Shown here: in pieces, positions 1-64,000 of the stretch
How positions within the stretch are numbered: position 1 is the stretch's first letter
How the letters are laid out: each line of letters begins with the position of its first letter
Source: the human T2T-CHM13v2.0 reference genome, Homo sapiens
NCBI RefSeq assembly: GCF_009914755.1
Contig: NC_060938.1
Direction: 5' to 3' (one strand)
DNA length: 64,000 nucleotides
Translations under genes and position numbers: made by a program
The notes under the pieces: generated by a model
Told to the model about the DNA's origin: nothing
The model's database searches: none
The model's input: the letters and a program-made list of their open reading frames with translations, nothing else

Positions 1-1155
1 CCAGCTACTCTCCAACCACGCCCACATTTCAGCTGGAGTCAGTTCCAGGCACCCCGGAATCACCACCAAACTCACCAATTTCACTCAGTTACTCCTCAGT
101 CTCTACCACGTCTTTATCTCCAACCCTCAGGGACTCTCCTGTGTGTCCCAGCTACTCTCCAACCATGCCCACACTTCAGCGGGAGTCAGTTCCAGGCACC
201 CAGGAATCACCACCAAACTCACCAATTTCACTCAATTACTCTCCAGTCTCTCTCGTGTCTTCACCAGCCCTCAGGGACTCTCCTGTCTGTCCCAGCTACT
301 CTACAACCACGCCCACATTTCAGCTGGAGTCAGTTCCAGGCACCCCGGAGTCACCACCAAACTCACCAGTTTCACTCAGTTACTCCCCGGTCTCTCTCAT
401 GTCATCACCCCCAGCCCTCAGGGACTCTCCTGTGTGTCCCAGCTACTCTCCAACCATGCCCAGATTCCAGCGGGAGTCAGTTCCAGGCACCCATGTATCA
501 CCACCAAACTCAGCAGTTTCACTGAGTTACTCCCCAGTCTCTCTCATGTCTTCACCCCCAGACCCCTGGGACTCTCCTGTCTGTCCCAGCTACTCTCCCA
601 CCACGCCCAGATTTCAGCGGGAGTCAGCCTCCCACACTCCGGAATCAGATACAGACTCACAGACTTCACTGAACTCCTCCCTGGTCTCTCTCAGGTCTTT
701 GCCCTCATCCCACAGGGACTCTTGTGTCTCTTTCAGCTACTCTCAAAACTTCTCTAGATTCCAGCTGGAGTCAGTTCCAGGCACCCACGATACACCACCG
801 AACTCACGAATTTCACTGACTTACGCCCCAGTCTCCCTCATGTTCTCACCCCCAGCCCTCAGGGACTCTTCTGTCTCTCTCAGCTACTCTCCAACCATCT
901 CCAGATTTCACCTGGAGTCAGCTTCCCACACCCTGGAATCACCTGCAAACTCACGGACCTTACTGCAACCATCCCCCATTTCTTTCACCTCTTCACCCCC
1001 TGCCTTCAGGGACTCTCCTGGGTCTCCCAGCTTCTCTCCAGCCTTCCCCAGATTTCTGCCACAGTCAGCCCCAGGCACCCAGGACAACCCTAGACACTCA
1101 CAGGCCTCACCAGACTATCTCCCTATGACCTGTACCTATACAGGGATGGCTCCCA
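1..1155 (+). repeat. ACRO1: 147-bp satellite monomers (ACRO1-like) inside the ORF, partial unit
   Basis: The GGGACTCTCCTGT..CCCAGCTACTCTCC landmark recurs every 144-147 bp. Confidence 0.8.
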
Positions 1156-1562
1156 CGCATCCCTCAGTGACCCCAAACCCATCTCCACTTACACTCAGGC
1201 ACTCCCAGGGCCTGACAGCTACTCCCCGTTATTGTCCTTCAGTTCGAAGCCCTGGCCAATCTACTAGCCCACATGACGCAGTTACCTGGCCATTTCTCCA
1301 CGGTTCCCGGGAGGGCCCCACACCCAGCCGCACAAGAGCCCCTCCTGCATTCCGTCCTCACACGCAGGCCTGTCCATCTACTTGCTACTGTCACACTCTT
1401 GCCAGCAGAAGAGGCCCCTGTAATGGCCGATATCACCACCCAGTCTATCCTCACCCCACAGCTGTGCAGCGGGAACCCCCTGCTGGCCCACGTGGCTGCC
1501 ACAGCCCATGCTGGCACGACGCTCCAGCAGGTCGGCGTCCCTGCGGGCCAAACTACCGGTGA
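3..1562 (+). CDS. 3' part of Ser/Pro-rich CTD-heptad-like repeat protein (cut by window start)
   Basis: Open frame from base 3 to TGA at 1560-1562; matches the C-terminal half of the 993-aa ORF in the next unit. Confidence 0.6.
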   Translation, partial: SYSPTTPTFQLESVPGTPESPPNSPISLSYSSVSTTSLSPTLRDSPVCPSYSPTMPTLQRESVPGTQESPPNSPISLNYSPVSLVSSPALRDSPVCPSYSTTTPTFQLESVPGTPESPPNSPVSLSYSPVSLMSSPPALRDSPVCPSYSPTMPRFQRESVPGTHVSPPNSAVSLSYSPVSLMSSPPDPWDSPVCPSYSPTTPRFQRESASHTPESDTDSQTSLNSSLVSLRSLPSSHRDSCVSFSYSQNFSRFQLESVPGTHDTPPNSRISLTYAPVSLMFSPPALRDSSVSLSYSPTISRFHLESASHTLESPANSRTLLQPSPISFTSSPPAFRDSPGSPSFSPAFPRFLPQSAPGTQDNPRHSQASPDYLPMTCTYTGMAPTHPSVTPNPSPLTLRHSQGLTATPRYCPSVRSPGQSTSPHDAVTWPFLHGSREGPTPSRTRAPPAFRPHTQACPSTCYCHTLASRRGPCNGRYHHPVYPHPTAVQREPPAGPRGCHSPCWHDAPAGRRPCGPNYR

Positions 1563-1771
1563 CATGTCTAGCGTGACCCTCCTTCCTGGCAGTGACACTG
1601 TTGATGTGAACCCCAATTTCACATCTGTCATTTGTAAATAGGACCATTTTCCCTTTTCGCTCTCCCTTCCATTCACAGGGCTTTTCATTCTCTCTGTTAC
1701 TGCCTCCGTTTCAGATATTTACTCACCTTTTTCTCTCTCACTATGTCTGCCGTGGGCTCCATGAGAGTGCG

Positions 1772-2105
1772 CCACATAAGATTCCCCCATTAAAAGTCAT
1801 GAATTGAGTGGCTTTTAGTATACCTGTGGTTGTGCACATTCAAATTTAATTCGCAATTCATTGTAGAACGTCTTATCACTCCCGGCCAGAGAAAAACCCT
1901 GTAGACATTAGTCACTCCTCATTCTGTCTCAAACCCTCTCCCTCACCCGCAGCCCTAGGTAGCAACTACCTAGTGCGATCAATCCCATATGCATAGATTA
2001 CCATATTGTGGACATTTCCTATAAGCGGAATTGCACAATAGGGGAGCTGTTATGACTGACATAACACGTAACACAATATTTTCAAGATTCGTCCACATTG
2101 TAGGC
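1772..2105 (-). mobile_element. Old LINE-1 (L1MB/L1M-like) 3' end fragment, antisense; present in every unit
   Basis: Resembles the reverse-strand L1M 3' UTR: 'aattgagtggcttttagtata...ttgtgcac...cattagtcactcctcattc...ggacatttcctataagcggaat...ttttcaagattcgtccacattgtag'. Subfamily and boundaries are approximate. Confidence 0.75.
1789..1794 (+). terminator. Candidate proximal poly(A) signal ATTAAA (next unit 8069-8074)
   Basis: ATTAAA lies ~230 bp after the ORF stop, followed ~30 bp later by GT-rich 'ctgtggttgtg'. Confidence 0.4.
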
Positions 2106-2171
2106 TTACCCACAGGGGGAAACCATTTTTTTGGGGGCTTTTAGTAACACCGGTGTTTTCTCCTTCGTTAC

Positions 2172-2275
2172 GTCCTTCTTTCCTTCCTTCCTTCCTTCCT
2201 TCCTTCCTGACTTCCTTCTTTCCTTCCCTCCTTCCTCCTATTTCTCTCTTACTCCTTCTGCCCTCTCTCTTTCCT
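2172..2275 (+). repeat. (CCTT)n / CT-rich polypyrimidine microsatellite, every unit
   Basis: tccttctttccttccttccttccttcc...; expanded by 8 bp in the copy at ~14735-14780. Confidence 0.9.
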
Positions 2276-2933
2276 ATGCCTTAGGTGCATCCCACATTCT
2301 GCGTTTTTTTGGGGAAATCCTCGACAGGTGCAGGAAAATTGTGTTATTGTAACTATTTACCGTTATCTCTCTTTCACGGCTCTCCATCAGTTGTGAACAT
2401 CTATTGGTTTATCCCAAGTCTCTAAGCATATTTTCATTAGGTAAACCTGTTTTTCCTTATACAGCTGTTTCTGGAGTATAGGGTCGCATACTCATAAACC
2501 CAGTGTAACTCAGAAACGCATCTAATATTCCAGTAAACCCATCATAACGTTGAAAAATCGTAAATCAAACCATCATAAGTCACGGTTTGTCCGTGGATAT
2601 GGGCCTCATCAATTCCATTGTATTCAGTAATGCTGTACACCATTAACAATGGCAGACTGATTGGGAGTGGATATTGATAGCATTATAAAAGTCAGTTATT
2701 AGAGGGATACTTCTTTAACCTGACTGAAGAACTGATCTAATGGCTTTAGTACAGTGCATGATTATGTGCGATGTTTTGAGACAGAGTAGTACATTTGTGA
2801 ATGAAATTTTATGGCTTTTTTTTTCACTTAGTAGGAACCATTGTGTGTGGAAAAGTGAGAAAATGGCTTTCTGCTGTAGGGTCTGGCATTCATTGTAGAT
2901 GTAAGCTTATTTTTCTGTGAGCAAATCTTATTC

Positions 2934-2969
2934 AATAAAATACTACTCTTTATACTAAAAAACAAAAAC
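2934..2969 (+). terminator. AATAAA followed by an A-rich tract (candidate distal poly(A) site or retrocopy tail)
   Basis: AATAAA at 2934-2939, then aaaaaacaaaaac starting at ~2957. Confidence 0.4.
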
Positions 2970-2979
2970 AGTGGTGATG

Positions 2980-3312
2980 TGTGGTCATTATCCTCAGCAA
3001 ACTTATCCAGGGAAAGAAAACCAAACGCCACAACTCACTTATAATGGGAGCTGAAAAATGAGATCCCATGGACACAGGAAGGGGAACAACACACACTGGG
3101 GCCTTCCGGGAGACAGAGCGTTAAGAAAAACAGCTACTGCATGCTGGGATTAATACCTAGGTGATGGGTTGACAGGTGCAGCAAACCACCATGGCACACG
3201 TTTACCTTAGTAACAAATCTGCACATCATGCACATATACCCCAGAACTTAGGAACGAAACGAAACAAAAGACAACGAAAAAGCAACAGCAAAACGCTAAA
3301 GGCAAAATAAAG
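2980..3312 (+). mobile_element. LINE-1 L1PA-like 3' end with decayed A tail; present in every unit
   Basis: Typical L1PA 3' UTR motifs 'cattatcctcagcaaact', 'ctcacttataa..gggagctgaa', 'taatacctaggtgatgggttgacaggtgcagcaaaccaccatggcacacgtttacct..gtaacaaa.ctgcacatc.tgcacat.tacccc.gaactta', followed by an A-rich tail. Confidence 0.9.
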
Positions 3313-3459
3313 TTTCAAACTGAGAAAGTGACAGACCAACGTCTGGTTCAAATCATGGTTCTCAACCCAGGTGCCATAAGGTCAGGATAAAGGATGTGAT
3401 TACATATTGTCAATAAGACATGCAGCAAATGACCAGAATGATTATTCTCAACATATGAG

Positions 3460-3925
3460 TGTCTTCTAATTCAATGGCGACGCTATCTACCGGGACATAG
3501 CATTAGATTCCAAAGGGCCGAGTCCCGCCAGACAGGCCTCCCACACTAATAACAATGGGAAGCCCTACGTTGCTTTACCTGTGCTTCTCAGCCACTGGCT
3601 ATAAATCAGGTTGCCACCACTCCCAGATTTAGTTGCATTCATTTGCTGGAAGAGCTCACAGCACGCAGGGAAACACATTTGCCGTTGTATTTTAGCGGAC
3701 ATTGCACAAAGTTCAGAAATAAATGTGGGGCCCGGCATGTGGGGAGGGGCGCACTACCTTCCAGGAAGTGCTATCCAGAAGCTCTCTGAACCCAGTCCTT
3801 TTGGGTTTTGATGGAGACCTCATTCTATAGGCATGATGGGTTAAACCATAGGCTATTGGTGATCAACTCCACCTGGGGCTCTCCACCCTCCCTGGAAATT
3901 GGGGTTGAGGCTTTGCCATCCTCAG
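3460..3925. mobile_element. MER21-like LTR fragment; present in every unit
   Basis: Recalled MER21-type motifs: 'ctggctataaatcagg', 'atttgctgga.gagctcacag', 'gaagctctctgaacccagtccttttgggtttt.atggag', 'attggtgatcaactc'. Orientation and boundaries are not determined. Confidence 0.65.
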
Positions 3926-3992
3926 TCTGACTAAAAGAATTTACCCAAACGGAATTTTAAAACCGATGAGCATAACTGGAATCTTAATTAGA

Positions 3993-4003
3993 TGATTGGA
4001 TTA
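3993..4003 (-). promoter_or_regulatory. DUX4-type double-homeodomain motif (TAATCCAATCA on the minus strand)
   Basis: TGATTGGATTA is a perfect match to TAAYYYAATCA, with an adjacent TAATTA. Also present at 10273, 16561, 22841, 29121, 35401, 41681, 47960, 54239 and 60518. Confidence 0.6.
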
Positions 4004-4169
4004 TCTGGAGCCACACCTTGATATTCCTAACCCGAGCACCCTCATCCAACGAATGCTCCACCCAACTGGCTCCCAAGTCTCTACGTGGTTCCAGAGCAAA
4101 AGGATGTTGATACAACGCATATCTCCACCTTTTCTTCAAAGTCTTTACGCTTACACGGAAAGACTTCTT

Positions 4170-4235
4170 CAACTGCCATGCATCAGGGTCAGGGGGAGGT
4201 CTTGTTACAACACAGATCTGCGGATCTCCGGGGTT
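4170..4235. mobile_element. Possible short MER5-like DNA transposon remnant
   Basis: 'tgcatcagggtcagggggaggtcttgttacaacacagat' resembles MER5A 'tgcatcagaatcacctggagggcttgttaaaacacagat'; short and diverged. Confidence 0.35.
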
Positions 4236-4369
4236 TGACTGTGGCAAGGATGCTGCTGGTGTCAAAACCACAACGTGGGAACCACAGAACCACTAGTGGG
4301 TTTTCAGTGTTTCAGTGCATACAATTCCTAATATATCTGGCTAAGAAAACTTGTAAGTTCTTAGATTGT

Positions 4370-4383
4370 CCCAAAGGTGGCGC
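4370..4383 (+). promoter_or_regulatory. Possible CTCF-like site
   Basis: CCCAAAGGTGGCGC matches 11 of 14 positions of CCACCAGGTGGCGC. Confidence 0.3.
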
Positions 4384-4489
4384 ATGAAATCAAAGCAGGA
4401 GAACAGTTTCCTTACGAGGTGTAGCCTGGGAAAGTTGGGGGTGACTGATGGAAAGGAGGAGTGAAGCTCCACCCTTTCCGCTGCTAGGC

Positions 4490-4625
4490 TGCGGCCGAGG
4501 CAATTTAAACCCACCCTGGCTGGCCTGTACTCAGATCTTCGCGGAGCGGATCAGCGGCCGGAGCGTTTGGCGGACTCTGCGTGGACTTGGAGCTCACAGA
4601 GTCTTGCGACTTGGAAGCGGATTCA
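4490..4625 (+). promoter_or_regulatory. Candidate Pol II core promoter: TATA-like ATTTAAA (4503-4509), Inr TCAGATC (4531-4537), CpG-rich leader
   Basis: The TATA-like box lies 30 bp upstream of the A in a YYANWYY Inr match. A local CpG cluster is present, and there is no ATG between 4533 and the ORF ATG at 4861. Recurs in every unit. Confidence 0.55.
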
Positions 4626-4658
4626 GAGGACAGGACAGAACACTTGGACAAGTGAATC

Positions 4659-4688
<30 letters not shown>
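4659..4688 (+). repeat. (TCTG)n microsatellite, every unit
   Basis: tctgtctgtctg... read directly. Confidence 0.95.
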
Positions 4689-4689
<1 letters not shown>

Positions 4690-4737
4690 CATTGGTTGGT
4701 TGATTTCCATTTTCTTAAGGGGCACATACCTCACACC

Positions 4738-4799
4738 GCACACACACAAACACACACACGCACACACACACACACACACGCACACACACGCACACACAC
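4738..4799 (+). repeat. Interrupted (CA)n microsatellite, every unit
   Basis: cacacacaaacacacacacgcacac... read directly. Confidence 0.95.
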
Positions 4800-4860
4800 T
4801 CCTTCCTTCTGCGAGTTAGAACATTAGTAGGGGCCCCTGGGAGCTGCAGGTTTCCTAAAC

Positions 4861-7842
4861 ATGTCTGCACCTAAGAACAGTAGGGTCTTGTCTGGCTCTT
4901 CTTATGAACGGTCCCCCAGCCCGGACTCCCCAAGGTCCATGCGAGCCTCACCCAGCTTCTCCCTCTCCCCTCTCAGAAACTCAGGCTTAAGGGGAAGCTC
5001 CTCACCAGGGATCGGGAGCTACCATTCACCATCCCCTAGGGCTTCACCACACTCACCTCTGTCATCACCAGAATCCCACAAGCTCCCATTTCCCTGTCCT
5101 CACCGTGATGGGCAATCAATAAAGCCATTGGGCTCTCCCGTGTCCTCCTCTGAGGAATCCTCAGAGTCCCCACGTTCATCAATAATATACCACATGTTCT
5201 TACTGCCATCACCCAGCAGCTCACCCCCAGCTCTCGGGGGGTCTCCTGTGTCTCCCAGCTACTCTCCAAACAACCCCAGATTTCAGCTGCGGTCAGCCCC
5301 CCACACCAAGGAATCACCTACAAACTCACGAGCCTCACGCTGCTCCACCCCTGTGTCTTTCATCTCTTCACCCCCAGGCCTCAGGGACCCTCCTGTGGCT
5401 CCCAGTTACTCTCCAGCCATCCCCAGGTTCCTGCGGGAGTCAGCCCCATACACCCAGGAGTCCCCCAGAGACTCACAGGTCTTGGGAGATTATGAGCGGT
5501 CCCTCAGCCCTGACTCCTCAAGATTCATGCCTGCCTCACCCAGCTTCTCCCTCTCCCCTCCCAGAAACTCAGACCCAAGGGGCAGCTCCTCACCAGGGAT
5601 GTGGAAGTCCTCTACATCATCCCGCAGGGCTTCACCACTCTCACATCCGTCATCAACAGAATTCCACAACTTTACGTTTCCCTTTCCTAACCAAGCAGGA
5701 CAGTCACTCATGTCATTGTGTTCTCCCGTGACCTCCTCTGGAGATTCTTCACAGTCACCTCATTCATCAATAATATACCATATGTTCTTACTGCCATCAT
5801 CCAGCAGCTCACCCCCAGCCACCCATGACTCTCCTGTCTGTCCCAGCTACTCTCCAACTACGCCCAGATTTCAGCGGGAGTCTCTACCCCACACCCCAGA
5901 AACACCTACAAACTCACAGACCTCAGTGAGATCCTCGCCAGTCTCTCTCACGTCTTCACCCCCAGCCCTTACGGACCCTCCAGTCTGTCCCAGCTACTCT
6001 CCAACCACGCCCACATTTCAGCGCGGGTCAGTTCCAGGAACCCAGGGATCACCACCAAGCCCACCGCTTTCACTGAGTTACTCCCCAGTCTCTAGCACGT
6101 CTTTATCTCCAACCCTCAGGGACTCGCCTGTCTGTCCCAGCTACTCTCCAAACACGCCCACACTTCAGCGGCAGTCCGTTGCAGGCACCCAGAAGTCACC
6201 ACCAAACTCACCAATTTCACTGCGTTACTCCCCAGTCTCTCTCATGTCTTCACCATCCCTCAGGGACTCTCCCGTCTGTCCCAGCTACTCTCCAACCACG
6301 CCCACATTTCAGCTGGAGTCAGTTCCAGGCACCCCGGAATCACCACCAAACTCACCAATTTCACTCAGTTACTCCTCAGTCTCTACCACGTCTTTATCTC
6401 CAACCCTCAGGGACTCTCCTGTGTGTCCCAGCTACTCTCCAACCATGCCCACACTTCAGCGGGAGTCAGTTCCAGGCACCCAGGAATCACCACCAAACTC
6501 ACCAATTTCACTCAATTACTCTCCAGTCTCTCTCGTGTCTTCACCAGCCCTCAGGGACTCTCCTGTCTGTCCCAGCTACTCTACAACCACGCCCACATTT
6601 CAGCTGGAGTCAGTTCCAGGCACCCCGGAGTCACCACCAAACTCACCAGTTTCACTCAGTTACTCCCCGGTCTCTCTCATGTCATCACCCCCAGCCCTCA
6701 GGGACTCTCCTGTGTGTCCCAGCTACTCTCCAACCATGCCCAGATTCCAGCGGGAGTCAGTTCCAGGCACCCATGTATCACCACCAAACTCAGCAGTTTC
6801 ACTGAGTTACTCCCCAGTCTCTCTCATGTCTTCACCCCCAGACCCCTGGGACTCTCCTGTCTGTCCCAGCTACTCTCCCACCACGCCCAGATTTCAGCGG
6901 GAGTCAGCCTCCCACACTCCGGAATCAGATACAGACTCACAGACTTCACTGAACTCCTCCCTGGTCTCTCTCAGGTCTTTGCCCTCATCCCACAGGGACT
7001 CTTGTGTCTCTTTCAGCTACTCTCAAAACTTCTCTAGATTCCAGCTGGAGTCAGTTCCAGGCACCCACGATACACCACCGAACTCACGAATTTCACTGAC
7101 TTACGCCCCAGTCTCCCTCATGTTCTCACCCCCAGCCCTCAGGGACTCTTCTGTCTCTCTCAGCTACTCTCCAACCATCTCCAGATTTCACCTGGAGTCA
7201 GCTTCCCACACCCTGGAATCACCTGCAAACTCACGGACCTTACTGCAACCATCCCCCATTTCTTTCACCTCTTCACCCCCTGCCTTCAGGGACTCTCCTG
7301 GGTCTCCCAGCTTCTCTCCAGCCTTCCCCAGATTTCTGCCACAGTCAGCCCCAGGCACCCAGGACAACCCTAGACACTCACAGGCCTCACCAGACTATCT
7401 CCCTATGACCTGTACCTATACAGGGATGGCTCCCACGCATCCCTCAGTGACCCCAAACCCATCTCCACTTACACTCAGGCACTCCCAGGGCCTGACAGCT
7501 ACTCCCCGTTATTGTCCTTCAGTTCGAAGCCCTGGCCAATCTACTAGCCCACATGACGCAGTTACCTGGCCATTTCTCCACGGTTCCCGGGAGGGCCCCA
7601 CACCCAGCCGCACAAGAGCCCCTCCTGCATTCCGTCCTCACACGCAGGCCTGTCCATCTACTTGCTACTGTCACACTCTTGCCAGCAGAAGAGGCCCCTG
7701 TAATGGCCGATATCACCACCCAGTCTATCCTCACCCCACAGCTGTGCAGCGGGAACCCCCTGCTGGCCCACGTGGCTGCCACAGCCCATGCTGGCACGAC
7801 GCTCCAGCAGGTCGGCGTCCCTGCGGGCCAAACTACCGGTGA
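4861..7842 (+). CDS. 993-aa Ser/Pro/Thr-rich protein built of Pol II CTD-like heptads (49-aa repeats), with a Cys/His-rich C-terminus; intact
   Basis: 2982-bp uninterrupted ORF; ATG has A at -3; monomer length differences preserve frame (147 or 144 bp). Confidence 0.7.
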   Translation: MSAPKNSRVLSGSSYERSPSPDSPRSMRASPSFSLSPLRNSGLRGSSSPGIGSYHSPSPRASPHSPLSSPESHKLPFPCPHRDGQSIKPLGSPVSSSEESSESPRSSIIYHMFLLPSPSSSPPALGGSPVSPSYSPNNPRFQLRSAPHTKESPTNSRASRCSTPVSFISSPPGLRDPPVAPSYSPAIPRFLRESAPYTQESPRDSQVLGDYERSLSPDSSRFMPASPSFSLSPPRNSDPRGSSSPGMWKSSTSSRRASPLSHPSSTEFHNFTFPFPNQAGQSLMSLCSPVTSSGDSSQSPHSSIIYHMFLLPSSSSSPPATHDSPVCPSYSPTTPRFQRESLPHTPETPTNSQTSVRSSPVSLTSSPPALTDPPVCPSYSPTTPTFQRGSVPGTQGSPPSPPLSLSYSPVSSTSLSPTLRDSPVCPSYSPNTPTLQRQSVAGTQKSPPNSPISLRYSPVSLMSSPSLRDSPVCPSYSPTTPTFQLESVPGTPESPPNSPISLSYSSVSTTSLSPTLRDSPVCPSYSPTMPTLQRESVPGTQESPPNSPISLNYSPVSLVSSPALRDSPVCPSYSTTTPTFQLESVPGTPESPPNSPVSLSYSPVSLMSSPPALRDSPVCPSYSPTMPRFQRESVPGTHVSPPNSAVSLSYSPVSLMSSPPDPWDSPVCPSYSPTTPRFQRESASHTPESDTDSQTSLNSSLVSLRSLPSSHRDSCVSFSYSQNFSRFQLESVPGTHDTPPNSRISLTYAPVSLMFSPPALRDSSVSLSYSPTISRFHLESASHTLESPANSRTLLQPSPISFTSSPPAFRDSPGSPSFSPAFPRFLPQSAPGTQDNPRHSQASPDYLPMTCTYTGMAPTHPSVTPNPSPLTLRHSQGLTATPRYCPSVRSPGQSTSPHDAVTWPFLHGSREGPTPSRTRAPPAFRPHTQACPSTCYCHTLASRRGPCNGRYHHPVYPHPTAVQREPPAGPRGCHSPCWHDAPAGRRPCGPNYR
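5237..7435 (+). repeat. ACRO1: 147-bp ACRO1-like monomers within the ORF: 2 monomers (5237, 5384) plus 11 tandem monomers (5825-~7435); same layout in every unit
   Basis: Landmark positions 5825, 5972, 6119, 6263, 6410, 6554, 6701, 6848, 6995, 7142, 7289 give spacings of 147, 147, 144, 147, 144, 147, 147, 147, 147, 147. Confidence 0.85.
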
Positions 7843-10800
7843 CATGTCTAGCGTGACCCTCCTTCCTGGCAGTGACACTGTTGATGTGAACCCCAATTTC
7901 ACATCTGTCATTTGTAAATAGGACCATTTTCCCTTTTCGCTCTCCCTTCCATTCACAGGGCTTTTCATTCTCTCTGTTACTGCCTCCGTTTCAGATATTT
8001 ACTCACCTTTTTCTCTCTCACTATGTCTGCCGTGGGCTCCATGAGAGTGCGCCACATAAGATTCCCCCATTAAAAGTCATGAATTGAGTGGCTTTTAGTA
8101 TACCTGTGGTTGTGCACATTCAAATTTAATTCGCAATTCATTGTAGAACGTCTTATCACTCCCGGCCAGAGAAAAACCCTGTAGACATTAGTCACTCCTC
8201 ATTCTGTCTCAAACCCTCTCCCTCACCCGCAGCCCTAGGTAGCAACTACCTAGTGCGATCAATCCCATATGCATAGATTACCATATTGTGGACATTTCCT
8301 ATAAGCGGAATTGCACAATAGGGGAGCTGTTATGACTGACATAACACGTAACACAATATTTTCAAGATTCGTCCACATTGTAGGCTTACCCACAGGGGGA
8401 AACCATTTTTTTGGGGGCTTTTAGTAACACCGGTGTTTTCTCCTTCGTTACGTCCTTCTTTCCTTCCTTCCTTCCTTCCTTCCTTCCTGACTTCCTTCTT
8501 TCCTTCCCTCCTTCCTCCTATTTCTCTCTTACTCCTTCTGCCCTCTCTCTTTCCTATGCCTTAGGTGCATCCCACATTCTGCGTTTTTTTGGGGAAATCC
8601 TCGACAGGTGCAGGAAAATTGTGTTATTGTAACTATTTACCGTTATCTCTCTTTCACGGCTCTCCATCAGTTGTGAACATCTATTGGTTTATCCCAAGTC
8701 TCTAAGCATATTTTCATTAGGTAAACCTGTTTTTCCTTATACAGCTGTTTCTGGAGTATAGGGTCGCATACTCATAAACCCAGTGTAACTCAGAAACGCA
8801 TCTAATATTCCAGTAAACCCATCATAACGTTGAAAAATCGTAAATCAAACCATCATAAGTCACGGTTTGTCCGTGGATATGGGCCTCATCAATTCCATTG
8901 TATTCAGTAATGCTGTACACCATTAACAATGGCAGACTGATTGGGAGTGGATATTGATAGCATTATAAAAGTCAGTTATTAGAGGGATACTTCTTTAACC
9001 TGACTGAAGAACTGATCTAATGGCTTTAGTACAGTGCATGATTATGTGCGATGTTTTGAGACAGAGTAGTACATTTGTGAATGAAATTTTATGGCTTTTT
9101 TTTTCACTTAGTAGGAACCATTGTGTGTGGAAAAGTGAGAAAATGGCTTTCTGCTGTAGGGTCTGGCATTCATTGTAGATGTAAGCTTATTTTTCTGTGA
9201 GCAAATCTTATTCAATAAAATACTACTCTTTATACTAAAAAACAAAAACAGTGGTGATGTGTGGTCATTATCCTCAGCAAACTTATCCAGGGAAAGAAAA
9301 CCAAACGCCACAACTCACTTATAATGGGAGCTGAAAAATGAGATCCCATGGACACAGGAAGGGGAACAACACACACTGGGGCCTTCCGGGAGACAGAGCG
9401 TTAAGAAAAACAGCTACTGCATGCTGGGATTAATACCTAGGTGATGGGTTGACAGGTGCAGCAAACCACCATGGCACACGTTTACCTTAGTAACAAATCT
9501 GCACATCATGCACATATACCCCAGAACTTAGGAACGAAACGAAACAAAAGACAACGAAAAAGCAACAGCAAAACGCTAAAGGCAAAATAAAGTTTCAAAC
9601 TGAGAAAGTGACAGACCAACGTCTGGTTCAAATCATGGTTCTCAACCCAGGTGCCATAAGGTCAGGATAAAGGATGTGATTACATATTGTCAATAAGACA
9701 TGCAGCAAATGACCAGAATGATTATTCTCAACATATGAGTGTCTTCTAATTCAATGGCGACGCTATCTACCGGGACATAGCATTAGATTCCAAAGGGCCG
9801 AGTCCCGCCAGACAGGCCTCCCACACTAATAACAATGGGAAGCCCTACGTTGCTTTACCTGTGCTTCTCAGCCACTGGCTATAAATCAGGTTGCCACCAC
9901 TCCCAGATTTAGTTGCATTCATTTGCTGGAAGAGCTCACAGCACGCAGGGAAACACATTTGCCGTTGTATTTTAGCGGACATTGCACAAAGTTCAGAAAT
10001 AAATGTGGGGCCCGGCATGTGGGGAGGGGCGCACTACCTTCCAGGAAGTGCTATCCAGAAGCTCTCTGAACCCAGTCCTTTTGGGTTTTGATGGAGACCT
10101 CATTCTATAGGCATGATGGGTTAAACCATAGGCTATTGGTGATCAACTCCACCTGGGGCTCTCCACCCTCCCTGGAAATTGGGGTTGAGGCTTTGCCATC
10201 CTCAGTCTGACTAAAAGAATTTACCCAAACGGAATTTTAAAACCGATGAGCATAACTGGAATCTTAATTAGATGATTGGATTATCTGGAGCCACACCTTG
10301 ATATTCCTAACCCGAGCACCCTCATCCAACGAATGCTCCACCCAACTGGCTCCCAAGTCTCTACGTGGTTCCAGAGCAAAAGGATGTTGATACAACGCAT
10401 ATCTCCACCTTTTCTTCAAAGTCTTTACGCTTACACGGAAAGACTTCTTCAACTGCCATGCATCAGGGTCAGGGGGAGGTCTTGTTACAACACAGATCTG
10501 CGGATCTCCGGGGTTTGACTGTGGCAAGGATGCTGCTGGTGTCAAAACCACAACGTGGGAACCACAGAACCACTAGTGGGTTTTCAGTGTTTCAGTGCAT
10601 ACAATTCCTAATATATCTGGCTAAGAAAACTTGTAAGTTCTTAGATTGTCCCAAAGGTGGCGCATGAAATCAAAGCAGGAGAACAGTTTCCTTACGAGGT
10701 GTAGCCTGGGAAAGTTGGGGGTGACTGATGGAAAGGAGGAGTGAAGCTCCACCCTTTCCGCTGCTAGGCTGCGGCCGAGGCAATTTAAACCCACCCTGGC

Positions 10801-10938
10801 TGGCCTGTACTCAGATCTTCGCGGAGCGGATCAGCGGCCGGAGCGTTTGGCGGACTCTGCGTGGACTTGGAGCTCACAGAGTCTTGCGACTTGGAAGCGG
10901 ATTCAGAGGACAGGACAGAACACTTGGACAAGTGAATC

Positions 10939-10969
<31 letters not shown>

Positions 10970-11140
10970 CATTGGTTGGTTGATTTCCATTTTCTTAAGG
11001 GGCACATACCTCACACCGCACACACACAAACACACACACGCACACACACACACACACACGCACACACACGCACACACACTCCTTCCTTCTGCGAGTTAGA
11101 ACATTAGTAGGGGCCCCTGGGAGCTGCAGGTTTCCTAAAC

Positions 11141-14122
11141 ATGTCTGCACCTAAGAACAGTAGGGTCTTGTCTGGCTCTTCTTATGAACGGTCCCCCAGC
11201 CCGGACTCCCCAAGGTCCATGCGAGCCTCACCCAGCTTCTCCCTCTCCCCTCTCAGAAACTCAGGCTTAAGGGGAAGCTCCTCACCAGGGATCGGGAGCT
11301 ACCATTCACCATCCCCTAGGGCTTCACCACACTCACCTCTGTCATCACCAGAATCCCACAAGCTCCCATTTCCCTGTCCTCACCGTGATGGGCAATCAAT
11401 AAAGCCATTGGGCTCTCCCGTGTCCTCCTCTGAGGAATCCTCAGAGTCCCCACGTTCATCAATAATATACCACATGTTCTTACTGCCATCACCCAGCAGC
11501 TCACCCCCAGCTCTCGGGGGGTCTCCTGTGTCTCCCAGCTACTCTCCAAACAACCCCAGATTTCAGCTGCGGTCAGCCCCCCACACCAAGGAATCACCTA
11601 CAAACTCACGAGCCTCACTTTTCTCCACCCCTGTGTCTTTCATCTCTTCACCCCCAGGCCTCAGGGACCCTCCTGTGGCTCCCAGTTACTCTCCAGCCAT
11701 CCCCAGGTTCCTGCGCGAGTCAGCCCCATACACCCAGGAGTCCCCCAGAGACTCACAGGTCTTGGGAGATTATGAGCGGTCCCTCAGCCCTGACTCCTCA
11801 AGATTCATGCCTGCCTCACCCAGCTTCTCCCTCTCCCCTCCCAGAAACTCAGACCCAAGGGGCAGCTCCTCACCAGGGATGTGGAAGTTCTCTACGTCAT
11901 CCCGCAGGGCTTCACCACTCTCACATCCGTCATCAACAGAATTCCACAACTTTACGTTTCCCTTTCCTAACCAAGCAGGACAGTCACTCATGTCATTGTG
12001 TTCTCCCGTGACCTCCTCTGGAGATTCTTCACAGTCACCTCATTCATCAATAATATACCATATGTTCTTACTGCCATCATCCAGCAGCTCACCCCCTGCC
12101 ACCCATGACTCTCCTGTCTGTCCCAGCTACTCTCCAACTACGCCCAGATTTCAGCGGGAGTCTGTACCCCACACCCCAGAAACACCTACAAACTCACAGA
12201 CCTCAGTGAGATCCTCGCCAGTCTCTCTCACGTCTTCACCCCCAGCCCTTACGGACCCTCCAGTCTGTCCCAGCTACTCTCCAACCACGCCCACATTTCA
12301 GCGCGGGTCAGTTCCAGGAACCCAGGGATCACCACCAAGCCCACCGCTTTCACTGAGTTACTCCCCAGTCTCTAGCACGTCTTTATCTCCAACCCTCAGG
12401 GACTCGCCTGTCTGTCCCAGCTACTCTCCAAACACGCCCACACTTCAGCGGCAGTCCGTTGCAGGCACCCAGAAGTCACCACCAAACTCACCAATTTCAC
12501 TGCGTTACTCCCCAGTCTCTCTCATGTCTTCACCATCCCTCAGGGACTCTCCCGTCTGTCCCAGCTACTCTCCAACCACGCCCACATTTCAGCTGGAGTC
12601 AGTTCCAGGCACCCCGGAATCACCACCAAACTCACCAATTTCACTCAGTTACTCCCCAGTCTCTAGCACGTCTTTATCTCTAACCCTCAGGGACTCTCCT
12701 GTGTGTCCCAGCTACTCTCCAACCACGCCCACACTTCAGCGGGAGTCAGTTCCAGGCACCCAGGAATCACCACCAAACTCACCAATTTCACTCAATTACT
12801 CTCCAGTCTCTCTCGTGTCTTCACCAGCCCTCAGGGACTCTCCTGTCTGTCCCAGCTACTCTACAACCACGCCCACATTTCAGCTGGAGTCAGTTCGAGG
12901 CACCCCGGAGTCACCACCAAACTCACCAGTTTCACTCACTTACTCCTCGGTCTCTCTCATGTCTTCACCCCCAGCCCTCAGGGACTCTCCTGTGCGTCCC
13001 AGCTACTCTCCAACCATGCCCAGATTCCAGCGGGAGTCAGTTCCAGGCACCCATGTATCACCACCAAACTCAGCAGTTTCACTGAGTTACTCCCCAGTCT
13101 CTCTCATGTCTTCACCCCCAGACCCCTGGGACTCTCCTGTCTGTCCCAGCTACTCTCCCACCACGCCCAGATTTCAGCGGCAGTCAGCCTCCCACACTCC
13201 GGAATCAGATACAGACTCACAGACTTCACTGAACTCCTCCCTGGTCTCTCTCAGGTCTTTGCCCTCATCCCACAGGGACTCTTGTGTCTCTTTCAGCTAC
13301 TCTCAAAACTTCTCTAGATTCCAGCTGGAGTCAGTTCCAGGCACCCACGATACACCACCGAACTCACGAATTTCACTGACTTACGCCCCAGTCTCCCTCA
13401 TGTTCTCACCCCCAGCCCTCAGGGACTCTTCTGTCTCTCTCAGCTACTCTCCAACCATCTCCAGATTTCACCTGGAGTCAGCTTCCCACACCCTGGAATC
13501 ACCTGCAAACTCACGGACCTTACTGCAACCATCCCCCATTTCTTTCACCTCTTCACCCCCTGCCTTCAGGGACTCTCCTGGGTCTCCCAGCTTCTCTCCA
13601 GCCTTCCCCAGATTTCTGCCACAGTCAGCCCCAGGCACCCAGGACAACCCTAGACACTCACAGGCCTCACCAGACTATCTCCCTATGACCTGTACCTATA
13701 CAGGGATGGCTCCCACGCATCCCTCAGTGACCCCAAACCCATCTCCACTTACACTCAGGCACTCCCAGGGCCTGACAGCTACTCCCCGTTATTGTCCTTC
13801 AGTTCGAAGCCCTGGCCAATCTACTAGCCCACATGACGCAGTTACCTGGCCATTTCTCCACGGTTCCCGGGAGGGCCCCACACCCAGCCGCACAAGAGCC
13901 CCTCCTGCATTCCGTCCTCACACGCAGGCCTGTCCATCTACTTGCTACTGTCACACTCTTGCCAGCAGAAGAGGCCCCTGTAATGGCCGATATCACCACC
14001 CAGTCTATCCTCACCCCACAGCTGTGCAGCGGGAACCCCCTGCTGGCCCACGTGGCTGCCACAGCCCATGCTGGCACGACGCTCCAGCAGGTCGGCGTCC
14101 CTGCGGGCCAAACTACCGGTGA
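11141..14122 (+). CDS. 993-aa CTD-heptad-like repeat protein, intact copy
   Basis: Full ORF with several substitutions relative to the 4861 copy (e.g. RC160-161LF). Confidence 0.7.
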   Translation: MSAPKNSRVLSGSSYERSPSPDSPRSMRASPSFSLSPLRNSGLRGSSSPGIGSYHSPSPRASPHSPLSSPESHKLPFPCPHRDGQSIKPLGSPVSSSEESSESPRSSIIYHMFLLPSPSSSPPALGGSPVSPSYSPNNPRFQLRSAPHTKESPTNSRASLFSTPVSFISSPPGLRDPPVAPSYSPAIPRFLRESAPYTQESPRDSQVLGDYERSLSPDSSRFMPASPSFSLSPPRNSDPRGSSSPGMWKFSTSSRRASPLSHPSSTEFHNFTFPFPNQAGQSLMSLCSPVTSSGDSSQSPHSSIIYHMFLLPSSSSSPPATHDSPVCPSYSPTTPRFQRESVPHTPETPTNSQTSVRSSPVSLTSSPPALTDPPVCPSYSPTTPTFQRGSVPGTQGSPPSPPLSLSYSPVSSTSLSPTLRDSPVCPSYSPNTPTLQRQSVAGTQKSPPNSPISLRYSPVSLMSSPSLRDSPVCPSYSPTTPTFQLESVPGTPESPPNSPISLSYSPVSSTSLSLTLRDSPVCPSYSPTTPTLQRESVPGTQESPPNSPISLNYSPVSLVSSPALRDSPVCPSYSTTTPTFQLESVRGTPESPPNSPVSLTYSSVSLMSSPPALRDSPVRPSYSPTMPRFQRESVPGTHVSPPNSAVSLSYSPVSLMSSPPDPWDSPVCPSYSPTTPRFQRQSASHTPESDTDSQTSLNSSLVSLRSLPSSHRDSCVSFSYSQNFSRFQLESVPGTHDTPPNSRISLTYAPVSLMFSPPALRDSSVSLSYSPTISRFHLESASHTLESPANSRTLLQPSPISFTSSPPAFRDSPGSPSFSPAFPRFLPQSAPGTQDNPRHSQASPDYLPMTCTYTGMAPTHPSVTPNPSPLTLRHSQGLTATPRYCPSVRSPGQSTSPHDAVTWPFLHGSREGPTPSRTRAPPAFRPHTQACPSTCYCHTLASRRGPCNGRYHHPVYPHPTAVQREPPAGPRGCHSPCWHDAPAGRRPCGPNYR

Positions 14123-17100
14123 CATGTCTAGCGTCACCCTCCTTCCTGGCAGTGACACTGTTGATGTGAACCCCAATTTCACATCTGTCATTTGTAAATA
14201 GGACCATTTTCCCTTTTCGCTCTCCCTTCCATTCACAGGGCTTTTCATTCTCTCTGTTACTGCCTCCGTTTCAGATATTTACTCACCTTTTTCTCTCTCA
14301 CTATGTCTGCCGTGGGCTCCATGAGAGTGCGCCACATAAGATTCCCCCATTAAAAGTCATGAATTGAGTGGCTTTTAGTATACCTGTGGTTGTGCACATT
14401 CAAATTTAATTCGCAATTCATTGTAGAACGTCTTATCACTCCCGGCCAGAGAAAAACCCTGTAGACATTAGTCACTCCTCATTCTGTCTCAAACCCTCTC
14501 CCTCACCCGCAGCCCTAGGTAGCAACTACCTAGTGCGATCAATCCCATATGCATAGATTACCATATTGTGGACATTTCCTATAAGCGGAATTGCACAATA
14601 GGGGAGCTGTTATGACTGACATAACACGTAACACAATATTTTCAAGATTCGTCCACATTGTAGGCTTACCCACAGGGGGAAACCATTTTTTTGGGGGCTT
14701 TTAGTAACACCGGTGTTTTCTCCTTCTTTACGTCCTTCTTTCCTTCCTTCCTTCCTTCCTTCCTTCCTTCCTTCCTGACTTCCTTCTTTCCTTCCCTCCT
14801 TCCTCCTATTTCTCTCTTACTCCTTCTGCCCTCTCTCTTTCCTATGCCTTAGGTGCATCCCACATTCTGCGTTTTTTTGGGGAAATCCTCGACAGGTGCA
14901 GGAAAATTGTGTTATTGTAACTATTTACCGTTATCTCTCTTTCACGGCTCTCCATCAGTTGTGAACATCTATTGGTTTATCCCAAGTCTCTAAGCATATT
15001 TTCATTAGGTAAACCTGTTTTTCCTTATACAGCTGTTTCTGGAGTATAGGGTCGCATACTCATAAACCCAGTGTAACTCAGAAACGCATCTAATATTCCA
15101 GTAAACCCATCATAACGTTGAAAAATCGTAAATCAAACCATCATAAGTCACGGTTTGTCCGTGGATATGGGCCTCATCAATTCCATTGTATTCAGTAATG
15201 CTGTACACCATTAACAATGGCAGACTGATTGGGAGTGGATATTGATAGCATTATAAAAGTCAGTTATTAGAGGGATACTTCTTTAACCTGACTGAAGAAC
15301 TGATCTAATGGCTTTAGTACAGTGCATGATTATGTGCGATGTTTTGAGACAGAGTAGTACATTTGTGAATGAAATTTTATGGCTTTTTTTTTCACTTAGT
15401 AGGAACCATTGTGTGTGGAAAAGTGAGAAAATGGCTTTCTGCTGTAGGGTCTGGCATTCATTGTAGATGTAAGCTTATTTTTCTGTGAGCAAATCTTATT
15501 CAATAAAATACTACTCTTTATACTAAAAATCAAAAACAGTGGTGATGTGTGGTCATTATCCTCAGCAAACTTATCCAGGGAAAGAAAACCAAACGCCACA
15601 ACTCACTTATAATGGGAGCTGAAAAATGAGATCCCATGGACACAGGAAGGGGAACAACACACACTGGGGCCTTCCGGGAGACAGAGCGTTAAGAAAAACA
15701 GCTACTGCATGCTGGGATTAATACCTAGGTGATGGGTTGACAGGTGCAGCAAACCACCATGGCACACGTGTACCTTAGTAACAAATCTGCACATCCTGCA
15801 CATATACCCCAGAACTTAGGAACGAAACGAAACAAAAGACAACGAAAAAGCAACAGCAAAACGCTAAAGGCAAAATAAAGTTTCAAACTGAGAAAGTGAC
15901 AGACCAACGTCTGGTTCAAATCATGGTTCTCAACCCAGGTGCCATAAGGTCAGGATAAAGGATGTGATTACATATTGTCAATAAGACATGCAGCAAATGA
16001 CCAGAATGATTATTCTCAACATATGAGTGTCTTCTAATTCAATGGCGACGCTATCTACCGGGACATAGCATTAGATTCCAAAGGGCCGAGTCCCGCCAGA
16101 CAGGCCTCCCACACTAATAACAATGGGAAGCCCTACGTTGCTTTACCTGTGCTTCTCAGCCACTGGCTATAAATCAGGTTGCCACCACTCCCAGATTTAG
16201 TTGCATTCATTTGCTGGAAGAGCTCACAGCACGCAGGGAAACACATTTGCCGTTGTATTTTAGCGGACATTGCACAAAGTTCAGAAATAAATGTGGGGCC
16301 CGGCATGTGGGGAGGGGCGCACTACCTTCCAGGAAGTGCTATCCAGAAGCTCTCTGAACCCAGTCCTTTTGGGTTTTGATGGAGACCTCATTCTATAGGC
16401 ATGATGGGTTAAACCATAGGCTATTGGTGATCAACTCCACCTGGGGCTCTCCACCCTCCCTGGAAATTGGGGTTGAGGCTTTGCCATCCTCAGTCTGACT
16501 AAAAGAATTTACCCAAACGGAATTTTAAAACCGATGAGCATAACTGGAATCTTAATTAGATGATTGGATTATCTGGAGCCACACCTTGATATTCCTAACC
16601 CGAGCACCCTCATCCAACGAATGCTCCACCCAACTGGCTCCCAAGTCTCTACGTGGTTCCAGAGCAAAAGGATGTTGATACAACGCATATCTCCACCTTT
16701 TCTTCAAAGTCTTTACGCTTACACGGAAAGACTTCTTCAACTGCCATGCATCAGGGTCAGGGGGAGGTCTTGTTACAACACAGATCTGCGGATCTCCGGG
16801 GTTTGACTGTGGCAAGGATGCTGCTGGTGTCAAAACCACAACGTGGGAACCACAGAACCACTAGTGGGTTTTCAGTGTTTCAGTGCATACAATTCCTAAT
16901 ATATCTGGCTAAGAAAACTTGTAAGTTCTTAGATTGTCCCAAAGGTGGCGCATGAAATCAAAGCAGGAGAACAGTTTCCTTACGAGGTGTAGCCTGGGAA
17001 AGTTGGGGGTGACTGATGGAAAGGAGGAGTGAAGCTCCACCCTTTCCGCTGCTAGGCTGCGGCCGAGGCAATTTAAACCCACCCTGGCTGGCCTGTACTC

Positions 17101-17226
17101 AGATCTTCGCGGAGCGGATCAGCGGCCGGAGCGTTTGGCGGACTCTGCGTGGACTTGGAGCTCACAGAGTCTTGCGACTTGGAAGCGGATTCAGAGGACA
17201 GGACAGAACACTTGGACAAGTGAATC

Positions 17227-17257
<31 letters not shown>

Positions 17258-17428
17258 CATTGGTTGGTTGATTTCCATTTTCTTAAGGGGCACATACCTC
17301 ACACCGCACACACACAAACACACACACGCACACACACACACACACACGCACACACACGCACACACACTCCTTCCTTCTGCGAGTTAGAACGTTAGTAGGG
17401 GCCCCTGGGAGCTGCAGGTTTCCTAAAC

Positions 17429-20410
17429 ATGTCTGCACCTAAGAACAGTAGGGTCTTGTCTGGCTCTTCTTATGAACGGTCCCCCAGCCCGGACTCCCCA
17501 AGGTCCATGCGAGCCTCACCCAGCTTCTCCCTCTCCCCTCTCAGAAACTCAGGCTTAAGGGGAAGCTCCTCACCAGGGATCGGGAGCTACCATTCACCAT
17601 CCCCTAGGGCTTCACCACACTCACCTCTGTCATCACCAGAATCCCACAAGCTCCCATTTCCCTGTCCTCACCGTGATGGGCAATCAATAAAGCCATTGGG
17701 CTCTCCCGTGTCCTCCTCTGAGGAATCCTAAGAGTCCCCACGTTCATCAATAATATACCACATGTTCTTACTGCCATCACCCAGCAGCTCACCCCCAGCT
17801 CTCGGGGGGTCTCCTGTGTCTCCCAGCTACTCTCCAAACAACCCCAGATTTCAGCTGCGGTCAGCCCCCCACACCAAGGAATCACCTACAAACTCACGAG
17901 CCTCACTTTTCTCCACCCCTGTGTCTTTCATCTCTTCACCCCCAGGCCTCAGGGACCCTCCTGTGGCTCCCAGTTACTCTCCAGCCATCCCCAGGTTCCT
18001 GCGCGAGTCAGCCCCATACACCCAGGAGTCCCCCAGAGACTCACAGGTCTTGGGAGATTATGAGCGGTCCCTCAGCCCTGACTCCTCAAGATTCATGCCT
18101 GCCTCACCCAGCTTCTCCCTCTCCCCTCCCAGAAACTCAGACCCAAGGGGCAGCTCCTCACCAGGGATGTGGAAGTCCTCTACATCATCCCGCAGGGCTT
18201 CACCACTCTCACATCCGTCATCAACAGAATTCCACAACTTTACGTTTCCCTTTCCTAACCAAGCAGGACAGTCACTCATGTCATTGTGTTCTCCCGTGAC
18301 CTCCTCTGGAGATTCTTCACAGTCACCTCATTCATCAATAATATACCATATGTTCTTACTGCCATCATCCAGCAGCTCACCCCCAGCCACCCATGACTCT
18401 CCTGTCTGTCCCAGCTACTCTCCAACTACGCCCAGATTTCAGCGGGAGTCTCTACCCCACACCCCAGAAACACCTACAAACTCACAGACCTCAGTGAGAT
18501 CCTCGCCAGTCTCTCTCACGTCTTCACCCCCAGCCCTTACGGACCCTCCAGTCTGTCCCAGCTACTCTCCAACCACGCCCACATTTCAGCGCGGGTCAGT
18601 TCCAGGAACCCAGGGATCACCACCAAGCCCACCGCTTTCACTGAGTTACTCCCCAGTCTCTAGCACGTCTTTATCTCCAACCCTCAGGGACTCGCCTGTC
18701 TGTCCCAGCTACTCTCCAAACACGCCCACACTTCAGCGGCAGTCCGTTGCAGGCACCCAGAAGTCACCACCAAACTCACCAATTTCACTGCGTTACTCCC
18801 CAGTCTCTCTCATGTCTTCACCATCCCTCAGGGACTCTCCCGTCTGTCCCAGCTACTCTCCAACCACGCCCACATTTCAGCTGGAGTCAGTTCCAGGCAC
18901 CCCGGAATCACCACCAAACTCACCAATTTCACTCAGTTACTCCTCAGTCTCTACCACGTCTTTATCTCCAACCCTCAGGGACTCTCCTGTGTGTCCCAGC
19001 TACTCTCCAACCATGCCCACACTTCAGCGGGAGTCAGTTCCAGGCACCCAGGAATCACCACCAAACTCACCAATTTCACTCAATTACTCTCCAGTCTCTC
19101 TCGTGTCTTCACCAGCCCTCAGGGACTCTCCTGTCTGTCCCAGCTACTCTACAACCACGCCCACATTTCAGCTGGAGTCAGTTCCAGGCACCCCGGAGTC
19201 ACCACCAAACTCACCAGTTTCACTCAGTTACTCCCCGGTCTCTCTCATGTCATCACCCCCAGCCCTCAGGGACTCTCCTGTGTGTCCCAGCTACTCTCCA
19301 ACCATGCCCAGATTCCAGCGGGAGTCAGTTCCAGGCACCCATGTATCACCACCAAACTCAGCAGTTTCACTGAGTTACTCCCCAGTCTCTCTCATGTCTT
19401 CACCCCCAGACCCCTGGGACTCTCCTGTCTGTCCCAGCTACTCTCCCACCACGCCCAGATTTCAGCGGGAGTCAGCCTCCCACACTCCGGAATCAGATAC
19501 AGACTCACAGACTTCACTGAACTCCTCCCTGGTCTCTCTCAGGTCTTTGCCCTCATCCCACAGGGACTCTTGTGTCTCTTTCAGCTACTCTCAAAACTTC
19601 TCTAGATTCCAGCTGGAGTCAGTTCCAGGCACCCACGATACACCACCGAACTCACGAATTTCACTGACTTACGCCCCAGTCTCCCTCATGTTCTCACCCC
19701 CAGCCCTCAGGGACTCTTCTGTCTCTCTCAGCTACTCTCCAACCATCTCCAGATTTCACCTGGAGTCAGCTTCCCACACCCTGGAATCACCTGCAAACTC
19801 ACGGACCTTACTGCAACCATCCCCCATTTCTTTCACCTCTTCACCCCCTGCCTTCAGGGACTCTCCTGGGTCTCCCAGCTTCTCTCCAGCCTTCCCCAGA
19901 TTTCTGCCACAGTCAGCCCCAGGCACCCAGGACAACCCTAGACACTCACAGGCCTCACCAGACTATCTCCCTATGACCTGTACCTATACAGGGATGGCTC
20001 CCACGCATCCCTCAGTGACCCCAAACCCATCTCCACTTACACTCAGGCACTCCCAGGGCCTGACAGCTACTCCCCGTTATTGTCCTTCAGTTCGAAGCCC
20101 TGGCCAATCTACTAGCCCACATGACGCAGTTACCTGGCCATTTCTCCACGGTTCCCGGGAGGGCCCCACACCCAGCCGCACAAGAGCCCCTCCTGCATTC
20201 CGTCCTCACACGCAGGCCTGTCCATCTACTTGCTACTGTCACACTCTTGCCAGCAGAAGAGGCCCCTGTAATGGCCGATATCACCACCCAGTCTATCCTC
20301 ACCCCACAGCTGTGCAGCGGGAACCCCCTGCTGGCCCACGTGGCTGCCACAGCCCATGCTGGCACGACGCTCCAGCAGGTCGGCGTCCCTGCGGGCCAAA
20401 CTACCGGTGA
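17429..20410 (+). pseudogene. Copy with nonsense mutation S101* (TAA 17729-17731); 882-aa ORF remains from the ATG at 17762
   Basis: TCA>TAA relative to the other units; the rest of the frame is intact. Confidence 0.65.
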
Positions 20411-23400
20411 CATGTCTAGCGTCACCCTCCTTCCTGGCAGTGACACTGTTGATGTGAACCCCAATTTCACATCTGTCATTTGTAAATAGGACCATTTTCC
20501 CTTTTCGCTCTCCCTTCCATTCACAGGGCTTTTCATTCTCTCTGTTACTGCCTCCGTTTCAGATATTTACTCACCTTTTTCTCTCTCACTATGTCTGCCG
20601 TGGGCTCCATGAGAGTGCGCCACATAAGATTCCCCCATTAAAAGTCATGAATTGAGTGGCTTTTAGTATACCTGTGGTTGTGCACATTCAAATTTAATTC
20701 GCAATTCATTGTAGAACGTCTTATCACTCCCGGCCAGAGAAAAACCCTGTAGACATTAGTCACTCCTCATTCTGTCTCAAACCCTCTCCCTCACCCGCAG
20801 CCCTAGGTAGCAACTACCTAGTGCGATCAATCCCATATGCATAGATTACCATATTGTGGACATTTCCTATAAGCGGAATTGCACAATAGGGGAGCTGTTA
20901 TGACTGACATAACACGTAACACAATATTTTCAAGATTCGTCCACATTGTAGGCTTACCCACAGGGGGAAACCATTTTTTTGGGGGCTTTTAGTAACACCG
21001 GTGTTTTCTCCTTCGTTACGTCCTTCTTTCCTTCCTTCCTTCCTTCCTTCCTTCCTGACTTCCTTCTTTCCTTCCCTCCTTCCTCCTATTTCTCTCTTAC
21101 TCCTTCTGCCCTCTCTCTTTCCTATGCCTTAGGTGCATCCCACATTCTGCGTTTTTTTGGGGAAATCCTCGACAGGTGCAGGAAAATTGTGTTATTGTAA
21201 CTATTTACCGTTATCTCTCTTTCACGGCTCTCCATCAGTTGTGAACATCTATTGGTTTATCCCAAGTCTCTAAGCATATTTTCATTAGGTAAACCTGTTT
21301 TTCCTTATACAGCTGTTTCTGGAGTATAGGGTCGCATACTCATAAACCCAGTGTAACTCAGAAACGCATCTAATATTCCAGTAAACCCATCATAACGTTG
21401 AAAAATCGTAAATCAAACCATCATAAGTCACGGTTTGTCCGTGGATATGGGCCTCATCAATTCCATTGTATTCAGTAATGCTGTACACCATTAACAATGG
21501 CAGACTGATTGGGAGTGGATATTGATAGCATTATAAAAGTCAGTTATTAGAGGGATACTTCTTTAACCTGACTGAAGAACTGATCTAATGGCTTTAGTAC
21601 AGTGCATGATTATGTGCGATGTTTTGAGACAGAGTAGTACATTTGTGAATGAAATTTTATGGCTTTTTTTTTCACTTAGTAGGAACCATTGTGTGTGGAA
21701 AAGTGAGAAAATGGCTTTCTGCTGTAGGGTCTGGCATTCATTGTAGATGTAAGCTTATTTTTCTGTGAGCAAATCTTATTCAATAAAATACTACTCTTTA
21801 TACTAAAAAACAAAAACAGTGGTGATGTGTGGTCATTATCCTCAGCAAACTTATCCAGGGAAAGAAAACCAAACGCCACAACTCACTTATAATGGGAGCT
21901 GAAAAATGAGATCCCATGGACACAGGAAGGGGAACAACACACACTGGGGCCTTCCGGGAGACAGAGCGTTAAGAAAAACAGCTACTGCATGCTGGGATTA
22001 ATACCTAGGTGATGGGTTGACAGGTGCAGCAAACCACCATGGCACACGTTTACCTTAGTAACAAATCTGCACATCATGCACATATACCCCAGAACTTAGG
22101 AACGAAACGAAACAAAAGACAACGAAAAAGCAACAGCAAAACGCTAAAGGCAAAATAAAGTTTCAAACTGAGAAAGTGACAGACCAACGTCTGGTTCAAA
22201 TCATGGTTCTCAACCCAGGTGCCATAAGGTCAGGATAAAGGATGTGATTACATATTGTCAATAAGACATGCAGCAAATGACCAGAATGATTATTCTCAAC
22301 ATATGAGTGTCTTCTAATTCAATGGCGACGCTATCTACCGGGACATAGCATTAGATTCCAAAGGGCCGAGTCCCGCCAGACAGGCCTCCCACACTAATAA
22401 CAATGGGAAGCCCTACGTTGCTTTACCTGTGCTTCTCAGCCACTGGCTATAAATCAGGTTGCCACCACTCCCAGATTTAGTTGCATTCATTTGCTGGAAG
22501 AGCTCACAGCACGCAGGGAAACACATTTGCCGTTGTATTTTAGCGGACATTGCACAAAGTTCAGAAATAAATGTGGGGCCCGGCATGTGGGGAGGGGCGC
22601 ACTACCTTCCAGGAAGTGCTATCCAGAAGCTCTCTGAACCCAGTCCTTTTGGGTTTTGATGGAGACCTCATTCTATAGGCATGATGGGTTAAACCATAGG
22701 CTATTGGTGATCAACTCCACCTGGGGCTCTCCACCCTCCCTGGAAATTGGGGTTGAGGCTTTGCCATCCTCAGTCTGACTAAAAGAATTTACCCAAACGG
22801 AATTTTAAAACCGATAAGCATAACTGGAATCTTAATTAGATGATTGGATTATCTGGAGCCACACCTTGATATTCCTAACCCGAGCACCCTCATCCAACGA
22901 ATGCTCCACCCAACTGGCTCCCAAGTCTCTACGTGGTTCCAGAGCAAAAGGATGTTGATACAACGCATATCTCCACCTTTTCTTCAAAGTCTTTACGCTT
23001 ACACGGAAAGACTTCTTCAACTGCCATGCATCAGGGTCAGGGGGAGGTCTTGTTACAACACAGATCTGCGGATCTCCGGGGTTTGACTGTGGCAAGGATG
23101 CTGCTGGTGTCAAAACCACAACGTGGGAACCACAGAACCACTAGTGGGTTTTCAGTGTTTCAGTGCATACAATTCCTAATATATCTGGCTAAGAAAACTT
23201 GTAAGTTCTTAGATTGTCCCAAAGGTGGCGCATGAAATCAAAGCAGGAGAACAGTTTCCTTACGAGGTGTAGCCTGGGAAAGTTGGGGGTGACTGATGGA
23301 AAGGAGGAGTGAAGCTCCACCCTTTCCGCTGCTAGGCTGCGGCCGAGGCAATTTAAACCCACCCTGGCTGGCCTGTACTCAGATCTTCGCGGAGCGGATC

Positions 23401-23506
23401 AGCGGCCGGAGCGTTTGGCGGACTCTGCGTGGACTTGGAGCTCACAGAGTCTTGCGACTTGGAAGCGGATTCAGAGGACAGGACAGAACACTTGGACAAG
23501 TGAATC

Positions 23507-23537
<31 letters not shown>

Positions 23538-23708
23538 CATTGGTTGGTTGATTTCCATTTTCTTAAGGGGCACATACCTCACACCGCACACACACAAACA
23601 CACACACGCACACACACACACACACACGCACACACACGCACACACACTCCTTCCTTCTGCGAGTTAGAACGTTAGTAGGGGCCCCTGGGAGCTGCAGGTT
23701 TCCTAAAC

Positions 23709-26690
23709 ATGTCTGCACCTAAGAACAGTAGGGTCTTGTCTGGCTCTTCTTATGAACGGTCCCCCAGCCCGGACTCCCCAAGGTCCATGCGAGCCTCACC
23801 CAGCTTCTCCCTCTCCCCTCTCAGAAACTCAGGCTTAAGGGGAAGCTCCTCACCAGGGATCGGGAGCTACCATTCACCATCCCCTAGGGCTTCACCACAC
23901 TCACCTCTGTCATCACCAGAATCCCACAAGCTCCCATTTCCCTGTCCTCACCGTGATGGGCAATCAATAAAGCCATTGGGCTCTCCCGTGTCCTCCTCTG
24001 AGGAATCCTCAGAGTCCCCACGTTCATCAATAATATACCACATGTTCTTACTGCCATCACCCAGCAGCTCACCCCCAGCTCTCGGGGGGTCTCCTGTGTC
24101 TCCCAGCTACTCTCCAAACAACCCCAGATTTCAGCTGCGGTCAGCCCCCCACACCAAGGAATCACCTACAAACTCACGAGCCTCACGCTGCTCCACCCCT
24201 GTGTCTTTCATCTCTTCACCCCCAGGCCTCAGGGACCCTCCTGTGGCTCCCAGTTACTCTCCAGCCATCCCCAGGTTCCTGCGGGAGTCAGCCCCATACA
24301 CCCAGGAGTCCCCCAGAGACTCACAGGTCTTGGGAGATTATGAGCGGTCCCTCAGCCCTGACTCCTCAAGATTCATGCCTGCCTCACCCAGCTTCTCCCT
24401 CTCCCCTCCCAGAAACTCAGACCCAAGGGGCAGCTCCTCACCAGGGATGTGGAAGTCCTCTACATCATCCCGCAGGGCTTCACCACTCTCACATCCGTCA
24501 TCAACAGAATTCCACAACTTTACGTTTCCCTTTCCTAACCAAGCAGGACAGTCACTCATGTCATTGTGTTCTCCCGTGACCTCCTCTGGAGATTCTTCAC
24601 AGTCACCTCATTCATCAATAATATACCATATGTTCTTACTGCCATCATCCAGCAGCTCACCCCCAGCCACCCATGACTCTCCTGTCTGTCCCAGCTACTC
24701 TCCAACTACGCCCAGATTTCAGCGGGAGTCTCTACCCCACACCCCAGAAACACCTACAAACTCACAGACCTCAGTGAGATCCTCGCCAGTCTCTCTCACG
24801 TCTTCACCCCCAGCCCTTACGGACCCTCCAGTCTGTCCCAGCTACTCTCCAACCACGCCCACATTTCAGCGCGGGTCAGTTCCAGGAACCCAGGGATCAC
24901 CACCAAGCCCACCGCTTTCACTGAGTTACTCCCCAGTCTCTAGCACGTCTTTATCTCCAACCCTCAGGGACTCGCCTGTCTGTCCCAGCTACTCTCCAAA
25001 CACGCCCACACTTCAGCGGCAGTCCGTTGCAGGCACCCAGAAGTCACCACCAAACTCACCAATTTCACTGCGTTACTCCCCAGTCTCTCTCATGTCTTCA
25101 CCATCCCTCAGGGACTCTCCCGTCTGTCCCAGCTACTCTCCAACCACGCCCACATTTCAGCTGGAGTCAGTTCCAGGCACCCCGGAATCACCACCAAACT
25201 CACCAATTTCACTCAGTTACTCCTCAGTCTCTACCACGTCTTTATCTCCAACCCTCAGGGACTCTCCTGTGTGTCCCAGCTACTCTCCAACCATGCCCAC
25301 ACTTCAGCGGGAGTCAGTTCCAGGCACCCAGGAATCACCACCAAACTCACCAATTTCACTCAATTACTCTCCAGTCTCTCTCGTGTCTTCACCAGCCCTC
25401 AGGGACTCTCCTGTCTGTCCCAGCTACTCTACAACCACGCCCACATTTCAGCTGGAGTCAGTTCCAGGCACCCCGGAGTCACCACCAAACTCACCAGTTT
25501 CACTCAGTTACTCCCCGGTCTCTCTCATGTCATCACCCCCAGCCCTCAGGGACTCTCCTGTGTGTCCCAGCTACTCTCCAACCATGCCCAGATTCCAGCG
25601 GGAGTCAGTTCCAGGCACCCATGTATCACCACCAAACTCAGCAGTTTCACTGAGTTACTCCCCAGTCTCTCTCATGTCTTCACCCCCAGACCCCTGGGAC
25701 TCTCCTGTCTGTCCCAGCTACTCTCCCACCACGCCCAGATTTCAGCGGGAGTCAGCCTCCCACACTCCGGAATCAGATACAGACTCACAGACTTCACTGA
25801 ACTCCTCCCTGGTCTCTCTCAGGTCTTTGCCCTCATCCCACAGGGACTCTTGTGTCTCTTTCAGCTACTCTCAAAACTTCTCTAGATTCCAGCTGGAGTC
25901 AGTTCCAGGCACCCACGATACACCACCGAACTCACGAATTTCACTGACTTACGCCCCAGTCTCCCTCATGTTCTCACCCCCAGCCCTCAGGGACTCTTCT
26001 GTCTCTCTCAGCTACTCTCCAACCATCTCCAGATTTCACCTGGAGTCAGCTTCCCACACCCTGGAATCACCTGCAAACTCACGGACCTTACTGCAACCAT
26101 CCCCCATTTCTTTCACCTCTTCACCCCCTGCCTTCAGGGACTCTCCTGGGTCTCCCAGCTTCTCTCCAGCCTTCCCCAGATTTCTGCCACAGTCAGCCCC
26201 AGGCACCCAGGACAACCCTAGACACTCACAGGCCTCACCAGACTATCTCCCTATGACCTGTACCTATACAGGGATGGCTCCCACGCATCCCTCAGTGACC
26301 CCAAACCCATCTCCACTTACACTCAGGCACTCCCAGGGCCTGACAGCTACTCCCCGTTATTGTCCTTCAGTTCGAAGCCCTGGCCAATCTACTAGCCCAC
26401 ATGACGCAGTTACCTGGCCATTTCTCCACGGTTCCCGGGAGGGCCCCACACCCAGCCGCACAAGAGCCCCTCCTGCATTCCGTCCTCACACGCAGGCCTG
26501 TCCATCTACTTGCTACTGTCACACTCTTGCCAGCAGAAGAGGCCCCTGTAATGGCCGATATCACCACCCAGTCTATCCTCACCCCACAGCTGTGCAGCGG
26601 GAACCCCCTGCTGGCCCACGTGGCTGCCACAGCCCATGCTGGCACGACGCTCCAGCAGGTCGGCGTCCCTGCGGGCCAAACTACCGGTGA
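23709..26690 (+). CDS. 993-aa CTD-heptad-like repeat protein, intact copy
   Basis: Full ORF; protein appears identical to the 4861 copy. Confidence 0.7.
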   Translation: MSAPKNSRVLSGSSYERSPSPDSPRSMRASPSFSLSPLRNSGLRGSSSPGIGSYHSPSPRASPHSPLSSPESHKLPFPCPHRDGQSIKPLGSPVSSSEESSESPRSSIIYHMFLLPSPSSSPPALGGSPVSPSYSPNNPRFQLRSAPHTKESPTNSRASRCSTPVSFISSPPGLRDPPVAPSYSPAIPRFLRESAPYTQESPRDSQVLGDYERSLSPDSSRFMPASPSFSLSPPRNSDPRGSSSPGMWKSSTSSRRASPLSHPSSTEFHNFTFPFPNQAGQSLMSLCSPVTSSGDSSQSPHSSIIYHMFLLPSSSSSPPATHDSPVCPSYSPTTPRFQRESLPHTPETPTNSQTSVRSSPVSLTSSPPALTDPPVCPSYSPTTPTFQRGSVPGTQGSPPSPPLSLSYSPVSSTSLSPTLRDSPVCPSYSPNTPTLQRQSVAGTQKSPPNSPISLRYSPVSLMSSPSLRDSPVCPSYSPTTPTFQLESVPGTPESPPNSPISLSYSSVSTTSLSPTLRDSPVCPSYSPTMPTLQRESVPGTQESPPNSPISLNYSPVSLVSSPALRDSPVCPSYSTTTPTFQLESVPGTPESPPNSPVSLSYSPVSLMSSPPALRDSPVCPSYSPTMPRFQRESVPGTHVSPPNSAVSLSYSPVSLMSSPPDPWDSPVCPSYSPTTPRFQRESASHTPESDTDSQTSLNSSLVSLRSLPSSHRDSCVSFSYSQNFSRFQLESVPGTHDTPPNSRISLTYAPVSLMFSPPALRDSSVSLSYSPTISRFHLESASHTLESPANSRTLLQPSPISFTSSPPAFRDSPGSPSFSPAFPRFLPQSAPGTQDNPRHSQASPDYLPMTCTYTGMAPTHPSVTPNPSPLTLRHSQGLTATPRYCPSVRSPGQSTSPHDAVTWPFLHGSREGPTPSRTRAPPAFRPHTQACPSTCYCHTLASRRGPCNGRYHHPVYPHPTAVQREPPAGPRGCHSPCWHDAPAGRRPCGPNYR

Positions 26691-29600
26691 CATGTCTAGC
26701 GTCACCCTCCTTCCTGGCAGTGACACTGTTGATGTGAACCCCAATTTCACATCTGTCATTTGTAAATAGGACCATTTTCCCTTTTCGCTCTCCCTTCCAT
26801 TCACAGGGCTTTTCATTCTCTCTGTTACTGCCTCCGTTTCAGATATTTACTCACCTTTTTCTCTCTCACTATGTCTGCCGTGGGCTCCATGAGAGTGCGC
26901 CACATAAGATTCCCCCATTAAAAGTCATGAATTGAGTGGCTTTTAGTATACCTGTGGTTGTGCACATTCAAATTTAATTCGCAATTCATTGTAGAACGTC
27001 TTATCACTCCCGGCCAGAGAAAAACCCTGTAGACATTAGTCACTCCTCATTCTGTCTCAAACCCTCTCCCTCACCCGCAGCCCTAGGTAGCAACTACCTA
27101 GTGCGATCAATCCCATATGCATAGATTACCATATTGTGGACATTTCCTATAAGCGGAATTGCACAATAGGGGAGCTGTTATGACTGACATAACACGTAAC
27201 ACAATATTTTCAAGATTCGTCCACATTGTAGGCTTACCCACAGGGGGAAACCATTTTTTTGGGGGCTTTTAGTAACACCGGTGTTTTCTCCTTCGTTACG
27301 TCCTTCTTTCCTTCCTTCCTTCCTTCCTTCCTTCCTGACTTCCTTCTTTCCTTCCCTCCTTCCTCCTATTTCTCTCTTACTCCTTCTGCCCTCTCTCTTT
27401 CCTATGCCTTAGGTGCATCCCACATTCTGCGTTTTTTTGGGGAAATCCTCGACAGGTGCAGGAAAATTGTGTTATTGTAACTATTTACCGTTATCTCTCT
27501 TTCACGGCTCTCCATCAGTTGTGAACATCTATTGGTTTATCCCAAGTCTCTAAGCATATTTTCATTAGGTAAACCTGTTTTTCCTTATACAGCTGTTTCT
27601 GGAGTATAGGGTCGCATACTCATAAACCCAGTGTAACTCAGAAACGCATCTAATATTCCAGTAAACCCATCATAACGTTGAAAAATCGTAAATCAAACCA
27701 TCATAAGTCACGGTTTGTCCGTGGATATGGGCCTCATCAATTCCATTGTATTCAGTAATGCTGTACACCATTAACAATGGCAGACTGATTGGGAGTGGAT
27801 ATTGATAGCATTATAAAAGTCAGTTATTAGAGGGATACTTCTTTAACCTGACTGAAGAACTGATCTAATGGCTTTAGTACAGTGCATGATTATGTGCGAT
27901 GTTTTGAGACAGAGTAGTACATTTGTGAATGAAATTTTATGGCTTTTTTTTTCACTTAGTAGGAACCATTGTGTGTGGAAAAGTGAGAAAATGGCTTTCT
28001 GCTGTAGGGTCTGGCATTCATTGTAGATGTAAGCTTATTTTTCTGTGAGCAAATCTTATTCAATAAAATACTACTCTTTATACTAAAAATCAAAAACAGT
28101 GGTGATGTGTGGTCATTATCCTCAGCAAACTTATCCAGGGAAAGAAAACCAAACGCCACAACTCACTTATAATGGGAGCTGAAAAATGAGATCCCATGGA
28201 CACAGGAAGGGGAACAACACACACTGGGGCCTTCCGGGAGACAGAGCGTTAAGAAAAACAGCTACTGCATGCTGGGATTAATACCTAGGTGATGGGTTGA
28301 CAGGTGCAGCAAACCACCATGGCACACGTTTACCTTAGTAACAAATCTGCACATCATGCACATATACCCCAGAACTTAGGAACGAAACGAAACAAAAGAC
28401 AACGAAAAAGCAACAGCAAAACGCTAAAGGCAAAATAAAGTTTCAAACTGAGAAAGTGACAGACCAACGTCTGGTTCAAATCATGGTTCTCAACCCAGGT
28501 GCCATAAGGTCAGGATAAAGGATGTGATTACATATTGTCAATAAGACATGCAGCAAATGACCAGAATGATTATTCTCAACATATGAGTGTCTTCTAATTC
28601 AATGGCGACGCTATCTACCGGGACATAGCATTAGATTCCAAAGGGCCGAGTCCCGCCAGACAGGCCTCCCACACTAATAACAATGGGAAGCCCTACGTTG
28701 CTTTACCTGTGCTTCTCAGCCACTGGCTATAAATCAGGTTGCCACCACTCCCAGATTTAGTTGCATTCATTTGCTGGAAGAGCTCACAGCACGCAGGGAA
28801 ACACATTTGCCGTTGTATTTTAGCGGACATTGCACAAAGTTCAGAAATAAATGTGGGGCCCGGCATGTGGGGAGGGGCGCACTACCTTCCAGGAAGTGCT
28901 ATCCAGAAGCTCTCTGAACCCAGTCCTTTTGGGTTTTGATGGAGACCTCATTCTATAGGCATGATGGGTTAAACCATAGGCTATTGGTGATCAACTCCAC
29001 CTGGGGCTCTCCACCCTCCCTGGAAATTGGGGTTGAGGCTTTGCCATCCTCAGTCTGACTAAAAGAATTTACCCAAACGGAATTTTAAAACCGATGAGCA
29101 TAACTGGAATCTTAATTAGATGATTGGATTATCTGGAGCCACACCTTGATATTCCTAACCCGAGCACCCTCATCCAACGAATGCTCCACCCAACTGGCTC
29201 CCAAGTCTCTACGTGGTTCCAGAGCAAAAGGATGTTGATACAACGCATATCTCCACCTTTTCTTCAAAGTCTTTACGCTTACACGGAAAGACTTCTTCAA
29301 CTGCCATGCATCAGGGTCAGGGGGAGGTCTTGTTACAACACAGATCTGCGGATCTCCGGGGTTTGACTGTGGCAAGGATGCTGCTGGTGTCAAAACCACA
29401 ACGTGGGAACCACAGAACCACTAGTGGGTTTTCAGTGTTTCAGTGCATACAATTCCTAATATATCTGGCTAAGAAAACTTGTAAGTTCTTAGATTGTCCC
29501 AAAGGTGGCGCATGAAATCAAAGCAGGAGAACAGTTTCCTTACGAGGTGTAGCCTGGGAAAGTTGGGGGTGACTGATGGAAAGGAGGAGTGAAGCTCCAC

Positions 29601-29786
29601 CCTTTCCGCTGCTAGGCTGCGGCCGAGGCAATTTAAACCCACCCTGGCTGGCCTGTACTCAGATCTTCGCGGAGCGGATCAGCGGCCGGAGCGTTTGGCG
29701 GACTCTGCGTGGACTTGGAGCTCACAGAGTCTTGCGACTTGGAAGCGGATTCAGAGGACAGGACAGAACACTTGGACAAGTGAATC

Positions 29787-29817
<31 letters not shown>

Positions 29818-29988
29818 CATTGGTTGGTTGATTTCCATTTTCTTAAGGGGCACATACCTCACACCGCACACACACAAACACACACACGCACACACACACA
29901 CACACACGCACACACACGCACACACACTCCTTCCTTCTGCGAGTTAGAACATTAGTAGGGGCCCCTGGGAGCTGCAGGTTTCCTAAAC

Positions 29989-32970
29989 ATGTCTGCACCT
30001 AAGAACAGTAGGGTCTTGTCTGGCTCTTCTTATGAACGGTCCCCCAGCCCGGACTCCCCAAGGTCCATGCGAGCCTCACCCAGCTTCTCCCTCTCCCCTC
30101 TCAGAAACTCAGGCTTAAGGGGAAGCTCCTCACCAGGGATCGGGAGCTACCATTCACCATCCCCTAGGGCTTCACCACACTCACCTCTGTCATCACCAGA
30201 ATCCCACAAGCTCCCATTTCCCTGTCCTCACCGTGATGGGCAATCAATAAAGCCATTGGGCTCTCCCGTGTCCTCCTCTGAGGAATCCTCAGAGTCCCCA
30301 CGTTCATCAATAATATACCACATGTTCTTACTGCCATCACCCAGCAGCTCACCCCCAGCTCTCGGGGGGTCTCCTGTGTCTCCCAGCTACTCTCCAAACA
30401 ACCCCAGATTTCAGCTGCGGTCAGCCCCCCACACCAAGGAATCACCTACAAACTCACGAGCCTCACGCTGCTCCACCCCTGTGTCTTTCATCTCTTCACC
30501 CCCAGGCCTCAGGGACCCTCCTGTGGCTCCCAGTTACTCTCCAGCCATCCCCAGGTTCCTGCGGGAGTCAGCCCCATACACCCAGGAGTCCCCCAGAGAC
30601 TCACAGGTCTTGGGAGATTATGAGCGGTCCCTCAGCCCTGACTCCTCAAGATTCATGCCTGCCTCACCCAGCTTCTCCCTCTCCCCTCCCAGAAACTCAG
30701 ACCCAAGGGGCAGCTCCTCACCAGGGATGTGGAAGTCCTCTACATCATCCCGCAGGGCTTCACCACTCTCACATCCGTCATCAACAGAATTCCACAACTT
30801 TACGTTTCCCTTTCCTAACCAAGCAGGACAGTCACTCATGTCATTGTGTTCTCCCGTGACCTCCTCTGGAGATTCTTCACAGTCACCTCATTCATCAATA
30901 ATATACCATATGTTCTTACTGCCATCATCCAGCAGCTCACCCCCAGCCACCCATGACTCTCCTGTCTGTCCCAGCTACTCTCCAACTACGCCCAGATTTC
31001 AGCGGGAGTCTCTACCCCACACCCCAGAAACACCTACAAACTCACAGACCTCAGTGAGATCCTCGCCAGTCTCTCTCACGTCTTCACCCCCAGCCCTTAC
31101 GGACCCTCCAGTCTGTCCCAGCTACTCTCCAACCACGCCCACATTTCAGCGCGGGTCAGTTCCAGGAACCCAGGGATCACCACCAAGCCCACCGCTTTCA
31201 CTGAGTTACTCCCCAGTCTCTAGCACGTCTTTATCTCCAACCCTCAGGGACTCGCCTGTCTGTCCCAGCTACTCTCCAAACACGCCCACACTTCAGCGGC
31301 AGTCCGTTGCAGGCACCCAGAAGTCACCACCAAACTCACCAATTTCACTGCGTTACTCCCCAGTCTCTCTCATGTCTTCACCATCCCTCAGGGACTCTCC
31401 CGTCTGTCCCAGCTACTCTCCAACCACGCCCACATTTCAGCTGGAGTCAGTTCCAGGCACCCCGGAATCACCACCAAACTCACCAATTTCACTCAGTTAC
31501 TCCTCAGTCTCTACCACGTCTTTATCTCCAACCCTCAGGGACTCTCCTGTGTGTCCCAGCTACTCTCCAACCATGCCCACACTTCAGCGGGAGTCAGTTC
31601 CAGGCACCCAGGAATCACCACCAAACTCACCAATTTCACTCAATTACTCTCCAGTCTCTCTCGTGTCTTCACCAGCCCTCAGGGACTCTCCTGTCTGTCC
31701 CAGCTACTCTACAACCACGCCCACATTTCAGCTGGAGTCAGTTCCAGGCACCCCGGAGTCACCACCAAACTCACCAGTTTCACTCAGTTACTCCCCGGTC
31801 TCTCTCATGTCATCACCCCCAGCCCTCAGGGACTCTCCTGTGTGTCCCAGCTACTCTCCAACCATGCCCAGATTCCAGCGGGAGTCAGTTCCAGGCACCC
31901 ATGTATCACCACCAAACTCAGCAGTTTCACTGAGTTACTCCCCAGTCTCTCTCATGTCTTCACCCCCAGACCCCTGGGACTCTCCTGTCTGTCCCAGCTA
32001 CTCTCCCACCACGCCCAGATTTCAGCGGGAGTCAGCCTCCCACACTCCGGAATCAGATACAGACTCACAGACTTCACTGAACTCCTCCCTGGTCTCTCTC
32101 AGGTCTTTGCCCTCATCCCACAGGGACTCTTGTGTCTCTTTCAGCTACTCTCAAAACTTCTCTAGATTCCAGCTGGAGTCAGTTCCAGGCACCCACGATA
32201 CACCACCGAACTCACGAATTTCACTGACTTACGCCCCAGTCTCCCTCATGTTCTCACCCCCAGCCCTCAGGGACTCTTCTGTCTCTCTCAGCTACTCTCC
32301 AACCATCTCCAGATTTCACCTGGAGTCAGCTTCCCACACCCTGGAATCACCTGCAAACTCACGGACCTTACTGCAACCATCCCCCATTTCTTTCACCTCT
32401 TCACCCCCTGCCTTCAGGGACTCTCCTGGGTCTCCCAGCTTCTCTCCAGCCTTCCCCAGATTTCTGCCACAGTCAGCCCCAGGCACCCAGGACAACCCTA
32501 GACACTCACAGGCCTCACCAGACTATCTCCCTATGACCTGTACCTATACAGGGATGGCTCCCACGCATCCCTCAGTGACCCCAAACCCATCTCCACTTAC
32601 ACTCAGGCACTCCCAGGGCCTGACAGCTACTCCCCGTTATTGTCCTTCAGTTCGAAGCCCTGGCCAATCTACTAGCCCACATGACGCAGTTACCTGGCCA
32701 TTTCTCCACGGTTCCCGGGAGGGCCCCACACCCAGCCGCACAAGAGCCCCTCCTGCATTCCGTCCTCACACGCAGGCCTGTCCATCTACTTGCTACTGTC
32801 ACACTCTTGCCAGCAGAAGAGGCCCCTGTAATGGCCGATATCACCACCCAGTCTATCCTCACCCCACAGCTGTGCAGCGGGAACCCCCTGCTGGCCCACG
32901 TGGCTGCCACAGCCCATGCTGGCACGACGCTCCAGCAGGTCGGCGTCCCTGCGGGCCAAACTACCGGTGA
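29989..32970 (+). CDS. 993-aa CTD-heptad-like repeat protein, intact copy
   Basis: Full ORF; protein appears identical to the 4861 copy. Confidence 0.7.
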   Translation: MSAPKNSRVLSGSSYERSPSPDSPRSMRASPSFSLSPLRNSGLRGSSSPGIGSYHSPSPRASPHSPLSSPESHKLPFPCPHRDGQSIKPLGSPVSSSEESSESPRSSIIYHMFLLPSPSSSPPALGGSPVSPSYSPNNPRFQLRSAPHTKESPTNSRASRCSTPVSFISSPPGLRDPPVAPSYSPAIPRFLRESAPYTQESPRDSQVLGDYERSLSPDSSRFMPASPSFSLSPPRNSDPRGSSSPGMWKSSTSSRRASPLSHPSSTEFHNFTFPFPNQAGQSLMSLCSPVTSSGDSSQSPHSSIIYHMFLLPSSSSSPPATHDSPVCPSYSPTTPRFQRESLPHTPETPTNSQTSVRSSPVSLTSSPPALTDPPVCPSYSPTTPTFQRGSVPGTQGSPPSPPLSLSYSPVSSTSLSPTLRDSPVCPSYSPNTPTLQRQSVAGTQKSPPNSPISLRYSPVSLMSSPSLRDSPVCPSYSPTTPTFQLESVPGTPESPPNSPISLSYSSVSTTSLSPTLRDSPVCPSYSPTMPTLQRESVPGTQESPPNSPISLNYSPVSLVSSPALRDSPVCPSYSTTTPTFQLESVPGTPESPPNSPVSLSYSPVSLMSSPPALRDSPVCPSYSPTMPRFQRESVPGTHVSPPNSAVSLSYSPVSLMSSPPDPWDSPVCPSYSPTTPRFQRESASHTPESDTDSQTSLNSSLVSLRSLPSSHRDSCVSFSYSQNFSRFQLESVPGTHDTPPNSRISLTYAPVSLMFSPPALRDSSVSLSYSPTISRFHLESASHTLESPANSRTLLQPSPISFTSSPPAFRDSPGSPSFSPAFPRFLPQSAPGTQDNPRHSQASPDYLPMTCTYTGMAPTHPSVTPNPSPLTLRHSQGLTATPRYCPSVRSPGQSTSPHDAVTWPFLHGSREGPTPSRTRAPPAFRPHTQACPSTCYCHTLASRRGPCNGRYHHPVYPHPTAVQREPPAGPRGCHSPCWHDAPAGRRPCGPNYR

Positions 32971-35900
32971 CATGTCTAGCGTGACCCTCCTTCCTGGCAG
33001 TGACACTGTTGATGTGAACCCCAATTTCACATCTGTCATTTGTAAATAGGACCATTTTCCCTTTTCGCTCTCCCTTCCATTCACAGGGCTTTTCATTCTC
33101 TCTGTTACTGCCTCCGTTTCAGATATTTACTCACCTTTTTCTCTCTCACTATGTCTGCCGTGGGCTCCATGAGAGTGCGCCACATAAGATTCCCCCATTA
33201 AAAGTCATGAATTGAGTGGCTTTTAGTATACCTGTGGTTGTGCACATTCAAATTTAATTCGCAATTCATTGTAGAACGTCTTATCACTCCCGGCCAGAGA
33301 AAAACCCTGTAGACATTAGTCACTCCTCATTCTGTCTCAAACCCTCTCCCTCACCCGCAGCCCTAGGTAGCAACTACCTAGTGCGATCAATCCCATATGC
33401 ATAGATTACCATATTGTGGACATTTCCTATAAGCGGAATTGCACAATAGGGGAGCTGTTATGACTGACATAACACGTAACACAATATTTTCAAGATTCGT
33501 CCACATTGTAGGCTTACCCACAGGGGGAAACCATTTTTTTGGGGGCTTTTAGTAACACCGGTGTTTTCTCCTTCGTTACGTCCTTCTTTCCTTCCTTCCT
33601 TCCTTCCTTCCTTCCTGACTTCCTTCTTTCCTTCCCTCCTTCCTCCTATTTCTCTCTTACTCCTTCTGCCCTCTCTCTTTCCTATGCCTTAGGTGCATCC
33701 CACATTCTGCGTTTTTTTGGGGAAATCCTCGACAGGTGCAGGAAAATTGTGTTATTGTAACTATTTACCGTTATCTCTCTTTCACGGCTCTCCATCAGTT
33801 GTGAACATCTATTGGTTTATCCCAAGTCTCTAAGCATATTTTCATTAGGTAAACCTGTTTTTCCTTATACAGCTGTTTCTGGAGTATAGGGTCGCATACT
33901 CATAAACCCAGTGTAACTCAGAAACGCATCTAATATTCCAGTAAACCCATCATAACGTTGAAAAATCGTAAATCAAACCATCATAAGTCACGGTTTGTCC
34001 GTGGATATGGGCCTCATCAATTCCATTGTATTCAGTAATGCTGTACACCATTAACAATGGCAGACTGATTGGGAGTGGATATTGATAGCATTATAAAAGT
34101 CAGTTATTAGAGGGATACTTCTTTAACCTGACTGAAGAACTGATCTAATGGCTTTAGTACAGTGCATGATTATGTGCGATGTTTTGAGACAGAGTAGTAC
34201 ATTTGTGAATGAAATTTTATGGCTTTTTTTTTCACTTAGTAGGAACCATTGTGTGTGGAAAAGTGAGAAAATGGCTTTCTGCTGTAGGGTCTGGCATTCA
34301 TTGTAGATGTAAGCTTATTTTTCTGTGAGCAAATCTTATTCAATAAAATACTACTCTTTATACTAAAAAACAAAAACAGTGGTGATGTGTGGTCATTATC
34401 CTCAGCAAACTTATCCAGGGAAAGAAAACCAAACGCCACAACTCACTTATAATGGGAGCTGAAAAATGAGATCCCATGGACACAGGAAGGGGAACAACAC
34501 ACACTGGGGCCTTCCGGGAGACAGAGCGTTAAGAAAAACAGCTACTGCATGCTGGGATTAATACCTAGGTGATGGGTTGACAGGTGCAGCAAACCACCAT
34601 GGCACACGTTTACCTTAGTAACAAATCTGCACATCATGCACATATACCCCAGAACTTAGGAACGAAACGAAACAAAAGACAACGAAAAAGCAACAGCAAA
34701 ACGCTAAAGGCAAAATAAAGTTTCAAACTGAGAAAGTGACAGACCAACGTCTGGTTCAAATCATGGTTCTCAACCCAGGTGCCATAAGGTCAGGATAAAG
34801 GATGTGATTACATATTGTCAATAAGACATGCAGCAAATGACCAGAATGATTATTCTCAACATATGAGTGTCTTCTAATTCAATGGCGACGCTATCTACCG
34901 GGACATAGCATTAGATTCCAAAGGGCCGAGTCCCGCCAGACAGGCCTCCCACACTAATAACAATGGGAAGCCCTACGTTGCTTTACCTGTGCTTCTCAGC
35001 CACTGGCTATAAATCAGGTTGCCACCACTCCCAGATTTAGTTGCATTCATTTGCTGGAAGAGCTCACAGCACGCAGGGAAACACATTTGCCGTTGTATTT
35101 TAGCGGACATTGCACAAAGTTCAGAAATAAATGTGGGGCCCGGCATGTGGGGAGGGGCGCACTACCTTCCAGGAAGTGCTATCCAGAAGCTCTCTGAACC
35201 CAGTCCTTTTGGGTTTTGATGGAGACCTCATTCTATAGGCATGATGGGTTAAACCATAGGCTATTGGTGATCAACTCCACCTGGGGCTCTCCACCCTCCC
35301 TGGAAATTGGGGTTGAGGCTTTGCCATCCTCAGTCTGACTAAAAGAATTTACCCAAACGGAATTTTAAAACCGATGAGCATAACTGGAATCTTAATTAGA
35401 TGATTGGATTATCTGGAGCCACACCTTGATATTCCTAACCCGAGCACCCTCATCCAACGAATGCTCCACCCAACTGGCTCCCAAGTCTCTACGTGGTTCC
35501 AGAGCAAAAGGATGTTGATACAACGCATATCTCCACCTTTTCTTCAAAGTCTTTACGCTTACACGGAAAGACTTCTTCAACTGCCATGCATCAGGGTCAG
35601 GGGGAGGTCTTGTTACAACACAGATCTGCGGATCTCCGGGGTTTGACTGTGGCAAGGATGCTGCTGGTGTCAAAACCACAACGTGGGAACCACAGAACCA
35701 CTAGTGGGTTTTCAGTGTTTCAGTGCATACAATTCCTAATATATCTGGCTAAGAAAACTTGTAAGTTCTTAGATTGTCCCAAAGGTGGCGCATGAAATCA
35801 AAGCAGGAGAACAGTTTCCTTACGAGGTGTAGCCTGGGAAAGTTGGGGGTGACTGATGGAAAGGAGGAGTGAAGCTCCACCCTTTCCGCTGCTAGGCTGC

Positions 35901-36066
35901 GGCCGAGGCAATTTAAACCCACCCTGGCTGGCCTGTACTCAGATCTTCGCGGAGCGGATCAGCGGCCGGAGCGTTTGGCGGACTCTGCGTGGACTTGGAG
36001 CTCACAGAGTCTTGCGACTTGGAAGCGGATTCAGAGGACAGGACAGAACACTTGGACAAGTGAATC

Positions 36067-36097
<31 letters not shown>

Positions 36098-36268
36098 CAT
36101 TGGTTGGTTGATTTCCATTTTCTTAAGGGGCACATACCTCACACCGCACACACACAAACACACACACGCACACACACACACACACACGCACACACACGCA
36201 CACACACTCCTTCCTTCTGCGAGTTAGAACATTAGTAGGGGCCCCTGGGAGCTGCAGGTTTCCTAAAC

Positions 36269-39250
36269 ATGTCTGCACCTAAGAACAGTAGGGTCTTGTC
36301 TGGCTCTTCTTATGAACGGTCCCCCAGCCCGGACTCCCCAAGGTCCATGCGAGCCTCACCCAGCTTCTCCCTCTCCCCTCTCAGAAACTCAGGCTTAAGG
36401 GGAAGCTCCTCACCAGGGATCGGGAGCTACCATTCACCATCCCCTAGGGCTTCACCACACTCACCTCTGTCATCACCAGAATCCCACAAGCTCCCATTTC
36501 CCTGTCCTCACCGTGATGGGCAATCAATAAAGCCATTGGGCTCTCCCGTGTCCTCCTCTGAGGAATCCTCAGAGTCCCCACGTTCATCAATAATATACCA
36601 CATGTTCTTACTGCCATCACCCAGCAGCTCACCCCCAGCTCTCGGGGGGTCTCCTGTGTCTCCCAGCTACTCTCCAAACAACCCCAGATTTCAGCTGCGG
36701 TCAGCCCCCCACACCAAGGAATCACCTACAAACTCACGAGCCTCACTTTTCTCCACCCCTGTGTCTTTCATCTCTTCACCCCCAGGCCTCAGGGACCCTC
36801 CTGTGGCTCCCAGTTACTCTCCAGCCATCCCCAGGTTCCTGCGCGAGTCAGCCCCATACACCCAGGAGTCCCCCAGAGACTCACAGGTCTTGGGAGATTA
36901 TGAGCGGTCCCTCAGCCCTGACTCCTCAAGATTCATGCCTGCCTCACCCAGCTTCTCCCTCTCCCCTCCCAGAAACTCAGACCCAAGGGGCAGCTCCTCA
37001 CCAGGGATGTGGAAGTCCTCTACGTCATCCCGCAGGGCTTCACCACTCTCACATCCGTCATCAACAGAATTCCACAACTTTACGTTTCCCTTTCCTAACC
37101 AAGCAGGACAGTCACTCATGTCATTGTGTTCTCCCGTGACCTCCTCTGGAGATTCTTCACAGTCACCTCATTCATCAATAATATACCATATGTTCTTACT
37201 GCCATCATCCAGCAGCTCACCCCCAGCCACCCATGACTCTCCTGTCTGTCCCAGCTACTCTCCAACTACGCCCAGATTTCAGCGGGAGTCTCTACCCCAC
37301 ACCCCAGAAACACCTACAAACTCACAGACCTCAGTGAGATCCTTGCCAGTCTCTCTCACGTCTTCACCCCCAGCCCTTACGGACCCTCCAGTCTGTCCCA
37401 GCTACTCTCCAACCACGCCCACATTTCAGCGCGGGTCAGTTCCAGGAACCCAGGGATCACCACCAAGCCCACCGCTTTCACTGAGTTACTCCCCAGTCTC
37501 TAGCACGTCTTTATCTCCAACCCTCAGGGACTCGCCTGTCTGTCCCAGCTACTCTCCAAACACGCCCACACTTCAGCGGCAGTCCGTTGCAGGCACCCAG
37601 AAGTCACCACCAAACTCACCAATTTCACTGCGTTACTCCCCAGTCTCTCTCATGTCTTCACCATCCCTCAGGGACTCTCCCGTCTGTCCCAGCTACTCTC
37701 CAACCACGCCCACATTTCAGCTGGAGTCAGTTCCAGGCACCCCGGAATCACCACCAAACTCACCAATTTCACTCAGTTACTCCTCAGTCTCTACCACGTC
37801 TTTATCTCCAACCCTAAGGGACTCTCCTGTGTGTCCCAGCTACTCTCCAACCATGCCCACACTTCAGCTGGAGTGAGTTCCAGGCACCCAGGAATCACCA
37901 CCAAACTCACCAATTTCACTCAATTACTCTCCAGTCTCTCTCGTGTCTTCACCAGCCCTCAGGGACTCTCCTGTCTGTCCCAGCTACTCTACAACCACGC
38001 CCACATTTCAGCTGGAGTCAGTTCGAGGCATCCCGGAGTCACCACCAAACTCACCAGTTTCACTCAGTTACTCCCCGGTCTCTCTCATGTCATCACCCCC
38101 AGCCCTCAGGGACTCTCCTGTGTGTCCCAGCTACTCTCCAACCATGCCCAGATTCCAGCGGGAGTCAGTTCCAGGCACCCATGTATCACCACCAAACTCA
38201 GCAGTTTCACTGAGTTACTCCCCAGTCTCTCTCATGTCTTCACCCCCAGACCCCTGGGACTCTCCTGTCTGTCCCAGCTACTCTCCCACCACGCCCAGAT
38301 TTCAGCGGGAGTCAGCCTCCCACACTCCGGAATCAGATACAGACTCACAGACTTCACTGAACTCCTCCCTGGTCTCTCTCAGGTCTTTGCCCTCATCCCA
38401 CAGGGACTCTTGTGTCTCTTTCAGCTACTCTCAAAACTTCTCTAGATTCCAGCTGGAGTCAGTTCCAGGCACCCACGATACACCACCGAACTCACGAATT
38501 TCACTGACTTACGCCCCAGTCTCCCTCATGTTCTCACCCCCAGCCCTCAGGGACTCTTCTGTCTCTCTCAGCTACTCTCCAACCATCTCCAGATTTCACC
38601 TGGAGTCAGCTTCCCACACCCTGGAATCACCTGCAAACTCACGGACCTTACTGCAACCATCCCCCATTTCTTTCACCTCTTCACCCCCTGCCTTCAGGGA
38701 CTCTCCTGGGTCTCCCAGCTTCTCTCCAGCCTTCCCCAGATTTCTGCCACAGTCAGCCCCAGGCACCCAGGACAACCCTAGACACTCACAGGCCTCACCA
38801 GACTATCTCCCTATGACCTGTACCTATACAGGGATGGCTCCCACGCATCCCTCAGTGACCCCAAACCCATCTCCACTTACACTCAGGCACTCCCAGGGCC
38901 TGACAGCTACTCCCCGTTATTGTCCTTCAGTTCGAAGCCCTGGCCAATCTACTAGCCCACATGACGCAGTTACCTGGCCATTTCTCCACGGTTCCCGGGA
39001 GGGCCCCACACCCAGCCGCACAAGAGCCCCTCCTGCATTCCGTCCTCACACGCAGGCCTGTCCATCTACTTGCTACTGTCACACTCTTGCCAGCAGAAGA
39101 GGCCCCTGTAATGGCCGATATCACCACCCAGTCTATCCTCACCCCACAGCTGTGCAGCGGGAACCCCCTGCTGGCCCACGTGGCTGCCACAGCCCATGCT
39201 GGCACGACGCTCCAGCAGGTCGGCGTCCCTGCGGGCCAAACTACCGGTGA
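36269..39250 (+). pseudogene. Copy with nonsense mutation S536* (TGA 37874-37876); truncated 535-aa product
   Basis: TCA>TGA relative to the other units, with additional private substitutions nearby. Confidence 0.7.
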
Positions 39251-42200
39251 CATGTCTAGCGTGACCCTCCTTCCTGGCAGTGACACTGTTGATGTGAACC
39301 CCAATTTCACATCTGTCATTTGTAAATAGGACCATTTTCCCTTTTCGCTCTCCCTTCCATTCACAGGGCTTTTCATTCTCTCTGTTACTGCCTCCGTTTC
39401 AGATATTTACTCACCTTTTTCTCTCTCACTATGTCTGCCGTGGGCTCCATGAGAGTGCGCCACATAAGATTCCCCCATTAAAAGTCATGAATTGAGTGGC
39501 TTTTAGTATACCTGTGGTTGTGCACATTCAAATTTAATTCGCAATTCATTGTAGAACGTCTTATCACTCCCGGCCAGAGAAAAACCCTGTAGACATTAGT
39601 CACTCCTCATTCTGTCTCAAACCCTCTCCCTCACCCGCAGCCCTAGGTAGCAACTACCTAGTGCGATCAATCCCATATGCATAGATTACCATATTGTGGA
39701 CATTTCCTATAAGCGGAATTGCACAATAGGGGAGCTGTTATGACTGACATAACACGTAACACAATATTTTCAAGATTCGTCCACATTGTAGGCTTACCCA
39801 CAGGGGGAAACCATTTTTTTGGGGGCTTTTAGTAACACCGGTGTTTTCTCCTTCGTTACGTCCTTCTTTCCTTCCTTCCTTCCTTCCTTCCTTCCTGACT
39901 TCCTTCTTTCCTTCCCTCCTTCCTCCTATTTCTCTCTTACTCCTTCTGCCCTCTCTCTTTCCTATGCCTTAGGTGCATCCCACATTCTGCGTTTTTTTGG
40001 GGAAATCCTCGACAGGTGCAGGAAAATTGTGTTATTGTAACTATTTACCGTTATCTCTCTTTCACGGCTCTCCATCAGTTGTGAACATCTATTGGTTTAT
40101 CCCAAGTCTCTAAGCATATTTTCATTAGGTAAACCTGTTTTTCCTTATACAGCTGTTTCTGGAGTATAGGGTCGCATACTCATAAACCCAGTGTAACTCA
40201 GAAACGCATCTAATATTCCAGTAAACCCATCATAACGTTGAAAAATCGTAAATCAAACCATCATAAGTCACGGTTTGTCCGTGGATATGGGCCTCATCAA
40301 TTCCATTGTATTCAGTAATGCTGTACACCATTAACAATGGCAGACTGATTGGGAGTGGATATTGATAGCATTATAAAAGTCAGTTATTAGAGGGATACTT
40401 CTTTAACCTGACTGAAGAACTGATCTAATGGCTTTAGTACAGTGCATGATTATGTGCGATGTTTTGAGACAGAGTAGTACATTTGTGAATGAAATTTTAT
40501 GGCTTTTTTTTTCACTTAGTAGGAACCATTGTGTGTGGAAAAGTGAGAAAATGGCTTTCTGCTGTAGGGTCTGGCATTCATTGTAGATGTAAGCTTATTT
40601 TTCTGTGAGCAAATCTTATTCAATAAAATACTACTCTTTATACTAAAAAACAAAAACAGTGGTGATGTGTGGTCATTATCCTCAGCAAACTTATCCAGGG
40701 AAAGAAAACCAAACGCCACAACTCACTTATAATGGGAGCTGAAAAATGAGATCCCATGGACACAGGAAGGGGAACAACACACACTGGGGCCTTCCGGGAG
40801 ACAGAGCGTTAAGAAAAACAGCTACTGCATGCTGGGATTAATACCTAGGTGATGGGTTGACAGGTGCAGGAAACCACCATGGCACACGTTTACCTTAGTA
40901 ACAAATCTGCACATCATGCACATATACCCCAGAACTTAGGAACGAAACGAAACAAAAGACAACGAAAAAGCAACAGCAAAACGCTAAAGGCAAAATAAAG
41001 TTTCAAACTGAGAAAGTGACAGACCAACGTCTGGTTCAAATCATGGTTCTCAACCCAGGTGCCATAAGGTCAGGATAAAGGATGTGATTACATATTGTCA
41101 ATAAGACATGCAGCAAATGACCAGAATGATTATTCTCAACATATGAGTGTCTTCTAATTCAATGGCGACGCTATCTACCGGGACATAGCATTAGATTCCA
41201 AAGGGCCGAGTCCCGCCAGACAGGCCTCCCACACTAATAACAATGGGAAGCCCTACGTTGCTTTACCTGTGCTTCTCAGCCACTGGCTATAAATCAGGTT
41301 GCCACCACTCCCAGATTTAGTTGCATTCATTTGCTGGAAGAGCTCACAGCACGCAGGGAAACACATTTGCCGTTGTATTTTAGCGGACATTGCACAAAGT
41401 TCAGAAATAAATGTGGGGCCCGGCATGTGGGGAGGGGCGCACTACCTTCCAGGAAGTGCTATCCAGAAGCTCTCTGAACCCAGTCCTTTTGGGTTTTGAT
41501 GGAGACCTCATTCTATAGGCATGATGGGTTAAACCATAGGCTATTGGTGATCAACTCCACCTGGGGCTCTCCACCCTCCCTGGAAATTGGGGTTGAGGCT
41601 TTGCCATCCTCAGTCTGACTAAAAGAATTTACCCAAACGGAATTTTAAAACCGATGAGCATAACTGGAATCTTAATTAGATGATTGGATTATCTGGAGCC
41701 ACACCTTGATATTCCTAACCCGAGCACCCTCATCCAACGAATGCTCCACCCAACTGGCTCCCAAGTCTCTACGTGGTTCCAGAGCAAAAGGATGTTGATA
41801 CAACGCATATCTCCACCTTTTCTTCAAAGTCTTTACGCTTACACGGAAAGACTTCTTCAACTGCCATGCATCAGGGTCAGGGGGAGGTCTTGTTACAACA
41901 CAGATCTGCGGATCTCCGGGGTTTGACTGTGGCAAGGATGCTGCTGGTGTCAAAACCACAACGTGGGAACCACAGAACCACTAGTGGGTTTTCAGTGTTT
42001 CAGTGCATACAATTCCTAATATATCTGGCTAAGAAAACTTGTAAGTTCTTAGATTGTCCCAAAGGTGGCGCATGAAATCAAAGCAGGAGAACAGTTTCCT
42101 ACGAGGTGTAGCCTGGGAAAGTTGGGGGTGACTGATGGAAAGGAGGAGTGAAGCTCCACCCTTTCCGCTGCTAGGCTGCGGCCGAGGCAATTTAAACCCA

Positions 42201-42345
42201 CCCTGGCTGGCCTGTACTCAGATCTTCGCGGAGCGGATCAGCGGCCGGAGCGTTTGGCGGACTCTGCGTGGACTTGGAGCTCACAGCGTCTTGCGACTTG
42301 GAAGCGGATTCAGAGGACAGGACAGAACACTTGGACAAGTGAATC

Positions 42346-42376
<31 letters not shown>

Positions 42377-42547
42377 CATTGGTTGGTTGATTTCCATTTT
42401 CTTAAGGGGCACATACCTCACACCGCACACACACAAACACACACACGCACACACACACACACACACGCACACACACGCACACACACTCCTTCCTTCTGCG
42501 AGTTAGATCATTAGTAGGGGCCCCTGGGAGCTGCAGGTTTCCTAAAC

Positions 42548-45529
42548 ATGTCTGCACCTAAGAACAGTAGGGTCTTGTCTGGCTCTTCTTATGAACGGTC
42601 CCCCAGCCCGGACTCCCCAAGGTCCATGCGAGCCTCACCCAGCTTCTCCCTCTCCCCTCTCAGAAACTCAGGCTTAAGGGGAAGCTCCTCACCAGGGATC
42701 GGGAGCTACCATTCACCATCCCCTAGGGCTTCACCACACTCACCTCTGTCATCACCAGAATCCCACAAGCTCCCATTTCCCTGTCCTCACCGTGATGGGC
42801 AATCAATAAAGCCATTGGGCTCTCCCGTGTCCTCCTCTGAGGAATCCTCAGAGTCCCCACGTTCATCAATAATATACCACATGTTCTTACTGCCATCACC
42901 CAGCAGCTCACCCCCAGCTCTCGGGGGGTCTCCTGTGTCTCCCAGCTACTCTCCAAACAACCCCAGATTTCAGCTGCGGTCAGCCCCCCACACCAAGGAA
43001 TCACCTACAAACTCACGAGCCTCACTTTTCTCCACCCCTGTGTCTTTCATCTCTTCACCCCCAGGCCTCAGGGACCCTCCTGTGGCTCCCAGTTACTCTC
43101 CAGCCATCCCCAGGTTCCTGCGGGAGTCAGCCCCATACACCCAGGAGTCCCCCAGAGACTCACAGGTCTTGGGAGATTATGAGCGGTCCCTCAGCCCTGA
43201 CTCCTCAAGATTCATGCCTGCCTCACCCAGCTTCTCCCTCTCCCCTCCCAGAAACTCAGACCCAAGGGGCAGCTCCTCACCAGGGATGTGGAAGTCCTCT
43301 ACATCATCCCGCAGGGCTTCACCACTCTCACATCCGTCATCAACAGAATTCCACAACTTTACGTTTCCCTTTCCTAACCAAGCAGGACAGTCACTCATGT
43401 CATTGTGTTCTCCCGTGACCTCCTCTGGAGATTCTTCACAGTCACCTCATTCATCAATAATATACCATATGTTCTTACTGCCATCATCCAGCAGCTCACC
43501 CCCAGCCACCCATGACTCTCCTGTCTGTCCCAGCTACTCTCCAACTACGCCCAGATTTCAGCGGGAGTCTGTACCCCACACCCCAGAAACACCTACAAAC
43601 TCACAGACCTCAGTGAGATCCTCGCCAGTCTCTCTCACGTCTTCACCCCCAGCCCTTACGGACCCTCCAGTCTGTCCCAGCTACTCTCCAACCACGCCCA
43701 CATTTCAGCGCGGGTCAGTTCCAGGAACCCAGGGATCACCACCAAGCCCACCGCTTTCACTGAGTTACTCCCCAGTCTCTAGCACGTCTTTATCTCCAAC
43801 CCTCAGGGACTCGCCTGTCTGTCCCAGCTACTCTCCAAACACGCCCACACTTCAGCGGGAGTCCGTTGCAGGCACCCAGAAGTCACCACCAAACTCACCA
43901 ATTTCACTGCGTTACTCCCCAGTCTCTCTCATGTCTTCACCATCCCTCAGGGACTCTCCCGTCTGTCCCAGCTACTCTCCAACCACGCCCACATTTCAGC
44001 TGGAGTCAGTTCCAGGCACCCCGGAATCACCACCAAACTCACCAATTTCACTCAGTTACTCCCCAGTCTCTAGCACGTCTTTATCTCCAACCCTCAGGGA
44101 CTCTCCTGTGTGTCCCAGCTACTCTCCAACCACGCCCACACTTCAGCGGGAGTCAGTTCCAGGCACCCAGGAATCACCACCAAACTCACCAATTTCACTC
44201 AATTACTCTCCAGTCTCTCTCGTGTCTTCACCAGCCCTCAGGGACTCTCCTGTCTGTCCCAGCTACTCTACAACCACGCCCACATTTCAGCTGGAGTCAG
44301 TTCGAGGCACCCCGGAGTCACCACCAAACTCACCAGTTTCACTCAGTTACTCCTCGGTCTCTCTCATGTCTTCACCCCCAGCCCTCAGGGACTCTCCTGT
44401 GCGTCCCAGCTACTCTCCAACCATGCCCAGATTCCAGCGGGAGTCAGTTCCAGGCACCCATGTATCACCACCAAACTCAGCAGTTTCACTGAGTTACTCC
44501 CCAGTCTCTCTCATGTCTTCACCCCCAGATCCCTGGGACTCTCCTGTCTGTCCCAGCTACTCTCCCACCACGCCCAGATTTCAGCGGGAGTCAGCCTCCC
44601 ACACTCCGGAATCAGATACAGACTCACAGACTTCACTGAACTCCTCCCTGGTCTCTCTCAGGTCTTTGCCCTCATCCCACAGGGACTCTTGTGTCTCTTT
44701 CAGCTACTCTCAAAACTTCTCTAGATTCCAGCTGGAGTCAGTTCCAGGCACCCACGATACACCACCGAACTCACGAATTTCACTGACTTACGCCCCAGTC
44801 TCCCTCATGTTCTCACCCCCAGCCCTCAGGGACTCTTCTGTCTCTCTCAGCTACTCTCCAACCATCTCCAGATTTCACCTGGAGTCAGCTTCCCACACCC
44901 TGGAATCACCTGCAAACTCACGGACCTTACTGCAACCATCCCCCATTTCTTTCACCTCTTCACCCCCTGCCTTCAGGGACTCTCCTGGGTCTCCCAGCTT
45001 CTCTCCAGCCTTCCCCAGATTTCTGCCACAGTCAGCCCCAGGCACCCAGGACAACCCTAGACACTCACAGGCCTCACCAGACTATCTCCCTATGACCTGT
45101 ACCTATACAGGGATGGCTCCCACGCATCCCTCAGTGACCCCAAACCCATCTCCACTTACACTCAGGCACTCCCAGGGCCTGACAGCTACTCCCCGTTATT
45201 GTCCTTCAGTTCGAAGCCCTGGCCAATCTACTAGCCCACATGACGCAGTTACCTGGCCATTTCTCCACGGTTCCCGGGAGGGCCCCACACCCAGCCGCAC
45301 AAGAGCCCCTCCTGCATTCCGTCCTCACACGCAGGCCTGTCCATCTACTTGCTACTGTCACACTCTTGCCAGCAGAAGAGGCCCCTGTAATGGCCGATAT
45401 CACCACCCAGTCTATCCTCACCCCACAGCTGTGCAGCGGGAACCCCCTGCTGGCCCACGTGGCTGCCACAGCCCATGCTGGCACGACGCTCCAGCAGGTC
45501 GGCGTCCCTGCGGGCCAAACTACCGGTGA
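42548..45529 (+). CDS. 993-aa CTD-heptad-like repeat protein, intact copy (type B)
   Basis: Full ORF. Confidence 0.7.
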   Translation: MSAPKNSRVLSGSSYERSPSPDSPRSMRASPSFSLSPLRNSGLRGSSSPGIGSYHSPSPRASPHSPLSSPESHKLPFPCPHRDGQSIKPLGSPVSSSEESSESPRSSIIYHMFLLPSPSSSPPALGGSPVSPSYSPNNPRFQLRSAPHTKESPTNSRASLFSTPVSFISSPPGLRDPPVAPSYSPAIPRFLRESAPYTQESPRDSQVLGDYERSLSPDSSRFMPASPSFSLSPPRNSDPRGSSSPGMWKSSTSSRRASPLSHPSSTEFHNFTFPFPNQAGQSLMSLCSPVTSSGDSSQSPHSSIIYHMFLLPSSSSSPPATHDSPVCPSYSPTTPRFQRESVPHTPETPTNSQTSVRSSPVSLTSSPPALTDPPVCPSYSPTTPTFQRGSVPGTQGSPPSPPLSLSYSPVSSTSLSPTLRDSPVCPSYSPNTPTLQRESVAGTQKSPPNSPISLRYSPVSLMSSPSLRDSPVCPSYSPTTPTFQLESVPGTPESPPNSPISLSYSPVSSTSLSPTLRDSPVCPSYSPTTPTLQRESVPGTQESPPNSPISLNYSPVSLVSSPALRDSPVCPSYSTTTPTFQLESVRGTPESPPNSPVSLSYSSVSLMSSPPALRDSPVRPSYSPTMPRFQRESVPGTHVSPPNSAVSLSYSPVSLMSSPPDPWDSPVCPSYSPTTPRFQRESASHTPESDTDSQTSLNSSLVSLRSLPSSHRDSCVSFSYSQNFSRFQLESVPGTHDTPPNSRISLTYAPVSLMFSPPALRDSSVSLSYSPTISRFHLESASHTLESPANSRTLLQPSPISFTSSPPAFRDSPGSPSFSPAFPRFLPQSAPGTQDNPRHSQASPDYLPMTCTYTGMAPTHPSVTPNPSPLTLRHSQGLTATPRYCPSVRSPGQSTSPHDAVTWPFLHGSREGPTPSRTRAPPAFRPHTQACPSTCYCHTLASRRGPCNGRYHHPVYPHPTAVQREPPAGPRGCHSPCWHDAPAGRRPCGPNYR

Positions 45530-48500
45530 CATGTCTAGCGTGACCCTCCTTCCTGGCAGTGACACTGTTGATGTGAACCCCAATTTCACATCTGTCATTT
45601 GTAAATAGGACCATTTTCCCTTTTCGCTCTCCCTTCCATTCACAGGGCTTTTCATTCTCTCTGTTACTGCCTCCGTTTCAGATATTTACTCACCTTTTTC
45701 TCTCTCACTATGTCTGCCGTGGGCTCCATGAGAGTGCGCCACATAAGATTCCCCCATTAAAAGTCATGAATTGAGTGGCTTTTAGTATACCTGTGGTTGT
45801 GCACATTCAAATTTAATTCGCAATTCATTGTAGAACGTCTTATCACTCCCGGCCAGAGAAAAACCCTGTAGACATTAGTCACTCCTCATTCTGTCTCAAA
45901 CCCTCTCCCTCACCCGCAGCCCTAGGTAGCAACTACCTAGTGCGATCAATCCCATATGCATAGATTACCATATTGTGGACATTTCCTACAAGCGGAATTG
46001 CACAATAGGGGAGCTGTTATGACTGACATAACACGTAACACAATATTTTCAAGATTCGTCCACATTGTAGGCTTACCCACAGGGGGAAACCATTTTTTTG
46101 GGGGCTTTTAGTAACACCGGTGTTTTCTCCTTCGTTACGTCCTTCTTTCCTTCCTTCCTTCCTTCCTTCCTTCCTGACTTCCTTCTTTCCTTCCCTCCTT
46201 CCTCCTATTTCTCTCTTACTCCTTCTGCCCTCTCTCTTTCCTATGCCTTAGGTGCATCCCACATTCTGCGTTTTTTTGGGGAAATCCTCGACAGGTGCAG
46301 GAAAATTGTGTTATTGTAACTATTTACCGTTATCTCTCTTTCACGGCTCTCCATCAGTTGTGAATATCTATTGGTTTATCCCAAGTCTCTAAGCATATTT
46401 TCATTAGGTAAACCTGTTTTTCCTTATACAGCTGTTTCTGGAGTATAGGGTCGCATACTCATAAACCCAGTGTAACTCAGAAACGCATCTAATATTCCAG
46501 TAAACCCATCATAACGTTGAAAAATCGTAAATCAAACCATCATAAGTCACGGTTTGTCCGTGGATATGGGCCTCATCAATTCCATTGTATTCAGTAATGC
46601 TGTACACCATTAACAATGGCAGACTGATTGGGAGTGGATATTGATAGCATTATAAAAGTCAGTTATTAGAGGGATACTTCTTTAACCTGACTGAAGAACT
46701 GATCTAATGGCTTTAGTACAGTGCATGATTATGTGCGATGTTTTGAGACAGAGTAGTACATTTGTGAATGAAATTTTATGGCTTTTTTTTTCACTTAGTA
46801 GGAACCATTGTGTGTGGAAAAGTGAGAAAATGGCTTTCTGCTGTAGGGTCTGGCATTCATTGTAGATGTAAGCTTATTTTTCTGTGAGCAAATCTTATTC
46901 AATAAAATACTACTCTTTATACTAAAAATCAAAAACAGTGGTGATGTGTGGTCATTATCCTCAGCAAACTTATCCAGGGAAAGAAAACCAAACGCCACAA
47001 CTCACTTATAATGGGAGCTGAAAAATGAGATCCCATGGACACAGGAAGGGGAACAACACACACTGGGGCCTTCCGGGAGACAGAGCGTTAAGAAAAACAG
47101 CTACTGCATGCTGGGATTAATACCTAGGTGATGGGTTGACAGGTGCAGCAAACCACCATGGCACACGTTTACCTTAGTAACAAATCTGCACATCCTGCAC
47201 ATATACCCCAGAACTTAGGAACGAAACGAAACAAAAGACAACGAAAAAGCAACAGCAAAACGCTAAAGGCAAAATAAAGTTTCAAACTGAGAAAGTGACA
47301 GACCAACGTCTGGTTCAAATCATGGTTCTCAACCCAGGTGCCATAAGGTCAGGATAAAGGATGTGATTACATATTGTCAATAAGACATGCAGCAAATGAC
47401 CAGAATGATTATTCTCAACATATGAGTGTCTTCTAATTCAATGGCGACGCTATCTACCGGGACATAGCATTAGATTCCAAAGGGCCGAGTCCCGCCAGAC
47501 AGGCCTCCCACACTAATAACAATGGGAAGCCCTACGTTGCTTTACCTGTGCTTCTCAGCCACTGGCTATAAATCAGGTTGCCACCACTCCCAGATTTAGT
47601 TGCATTCATTTGCTGGAAGAGCTCACAGCACGCAGGGAAACACATTTGCCGTTGTATTTTAGCGGACATTGCACAAAGTTCAGAAATAAATGTGGGGCCC
47701 GGCATGTGGGGAGGGGCGCACTACCTTCCAGGAAGTGCTATCCAGAAGCTCTCTGAACCCAGTCCTTTTGGGTTTTGATGGAGACCTCATTCTATAGGCA
47801 TGATGGGTTAAACCATAGGCTATTGGTGATCAACTCCACCTGGGGCTCTCCACCCTCCCTGGAAATTGGGGTTGAGGCTTTGCCATCCTCAGTCTGACTA
47901 AAAGAATTTACCCAAACGGAATTTTAAAACCGATGAGCATAACTGGAATCTTAATTAGATGATTGGATTATCTGGAGCCACACCTTGATATTCCTAACCC
48001 GAGCACCCTCATCCAACGAATGCTCCACCCAACTGGCTCCCAAGTCTCTACGTGGTTCCAGAGCAAAAGGATGTTGATACAACGCATATCTCCACCTTTT
48101 CTTCAAAGTCTTTACGCTTACACGGAAAGACTTCTTCAACTGCCATGCATCAGGGTCAGGGGGAGGTCTTGTTACAACACAGATCTGCGGATCTCCGGGG
48201 TTTGACTGTGGCAAGGATGCTGCTGGTGTCAAAACCACAACGTGGGAACCACAGAACCACTAGTGGGTTTTCAGTGTTTCAGTGCATACAATTCCTAATA
48301 TATCTGGCTAAGAAAACTTGTAAGTTCTTAGATTGTCCCAAAGGTGGCGCATGAAATCAAAGCAGGAGAACAGTTTCCTACGAGGTGTAGCCTGGGAAAG
48401 TTGGGGGTGACTGATGGAAAGGAGGAGTGAAGCTCCACCCTTTCCGCTGCTAGGCTGCGGCCGAGGCAATTTAAACCCACCCTGGCTGGCCTGTACTCAG

Positions 48501-48624
48501 ATCTTCGCGGAGCGGATCAGCGGCCGGAGCGTTTGGCGGACTCTGCGTGGACTTGGAGCTCACAGCGTCTTGCGACTTGGAAGCGGATTCAGAGGACAGG
48601 ACAGAACACTTGGACAAGTGAATC

Positions 48625-48655
<31 letters not shown>

Positions 48656-48826
48656 CATTGGTTGGTTGATTTCCATTTTCTTAAGGGGCACATACCTCAC
48701 ACCGCACACACACAAACACACACACGCACACACACACACACACACGCACACACACGCACACACACTCCTTCCTTCTGCGAGTTAGATCATTAGTAGGGGC
48801 CCCTGGGAGCTGCAGGTTTCCTAAAC

Positions 48827-51808
48827 ATGTCTGCACCTAAGAACAGTAGGGTCTTGTCTGGCTCTTCTTATGAACGGTCCCCCAGCCCGGACTCCCCAAG
48901 GTCCATGCGAGCCTCACCCAGCTTCTCCCTCTCCCCTCTCAGAAACTCAGGCTTAAGGGGAAGCTCCTCACCAGGGATCGGGAGCTACCATTCACCATCC
49001 CCTAGGGCTTCACCACACTCACCTCTGTCATCACCAGAATCCCACAAGCTCCCATTTCCCTGTCCTCACCGTGATGGGCAATCAATAAAGCCATTGGGCT
49101 CTCCCGTGTCCTCCTCTGAGGAATCCTCAGAGTCCCCACGTTCATCAATAATATACCACATGTTCTTACTGCCATCACCCAGCAGCTCACCCCCAGCTCT
49201 CGGGGGGTCTCCTGTGTCTCCCAGCTACTCTCCAAACAACCCCAGATTTCAGCTGCGGTCAGCCCCCCACACCAAGGAATCACCTACAAACTCACGAGCC
49301 TCACTTTTCTCCACCCCTGTGTCTTTCATCTCTTCACCCCCAGGCCTCAGGGACCCTCCTGTGGCTCCCAGTTACTCTCCAGCCATCCCCAGGTTCCTGC
49401 GGGAGTCAGCCCCATACACCCAGGAGTCCCCCAGAGACTCACAGGTCTTGGGAGATTATGAGCGGTCCCTCAGCCCTGACTCCTCAAGATTCATGCCTGC
49501 CTCACCCAGCTTCTCCCTCTCCCCTCCCAGAAACTCAGACCCAAGGGGCAGCTCCTCACCAGGGATGTGGAAGTCCTCTACATCATCCCGCAGGGCTTCA
49601 CCACTCTCACATCCGTCATCAACAGAATTCCACAACTTTACGTTTCCCTTTCCTAACCAAGCAGGACAGTCACTCATGTCATTGTGTTCTCCCGTGACCT
49701 CCTCTGGAGATTCTTCACAGTCACCTCATTCATCAATAATATACCATATGTTCTTACTGCCATCATCCAGCAGCTCACCCCCAGCCACCCATGACTCTCC
49801 TGTCTGTCCCAGCTACTCTCCAACTACGCCCAGATTTCAGCGGGAGTCTGTACCCCACACCCCAGAAACACCTACAAACTCACAGACCTCAGTGAGATCC
49901 TCGCCAGTCTCTCTCACGTCTTCACCCCCAGCCCTTACGGACCCTCCAGTCTGTCCCAGCTACTCTCCAACCACGCCCACATTTCAGCGCGGGTCAGTTC
50001 CAGGAACCCAGGGATCACCACCAAGCCCACCGCTTTCACTGAGTTACTCCCCAGTCTCTAGCACGTCTTTATCTCCAACCCTCAGGGACTCGCCTGTCTG
50101 TCCCAGCTACTCTCCAAACACGCCCACACTTCAGCGGGAGTCCGTTGCAGGCACCCAGAAGTCACCACCAAACTCACCAATTTCACTGCGTTACTCCCCA
50201 GTCTCTCTCATGTCTTCACCATCCCTCAGGGACTCTCCCGTCTGTCCCAGCTACTCTCCAACCACGCCCACATTTCAGCTGGAGTCAGTTCCAGGCACCC
50301 CGGAATCACCACCAAACTCACCAATTTCACTCAGTTACTCCCCAGTCTCTAGCACGTCTTTATCTCCAACCCTCAGGGACTCTCCTGTGTGTCCCAGCTA
50401 CTCTCCAACCACGCCCACACTTCAGCGGGAGTCAGTTCGAGGCACCCAGGAATCACCACCAAACTCACCAATTTCACTCAATTACTCTCCAGTCTCTCTC
50501 GTGTCTTCACCAGCCCTCAGGGACTCTCCTGTCTGTCCCAGCTACTCTACAACCACGCCCACATTTCAGCTGGAGTCAGTTCGAGGCACCCCGGAGTCAC
50601 CACCAAACTCACCAGTTTCACTCAGTTACTCCTCGGTCTCTCTCATGTCTTCACCCCCAGCCCTCAGGGACTCTCCTGTGCGTCCCAGCTACTCTCCAAC
50701 CATGCCCAGATTCCAGCGGGAGTCAGTTCCAGGCACCCATGTATCACCACCAAACTCAGCAGTTTCACTGAGTTACTCCCCAGTCTCTCTCATGTCTTCA
50801 CCCCCAGATCCCTGGGACTCTCCTGTCTGTCCCAGCTACTCTCCCACCACGCCCAGATTTCAGCGGGAGTCAGCCTCCCACACTCCGGAATCAGATACAG
50901 ACTCACAGACTTCACTGAACTCCTCCCTGGTCTCTCTCAGGTCTTTGCCCTCATCCCACAGGGACTCTTGTGTCTCTTTCAGCTACTCTCAAAACTTCTC
51001 TAGATTCCAGCTGGAGTCAGTTCCAGGCACCCACGATACACCACCGAACTCACGAATTTCACTGACTTACGCCCCAGTCTCCCTCATGTTCTCACCCCCA
51101 GCCCTCAGGGACTCTTCTGTCTCTCTCAGCTACTCTCCAACCATCTCCAGATTTCACCTGGAGTCAGCTTCCCACACCCTGGAATCACCTGCAAACTCAC
51201 GGACCTTACTGCAACCATCCCCCATTTCTTTCACCTCTTCACCCCCTGCCTTCAGGGACTCTCCTGGGTCTCCCAGCTTCTCTCCAGCCTTCCCCAGATT
51301 TCTGCCACAGTCAGCCCCAGGCACCCAGGACAACCCTAGACACTCACAGGCCTCACCAGACTATCTCCCTATGACCTGTACCTATACAGGGATGGCTCCC
51401 ACGCATCCCTCAGTGACCCCAAACCCATCTCCACTTACACTCAGGCACTCCCAGGGCCTGACAGCTACTCCCCGTTATTGTCCTTCAGTTCGAAGCCCTG
51501 GCCAATCTACTAGCCCACATGACGCAGTTACCTGGCCATTTCTCCACGGTTCCCGGGAGGGCCCCACACCCAGCCGCACAAGAGCCCCTCCTGCATTCCG
51601 TCCTCACACGCAGGCCTGTCCATCTACTTGCTACTGTCACACTCTTGCCAGCAGAAGAGGCCCCTGTAATGGCCGATATCACCACCCAGTCTATCCTCAC
51701 CCCACAGCTGTGCAGCGGGAACCCCCTGCTGGCCCACGTGGCTGCCACAGCCCATGCTGGCACGACGCTCCAGCAGGTCGGCGTCCCTGCGGGCCAAACT
51801 ACCGGTGA
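48827..51808 (+). CDS. 993-aa CTD-heptad-like repeat protein, intact copy (type B)
   Basis: Full ORF. Confidence 0.7.
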   Translation: MSAPKNSRVLSGSSYERSPSPDSPRSMRASPSFSLSPLRNSGLRGSSSPGIGSYHSPSPRASPHSPLSSPESHKLPFPCPHRDGQSIKPLGSPVSSSEESSESPRSSIIYHMFLLPSPSSSPPALGGSPVSPSYSPNNPRFQLRSAPHTKESPTNSRASLFSTPVSFISSPPGLRDPPVAPSYSPAIPRFLRESAPYTQESPRDSQVLGDYERSLSPDSSRFMPASPSFSLSPPRNSDPRGSSSPGMWKSSTSSRRASPLSHPSSTEFHNFTFPFPNQAGQSLMSLCSPVTSSGDSSQSPHSSIIYHMFLLPSSSSSPPATHDSPVCPSYSPTTPRFQRESVPHTPETPTNSQTSVRSSPVSLTSSPPALTDPPVCPSYSPTTPTFQRGSVPGTQGSPPSPPLSLSYSPVSSTSLSPTLRDSPVCPSYSPNTPTLQRESVAGTQKSPPNSPISLRYSPVSLMSSPSLRDSPVCPSYSPTTPTFQLESVPGTPESPPNSPISLSYSPVSSTSLSPTLRDSPVCPSYSPTTPTLQRESVRGTQESPPNSPISLNYSPVSLVSSPALRDSPVCPSYSTTTPTFQLESVRGTPESPPNSPVSLSYSSVSLMSSPPALRDSPVRPSYSPTMPRFQRESVPGTHVSPPNSAVSLSYSPVSLMSSPPDPWDSPVCPSYSPTTPRFQRESASHTPESDTDSQTSLNSSLVSLRSLPSSHRDSCVSFSYSQNFSRFQLESVPGTHDTPPNSRISLTYAPVSLMFSPPALRDSSVSLSYSPTISRFHLESASHTLESPANSRTLLQPSPISFTSSPPAFRDSPGSPSFSPAFPRFLPQSAPGTQDNPRHSQASPDYLPMTCTYTGMAPTHPSVTPNPSPLTLRHSQGLTATPRYCPSVRSPGQSTSPHDAVTWPFLHGSREGPTPSRTRAPPAFRPHTQACPSTCYCHTLASRRGPCNGRYHHPVYPHPTAVQREPPAGPRGCHSPCWHDAPAGRRPCGPNYR

Positions 51809-54800
51809 CATGTCTAGCGTGACCCTCCTTCCTGGCAGTGACACTGTTGATGTGAACCCCAATTTCACATCTGTCATTTGTAAATAGGACCATTTTCCCT
51901 TTTCGCTCTCCCTTCCATTCACAGGGCTTTTCATTCTCTCTGTTACTGCCTCCGTTTCAGATATTTACTCACCTTTTTCTCTCTCACTATGTCTGCCGTG
52001 GGCTCCATGAGAGTGCGCCACATAAGATTCCCCCATTAAAAGTCATGAATTGAGTGGCTTTTAGTATACCTGTGGTTGTGCACATTCAAATTTAATTCGC
52101 AATTCATTGTAGAACGTCTTATCACTCCCGGCCAGAGAAAAACCCTGTAGACATTAGTCACTCCTCATTCTGTCTCAAACCCTCTCCCTCACCCGCAGCC
52201 CTAGGTAGCAACTACCTAGTGCGATCAATCCCATATGCATAGATTACCATATTGTGGACATTTCCTACAAGCGGAATTGCACAATAGGGGAGCTGTTATG
52301 ACTGACATAACACGTAACACAATATTTTCAAGATTCGTCCACATTGTAGGCTTACCCACAGGGGGAAACCATTTTTTTGGGGGCTTTTAGTAACACCGGT
52401 GTTTTCTCCTTCGTTACGTCCTTCTTTCCTTCCTTCCTTCCTTCCTTCCTTCCTGACTTCCTTCTTTCCTTCCCTCCTTCCTCCTATTTCTCTCTTACTC
52501 CTTCTGCCCTCTCTCTTTCCTATGCCTTAGGTGCATCCCACATTCTGCGTTTTTTTGGGGAAATCCTCGACAGGTGCAGGAAAATTGTGTTATTGTAACT
52601 ATTTACCGTTATCTCTCTTTCACGGCTCTCCATCAGTTGTGAATATCTATTGGTTTATCCCAAGTCTCTAAGCATATTTTCATTAGGTAAACCTGTTTTT
52701 CCTTATACAGCTGTTTCTGGAGTATAGGGTCGCATACTCATAAACCCAGTGTAACTCAGAAACGCATCTAATATTCCAGTAAACCCATCATAACGTTGAA
52801 AAATCGTAAATCAAACCATCATAAGTCACGGTTTGTCCGTGGATATGGGCCTCATCAATTCCATTGTATTCAGTAATGCTGTACACCATTAACAATGGCA
52901 GACTGATTGGGAGTGGATATTGATAGCATTATAAAAGTCAGTTATTAGAGGGATACTTCTTTAACCTGACTGAAGAACTGATCTAATGGCTTTAGTACAG
53001 TGCATGATTATGTGCGATGTTTTGAGACAGAGTAGTACATTTGTGAATGAAATTTTATGGCTTTTTTTTTCACTTAGTAGGAACCATTGTGTGTGGAAAA
53101 GTGAGAAAATGGCTTTCTGCTGTAGGGTCTGGCATTCATTGTAGATGTAAGCTTATTTTTCTGTGAGCAAATCTTATTCAATAAAATACTACTCTTTATA
53201 CTAAAAATCAAAAACAGTGGTGATGTGTGGTCATTATCCTCAGCAAACTTATCCAGGGAAAGAAAACCAAACGCCACAACTCACTTATAATGGGAGCTGA
53301 AAAATGAGATCCCATGGACACAGGAAGGGGAACAACACACACTGGGGCCTTCCGGGAGACAGAGCGTTAAGAAAAACAGCTACTGCATGCTGGGATTAAT
53401 ACCTAGGTGATGGGTTGACAGGTGCAGCAAACCACCATGGCACACGTTTACCTTAGTAACAAATCTGCACATCCTGCACATATACCCCAGAACTTAGGAA
53501 CGAAACGAAACAAAAGACAACGAAAAAGCAACAGCAAAACGCTAAAGGCAAAATAAAGTTTCAAACTGAGAAAGTGACAGACCAACGTCTGGTTCAAATC
53601 ATGGTTCTCAACCCAGGTGCCATAAGGTCAGGATAAAGGATGTGATTACATATTGTCAATAAGACATGCAGCAAATGACCAGAATGATTATTCTCAACAT
53701 ATGAGTGTCTTCTAATTCAATGGCGACGCTATCTACCGGGACATAGCATTAGATTCCAAAGGGCCGAGTCCCGCCAGACAGGCCTCCCACACTAATAACA
53801 ATGGGAAGCCCTACGTTGCTTTACCTGTGCTTCTCAGCCACTGGCTATAAATCAGGTTGCCACCACTCCCAGATTTAGTTGCATTCATTTGCTGGAAGAG
53901 CTCACAGCACGCAGGGAAACACATTTGCCGTTGTATTTTAGCGGACATTGCACAAAGTTCAGAAATAAATGTGGGGCCCGGCATGTGGGGAGGGGCGCAC
54001 TACCTTCCAGGAAGTGCTATCCAGAAGCTCTCTGAACCCAGTCCTTTTGGGTTTTGATGGAGACCTCATTCTATAGGCATGATGGGTTAAACCATAGGCT
54101 ATTGGTGATCAACTCCACCTGGGGCTCTCCACCCTCCCTGGAAATTGGGGTTGAGGCTTTGCCATCCTCAGTCTGACTAAAAGAATTTACCCAAACGGAA
54201 TTTTAAAACCGATGAGCATAACTGGAATCTTAATTAGATGATTGGATTATCTGGAGCCACACCTTGATATTCCTAACCCGAGCACCCTCATCCAACGAAT
54301 GCTCCACCCAACTGGCTCCCAAGTCTCTACGTGGTTCCAGAGCAAAAGGATGTTGATACAACGCATATCTCCACCTTTTCTTCAAAGTCTTTACGCTTAC
54401 ACGGAAAGACTTCTTCAACTGCCATGCATCAGGGTCAGGGGGAGGTCTTGTTACAACACAGATCTGCGGATCTCCGGGGTTTGACTGTGGCAAGGATGCT
54501 GCTGGTGTCAAAACCACAACGTGGGAACCACAGAACCACTAGTGGGTTTTCAGTGTTTCAGTGCATACAATTCCTAATATATCTGGCTAAGAAAACTTGT
54601 AAGTTCTTAGATTGTCCCAAAGGTGGCGCATGAAATCAAAGCAGGAGAACAGTTTCCTACGAGGTGTAGCCTGGGAAAGTTGGGGGTGACTGATGGAAAG
54701 GAGGAGTGAAGCTCCACCCTTTCCGCTGCTAGGCTGCGGCCGAGGCAATTTAAACCCACCCTGGCTGGCCTGTACTCAGATCTTCGCGGAGCGGATCAGC

Positions 54801-54903
54801 GGCCGGAGCGTTTGGCGGACTCTGCGTGGACTTGGAGCTCACAGCGTCTTGCGACTTGGAAGCGGATTCAGAGGACAGGACAGAACACTTGGACAAGTGA
54901 ATC

Positions 54904-54934
<31 letters not shown>

Positions 54935-55105
54935 CATTGGTTGGTTGATTTCCATTTTCTTAAGGGGCACATACCTCACACCGCACACACACAAACACAC
55001 ACACGCACACACACACACACACACGCACACACACGCACACACACTCCTTCCTTCTGCGAGTTAGATCATTAGTAGGGGCCCCTGGGAGCTGCAGGTTTCC
55101 TAAAC

Positions 55106-58087
55106 ATGTCTGCACCTAAGAACAGTAGGGTCTTGTCTGGCTCTTCTTATGAACGGTCCCCCAGCCCGGACTCCCCAAGGTCCATGCGAGCCTCACCCAG
55201 CTTCTCCCTCTCCCCTCTCAGAAACTCAGGCTTAAGGGGAAGCTCCTCACCAGGGATCGGGAGCTACCATTCACCATCCCCTAGGGCTTCACCACACTCA
55301 CCTCTGTCATCACCAGAATCCCACAAGCTCCCATTTCCCTGTCCTCACCGTGATGGGCAATCAATAAAGCCATTGGGCTCTCCCGTGTCCTCCTCTGAGG
55401 AATCCTCAGAGTCCCCACGTTCATCAATAATATACCACATGTTCTTACTGCCATCACCCAGCAGCTCACCCCCAGCTCTCGGGGGGTCTCCTGTGTCTCC
55501 CAGCTACTCTCCAAACAACCCCAGATTTCAGCTGCGGTCAGCCCCCCACACCAAGGAATCACCTACAAACTCACGAGCCTCACTTTTCTCCACCCCTGTG
55601 TCTTTCATCTCTTCACCCCCAGGCCTCAGGGACCCTCCTGTGGCTCCCAGTTACTCTCCAGCCATCCCCAGGTTCCTGCGGGAGTCAGCCCCATACACCC
55701 AGGAGTCCCCCAGAGACTCACAGGTCTTGGGAGATTATGAGCGGTCCCTCAGCCCTGACTCCTCAAGATTCATGCCTGCCTCACCCAGCTTCTCCCTCTC
55801 CCCTCCCAGAAACTCAGACCCAAGGGGCAGCTCCTCACCAGGGATGTGGAAGTCCTCTACATCATCCCGCAGGGCTTCACCACTCTCACATCCGTCATCA
55901 ACAGAATTCCACAACTTTACGTTTCCCTTTCCTAACCAAGCAGGACAGTCACTCATGTCATTGTGTTCTCCCGTGACCTCCTCTGGAGATTCTTCACAGT
56001 CACCTCATTCATCAATAATATACCATATGTTCTTACTGCCATCATCCAGCAGCTCACCCCCAGCCACCCATGACTCTCCTGTCTGTCCCAGCTACTCTCC
56101 AACTACGCCCAGATTTCAGCGGGAGTCTGTACCCCACACCCCAGAAACACCTACAAACTCACAGACCTCAGTGAGATCCTCGCCAGTCTCTCTCACGTCT
56201 TCACCCCCAGCCCTTACGGACCCTCCAGTCTGTCCCAGCTACTCTCCAACCACGCCCACATTTCAGCGCGGGTCAGTTCCAGGAACCCAGGGATCACCAC
56301 CAAGCCCACCGCTTTCACTGAGTTACTCCCCAGTCTCTAGCACGTCTTTATCTCCAACCCTCAGGGACTCGCCTGTCTGTCCCAGCTACTCTCCAAACAC
56401 GCCCACACTTCAGCGGGAGTCCGTTGCAGGCACCCAGAAGTCACCACCAAACTCACCAATTTCACTGCGTTACTCCCCAGTCTCTCTCATGTCTTCACCA
56501 TCCCTCAGGGACTCTCCCGTCTGTCCCAGCTACTCTCCAACCACGCCCACATTTCAGCTGGAGTCAGTTCCAGGCACCCCGGAATCACCACCAAACTCAC
56601 CAATTTCACTCAGTTACTCCCCAGTCTCTAGCACGTCTTTATCTCCAACCCTCAGGGACTCTCCTGTGTGTCCCAGCTACTCTCCAACCACGCCCACACT
56701 TCAGCGGGAGTCAGTTCCAGGCACCCAGGAATCACCACCAAACTCACCAATTTCACTCAATTACTCTCCAGTCTCTCTCGTGTCTTCACCAGCCCTCAGG
56801 GACTCTCCTGTCTGTCCCAGCTACTCTACAACCACGCCCACATTTCAGCTGGAGTCAGTTCGAGGCACCCCGGAGTCACCACCAAACTCACCAGTTTCAC
56901 TCAGTTACTCCTCGGTCTCTCTCATGTCTTCACCCCCAGCCCTCAGGGACTCTCCTGTGCGTCCCAGCTACTCTCCAACCATGCCCAGATTCCAGCGGGA
57001 GTCAGTTCCAGGCACCCATGTATCACCACCAAACTCAGCAGTTTCACTGAGTTACTCCCCAGTCTCTCTCATGTCTTCACCCCCAGATCCCTGGGACTCT
57101 CCTGTCTGTCCCAGCTACTCTCCCACCACGCCCAGATTTCAGCGGGAGTCAGCCTCCCACACTCCGGAATCAGATACAGACTCACAGACTTCACTGAACT
57201 CCTCCCTGGTCTCTCTCAGGTCTTTGCCCTCATCCCACAGGGACTCTTGTGTCTCTTTCAGCTACTCTCAAAACTTCTCTAGATTCCAGCTGGAGTCAGT
57301 TCCAGGCACCCACGATACACCACCGAACTCACGAATTTCACTGACTTACGCCCCAGTCTCCCTCATGTTCTCACCCCCAGCCCTCAGGGACTCTTCTGTC
57401 TCTCTCAGCTACTCTCCAACCATCTCCAGATTTCACCTGGAGTCAGCTTCCCACACCCTGGAATCACCTGCAAACTCACGGACCTTACTGCAACCATCCC
57501 CCATTTCTTTCACCTCTTCACCCCCTGCCTTCAGGGACTCTCCTGGGTCTCCCAGCTTCTCTCCAGCCTTCCCCAGATTTCTGCCACAGTCAGCCCCAGG
57601 CACCCAGGACAACCCTAGACACTCACAGGCCTCACCAGACTATCTCCCTATGACCTGTACCTATACAGGGATGGCTCCCACGCATCCCTCAGTGACCCCA
57701 AACCCATCTCCACTTACACTCAGGCACTCCCAGGGCCTGACAGCTACTCCCCGTTATTGTCCTTCAGTTCGAAGCCCTGGCCAATCTACTAGCCCACATG
57801 ACGCAGTTACCTGGCCATTTCTCCACGGTTCCCGGGAGGGCCCCACACCCAGCCGCACAAGAGCCCCTCCTGCATTCCGTCCTCACACGCAGGCCTGTCC
57901 ATCTACTTGCTACTGTCACACTCTTGCCAGCAGAAGAGGCCCCTGTAATGGCCGATATCACCACCCAGTCTATCCTCACCCCACAGCTGTGCAGCGGGAA
58001 CCCCCTGCTGGCCCACGTGGCTGCCACAGCCCATGCTGGCACGACGCTCCAGCAGGTCGGCGTCCCTGCGGGCCAAACTACCGGTGA
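55106..58087 (+). CDS. 993-aa CTD-heptad-like repeat protein, intact copy (type B)
   Basis: Full ORF. Confidence 0.7.
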   Translation: MSAPKNSRVLSGSSYERSPSPDSPRSMRASPSFSLSPLRNSGLRGSSSPGIGSYHSPSPRASPHSPLSSPESHKLPFPCPHRDGQSIKPLGSPVSSSEESSESPRSSIIYHMFLLPSPSSSPPALGGSPVSPSYSPNNPRFQLRSAPHTKESPTNSRASLFSTPVSFISSPPGLRDPPVAPSYSPAIPRFLRESAPYTQESPRDSQVLGDYERSLSPDSSRFMPASPSFSLSPPRNSDPRGSSSPGMWKSSTSSRRASPLSHPSSTEFHNFTFPFPNQAGQSLMSLCSPVTSSGDSSQSPHSSIIYHMFLLPSSSSSPPATHDSPVCPSYSPTTPRFQRESVPHTPETPTNSQTSVRSSPVSLTSSPPALTDPPVCPSYSPTTPTFQRGSVPGTQGSPPSPPLSLSYSPVSSTSLSPTLRDSPVCPSYSPNTPTLQRESVAGTQKSPPNSPISLRYSPVSLMSSPSLRDSPVCPSYSPTTPTFQLESVPGTPESPPNSPISLSYSPVSSTSLSPTLRDSPVCPSYSPTTPTLQRESVPGTQESPPNSPISLNYSPVSLVSSPALRDSPVCPSYSTTTPTFQLESVRGTPESPPNSPVSLSYSSVSLMSSPPALRDSPVRPSYSPTMPRFQRESVPGTHVSPPNSAVSLSYSPVSLMSSPPDPWDSPVCPSYSPTTPRFQRESASHTPESDTDSQTSLNSSLVSLRSLPSSHRDSCVSFSYSQNFSRFQLESVPGTHDTPPNSRISLTYAPVSLMFSPPALRDSSVSLSYSPTISRFHLESASHTLESPANSRTLLQPSPISFTSSPPAFRDSPGSPSFSPAFPRFLPQSAPGTQDNPRHSQASPDYLPMTCTYTGMAPTHPSVTPNPSPLTLRHSQGLTATPRYCPSVRSPGQSTSPHDAVTWPFLHGSREGPTPSRTRAPPAFRPHTQACPSTCYCHTLASRRGPCNGRYHHPVYPHPTAVQREPPAGPRGCHSPCWHDAPAGRRPCGPNYR

Positions 58088-61000
58088 CATGTCTAGCGTC
58101 ACCCTCCTTCCTGGCAGTGACACTGTTGATGTGAACCCCAATTTCACATCTGTCATTTGTAAATAGGACCATTTTCCCTTTTCGCTCTCCCTTCCATTCA
58201 CAGGGCTTTTCATTCTCTCTGTTACTGCCTCCGTTTCAGATATTTACTCACCTTTTTCTCTCTCACTATGTCTGCCGTGGGCTCCATGAGAGTGCGCCAC
58301 ATAAGATTCCCCCATTAAAAGTCATGAATTGAGTGGCTTTTAGTATACCTGTGGTTGTGCACATTCAAATTTAATTCGCAATTCATTGTAGAACGTCTTA
58401 CCACTCCCGGCCAGAGAAAAACCCTGTAGACATTAGTCACTCCTCATTCTGTCTCAAACCCTCTCCCTCACCCGCAGCCCTAGGTAGCAACTACCTAGTG
58501 CGATCAATCCCATATGCATAGATTACCATATTGTGGACATTTCCTACAAGCGGAATTGCACAATAGGGGAGCTGTTATGACTGACATAACACGTAACACA
58601 ATATTTTCAAGATTCGTCCACATTGTAGGCTTACCCACAGGGGGAAACCATTTTTTTGGGGGCTTTTAGTAACACCGGTGTTTTCTCCTTCGTTACGTCC
58701 TTCTTTCCTTCCTTCCTTCCTTCCTTCCTTCCTGACTTCCTTCTTTCCTTCCCTCCTTCCTCCTATTTCTCTCTTACTCCTTCTGCCCTCTCTCTTTCCT
58801 ATGCCTTAGGTGCATCCCACATTCTGCGTTTTTTTGGGGAAATCCTCGACAGGTGCAGGAAAATTGTGTTATTGTAACTATTTACCGTTATCTCTCTTTC
58901 ACGGCTCTCCATCAGTTGTGAATATCTATTGGTTTATCCCAAGTCTCTAAGCATATTTTCATTAGGTAAACCTGTTTTTCCTTATACAGCTGTTTCTGGA
59001 GTATAGGGTCGCATACTCATAAACCCAGTGTAACTCAGAAACGCATCTAATATTCCAGTAAACCCATCATAACGTTGAAAAATCGTAAATCAAACCATCA
59101 TAAGTCACGGTTTGTCCGTGGATATGGGCCTCATCAATTCCATTGTATTCAGTAATGCTGTACACCATTAACAATGGCAGACTGATTGGGAGTGGATATT
59201 GATAGCATTATAAAAGTCAGTTATTAGAGGGATACTTCTTTAACCTGACTGAAGAACTGATCTAATGGCTTTAGTACAGTGCATGATTATGTGCGATGTT
59301 TTGAGACAGAGTAGTACATTTGTGAATGAAATTTTATGGCTTTTTTTTTCACTTAGTAGGAACCATTGTGTGTGGAAAAGTGAGAAAATGGCTTTCTGCT
59401 GTAGGGTCTGGCATTCATTGTAGATGTAAGCTTATTTTTCTGTGAGCAAATCTTATTCAATAAAATACTACTCTTTATACTAAAAAACAAAAACAGTGGT
59501 GATGTGTGGTCATTATCCTCAGCAAACTTATCCAGGGAAAGAAAACCAAACGCCACAACTCACTTATAATGGGAGCTGAAAAATGAGATCCCATGGACAC
59601 AGGAAGGGGAACAACACACACTGGGGCCTTCCGGGAGACAGAGCGTTAAGAAAAACAGCTACTGCATGCTGGGCTTAATACCTAGGTGATGGGTTGACAG
59701 GTGCAGCAAACCACCATGGCACACGTTTACCTTAGTAACAAATCTGCACATCCTGCACATATACCCCAGAACTTAGGAACGAAACGAAACAAAAGACAAC
59801 GAAAAAGCAACAGCAAAACGCTAAAGGCAAAATAAAGTTTCAAACTGAGAAAGTGACAGACCAACGTCTGGTTCAAATCATGGTTCTCAACCCAGGTGCC
59901 ATAAGGTCAGGATAAAGGATGTGATTACATATTGTCAATAAGACATGCAGCAAATGACCAGAATGATTATTCTCAACATATGAGTGTCTTCTAATTCAAT
60001 GGCGACGCTATCTACCGGGACATAGCATTAGATTCCAAAGGGCCGAGTCCCGCCAGACAGGCCTCCCACACTAATAACAATGGGAAGCCCTACGTTGCTT
60101 TACCTGTGCTTCTCAGCCACTGGCTATAAATCAGGTTGCCACCACTCCCAGATTTAGTTGCATTCATTTGCTGGAAGAGCTCACAGCACGCAGGGAAACA
60201 CATTTGCCGTTGTATTTTAGCGGACATTGCACAAAGTTCAGAAATAAATGTGGGGCCCGGCATGTGGGGAGGGGCGCACTACCTTCCAGGAAGTGCTATC
60301 CAGAAGCTCTCTGAACCCAGTCCTTTTGGGTTTTGATGGAGACCTCATTCTATAGGCATGATGGGTTAAACCATAGGCTATTGGTGATCAACTCCACCTG
60401 GGGCTCTCCACCCTCCCTGGAAATTGGGGTTGAGGCTTTGCCATCCTCAGTCTGACTAAAAGAATTTACCCAAACGGAATTTTAAAACAGATGAGCATAA
60501 CTGGAATCTTAATTAGATGATTGGATTATCTGGAGCCACACCTTGATATTCCTAACCCGAGCACCCTCATCCAACGAATGCTCCACCCAACTGGCTCCCA
60601 AGTCTCTACGTGGTTCCAGAGCAAAAGGATGTTGATACAACGCATATCTCCACCTTTTCTTCAAAGTCTTTTCGCTTACACGGAAAGACTTCTTCAACTG
60701 CCATGCATCAGGGTCAGGGGGAGGTCTTGTTACAACACAGATCTGCGGATCTCCGGCGTTTGACTGGCAAGGATGCTGCTGGTGTCAAAACCACAACGTG
60801 GGAACCACAGAACCACTAGTGGGTTTTCAGTGTTTCAGTGCATACAATTCCTAATATATCTGGCTAAGAAAACTTGTAAGTTCTTAGATTGTCCCAAAGG
60901 TGGCGCATGAAATCAAAGCAGGAGAACAGTTTCCTTACGAGGTGTAGCCTGGGAAAGTTGGGGGTGACTGATGGAAAGGAGGAGTGAAGCTCCACCCTTT

Positions 61001-61181
61001 CCGCTGCTAGGCTGCGCCCGAGGCAATTTAAACCCACCCTGGCTGGCCTGTACTCAGATCTTCGCGGAGCGGATCAGCGGCCGGAGCGTTTGGCGGACTC
61101 TGCGTGGACTTGGAGCTCACAGCGTCTTGCGACTTGGAAGCGGATTCAGAGGACAGGACAGAACACTTGGACAAGTGAATC

Positions 61182-61212
<31 letters not shown>

Positions 61213-61383
61213 CATTGGTTGGTTGATTTCCATTTTCTTAAGGGGCACATACCTCACACCGCACACACACAAACACACACACGCACACACACACACACAC
61301 ACGCACACACACGCACACACACTCCTTCCTTCTGCGAGTTAGATCATTAGTAGGGGCCCCTGGGAGCTGCAGGTTTCCTAAAC

Positions 61384-64000
61384 ATGTCTGCACCTAAGAA
61401 CAGTAGGGTCTTGTCTGGCTCTTCTTATGAACGGTCCCCCAGCCCGGACTCCCCAAGGTCCATGCGAGCCTCACCCAGCTTCTCCCTCTCCCCTCTCAGA
61501 AACTCAGGCTTAAGGGGAAGCTCCTCACCAGGGATCGGGAGCTACCATTCACCATCCCCTAGGGCTTCACCACACTCACCTCTGTCATCACCAGAATCCC
61601 ACAAGCTCCCATTTCCCTGTCCTCACCGTGATGGGCAATCAATAAAGCCATTGGGCTCTCCCGTGTCCTCCTCTGAGGAATCCTCAGAGTCCCCACGTTC
61701 ATCAATAATATACCACATGTTCTTACTGCCATCACCCAGCAGCTCACCCCCAGCTCTCGGGGGGTCTCCTGTGTCTCCCAGCTACTCTCCAAACAACCCC
61801 AGATTTCAGCTGCGGTCAGCCCCCCACACCAAGGAATCACCTACAAACTCACGAGCCTCACTTTTCTCCACCCCTGTGTCTTTCATCTCTTCACCCCCAG
61901 GCCTCAGGGACCCTCCTGTGGCTCCCAGTTACTCTCCAGCCATCCCCAGGTTCCTGCGGGAGTCAGCCCCATACACCCAGGAGTCCCCCAGAGACTCACA
62001 GGTCTTGGGAGATTATGAGCGGTCCCTCAGCCCTGACTCCTCAAGATTCATGCCTGCCTCACCCAGCTTCTCCCTCTCCCCTCCCAGAAACTCAGACCCA
62101 AGGGGCAGCTCCTCACCAGGGATGTGGAAGTCCTCTACATCATCCCGCAGGGCTTCACCACTCTCACATCCGTCATCAACAGAATTCCACAACTTTACGT
62201 TTCCCTTTCCTAATCAAGCAGGACAGTCACTCATGTCATTGTGTTCTCCTGTGACCTCCTCTGGAGATTCTTCACAGTCACCTCATTCATCAATAATATA
62301 CCATATGTTCTTATTGCCATCATCCAGCAGCTCACCCCCAGCCACCCATGACTCTCCTGTCTGTCCCAGCTACTCTCCAACTACGCCCAGATTTCAGCGG
62401 GAGTCTGTACCCCACACCCCAGAAACACCTACAAACTCACAGACCTCAGTGAGATCCTCGCCAGTCTCTCTCACGTCTTCACCCCCAGCCCTTACGGACC
62501 CTCCAGTCTGTCCCAGCTACTCTCCAACCACGCCCACATTTCAGCGCGGGTCAGTTCCAGAAACCCAGGGATCACCACCAAGCCCACCGCTTTCACTGAG
62601 TTACTCCCCAGTCTCTAGCACGTCTTTATCTCCAACCCTCAGGGACTCGCCTGTCTGTCCCAGCTACTCTCCAAACACGCCCACACTTCAGCGGGAGTCC
62701 GTTGCAGGCACCCAGAAGTCACCACCAAACTCACCAATTTCACTGCGTTACTCCCCAGTCTCTCTCATGTCTTCACCATCCCTCAGGGACTCTCCCGTCT
62801 GTCCCAGCTACTCTCCAACCACGCCCACATTTCAGCTGGAGTCAGTTCCAGGCACCCCGGAATCACCACCAAACTCACCAATTTCACTCAGTTACTCCCC
62901 AGTCTCTAGCACGTCTTTATCTCCAACCCTCAGGGACTCTCCTGTGTGTCCCAGCTACTCTCCAACCACGCCCACACTTCAGCGGGAGTCAGTTCCAGGC
63001 ACCCAGGAATCACCACCAAACTCACCAATTTCACTCAATTACTCTCCAGTCTCTCTCGTGTCTTCACCAGCCCTCAGGGACTCTCCTGTCTGTCCCAGCT
63101 ACTCTACAACCACGCCCACATTTCAGCTGGAGTCAGTTCCAGGCACCCCGGAGTCACCACCAAACTCACCAGTTTCACTCAGTTACTCCCCGGTCTCTCT
63201 CATGTCTTCACCCCCAGCCCTCAGGGACTCTCCTGTGCGTCCCAGCTACTCTCCAACCATGCCCAGATTCCAGCGGGAGTCAGTTCCAGGCACCCATGTA
63301 TCACCACCAAACTCAGCAGTTTCACTGAGTTACTCCCCAGTCTCTCTCATGTCTTCACCCCCAGACCCCTGGGACTCTCCTGTCTGTCCCAGCTACTCTC
63401 CCACCACGCCCAGATTTCAGCGGGAGTCAGCCTCCCACACTCCGGAATCAGATACAGACTCACAGACTTCACTGAACTCCTCCCTGGTCTCTCTCAGGTC
63501 TTTGCCCTCATCCCACAGGGACTCTTGTGTCTCTTTCAGCTACTCTCAAAACTTCTCTAGATTCCAGCTGGAGTCAGTTCCAGGCACCCACGATACACCA
63601 CCGAACTCACGAATTTCACTGACTTACGCCCCAGTCTCCCTCATGTTCTCACCCCCAGCCCTCAGGGACTCTTCTGTCTCTCTCAGCTACTCTCCAACCA
63701 TCTCCAGATTTCACCTGGAGTCAGCTTCCCACACCCTGGAATCACCTGCAAACTCACGGACCTTACTGCAACCATCCCCCATTTCTTTCACCTCTTCACC
63801 CCCTGCCTTCAGGGACTCTCCTGGGTCTCCCAGCTTCTCTCCAGCCTTCCCCAGATTTCTGCCACAGTCAGCCCCAGGCACCCAGGACAACCCTAGACAC
63901 TCACAGGCCTCACCAGACTATCTCCCTATGACCTGTACCTATACAGGGATGGCTCCCACGCATCCCTCAGTGACCCCAAACCCATCTCCACTTACACTCA
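61384..64000 (+). CDS. CTD-heptad-like repeat protein, 5' part (runs off window end)
   Basis: ATG at 61384 in the same context; no stop seen before the window end, which explains its absence from the ORF track. Confidence 0.6.
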   Translation, partial: MSAPKNSRVLSGSSYERSPSPDSPRSMRASPSFSLSPLRNSGLRGSSSPGIGSYHSPSPRASPHSPLSSPESHKLPFPCPHRDGQSIKPLGSPVSSSEESSESPRSSIIYHMFLLPSPSSSPPALGGSPVSPSYSPNNPRFQLRSAPHTKESPTNSRASLFSTPVSFISSPPGLRDPPVAPSYSPAIPRFLRESAPYTQESPRDSQVLGDYERSLSPDSSRFMPASPSFSLSPPRNSDPRGSSSPGMWKSSTSSRRASPLSHPSSTEFHNFTFPFPNQAGQSLMSLCSPVTSSGDSSQSPHSSIIYHMFLLPSSSSSPPATHDSPVCPSYSPTTPRFQRESVPHTPETPTNSQTSVRSSPVSLTSSPPALTDPPVCPSYSPTTPTFQRGSVPETQGSPPSPPLSLSYSPVSSTSLSPTLRDSPVCPSYSPNTPTLQRESVAGTQKSPPNSPISLRYSPVSLMSSPSLRDSPVCPSYSPTTPTFQLESVPGTPESPPNSPISLSYSPVSSTSLSPTLRDSPVCPSYSPTTPTLQRESVPGTQESPPNSPISLNYSPVSLVSSPALRDSPVCPSYSTTTPTFQLESVPGTPESPPNSPVSLSYSPVSLMSSPPALRDSPVRPSYSPTMPRFQRESVPGTHVSPPNSAVSLSYSPVSLMSSPPDPWDSPVCPSYSPTTPRFQRESASHTPESDTDSQTSLNSSLVSLRSLPSSHRDSCVSFSYSQNFSRFQLESVPGTHDTPPNSRISLTYAPVSLMFSPPALRDSSVSLSYSPTISRFHLESASHTLESPANSRTLLQPSPISFTSSPPAFRDSPGSPSFSPAFPRFLPQSAPGTQDNPRHSQASPDYLPMTCTYTGMAPTHPSVTPNPSPLTL

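What the first reader, a model, noticed from the sequence alone, without database searches (positions are those of the whole stretch)
3984..4003. Perfect DUX4 motif upstream of the promoter in all 10 units
Seen: TGATTGGATTA (reverse complement TAATCCAATCA) with an abutting TAATTA, ~530 bp upstream of the predicted TSS and invariant across units. Known: DUX4 binds TAAYYYAATCA and activates cleavage-stage multicopy genes and repeats (ZSCAN4, PRAMEF, TRIM43, HSATII, MaLR/ERVL). Inference: the array could be a DUX4-driven zygotic-genome-activation (and FSHD) gene cluster. Invariance across units is not independent evidence, because the units are homogenised.
Basis: partly seen in the sequence, partly recalled or inferred. 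Interest (0 to 1): 0.75.

Follow-up and report, generated by a model that had tools for sequence, protein, structure and literature searches.

The report
Hidden DUX4-linked gene in ACRO satellite
Each 6.3-kb unit of the human 'ACRO' repeat on the short arm of chromosome 14 carries one DUX4 binding motif upstream of an unannotated 993-codon reading frame with predicted relatives in marmoset and rabbit, so this supposed satellite is likely a cluster of gene copies that DUX4 likely switches on in the early embryo.

Summary
The motif is real: TAATCCAATCA, once per 6.28-kb unit, 10 of 10 units. Its invariance means nothing (91% of 11-mers are invariant), and the nearby TAATTA is 2 bp away and is not a DUX4 site. 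The array is the known ACRO composite. That DUX4 induces ACRO1 RNA and that ACRO1 peaks at the 4-cell stage is already published. Two things were not found in print. (1) The probable cis site: ACRO1 itself is not DUX4-bound (ChIP 1.1x) yet is induced 15.8x, and DUX4 peaks lie in the unmasked part of the paralogous 4p11 array (suggestive, not significant). (2) Each unit looks like a gene: a 993-aa Ser/Pro-rich ORF 868 bp downstream, intact in 7 of 9 complete units, with predicted homologues in marmoset (full length), colobus and rabbit, and a shared Cys/His C-terminal motif. The frame is kept far beyond neutral expectation, although residues drift near-neutrally. ACRO1 would thus be the coding repeat of an old mammalian gene. 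TSS, transcript strand, translation and need for the motif are untested.

The parts
3993..4003 (-). DUX4 consensus site TAATCCAATCA ('CC' flavour); also contains the K50-homeodomain core TAATCC and a CCAAT. Copies at 10273, 16561, 22841, 29121, 35401, 41681, 47960, 54239, 60518
   Evidence: all four flavours bind and activate in vitro
3985..3990 (.). TAATTA palindrome, 2 bp from the DUX4 site; reported not to bind DUX4
4003..5217 (.). Segment used as the non-RepeatMasked ('unique') FISH probe of the 4p11 ACRO array, from the MER21 edge to an ACRO block; both primers match all 10 units. The motif sits at its MER21-side end; the exact MER21B boundary was not determined
   Evidence: composite content ACRO1/L1PA10/MER21B/L1MB8
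4504..4535 (+). Predicted core promoter: TATA-like TTTAAA (4504) and Inr-like TCAGAT (4530); untested
   Evidence: inference
4652..4819 (+). Predicted 5'-UTR intron (donor CAA|GTGAAT; acceptor after a 14/18 pyrimidine tract; contains (TCTG)n and (CA)n); no ATG in 4530-4860; untested
   Evidence: inference
4861..7842 (+). 993-aa Ser/Pro-rich ORF (23% S, 18% P, 81 SP, 15 YSP), A at -3. Intact also at 11141-14122, 23709-26690, 29989-32970, 42548-45529, 48827-51808, 55106-58087; 61384 onward is cut by the window end
   Evidence: homologues
4903..6078 (+). Approximate span of the old internal duplication of a 196-codon module carrying I-I-Y-H-M-F (two copies in human and marmoset, one in P0013 and P0028)
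5809..7364 (+). ACRO1 147-bp array (10.6 copies) = in-frame 48/49-aa repeats inside the ORF; the only indels between units are 3 nt
7651..7674 (+). Conserved C-terminal Cys/His motif CPSTCYCH (aa 931-938)
8069..8074 (+). Candidate poly(A) signal ATTAAA 226 nt after the stop, with a GU-rich stretch downstream; AATAAA alternatives at 9214, 9586, 9998; untested
17429..17731 (+). Unit 3 ORF, broken by a premature stop at codon 101
36269..37876 (+). Unit 6 ORF, broken by a premature stop at codon 536

Best explanation
Each 6.28-kb ACRO unit carries one DUX4 consensus site 868 bp upstream of a 993-codon reading frame and is likely one copy of an old mammalian protein-coding gene, whose predicted promoter DUX4 likely switches on at the cleavage stage by binding that site. 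Shown here or in print: the motif; the ORF; its predicted homologues; retention of the frame; DUX4 induction of ACRO1 RNA without binding to ACRO1 itself; the 4-cell peak. Inferred: that DUX4 binds this site in the acrocentric arrays; that transcription starts near 4530 on the + strand, splices a short 5'-UTR intron and ends near 8090; that the mRNA is translated. The array is hypomethylated in the male germ line, so a single weak site multiplied over many tandem copies would give a large summed burst. The product is predicted to be disordered, with dozens of S/T-P sites. Most likely it works as a proline-directed-kinase phospho-scaffold with a short conserved Cys/His C-terminal interaction module (inference; no functional data). 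The ACRO1 'satellite' arose by in-frame expansion of one 49-codon segment of this gene in primates.
For: Motif: one perfect site per unit, P about 0.015 per unit; the CC flavour binds and activates. Young 2013 Table S2: ACRO1 has 0 peaks, ChIP read enrichment 1.1x and RNA activation 15.8x, which points to a site outside ACRO1 or an indirect effect. Young Table S1: three DUX4 peaks, all labelled 'Unique', fall inside the 4p11 ACRO array for any hg18-to-hg19 offset allowed by flanking satellites; two hold one motif each, 12,434 bp apart (2 x 6,217). Timing and epigenetics. ORF: 7 of 9 complete units intact. Marmoset P0002 shares start and end; 348 of 482 aligned non-repeat residues are identical with 2 single-codon gaps. 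Neutral simulations at assumed divergence 0.12-0.22 were stop-free in 1 of 800 runs and predict 14-25 indels. The 11 internal 147-bp units (tree length 1.27) have no in-frame stop; simulations gave this in 18-37 of 2000 runs, and the other two frames have stops in 5 and 2 of 11 units. Named homologues: Callithrix, Piliocolobus, Oryctolagus. Compact single-repeat homologues P0013 and P0028 have the same start, IIYHMF module and CPSTCYCH end.
Against: No TSS, strand, Ribo-seq or peptide data were seen, and RefSeq annotates no gene here (hub note). There is one non-optimal site per unit, and single sites are weak. Only about 1.2% of 63,795 DUX4 peaks start a transcript. RNA at the three 4p11 peaks was 'not expressed' or not significant (log2FC 3.21 and 1.72, FDR 0.967). 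Peak number and spacing are not significant alone (P 0.14 and 0.24), the third peak has 0 motifs, and I could not show that the peaks lie on the homologous site. Sense ACRO1 RNA blocks Pol II elongation in reporters, and no stable ACRO1 RNA was found in HeLa. Residues evolve near-neutrally: omega 0.85 between repeat units, 0.68 (bootstrap 0.46-0.95) for the N-terminal duplicate, 5 synonymous vs 15 non-synonymous codon differences among copies, and 72% human-marmoset identity equals the neutral value. Homologues are automated predictions whose DNA I did not see; the marmoset one runs about 70 aa in another frame. Many unnamed hits are near-identical to human and probably contamination (one is labelled Plasmodium). 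Motif conservation across species could not be tested.
Confidence: 0.5

Rival explanations
1. The gene is real and embryo-expressed, but DUX4 acts indirectly. K50 homeodomain factors (LEUTX, TPRX1/2, DPRX, OTX2) may bind the TAATCC within the same 11-mer, NF-Y may bind its CCAAT, or general opening of hypomethylated short-arm chromatin may drive transcription.
For: The 11-mer contains TAATCC and CCAAT. TAATCC is the core bound by the ZGA K50 factors. Single DUX4 sites are weak. ACRO1 is hypomethylated in sperm and in FSHD-model cells.
Against: DUX4 peaks with one motif each are called in the unmasked part of the 4p11 array even with uniquely mapped reads. The site is a full 11/11 DUX4 match, not just a half-site.
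Confidence: 0.22
2. DUX4 drives the unit, but the functional product is a non-coding RNA (nuclear or nucleolar, Pol II-binding), or there is none. The ORF is a recently relaxed relic kept open by array homogenisation.
For: Near-neutral residue change; 2 of 9 copies carry stops; ACRO1 RNA binds Pol II and attenuates elongation; gene conversion can keep ORFs open without constraint on every copy; ACRO tracks rDNA-bearing arms.
Against: The frame has stayed free of stops and frameshifts along the human and marmoset lineages and through 11 diverged repeat units. Homogenisation copies whatever allele is present and does not remove stops over tens of millions of years.
Confidence: 0.18
3. The motif is a chance 11-mer amplified with the unit. 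ACRO1 induction is read-through or a side effect and has nothing to do with this site.
For: P about 0.015 per unit, before allowing for the many motifs a reader might have noticed; invariance is uninformative; peak statistics are weak.
Against: The element is independently known to be DUX4-induced and 4-cell-specific, and DUX4 peaks lie in the paralogous array.
Confidence: 0.1

Closest known systems
ACRO composite / ACRE (ACRO1 + L1PA10 + MER21B + L1MB8; Warburton 2008, Boots 2020, Hoyt 2021 preprint, great-ape acrocentric preprint)
   Same: Same element: about 6-kb unit, 147-bp ACRO1 block, distal acrocentric short arm; published 4p11 primers match all 10 units.
   Different: These sources treat it as a gene-less megasatellite or primate-specific composite. 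Here the unit holds a 993-aa ORF with predicted homologues as far as rabbit, and a DUX4 site.
DUX4-induced ACRO1 and HSATII satellite RNA (Hendrickson 2017, seen only through citing papers; Young 2013 tables)
   Same: DUX4 induction and cleavage-stage enrichment.
   Different: HSATII is bound directly (1.9x ChIP, 857x RNA). ACRO1 is not bound (1.1x, 15.8x RNA). No site or gene model for ACRO was found in the papers read.
DUX4-activated multicopy cleavage-stage genes (ZSCAN4, PRAMEF, TRIM43/49/51, RFPL4A) and gene-bearing macrosatellites (D4Z4/DUX4, RS447/USP17, CT47)
   Same: One ORF per tandem unit, an upstream DUX4 site, fast protein evolution, a mix of intact and broken copies. Gene lists come and in part from recall.
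   Different: No Pfam domain or solved relative; only one DUX4 site, where ZSCAN4 has three candidates; the coding repeat is itself catalogued as a satellite; it sits on the acrocentric short arms.
Pol II CTD (RPB1 heptads)
   Same: Y-S-P-T/S-P-rich repeats; Boots 2020 found 23/49 identity for the translated ACRO1 consensus; automated names call the homologues 'RPB1(-like)'.
   Different: The repeat is 48/49 aa, not 7; no RPB1 domain. The repeat traces to one segment of a compact gene (P0013, P0028), so derivation from POLR2A mRNA, as Boots proposed, is not needed.

Membership tests
ACRO composite (ACRE) | About 6-kb tandem unit with a 147-bp ACRO1 block, on an acrocentric short arm | tested here: met
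   hub note chr14:62,001-126,000
ACRO composite (ACRE) | Sequence identity to the described 4p11 unit | tested here: met
   both published primers match 10 of 10 units exactly
ACRO composite (ACRE) | L1PA10, MER21B and L1MB8 fragments at defined places | not testable with these tools
   no Dfam/RepeatMasker library; content taken
Direct DUX4 target | Consensus TAAT[T/C][T/C]AATCA site near the promoter | tested here: met
   (the promoter itself is predicted)
Direct DUX4 target | DUX4 occupancy at that site | tested here: inconclusive
   three 'Unique' peaks in the 4p11 array, two with one motif at 2-unit spacing; P 0.14-0.24; not mapped to the site
Direct DUX4 target | Induction by DUX4 and cleavage-stage expression | tested here: met
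   at family level only, from published data: 15.8x, 4-cell peak; peak-level RNA not significant
Direct DUX4 target | Motif needed for induction | not testable with these tools
   needs a reporter or editing assay
Direct DUX4 target | Motif conserved above its flanks across species | tested here: inconclusive
   no outgroup DNA found
Protein-coding gene family in a macrosatellite | One long intact ORF per unit | tested here: met
   7 of 9 complete units
Protein-coding gene family in a macrosatellite | Reading frame conserved across species beyond neutral expectation | tested here: met
   divergence and indel rates assumed, homologues are predictions
Protein-coding gene family in a macrosatellite | Purifying selection on residues (dN/dS well below 1) | tested here: inconclusive
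   omega 0.85 and 0.68 (0.46-0.95) on internal duplicates; no orthologous DNA
Protein-coding gene family in a macrosatellite | Full-length mRNA and translation shown | not testable with these tools
   no RNA, Ribo-seq or MS data; NET-CAGE table too large to read
RPB1/POLR2A family | RNA polymerase Rpb1 domains | tested here: not met
   0 Pfam families; 0 PDB matches

The most novel reading that the evidence does not exclude
ACRO is a large unannotated human protein-coding gene family: many tandem copies on the rDNA-bearing short arms, fired directly by DUX4 at the 4-cell stage. It would make a disordered CTD-like phospho-scaffold that competes for or concentrates CTD kinases, phosphatases and readers, or helps rebuild nucleoli, during genome activation. 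It would be mis-expressed in FSHD muscle and DUX4-positive tumours, and the 'ACRO1 satellite' would simply be its coding repeat.
Probability: 0.25. Interest if true: 0.92.

Novelty: new variant of a known kind. Interest (0 to 1): 0.76.

Why it matters
ACRO is described as the repeat most tightly tied to acrocentric arms in great apes, with early-embryo expression and little analysis so far. Reading each unit as a DUX4-responsive gene would explain its 4-cell expression, its 147-bp (3n) period and its CTD-like translation in one step. It would add a high-copy gene family to supposedly gene-poor short arms, with dosage that varies between people and would change in Robertsonian carriers (inference). 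It would also give FSHD and DUX4-cancer work a new candidate marker. Most of this can be tested at once on public ChIP, Iso-Seq, Ribo-seq and MS data.

Tried and rejected
Invariance across units as evidence: rejected, since 91% of 11-mers are invariant. TAATTA as a second DUX4 site: rejected. No second near-consensus site in the unit: none with 1 mismatch, 12 with 2 mismatches. RPB1 membership: rejected. Structured RNA: 0 Rfam hits in 1500-8000. Fold: the AlphaFold2 model of the C-terminal 175 aa had pLDDT 51, pTM 0.11 and no secondary structure, so no fold search was run; the Atlas model of the marmoset protein had pLDDT 0.40 and its structure hits were all TM below 0.5. Outgroup DNA for motif conservation: nothing in genome contigs, viral contigs or plasmids; no own genome is held. 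Peak spacing and density as proof of binding: not significant. Near-identical unnamed hits (P0001, P0003, P0004, P0030-32, P0034-35) were not counted as independent conservation. Weak profile hits P0018-P0020, P0024 and P0027 were not used (P0019, P0020, P0024, P0027 not inspected). Hendrickson 2017 and the journal version of Hoyt 2022 are not held. Vuoristo 2022 NET-CAGE and STRT tables could not be read and bioRxiv supplements are closed; they may hold TSS data or a gene model for ACRO.

Full report
1. Observation. TGATTGGATTA lies at 3993-4003 and once in each of ten 6.28-kb units. It is the only site with fewer than two mismatches to TAAYYYAATCA in a unit. TAATTA is at 3985-3990, 2 bp away. 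The units are 99.5-100% identical and 91% of 11-mers are invariant, so ten copies count as one; one shuffled unit holds such a site in 15 of 1000 trials. The TSS is a prediction from a TATA-like and an Inr-like element at 4504-4535.

2. What the array is. Each unit holds about 10.6 copies of a 147-bp repeat. This is the ACRO composite or ACRE: ACRO1, L1PA10, MER21B and L1MB8, on the distal acrocentric short arms (passages or named sections read). Primers published for the 4p11 array, designed in unmasked sequence between MER21 and ACRO, match all ten units at 4003-4022 and 5198-5217. The motif therefore sits at the MER21-side edge of the unique segment; I could not fix the MER21B boundary.

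3. What is already known about DUX4 and ACRO. Three papers (passages read) state that DUX4 raises ACRO1 and HSATII transcripts, two of them naming Hendrickson 2017 in the passage; I could not open that paper. ACRO1 peaks at the 4-cell stage (passages), is hypomethylated in spermatogonia and sperm (passages) and loses most methylation in FSHD-model cells. In Young 2013 Table S2, ACRO1 has 0 peaks in 61 copies, ChIP read enrichment 1.1x and RNA activation 15.8x; MER21B as a family shows 3.1x peak enrichment. ACRO1 is thus induced but not bound, which fits an upstream site or an indirect route.

4. Is the site bound? Young Table S1 (hg19; the held copy has 49,232 of 63,795 rows; I searched six number prefixes and read part 134) lists three peaks at chr4:49,296,560, 49,309,006 and 49,316,359, all labelled Unique. 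Flanking satellite arrays bound the hg18-to-hg19 offset to 293.6-314.4 kb, which places all three inside Warburton's ACRO array. Two have one motif each, 12,434 bp apart (2 x 6,217), as expected for the same site two units apart; the third has no called motif. Against: chance spacing P 0.24, chance number P 0.14; RNA at these peaks was absent or not significant; only about 1.2% of DUX4 peaks start transcripts. In vitro all four consensus flavours bind, the CT flavour is best, TAATTA is not bound, and single sites are weak (passages). The 11-mer also holds TAATCC, the core for the ZGA factors OTX2, LEUTX, TPRX1/2 and DPRX. Direct binding is likely, not shown.

5. Is it a gene cluster? A 993-aa ORF begins 866-868 bp after the motif and runs through the ACRO1 block. 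It is intact in 7 of 9 complete units, broken by a stop in 2, and cut by the window end in the tenth. It has no Pfam or PDB match and is predicted to be disordered. Searches found named predicted homologues in Callithrix (832 aa), Piliocolobus (291 aa, partial) and Oryctolagus (575 aa), all auto-named RPB1 or RPB1-like. The marmoset protein shares the start, both IIYHMF modules and the C-terminus: 226 of 322 and 122 of 160 identical residues, with one gap each. It runs about 70 aa in another frame before returning. The rabbit protein shares the repeat and the non-repetitive ACPS-CYCH...CNG..HHP motif. A profile search returned 22 proteins, of which I inspected 17 plus the rabbit record. Among them is an unnamed compact form, P0013, about 45% identical, with one module, one repeat and the same ends, and with similarity extending into the DNA upstream of the human ATG; P0028 is a similar compact form close to human. 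The Atlas has a 70-member cluster with a 993-aa 'putative extensin-like' representative (score 0.89, a lead only), so automated predictions like this ORF probably exist in databases. Many other hits are near-identical to human and probably contamination.

6. Selection. The 11 internal units (tree length 1.27 substitutions per site) have no in-frame stop and only 3-nt gaps. Neutral simulations were stop-free in 18-37 of 2000 runs; the other frames have stops in 5 and 2 of 11 units. For the human-marmoset non-repeat segments, at assumed divergences of 0.12-0.22, 1 of 800 runs stayed stop-free and 14-25 indels were expected (rates assumed from general knowledge). Residues are barely constrained: omega 0.85 between units, 0.68 (0.46-0.95) for the 196-codon duplicate, 5 synonymous to 15 non-synonymous differences among copies against 27% synonymous sites, and 72% identity equals the neutral value. 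Selection has kept the frame, the composition and two short motifs, as in fast-evolving disordered proteins. Current constraint in humans is unproven.

7. Mechanism. Best reading (0.5): a burst of DUX4 binds the single site in many poorly methylated copies and fires a compact gene (predicted TSS about 4530, 5'-UTR intron 4652-4819, ORF 4861-7842, poly(A) signal 8069). The product would be a disordered S/T-P-rich protein that likely acts as a kinase-modified scaffold with a Cys/His C-terminal module. Self-attenuation by ACRO1 RNA would keep it silent elsewhere, but it also argues against abundant full-length mRNA. Rivals: indirect or K50-factor control (0.22), non-coding product with a relic ORF (0.18), chance motif (0.10).

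8. Novelty. Searches for ACRO1 with DUX4, ACRO1 alone (32 of 38 listed), ACRO composite terms, MER21B with DUX4, ORF or protein-coding terms, extensin-like and CTD terms (mostly listings) gave no paper that maps a DUX4 site in ACRO or treats the unit as a protein-coding gene. Warburton lists it among gene-less arrays. Boots translated the repeat but reported no non-primate homologue (parts 1-3 of 5 read). Two recent preprints on acrocentrics and duplicated genes have no such passage in their main text under my terms. Subscription papers and closed or oversized supplements were not seen. Verdict: motif confirmed; DUX4 induction known; the cis site and the conserved gene are the new parts. Interest 0.76.

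Noticed in passing
window 17429-17731 and 36269-37876: Two of nine complete ORF copies carry independent premature stops (codons 101 and 536): birth-and-death inside a homogenised array.
   Followed up: yes
window 5339-5342 and matching places in other units: A three-base difference block (codons 160-161) and other ORF variants are shared by non-adjacent units in patchy patterns, which suggests gene conversion between units.
   Followed up: partly
P0002 aa 610-678 vs window 7133-7363: The marmoset protein runs about 70 aa in the +1 frame and returns to the conserved C-terminus: a compensated frameshift or a gene-model artefact.
   Followed up: partly
P0012 aa 237-283 vs window 4504-4644: An unnamed predicted protein joins the gene's C-terminus to sequence 62% identical to the predicted promoter/exon 1 region, which hints at a tandem arrangement and conservation of that region elsewhere.
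   Followed up: no
hg19 chr4:49,513,543-49,514,591: A strong DUX4 peak (height 499, one motif, Unique, log2FC 3.71, not significant) lies about 200 kb from the 4p11 ACRO array; whether it is another ACRO copy was not determined.
   Followed up: no
P0031: A 'Plasmodium ovale wallikeri' protein is mostly this human ORF fused to other sequence, most likely host contamination in that assembly.
   Followed up: no
window 7553-7921 (+, other frame): A 122-aa overlapping ORF runs past the main stop; several database predictions switch into this frame at the C-terminus (P0010, P0011, P0012). No Pfam match.
   Followed up: partly

What the first reader, a model, noticed from the sequence alone, without database searches (positions are those of the whole stretch)
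5825..7435. The 147-bp monomer is 7 x 21 bp: seven degenerate RNA Pol II CTD heptads (possible CTD mimic)
Seen: the 49-aa repeat parses exactly into heptads YSPTTPT / FQLESVP / GTPESPP / NSPISLS / YSPVSLM / SSPPALR / DSPVCPS. Six of seven keep S/T2-P3, two keep Y1, five keep S/T5 and three keep P6. Eleven tandem monomers give ~77 heptad positions. Known: the POLR2A CTD is (Y1S2P3T4S5P6S7)x52, is phosphorylated by CDK7/9/12/13, is bound by PIN1, CID-domain proteins and CTD phosphatases, and partitions into condensates. Inference: the product would be a free, disordered CTD-like polymer with no catalytic domain. It could act as a decoy or scaffold for CTD kinases and readers, or seed transcriptional condensates. 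The satellite may descend from a CTD-coding sequence, or be convergent.
Basis: partly seen in the sequence, partly recalled or inferred. Interest (0 to 1): 0.9.

Follow-up and report, generated by a model that had tools for sequence, protein, structure and literature searches.

The report
ACRO1 satellite's CTD-like open frame
This is the known human ACRO1 satellite, whose 147-base unit reads as seven worn copies of the RNA polymerase II tail motif; that likeness was published in 2020, and whether the long open frame around it makes a protein is still untested.

Summary
The 147-bp monomer is 7 x 21 bp: lags 21/42/63 give z 6.8, with 0 of 5000 shuffles as high. In one frame it reads as degenerate heptads, 22/49 identical to (YSPTSPS)7, with 0 of 100000 shuffles as high.

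It is not new. The array is the ACRO1 satellite inside the 6.28-kb ACRO/ACRE composite of acrocentric short arms. Boots et al. 2020 (PMC7714431) already reported the CTD-like translation (23/49) and its heptad nature. They also showed that sense ACRO1 RNA binds Pol II and blocks elongation in cis.

What I add is that the array sits inside a 993-codon ATG frame (4861-7842). The frame is intact in 7 of 9 complete units. It has 0 stops, against 14 and 16 in the other + frames. A marmoset database protein runs collinear with it from the same ATG (66% identity over 593 aa; about 12 stops expected if neutral, none seen). More distant relatives share a C-terminal Cys/His motif.

Amino-acid sequence itself shows no frame-specific constraint (dN/dS 0.73-0.88, like shifted frames). 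A 2025 preprint already calls this a "putative protein coding gene".

CTD mimicry is untested: there are 0 exact YSPTSPS heptads and no Pfam match.

The parts
4831..11110 (+). One complete 6280-bp unit of the ACRO/ACRE composite. The window holds 9 complete units and 2 partial ones.
   Evidence: A 40-nt anchor recurs at 4831, 11111, 17399, 23679, 29959, 36239, 42518, 48797, 55076 and 61354, spaced 6278-6288 bp apart. Units are 99.57-100% identical.
4861..7842 (+). ATG-initiated open frame of 993 codons plus stop (stop-to-stop 4831-7842, 1003 codons). The conceptual product is 105.8 kDa, pI 9.1, S 23.3%, P 18.2%, T 7.3%, with 97 [ST]P sites.
   Evidence: There are 0 internal stops, against 14 and 16 in the other + frames and 95/44/47 on the minus strand. 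Pfam finds 0 families.
5809..7364 (+). Main ACRO1 array: 147-bp monomers, each 7 x 21 bp. In-frame monomers start at 5848, 5995, 6142, 6286, 6433, 6577, 6724, 6871, 7018, 7165 and 7312.
   Evidence: TRF, monomer parse, blastn of the consensus, periodicity.
5221..5476 (+). Mini-array of about 1.7 diverged ACRO1 monomers (256 bp), in the same frame.
   Evidence: blastn of the consensus gives 76-78% identity. Its size matches the '256 bp long arrays' of PMC7714431.
4903..5256 (+). Segment A: non-satellite part of the frame, an ancient paralogue of segment B, with 21-nt periodicity.
   Evidence: A vs B is 285/354 nt identical with no gaps. Lag-21 z is 4.6.
5491..5844 (+). Segment B: paralogue of A, immediately before the main array.
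   Evidence: Lag-21 z is 4.5. Both A and B are present in the marmoset protein P0002.
7648..7722 (+). Codons for the C-terminal motif ACPSTCYCHTLASRRGPCNGRYHHP, the best conserved block of the frame among relatives.
   Evidence: Alignment of 7 C-termini gives the consensus aCPStcYcHtlA.Rr...NG.
3993..4003 (-). TAATCCAATCA, a match to the DUX4 site consensus as I recall it (TAAYBBAATCA). It occurs once per unit, about 860 bp upstream of the ATG.
   Evidence: 10 matches in the window, one per unit, against 0.36 expected per 64 kb. Because the units are copies, this counts as one event.
4401..4700 (.). The only run of consecutive 200-bp windows upstream of the ATG with GC > 0.5 and CpG o/e > 0.6. 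It is followed by (TCTG)n at 4659-4689 and (CA)n at 4739-4799. It may be a promoter or leader; that is inference only.
   Evidence: Only one ATG (at 4448) lies in 4401-4860.
17399..20410 (+). Copy of the frame with a premature stop (TCA>TAA at codon 111 of the stop-to-stop frame).
36239..39250 (+). Copy of the frame with a premature stop (TCA>TGA at codon 546).
11111..14122 (+). Intact copy of the 1003-codon frame. Further intact copies lie at 23679-26690, 29959-32970, 42518-45529, 48797-51808 and 55076-58087. Partial copies at 3-1562 and 61354-63999 are open over the part present.

Best explanation
**What it is.** The array is the known ACRO1 satellite inside the ~6.28-kb ACRO (ACRE) composite macrosatellite of the distal short arm of an acrocentric chromosome. 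Its 147-bp monomer grew from a 21-bp unit. On the C-rich strand it therefore reads as seven degenerate heptads of the type xSPxS(P/L)x, which resemble the Pol II CTD heptad.

**The frame around it.** The array is not free-standing. It is the expanded middle of a single-exon frame of 993 codons that begins at a conserved ATG and ends after a conserved Cys/His-rich tail. I infer that this frame is, or recently was, a fast-evolving multi-copy coding sequence. It seems to be kept open while its amino-acid sequence drifts almost freely. The product would be a ~106-kDa S/P-rich protein, probably disordered.

**From the literature, not shown here.**
- ACRO1 is transcribed under DUX4, and in cleavage-stage embryos.
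- The sense RNA binds Pol II and curbs its own elongation in cis.

**Not demonstrated.** That the product mimics the CTD is not shown.
For: **Identity as ACRO1/ACRE.**
- 147-bp arrays of 1.55 kb and 256 bp sit in 6278-6288-bp units. This matches PMC7714431 (sections read) and PMC12767296 (passages).
- The heptad likeness is 22/49 here, against 23/49 in print.

**Openness of the frame.**
- It has 0 stops in 1003 codons, against 14 and 16 in the other + frames. Yet its mutational target for stops is larger: 4.18% of single-nt changes, against 2.9% and 3.1%.
- In a Markov-2 simulation, 1 of 2000 runs reaches 1003 open codons.

**Conservation across species.**
- Marmoset protein P0002 (nr/UniRef, 832 aa) starts at the same MSA.KN. 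It is 394/593 identical with 5 gap positions.
- 194 replacements imply about 11.7 stop-creating changes if neutral; none are seen.
- 0 of 400 neutral simulations stay stop-free.
- Among the young units the ratio is 2 stop: 18 missense: 6 synonymous, i.e. the neutral input. The contrast with the marmoset comparison gives Fisher p = 0.008.
- Segments A and B are 19.5% diverged with no indel.
- Distant relatives P0115, P0118, P0110 and P0007 share the N-terminal blocks, one or more ~49-aa units and the C-terminal motif.
- Lag-7 and lag-49 periodicity is also present in those relatives.

**Other.**
- No folded domain is recognised: Pfam finds 0 families, and the C-terminal tail has 0 PDB matches.
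- Literature: expression peaks at the 4-cell stage (PMC6545021). DUX4 induction is reported as cited in PMC11467316, PMC8990217 and bioRxiv 2025.12.22.696056. PMC12746033 speaks of a 'putative protein coding gene'.
Against: **No constraint on the amino-acid sequence.**
- Diversity by codon position among monomers is 0.232/0.264/0.279.
- dN/dS is 0.76-0.88 in frame, against 0.71-1.07 in shifted frames. For A vs B it is 0.73, against 1.52 and 0.70.
- Between units, codon positions vary 6/14/7.

**Broken or shifted copies.**
- 2 of 9 complete units carry stops.
- The Old World monkey models P0019 and P0021 share the ATG but shift frame after about 250 aa. P0004 and P0003 also shift frame.
- P0002 itself has a ~60-aa stretch in another frame.

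**Limits of the cross-species evidence.**
- I saw no DNA or gene model for any relative. An open copy may have been picked from many, and the species of P0115, P0118 and P0135 are unknown.

**No direct evidence of a product.**
- RefSeq annotates no gene here (hub note).
- No stable ACRO1 transcript was found in HeLa, and 1.1-1.4 kb of ACRO1 nearly abolishes a reporter RNA (PMC7714431). That would hinder a full-length mRNA.
- No peptide or ribosome data were found in my searches.
Confidence: 0.55

Rival explanations
1. This is a purely non-coding satellite. The open frame is a by-product of a pyrimidine-rich 21-bp ancestor, recent amplification, and picking the longest ORFs out of databases. 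Any function lies in the RNA, as a Pol II-binding aptamer that silences its own transcription, or in chromatin of the nucleolar short arms.
For: - The only experiments in print are at the RNA level: SELEX gave 1029 sense mappings against 1 antisense, and elongation is blocked in cis (PMC7714431).
- Substitution patterns look neutral in every frame.
- Stops are present in 2 of 9 units.
- All three + frames are stop-poor, with ORFs of 313 and 242 aa.
- Many frame-shifted copies exist in other records.
- RefSeq annotates no gene (hub note).
Against: - Frame 0 has 0 stops against 14 and 16, although its stop target is larger.
- 1 of 2000 composition-matched simulations reaches this length.
- The same ATG and a collinear frame persist in marmoset through 194 replacements.
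- The C-terminal motif is conserved in relatives that are only 35-46% identical.
- A and B have no indels.
- The monomer RNA shows no unusual fold: z is -0.31 and 0.30, and the consensus structure is -5.7 kcal/mol with no covariation support.
Confidence: 0.33
2. One reading: the frame is translated, and the product works as a free CTD mimic. It would be a decoy, substrate or scaffold for CTD kinases, phosphatases, PIN1 and CID proteins, or a seed for transcriptional condensates.
For: - The heptad phase and the likeness to YSPTSPS are far beyond shuffles.
- All 12 distinct PDB sequences matched are RPB1 CTDs, aligned in register over about 200-370 residues, best E 3.1e-4.
- The ORF has 97 [ST]P sites, 15 YSP and 4 YSPT[ST]P.
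- NCBI's pipeline named monkey models 'RPB1' or 'RPB1-like'.
- The frame looks maintained.
- RNA appears when the embryonic genome is activated.
Against: - There are 0 exact consensus heptads. Y1 is kept in only 19 of 77 slots and S/T2-P3 in 36 of 77.
- Pfam gives no CTD-repeat match at E<=10.
- The PDB hits carry a bias of 98.5 bits and score about 22 bits.
- No RPB1-length protein is among the 86 proteins at E<=1e-3 in the 1.8-billion library.
- The sequence drifts freely, which fits poorly with many specific readers.
- One relative, P0135, expanded a 20-aa unit instead.
- No expression or binding data exist.
Confidence: 0.08
3. ACRO1 descends from the CTD-coding part of POLR2A (mRNA or gene), as Boots et al. 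speculated. The likeness would be homology, not convergence.
For: - The likeness is 22-23 of 49 residues, in heptad register.
- RPB1 is the only PDB match.
Against: - The likeness reduces to one ancestral 21-mer, whose consensus reads YSPVSLR: 4 of 7 positions, made of the commonest codons of a C/T-rich repeat.
- No Rpb1 domain is seen in the frame or in the 26 other ORFs scanned, and the PDB alignments cover the CTD only.
- Relatives with a single ~49-aa unit have their own N- and C-terminal blocks, unrelated to RPB1.
- The heptad period also runs through segments A and B.
Confidence: 0.05

Closest known systems
ACRO1 satellite / ACRE (ACRO composite) as described by Boots et al. 2020 (PMC7714431) and in PMC12767296
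   Same: - 147-bp unit.
- Arrays of about 1.5 kb and 256 bp within a ~6-kb tandem unit.
- Position on the distal short arm of an acrocentric chromosome.
- In-silico translation about 45-50% identical to CTD heptads.
- C/A-rich sense strand.
   Different: Nothing differs in kind; this window is a member. Not in the passages I read: the 993-codon ATG frame spanning both arrays, its deficit of stops, the collinear marmoset frame, and the conserved C-terminal motif. PMC12746033 mentions a 'putative protein coding gene' in one sentence. I could not see its supplementary figure.
C-terminal domain of RPB1 (POLR2A), tandem YSPTSPS heptads
   Same: - Period of 7 residues.
- S-P at positions 2-3 and S/T at position 5 in many repeats.
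- One near-canonical heptad (YSPTTP[TR]) per 49 aa.
- Very high S/P/T content.
- Probably disordered.
   Different: - No exact consensus heptad.
- A 49-aa super-period.
- Y1 in only 19 of 77 slots.
- Not attached to a polymerase.
- No Pfam match.
- Own N- and C-terminal blocks.
- Sequence drifts at a near-neutral rate, whereas the CTD is highly conserved (that last point is recalled knowledge).
Macrosatellites that carry an ORF in every unit, such as D4Z4 with DUX4 (recalled, not tested here)
   Same: - A kilobase-scale tandem unit with one intronless frame per unit.
- Location on or near acrocentric short arms.
- Cleavage-stage expression.
- Copy-number change between generations (ACRO1: PMC12746033).
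   Different: - No recognisable domain.
- The frame contains its own internal satellite.
- No transcript model, poly(A) site or protein has been shown.
Pol II-binding RNA aptamers (RAPs) of Boots et al. 2020
   Same: The same sequence and, by inference from its C/A richness, the same strand as the open frame.
   Different: This is an RNA-level mechanism that needs no translation. I found no stable or covarying fold in the monomer, in line with the paper's statement that RAPs share no single structural motif.

Membership tests
ACRO1 satellite / ACRO (ACRE) composite | Tandem 147-bp monomers | tested here: met
   TRF gives period 147, 10.6 copies and 79% matches at 5809-7364, and the same in every unit.
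ACRO1 satellite / ACRO (ACRE) composite | Arrays of 1.3-2.4 kb and 256 bp inside a ~6-kb tandem higher-order unit (PMC7714431) | tested here: met
   The main array is 1556 bp, the mini-array at 5221-5476 is 256 bp, and units are 6278-6288 bp.
ACRO1 satellite / ACRO (ACRE) composite | Match to the Repbase/Dfam ACRO1 consensus, with flanking L1PA10, MER21B and L1MB8 pieces (PMC12767296) | not testable with these tools
   No repeat library is on hand. Pfam on the 26 of 40 other ORFs that are >=54 aa gave nothing above cut-off.
ACRO1 satellite / ACRO (ACRE) composite | Location on the short arm of an acrocentric chromosome | not testable with these tools
   The hub note places the window at chr14:62001-126000 of T2T-CHM13. 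No genome is held for it.
RPB1 CTD | Tandem heptads of consensus YSPTSPS | tested here: not met
   There are 0 exact heptads in 993 aa. Identity is 209/539 over 77 slots. The heptad period itself is real.
RPB1 CTD | Recognised by the curated CTD-repeat profile of Pfam (its presence in the library is recalled) | tested here: not met
   0 families at E<=10 for the 1003-aa frame.
RPB1 CTD | Significant sequence similarity to RPB1 | tested here: inconclusive
   In PDB, 12 of 12 distinct sequences matched are RPB1, best E 3.1e-4, but with 98.5 bits of bias. None of RPB1 length is among the 86 hits at E<=1e-3 in the 1.8-billion library.
RPB1 CTD | Joined to the polymerase body | tested here: not met
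   No Rpb1 domain is seen in the frame or in 26 neighbouring ORFs.
RPB1 CTD | Phosphorylated by CDK7/9/12/13 and bound by CTD readers | not testable with these tools
   This needs bench work.
Protein-coding gene | Frame open beyond chance and in most copies | tested here: met
   Stops are 0 against 14 and 16. 1 of 2000 simulations reaches this length. 7 of 9 complete units are intact.
Protein-coding gene | Frame conserved between species | tested here: met
   The marmoset protein P0002 shares the ATG and is 394/593 identical with no stop, against about 11.7 expected. Relatives were seen as database proteins only, never as DNA.
Protein-coding gene | Purifying selection on amino acids (dN/dS below that of shifted frames; third positions most variable) | tested here: not met
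Protein-coding gene | Sense mRNA, ribosome occupancy, peptides | not testable with these tools
   The literature gives RNA abundance only. I saw no strand or translation data.
Pol II-binding RNA aptamer (RAP) | Binding to Pol II and block of elongation in cis, strand-specific | not testable with these tools
   Shown for ACRO1 in PMC7714431. That the + strand here is the active one is inferred from its C 40.6% / A 21.2% composition.

The most novel reading that the evidence does not exclude
The ACRO arrays on the acrocentric short arms are a large family of intronless genes. Each unit would encode a ~106-kDa heptad-repeat, S/P-rich protein that has been kept open since before the split from New World monkeys. 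It would be switched on by DUX4 at the 4-8-cell stage. The protein would act through its CTD-like heptads, as a bulk substrate or decoy for proline-directed and CTD kinases, or as a condensate scaffold. It would do so when the embryonic genome and the nucleoli are first activated, while its own mRNA throttles Pol II in cis.
Probability: 0.1. Interest if true: 0.85.

Novelty: already known. Interest (0 to 1): 0.35.

Why it matters

What stays open is whether ACRO, the repeat class most specific to acrocentric short arms after rDNA (PMC12767296), is also a gene family. If the frame is translated in cleavage-stage embryos, there would be many unannotated copies of a primate-specific protein with Pol II-tail-like repeats. 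They would sit next to the nucleolar organisers, and RefSeq misses them in this window.

The stop-codon deficit and the cross-species collinearity reported here make that question worth testing with T2T-mapped ribosome profiling and proteomics.

Tried and rejected
**Searches that found nothing.**
- Pfam on the frame: 0 families at E<=10.
- Pfam on the 26 of 40 other ORFs of the unit that are >=54 aa: nothing above cut-off. The weak rows were SCIMP 0.0019, Yae1_N 0.0043 and Homeodomain 0.037.
- Pfam on relatives: only IGFL, in P0095.
- Rfam at gathering thresholds on one unit and a half: 0 matches.
- PDB with the C-terminal 138 aa: 0 matches. PDB with P0135: 0 matches.
- Homology search with P0115 for a gene name: only P0007, P0006 and P0019 came back, with no name other than NCBI's 'RPB1-like'.

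**RNA structure.**
- z-scores are -0.31 and 0.30 (sense) and 0.08 and 0.64 (antisense).
- The consensus fold of 10 monomers is -5.74 kcal/mol, with a covariation term of +0.68.
- So nothing supports a structured RNA.

**A DUX-like origin.**
- The C-terminal tail of P0135 has no tblastn match in the human unit.
- I therefore dropped the idea that ACRE carries a DUX-like tail.

**Tools or sources that were unavailable.**
- Whole-genome search: none is held.
- Hendrickson 2017: not held, so DUX4 induction is cited second-hand.
- Nucleotide comparison with the POLR2A CTD exons: not run, because no such sequence can be fetched with these tools.

**Other.**
- One search failed on a script error and was repeated.
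- Many database hits are noisy-assembly mosaics that switch frame every 20-40 aa, or human contamination in other records. I did not use them as evidence.


Full report
**What is there**

The window is a tandem array of a ~6.28-kb unit. A 40-nt anchor recurs ten times, 6278-6288 bp apart. The nine complete units are 99.57-100% identical.

Each unit holds a 147-bp tandem array. In the unit of the finding, it lies at 5809-7364, with 10.6 copies, 79% matches and 1% indels. Each unit also holds a 256-bp mini-array of the same monomer (5221-5476) and three microsatellites: (TCCT)n, (TCTG)n and (CA)n. The hub note places the window at chr14:62-126 kb of T2T-CHM13.

**The observation**

The 21-nt sub-period is real.
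- In the array, identity at lag 21 is 0.415, and every multiple of 21 is among the eight best lags.
- On the consensus monomer, lags 21, 63 and 42 are the three best of 73. Their mean is 0.422, against 0.281 (sd 0.021) in dinucleotide shuffles. That is z 6.8, with 0 of 5000 shuffles as high.
- 8 of 5000 shuffles reach the lag-21 value at any lag.

In the frame that starts at 5809 there is no stop; the other two + frames have 6 and 4.

The consensus reads YSPTTPR FQRESVP GTQESPP NSPISLS YSPVSLT SSPPALR DSPVCPS.
- It is 22/49 identical to seven YSPTSPS in the best phase, and 1-12 in the other six phases.
- Residue shuffles give 12.6 (sd 1.4, max 21), with 0 of 100000 as high.

It is not verbatim in the ORF, and the best real monomer matches 47/49. 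Over the 77 real slots, S/T2-P3 is kept in 36, Y1 in 19, S/T5 in 56 and P6 in 31. The consensus of the seven 21-mers translates as YSPVSLR. So the likeness to the CTD comes down to one ancestral heptad of the type YSPxS(P/L)x.

**It is already in print**

*Boots et al. 2020 (PMC7714431).* I read the abstract, sections 7, 12 and 24, and further passages.
- They describe ACRO1 as a 147-bp unit in arrays of 1.3-2.4 kb and 256 bp, within 6-kb 'ACRE' units.
- They speculate that it derives from CTD mRNA.
- By genomic SELEX, ACRO1 sense RNA binds Pol II (1029 sense mappings against 1 antisense).
- 1.1-1.4 kb of ACRO1 almost abolishes a reporter RNA co-transcriptionally, while the reverse complement does not.
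- They found no stable ACRO1 transcript in HeLa.

*Other papers (passages only).*
- PMC12767296 calls ACRO a 6-kb composite of ACRO1, L1PA10, MER21B and L1MB8. More than 90% of it lies on acrocentrics, and it is typical of the distal short arm.
- ACRO1 RNA peaks at the 4-cell stage (PMC6545021).
- ACRO1 is hypomethylated in spermatogonial stem cells and sperm (PMC5832720).
- ACRO1 RNA is induced by DUX4. This is cited from Hendrickson 2017 in PMC11467316, PMC8990217 and bioRxiv 2025.12.22.696056. The original paper is not held.
[quoted passage not shown] 2020)', and reports copy-number changes between generations. I could not see its supplementary figure.

*Searches.* Searches for ACRO1 with CTD, with 'open reading frame', with DUX4 and with composite/T2T-CHM13, and for 'RPB1-like' with acrocentric, gave nothing on translation of the frame.

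**The frame around the array**

The array is the middle of a stop-to-stop frame of 1003 codons, 4831-7842. From the ATG at 4861 (context AAACATGT) it is 993 codons. The conceptual product is 105.8 kDa, pI 9.1, S 23.3%, P 18.2% and T 7.3%. It has 97 [ST]P sites, 15 YSP, 4 YSPT[ST]P and no exact YSPTSPS.

Seven of the nine complete units keep the frame. One has TCA>TAA at codon 111 and one has TCA>TGA at codon 546. The two partial units at the window ends are open as far as they go.

Frame 0 has no stop, against 14 and 16 in the other + frames and 95/44/47 on the minus strand. Yet 4.18% of its possible single-base changes create a stop, against 2.9% and 3.1% in the other + frames. One of 2000 second-order Markov sequences of the same composition reaches 1003 open codons.

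The 21-nt period also runs through the non-satellite parts of the frame: segment A z 4.6, segment B z 4.5, mini-array z 3.5. It is weak after the array (z 1.8) and absent from the rest of the unit (z 1.2).

**Is the frame constrained? The evidence points both ways.**

*Against constraint on the residues.*
- Diversity among monomers is 0.232/0.264/0.279 at codon positions 1/2/3.
- dN/dS is 0.76-0.88 in frame, against 0.71-1.07 in shifted frames.
- The old paralogues A and B give 0.73, against 1.52 and 0.70 in shifted frames.
- Among the units, 27 variable columns fall 6/14/7 by codon position. They make 6 synonymous, 18 missense and 2 stop changes. The expected fractions are 0.266 synonymous and 0.042 stop.

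*For constraint on openness.*
- One homology search returned a marmoset nr/UniRef protein, P0002 (832 aa), that a source names 'RPB1'.
- It begins MSASKN where the human frame begins MSAPKN. It is 394/593 identical, with 5 gap positions, through A, the mini-array, B and the first monomers. It aligns again over the C-terminal tail.
- At the neutral ratio of 0.060 stop-creating changes per missense change, 194 replacements predict 11.7 stops; none is seen.
- 0 of 400 neutral simulations, run down to 66% identity, stay stop-free under either mutation model.
- The contrast with the young units (2 stops: 18 missense, against 0: 194) gives a one-sided Fisher p of 0.008.
- A and B differ at 69 of 354 bases with no indel. 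From the indel-to-substitution ratio I recall for primate DNA (about 1:8 to 1:10), several would be expected.

*More distant relatives.* These were found without a word index: 86 proteins at E<=1e-3, 64 at E<=1e-10 and 37 at E<=1e-30.
- P0115 (355 aa) matches the human frame at 4807-5403 (42%) and 7273-7839 (46%), in the same frame. It has a single ACRO1-like unit.
- P0118 (575 aa, 39% identity) has several ~49-aa units.
- P0007 (361 aa, 82% identity) is a short complete form.
- All share the block aCPStcYcHtlA.Rr...NG near the C-terminus.
- Lag-7 and lag-49 periodicity recurs in them.

*Caveats.*
- I saw these relatives only as database proteins, without DNA, gene models or, for most of them, species.
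- An open copy may be one picked from many.
- P0002 has a ~60-aa stretch in another frame.
- The Piliocolobus and Papio models (P0019, P0021, named 'RPB1-like') share the ATG but shift frame after about 250 aa.
- P0003 and P0004 also shift frame.
- Many other hits are noisy-assembly mosaics, or human contamination in other organisms' records.

**CTD likeness as homology**
- Pfam finds no family in the frame at E<=10.
- phmmer against PDB sequences finds 12 distinct sequences, all of them RPB1. They align in register over the CTD only. The best E is 3.1e-4 at 22 bits, with 98.5 bits of bias.
- In the 1.8-billion-protein library, every one of the 86 hits is 71-607 aa long, far shorter than RPB1.
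- No Rpb1 domain turns up in the 26 other ORFs scanned.
- The relatives have their own N- and C-terminal blocks.
- I therefore read the likeness as most probably convergent: a pyrimidine-rich 21-mer that happens to read YSPxS(P/L)x.
- The nucleotide test against POLR2A could not be run.

**Mechanism**

*Shown here.*
- The anatomy of the unit and the frame.
- The heptad period.
- The open frame and its deficit of stops.
- The lack of residue-level constraint.

*Shown in print.*
- Pol II binding, and the block of elongation in cis by the sense RNA.
- RNA in cleavage-stage embryos.
- DUX4 induction (second-hand).

*Inferred.*
- The + strand here is the aptamer strand (C 40.6%, A 21.2%).
- The frame is or was translated.
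- The product is disordered. No prediction could be run.

A DUX4-type motif, as I recall the consensus, occurs once per unit about 860 bp upstream of the ATG. That is 10 matches against 0.36 expected per 64 kb, but it counts as a single event because the units are copies. A small CpG-enriched stretch at 4401-4700, with only one ATG in 4401-4860, would suit a promoter and leader.

The monomer RNA shows no unusual or covarying fold, and Rfam finds nothing.

**Verdict**

The new element is evidence that the frame has been kept open across primates while its sequence drifts. That fits a fast-evolving multi-copy gene better than a chance ORF. It rests on database proteins whose DNA I could not inspect.

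Noticed in passing
window 10276-10515 (+), equivalent to 3996-4235 in the focal unit: An 80-aa ORF gives a weak Pfam Homeodomain match: E 0.037, 14.3 bits against a cut-off of 22.9, over helix-3 positions 35-54 (…VSTWFQSKRM…). It starts right at the DUX4-like motif, on the same strand as the long frame. It may well be chance.
   Followed up: partly
protein P0135 (from; unnamed source): This 598-aa relative shares the N-terminal blocks of the ACRO frame, but it expanded a 20-aa unit instead. It ends in an acidic tail (…LLDELL…LEAPLSEEEFQALLDML…) that I recall as like the C-terminal activation domain of DUX4/DUXC. The tail has no tblastn match in the human unit and no Pfam or PDB match. The DUX likeness is recalled, not tested.
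   Followed up: partly
protein P0095 (from; source metaclust): A 381-aa model joins an IGFL domain (Pfam PF14653, E 2.6e-37) to three ACRO-frame-like units (…VYHIFFLPSPS…RDSPVSPSYSPTIPTF…). Boots et al. list chromosome 19 among dispersed ACRO1 sites. A link to the IGFL cluster there is my guess.
   Followed up: no
proteins P0009 and P0016: Records labelled Plasmodium ovale wallikeri ('hypothetical protein'/'PIR Superfamily Protein', and 'RPB1, partial') are 97% and 90% identical to the human ACRO frame on contigs of 1-2 kb. They look like human contamination turned into spurious proteins, as PMC6581058 describes for bacteria.
   Followed up: no
window, all units (variable columns): The nine complete units fall into sub-families: those at 42518, 48797 and 55076 share many variants against the rest. 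The ACRO1 part of the unit is the most variable: 20 of the 27 variable columns within the frame lie in 5809-7425. The unit at 11111 has an 8-bp insertion in (TCCT)n.
   Followed up: partly
window 5809-7364 and its copies: TRF also scores periods of 291 and 438 bp (82% and 79% matches), so the monomers form a two- to three-monomer higher order. The two 144-bp monomers carry the same 3-bp deletion.
   Followed up: no
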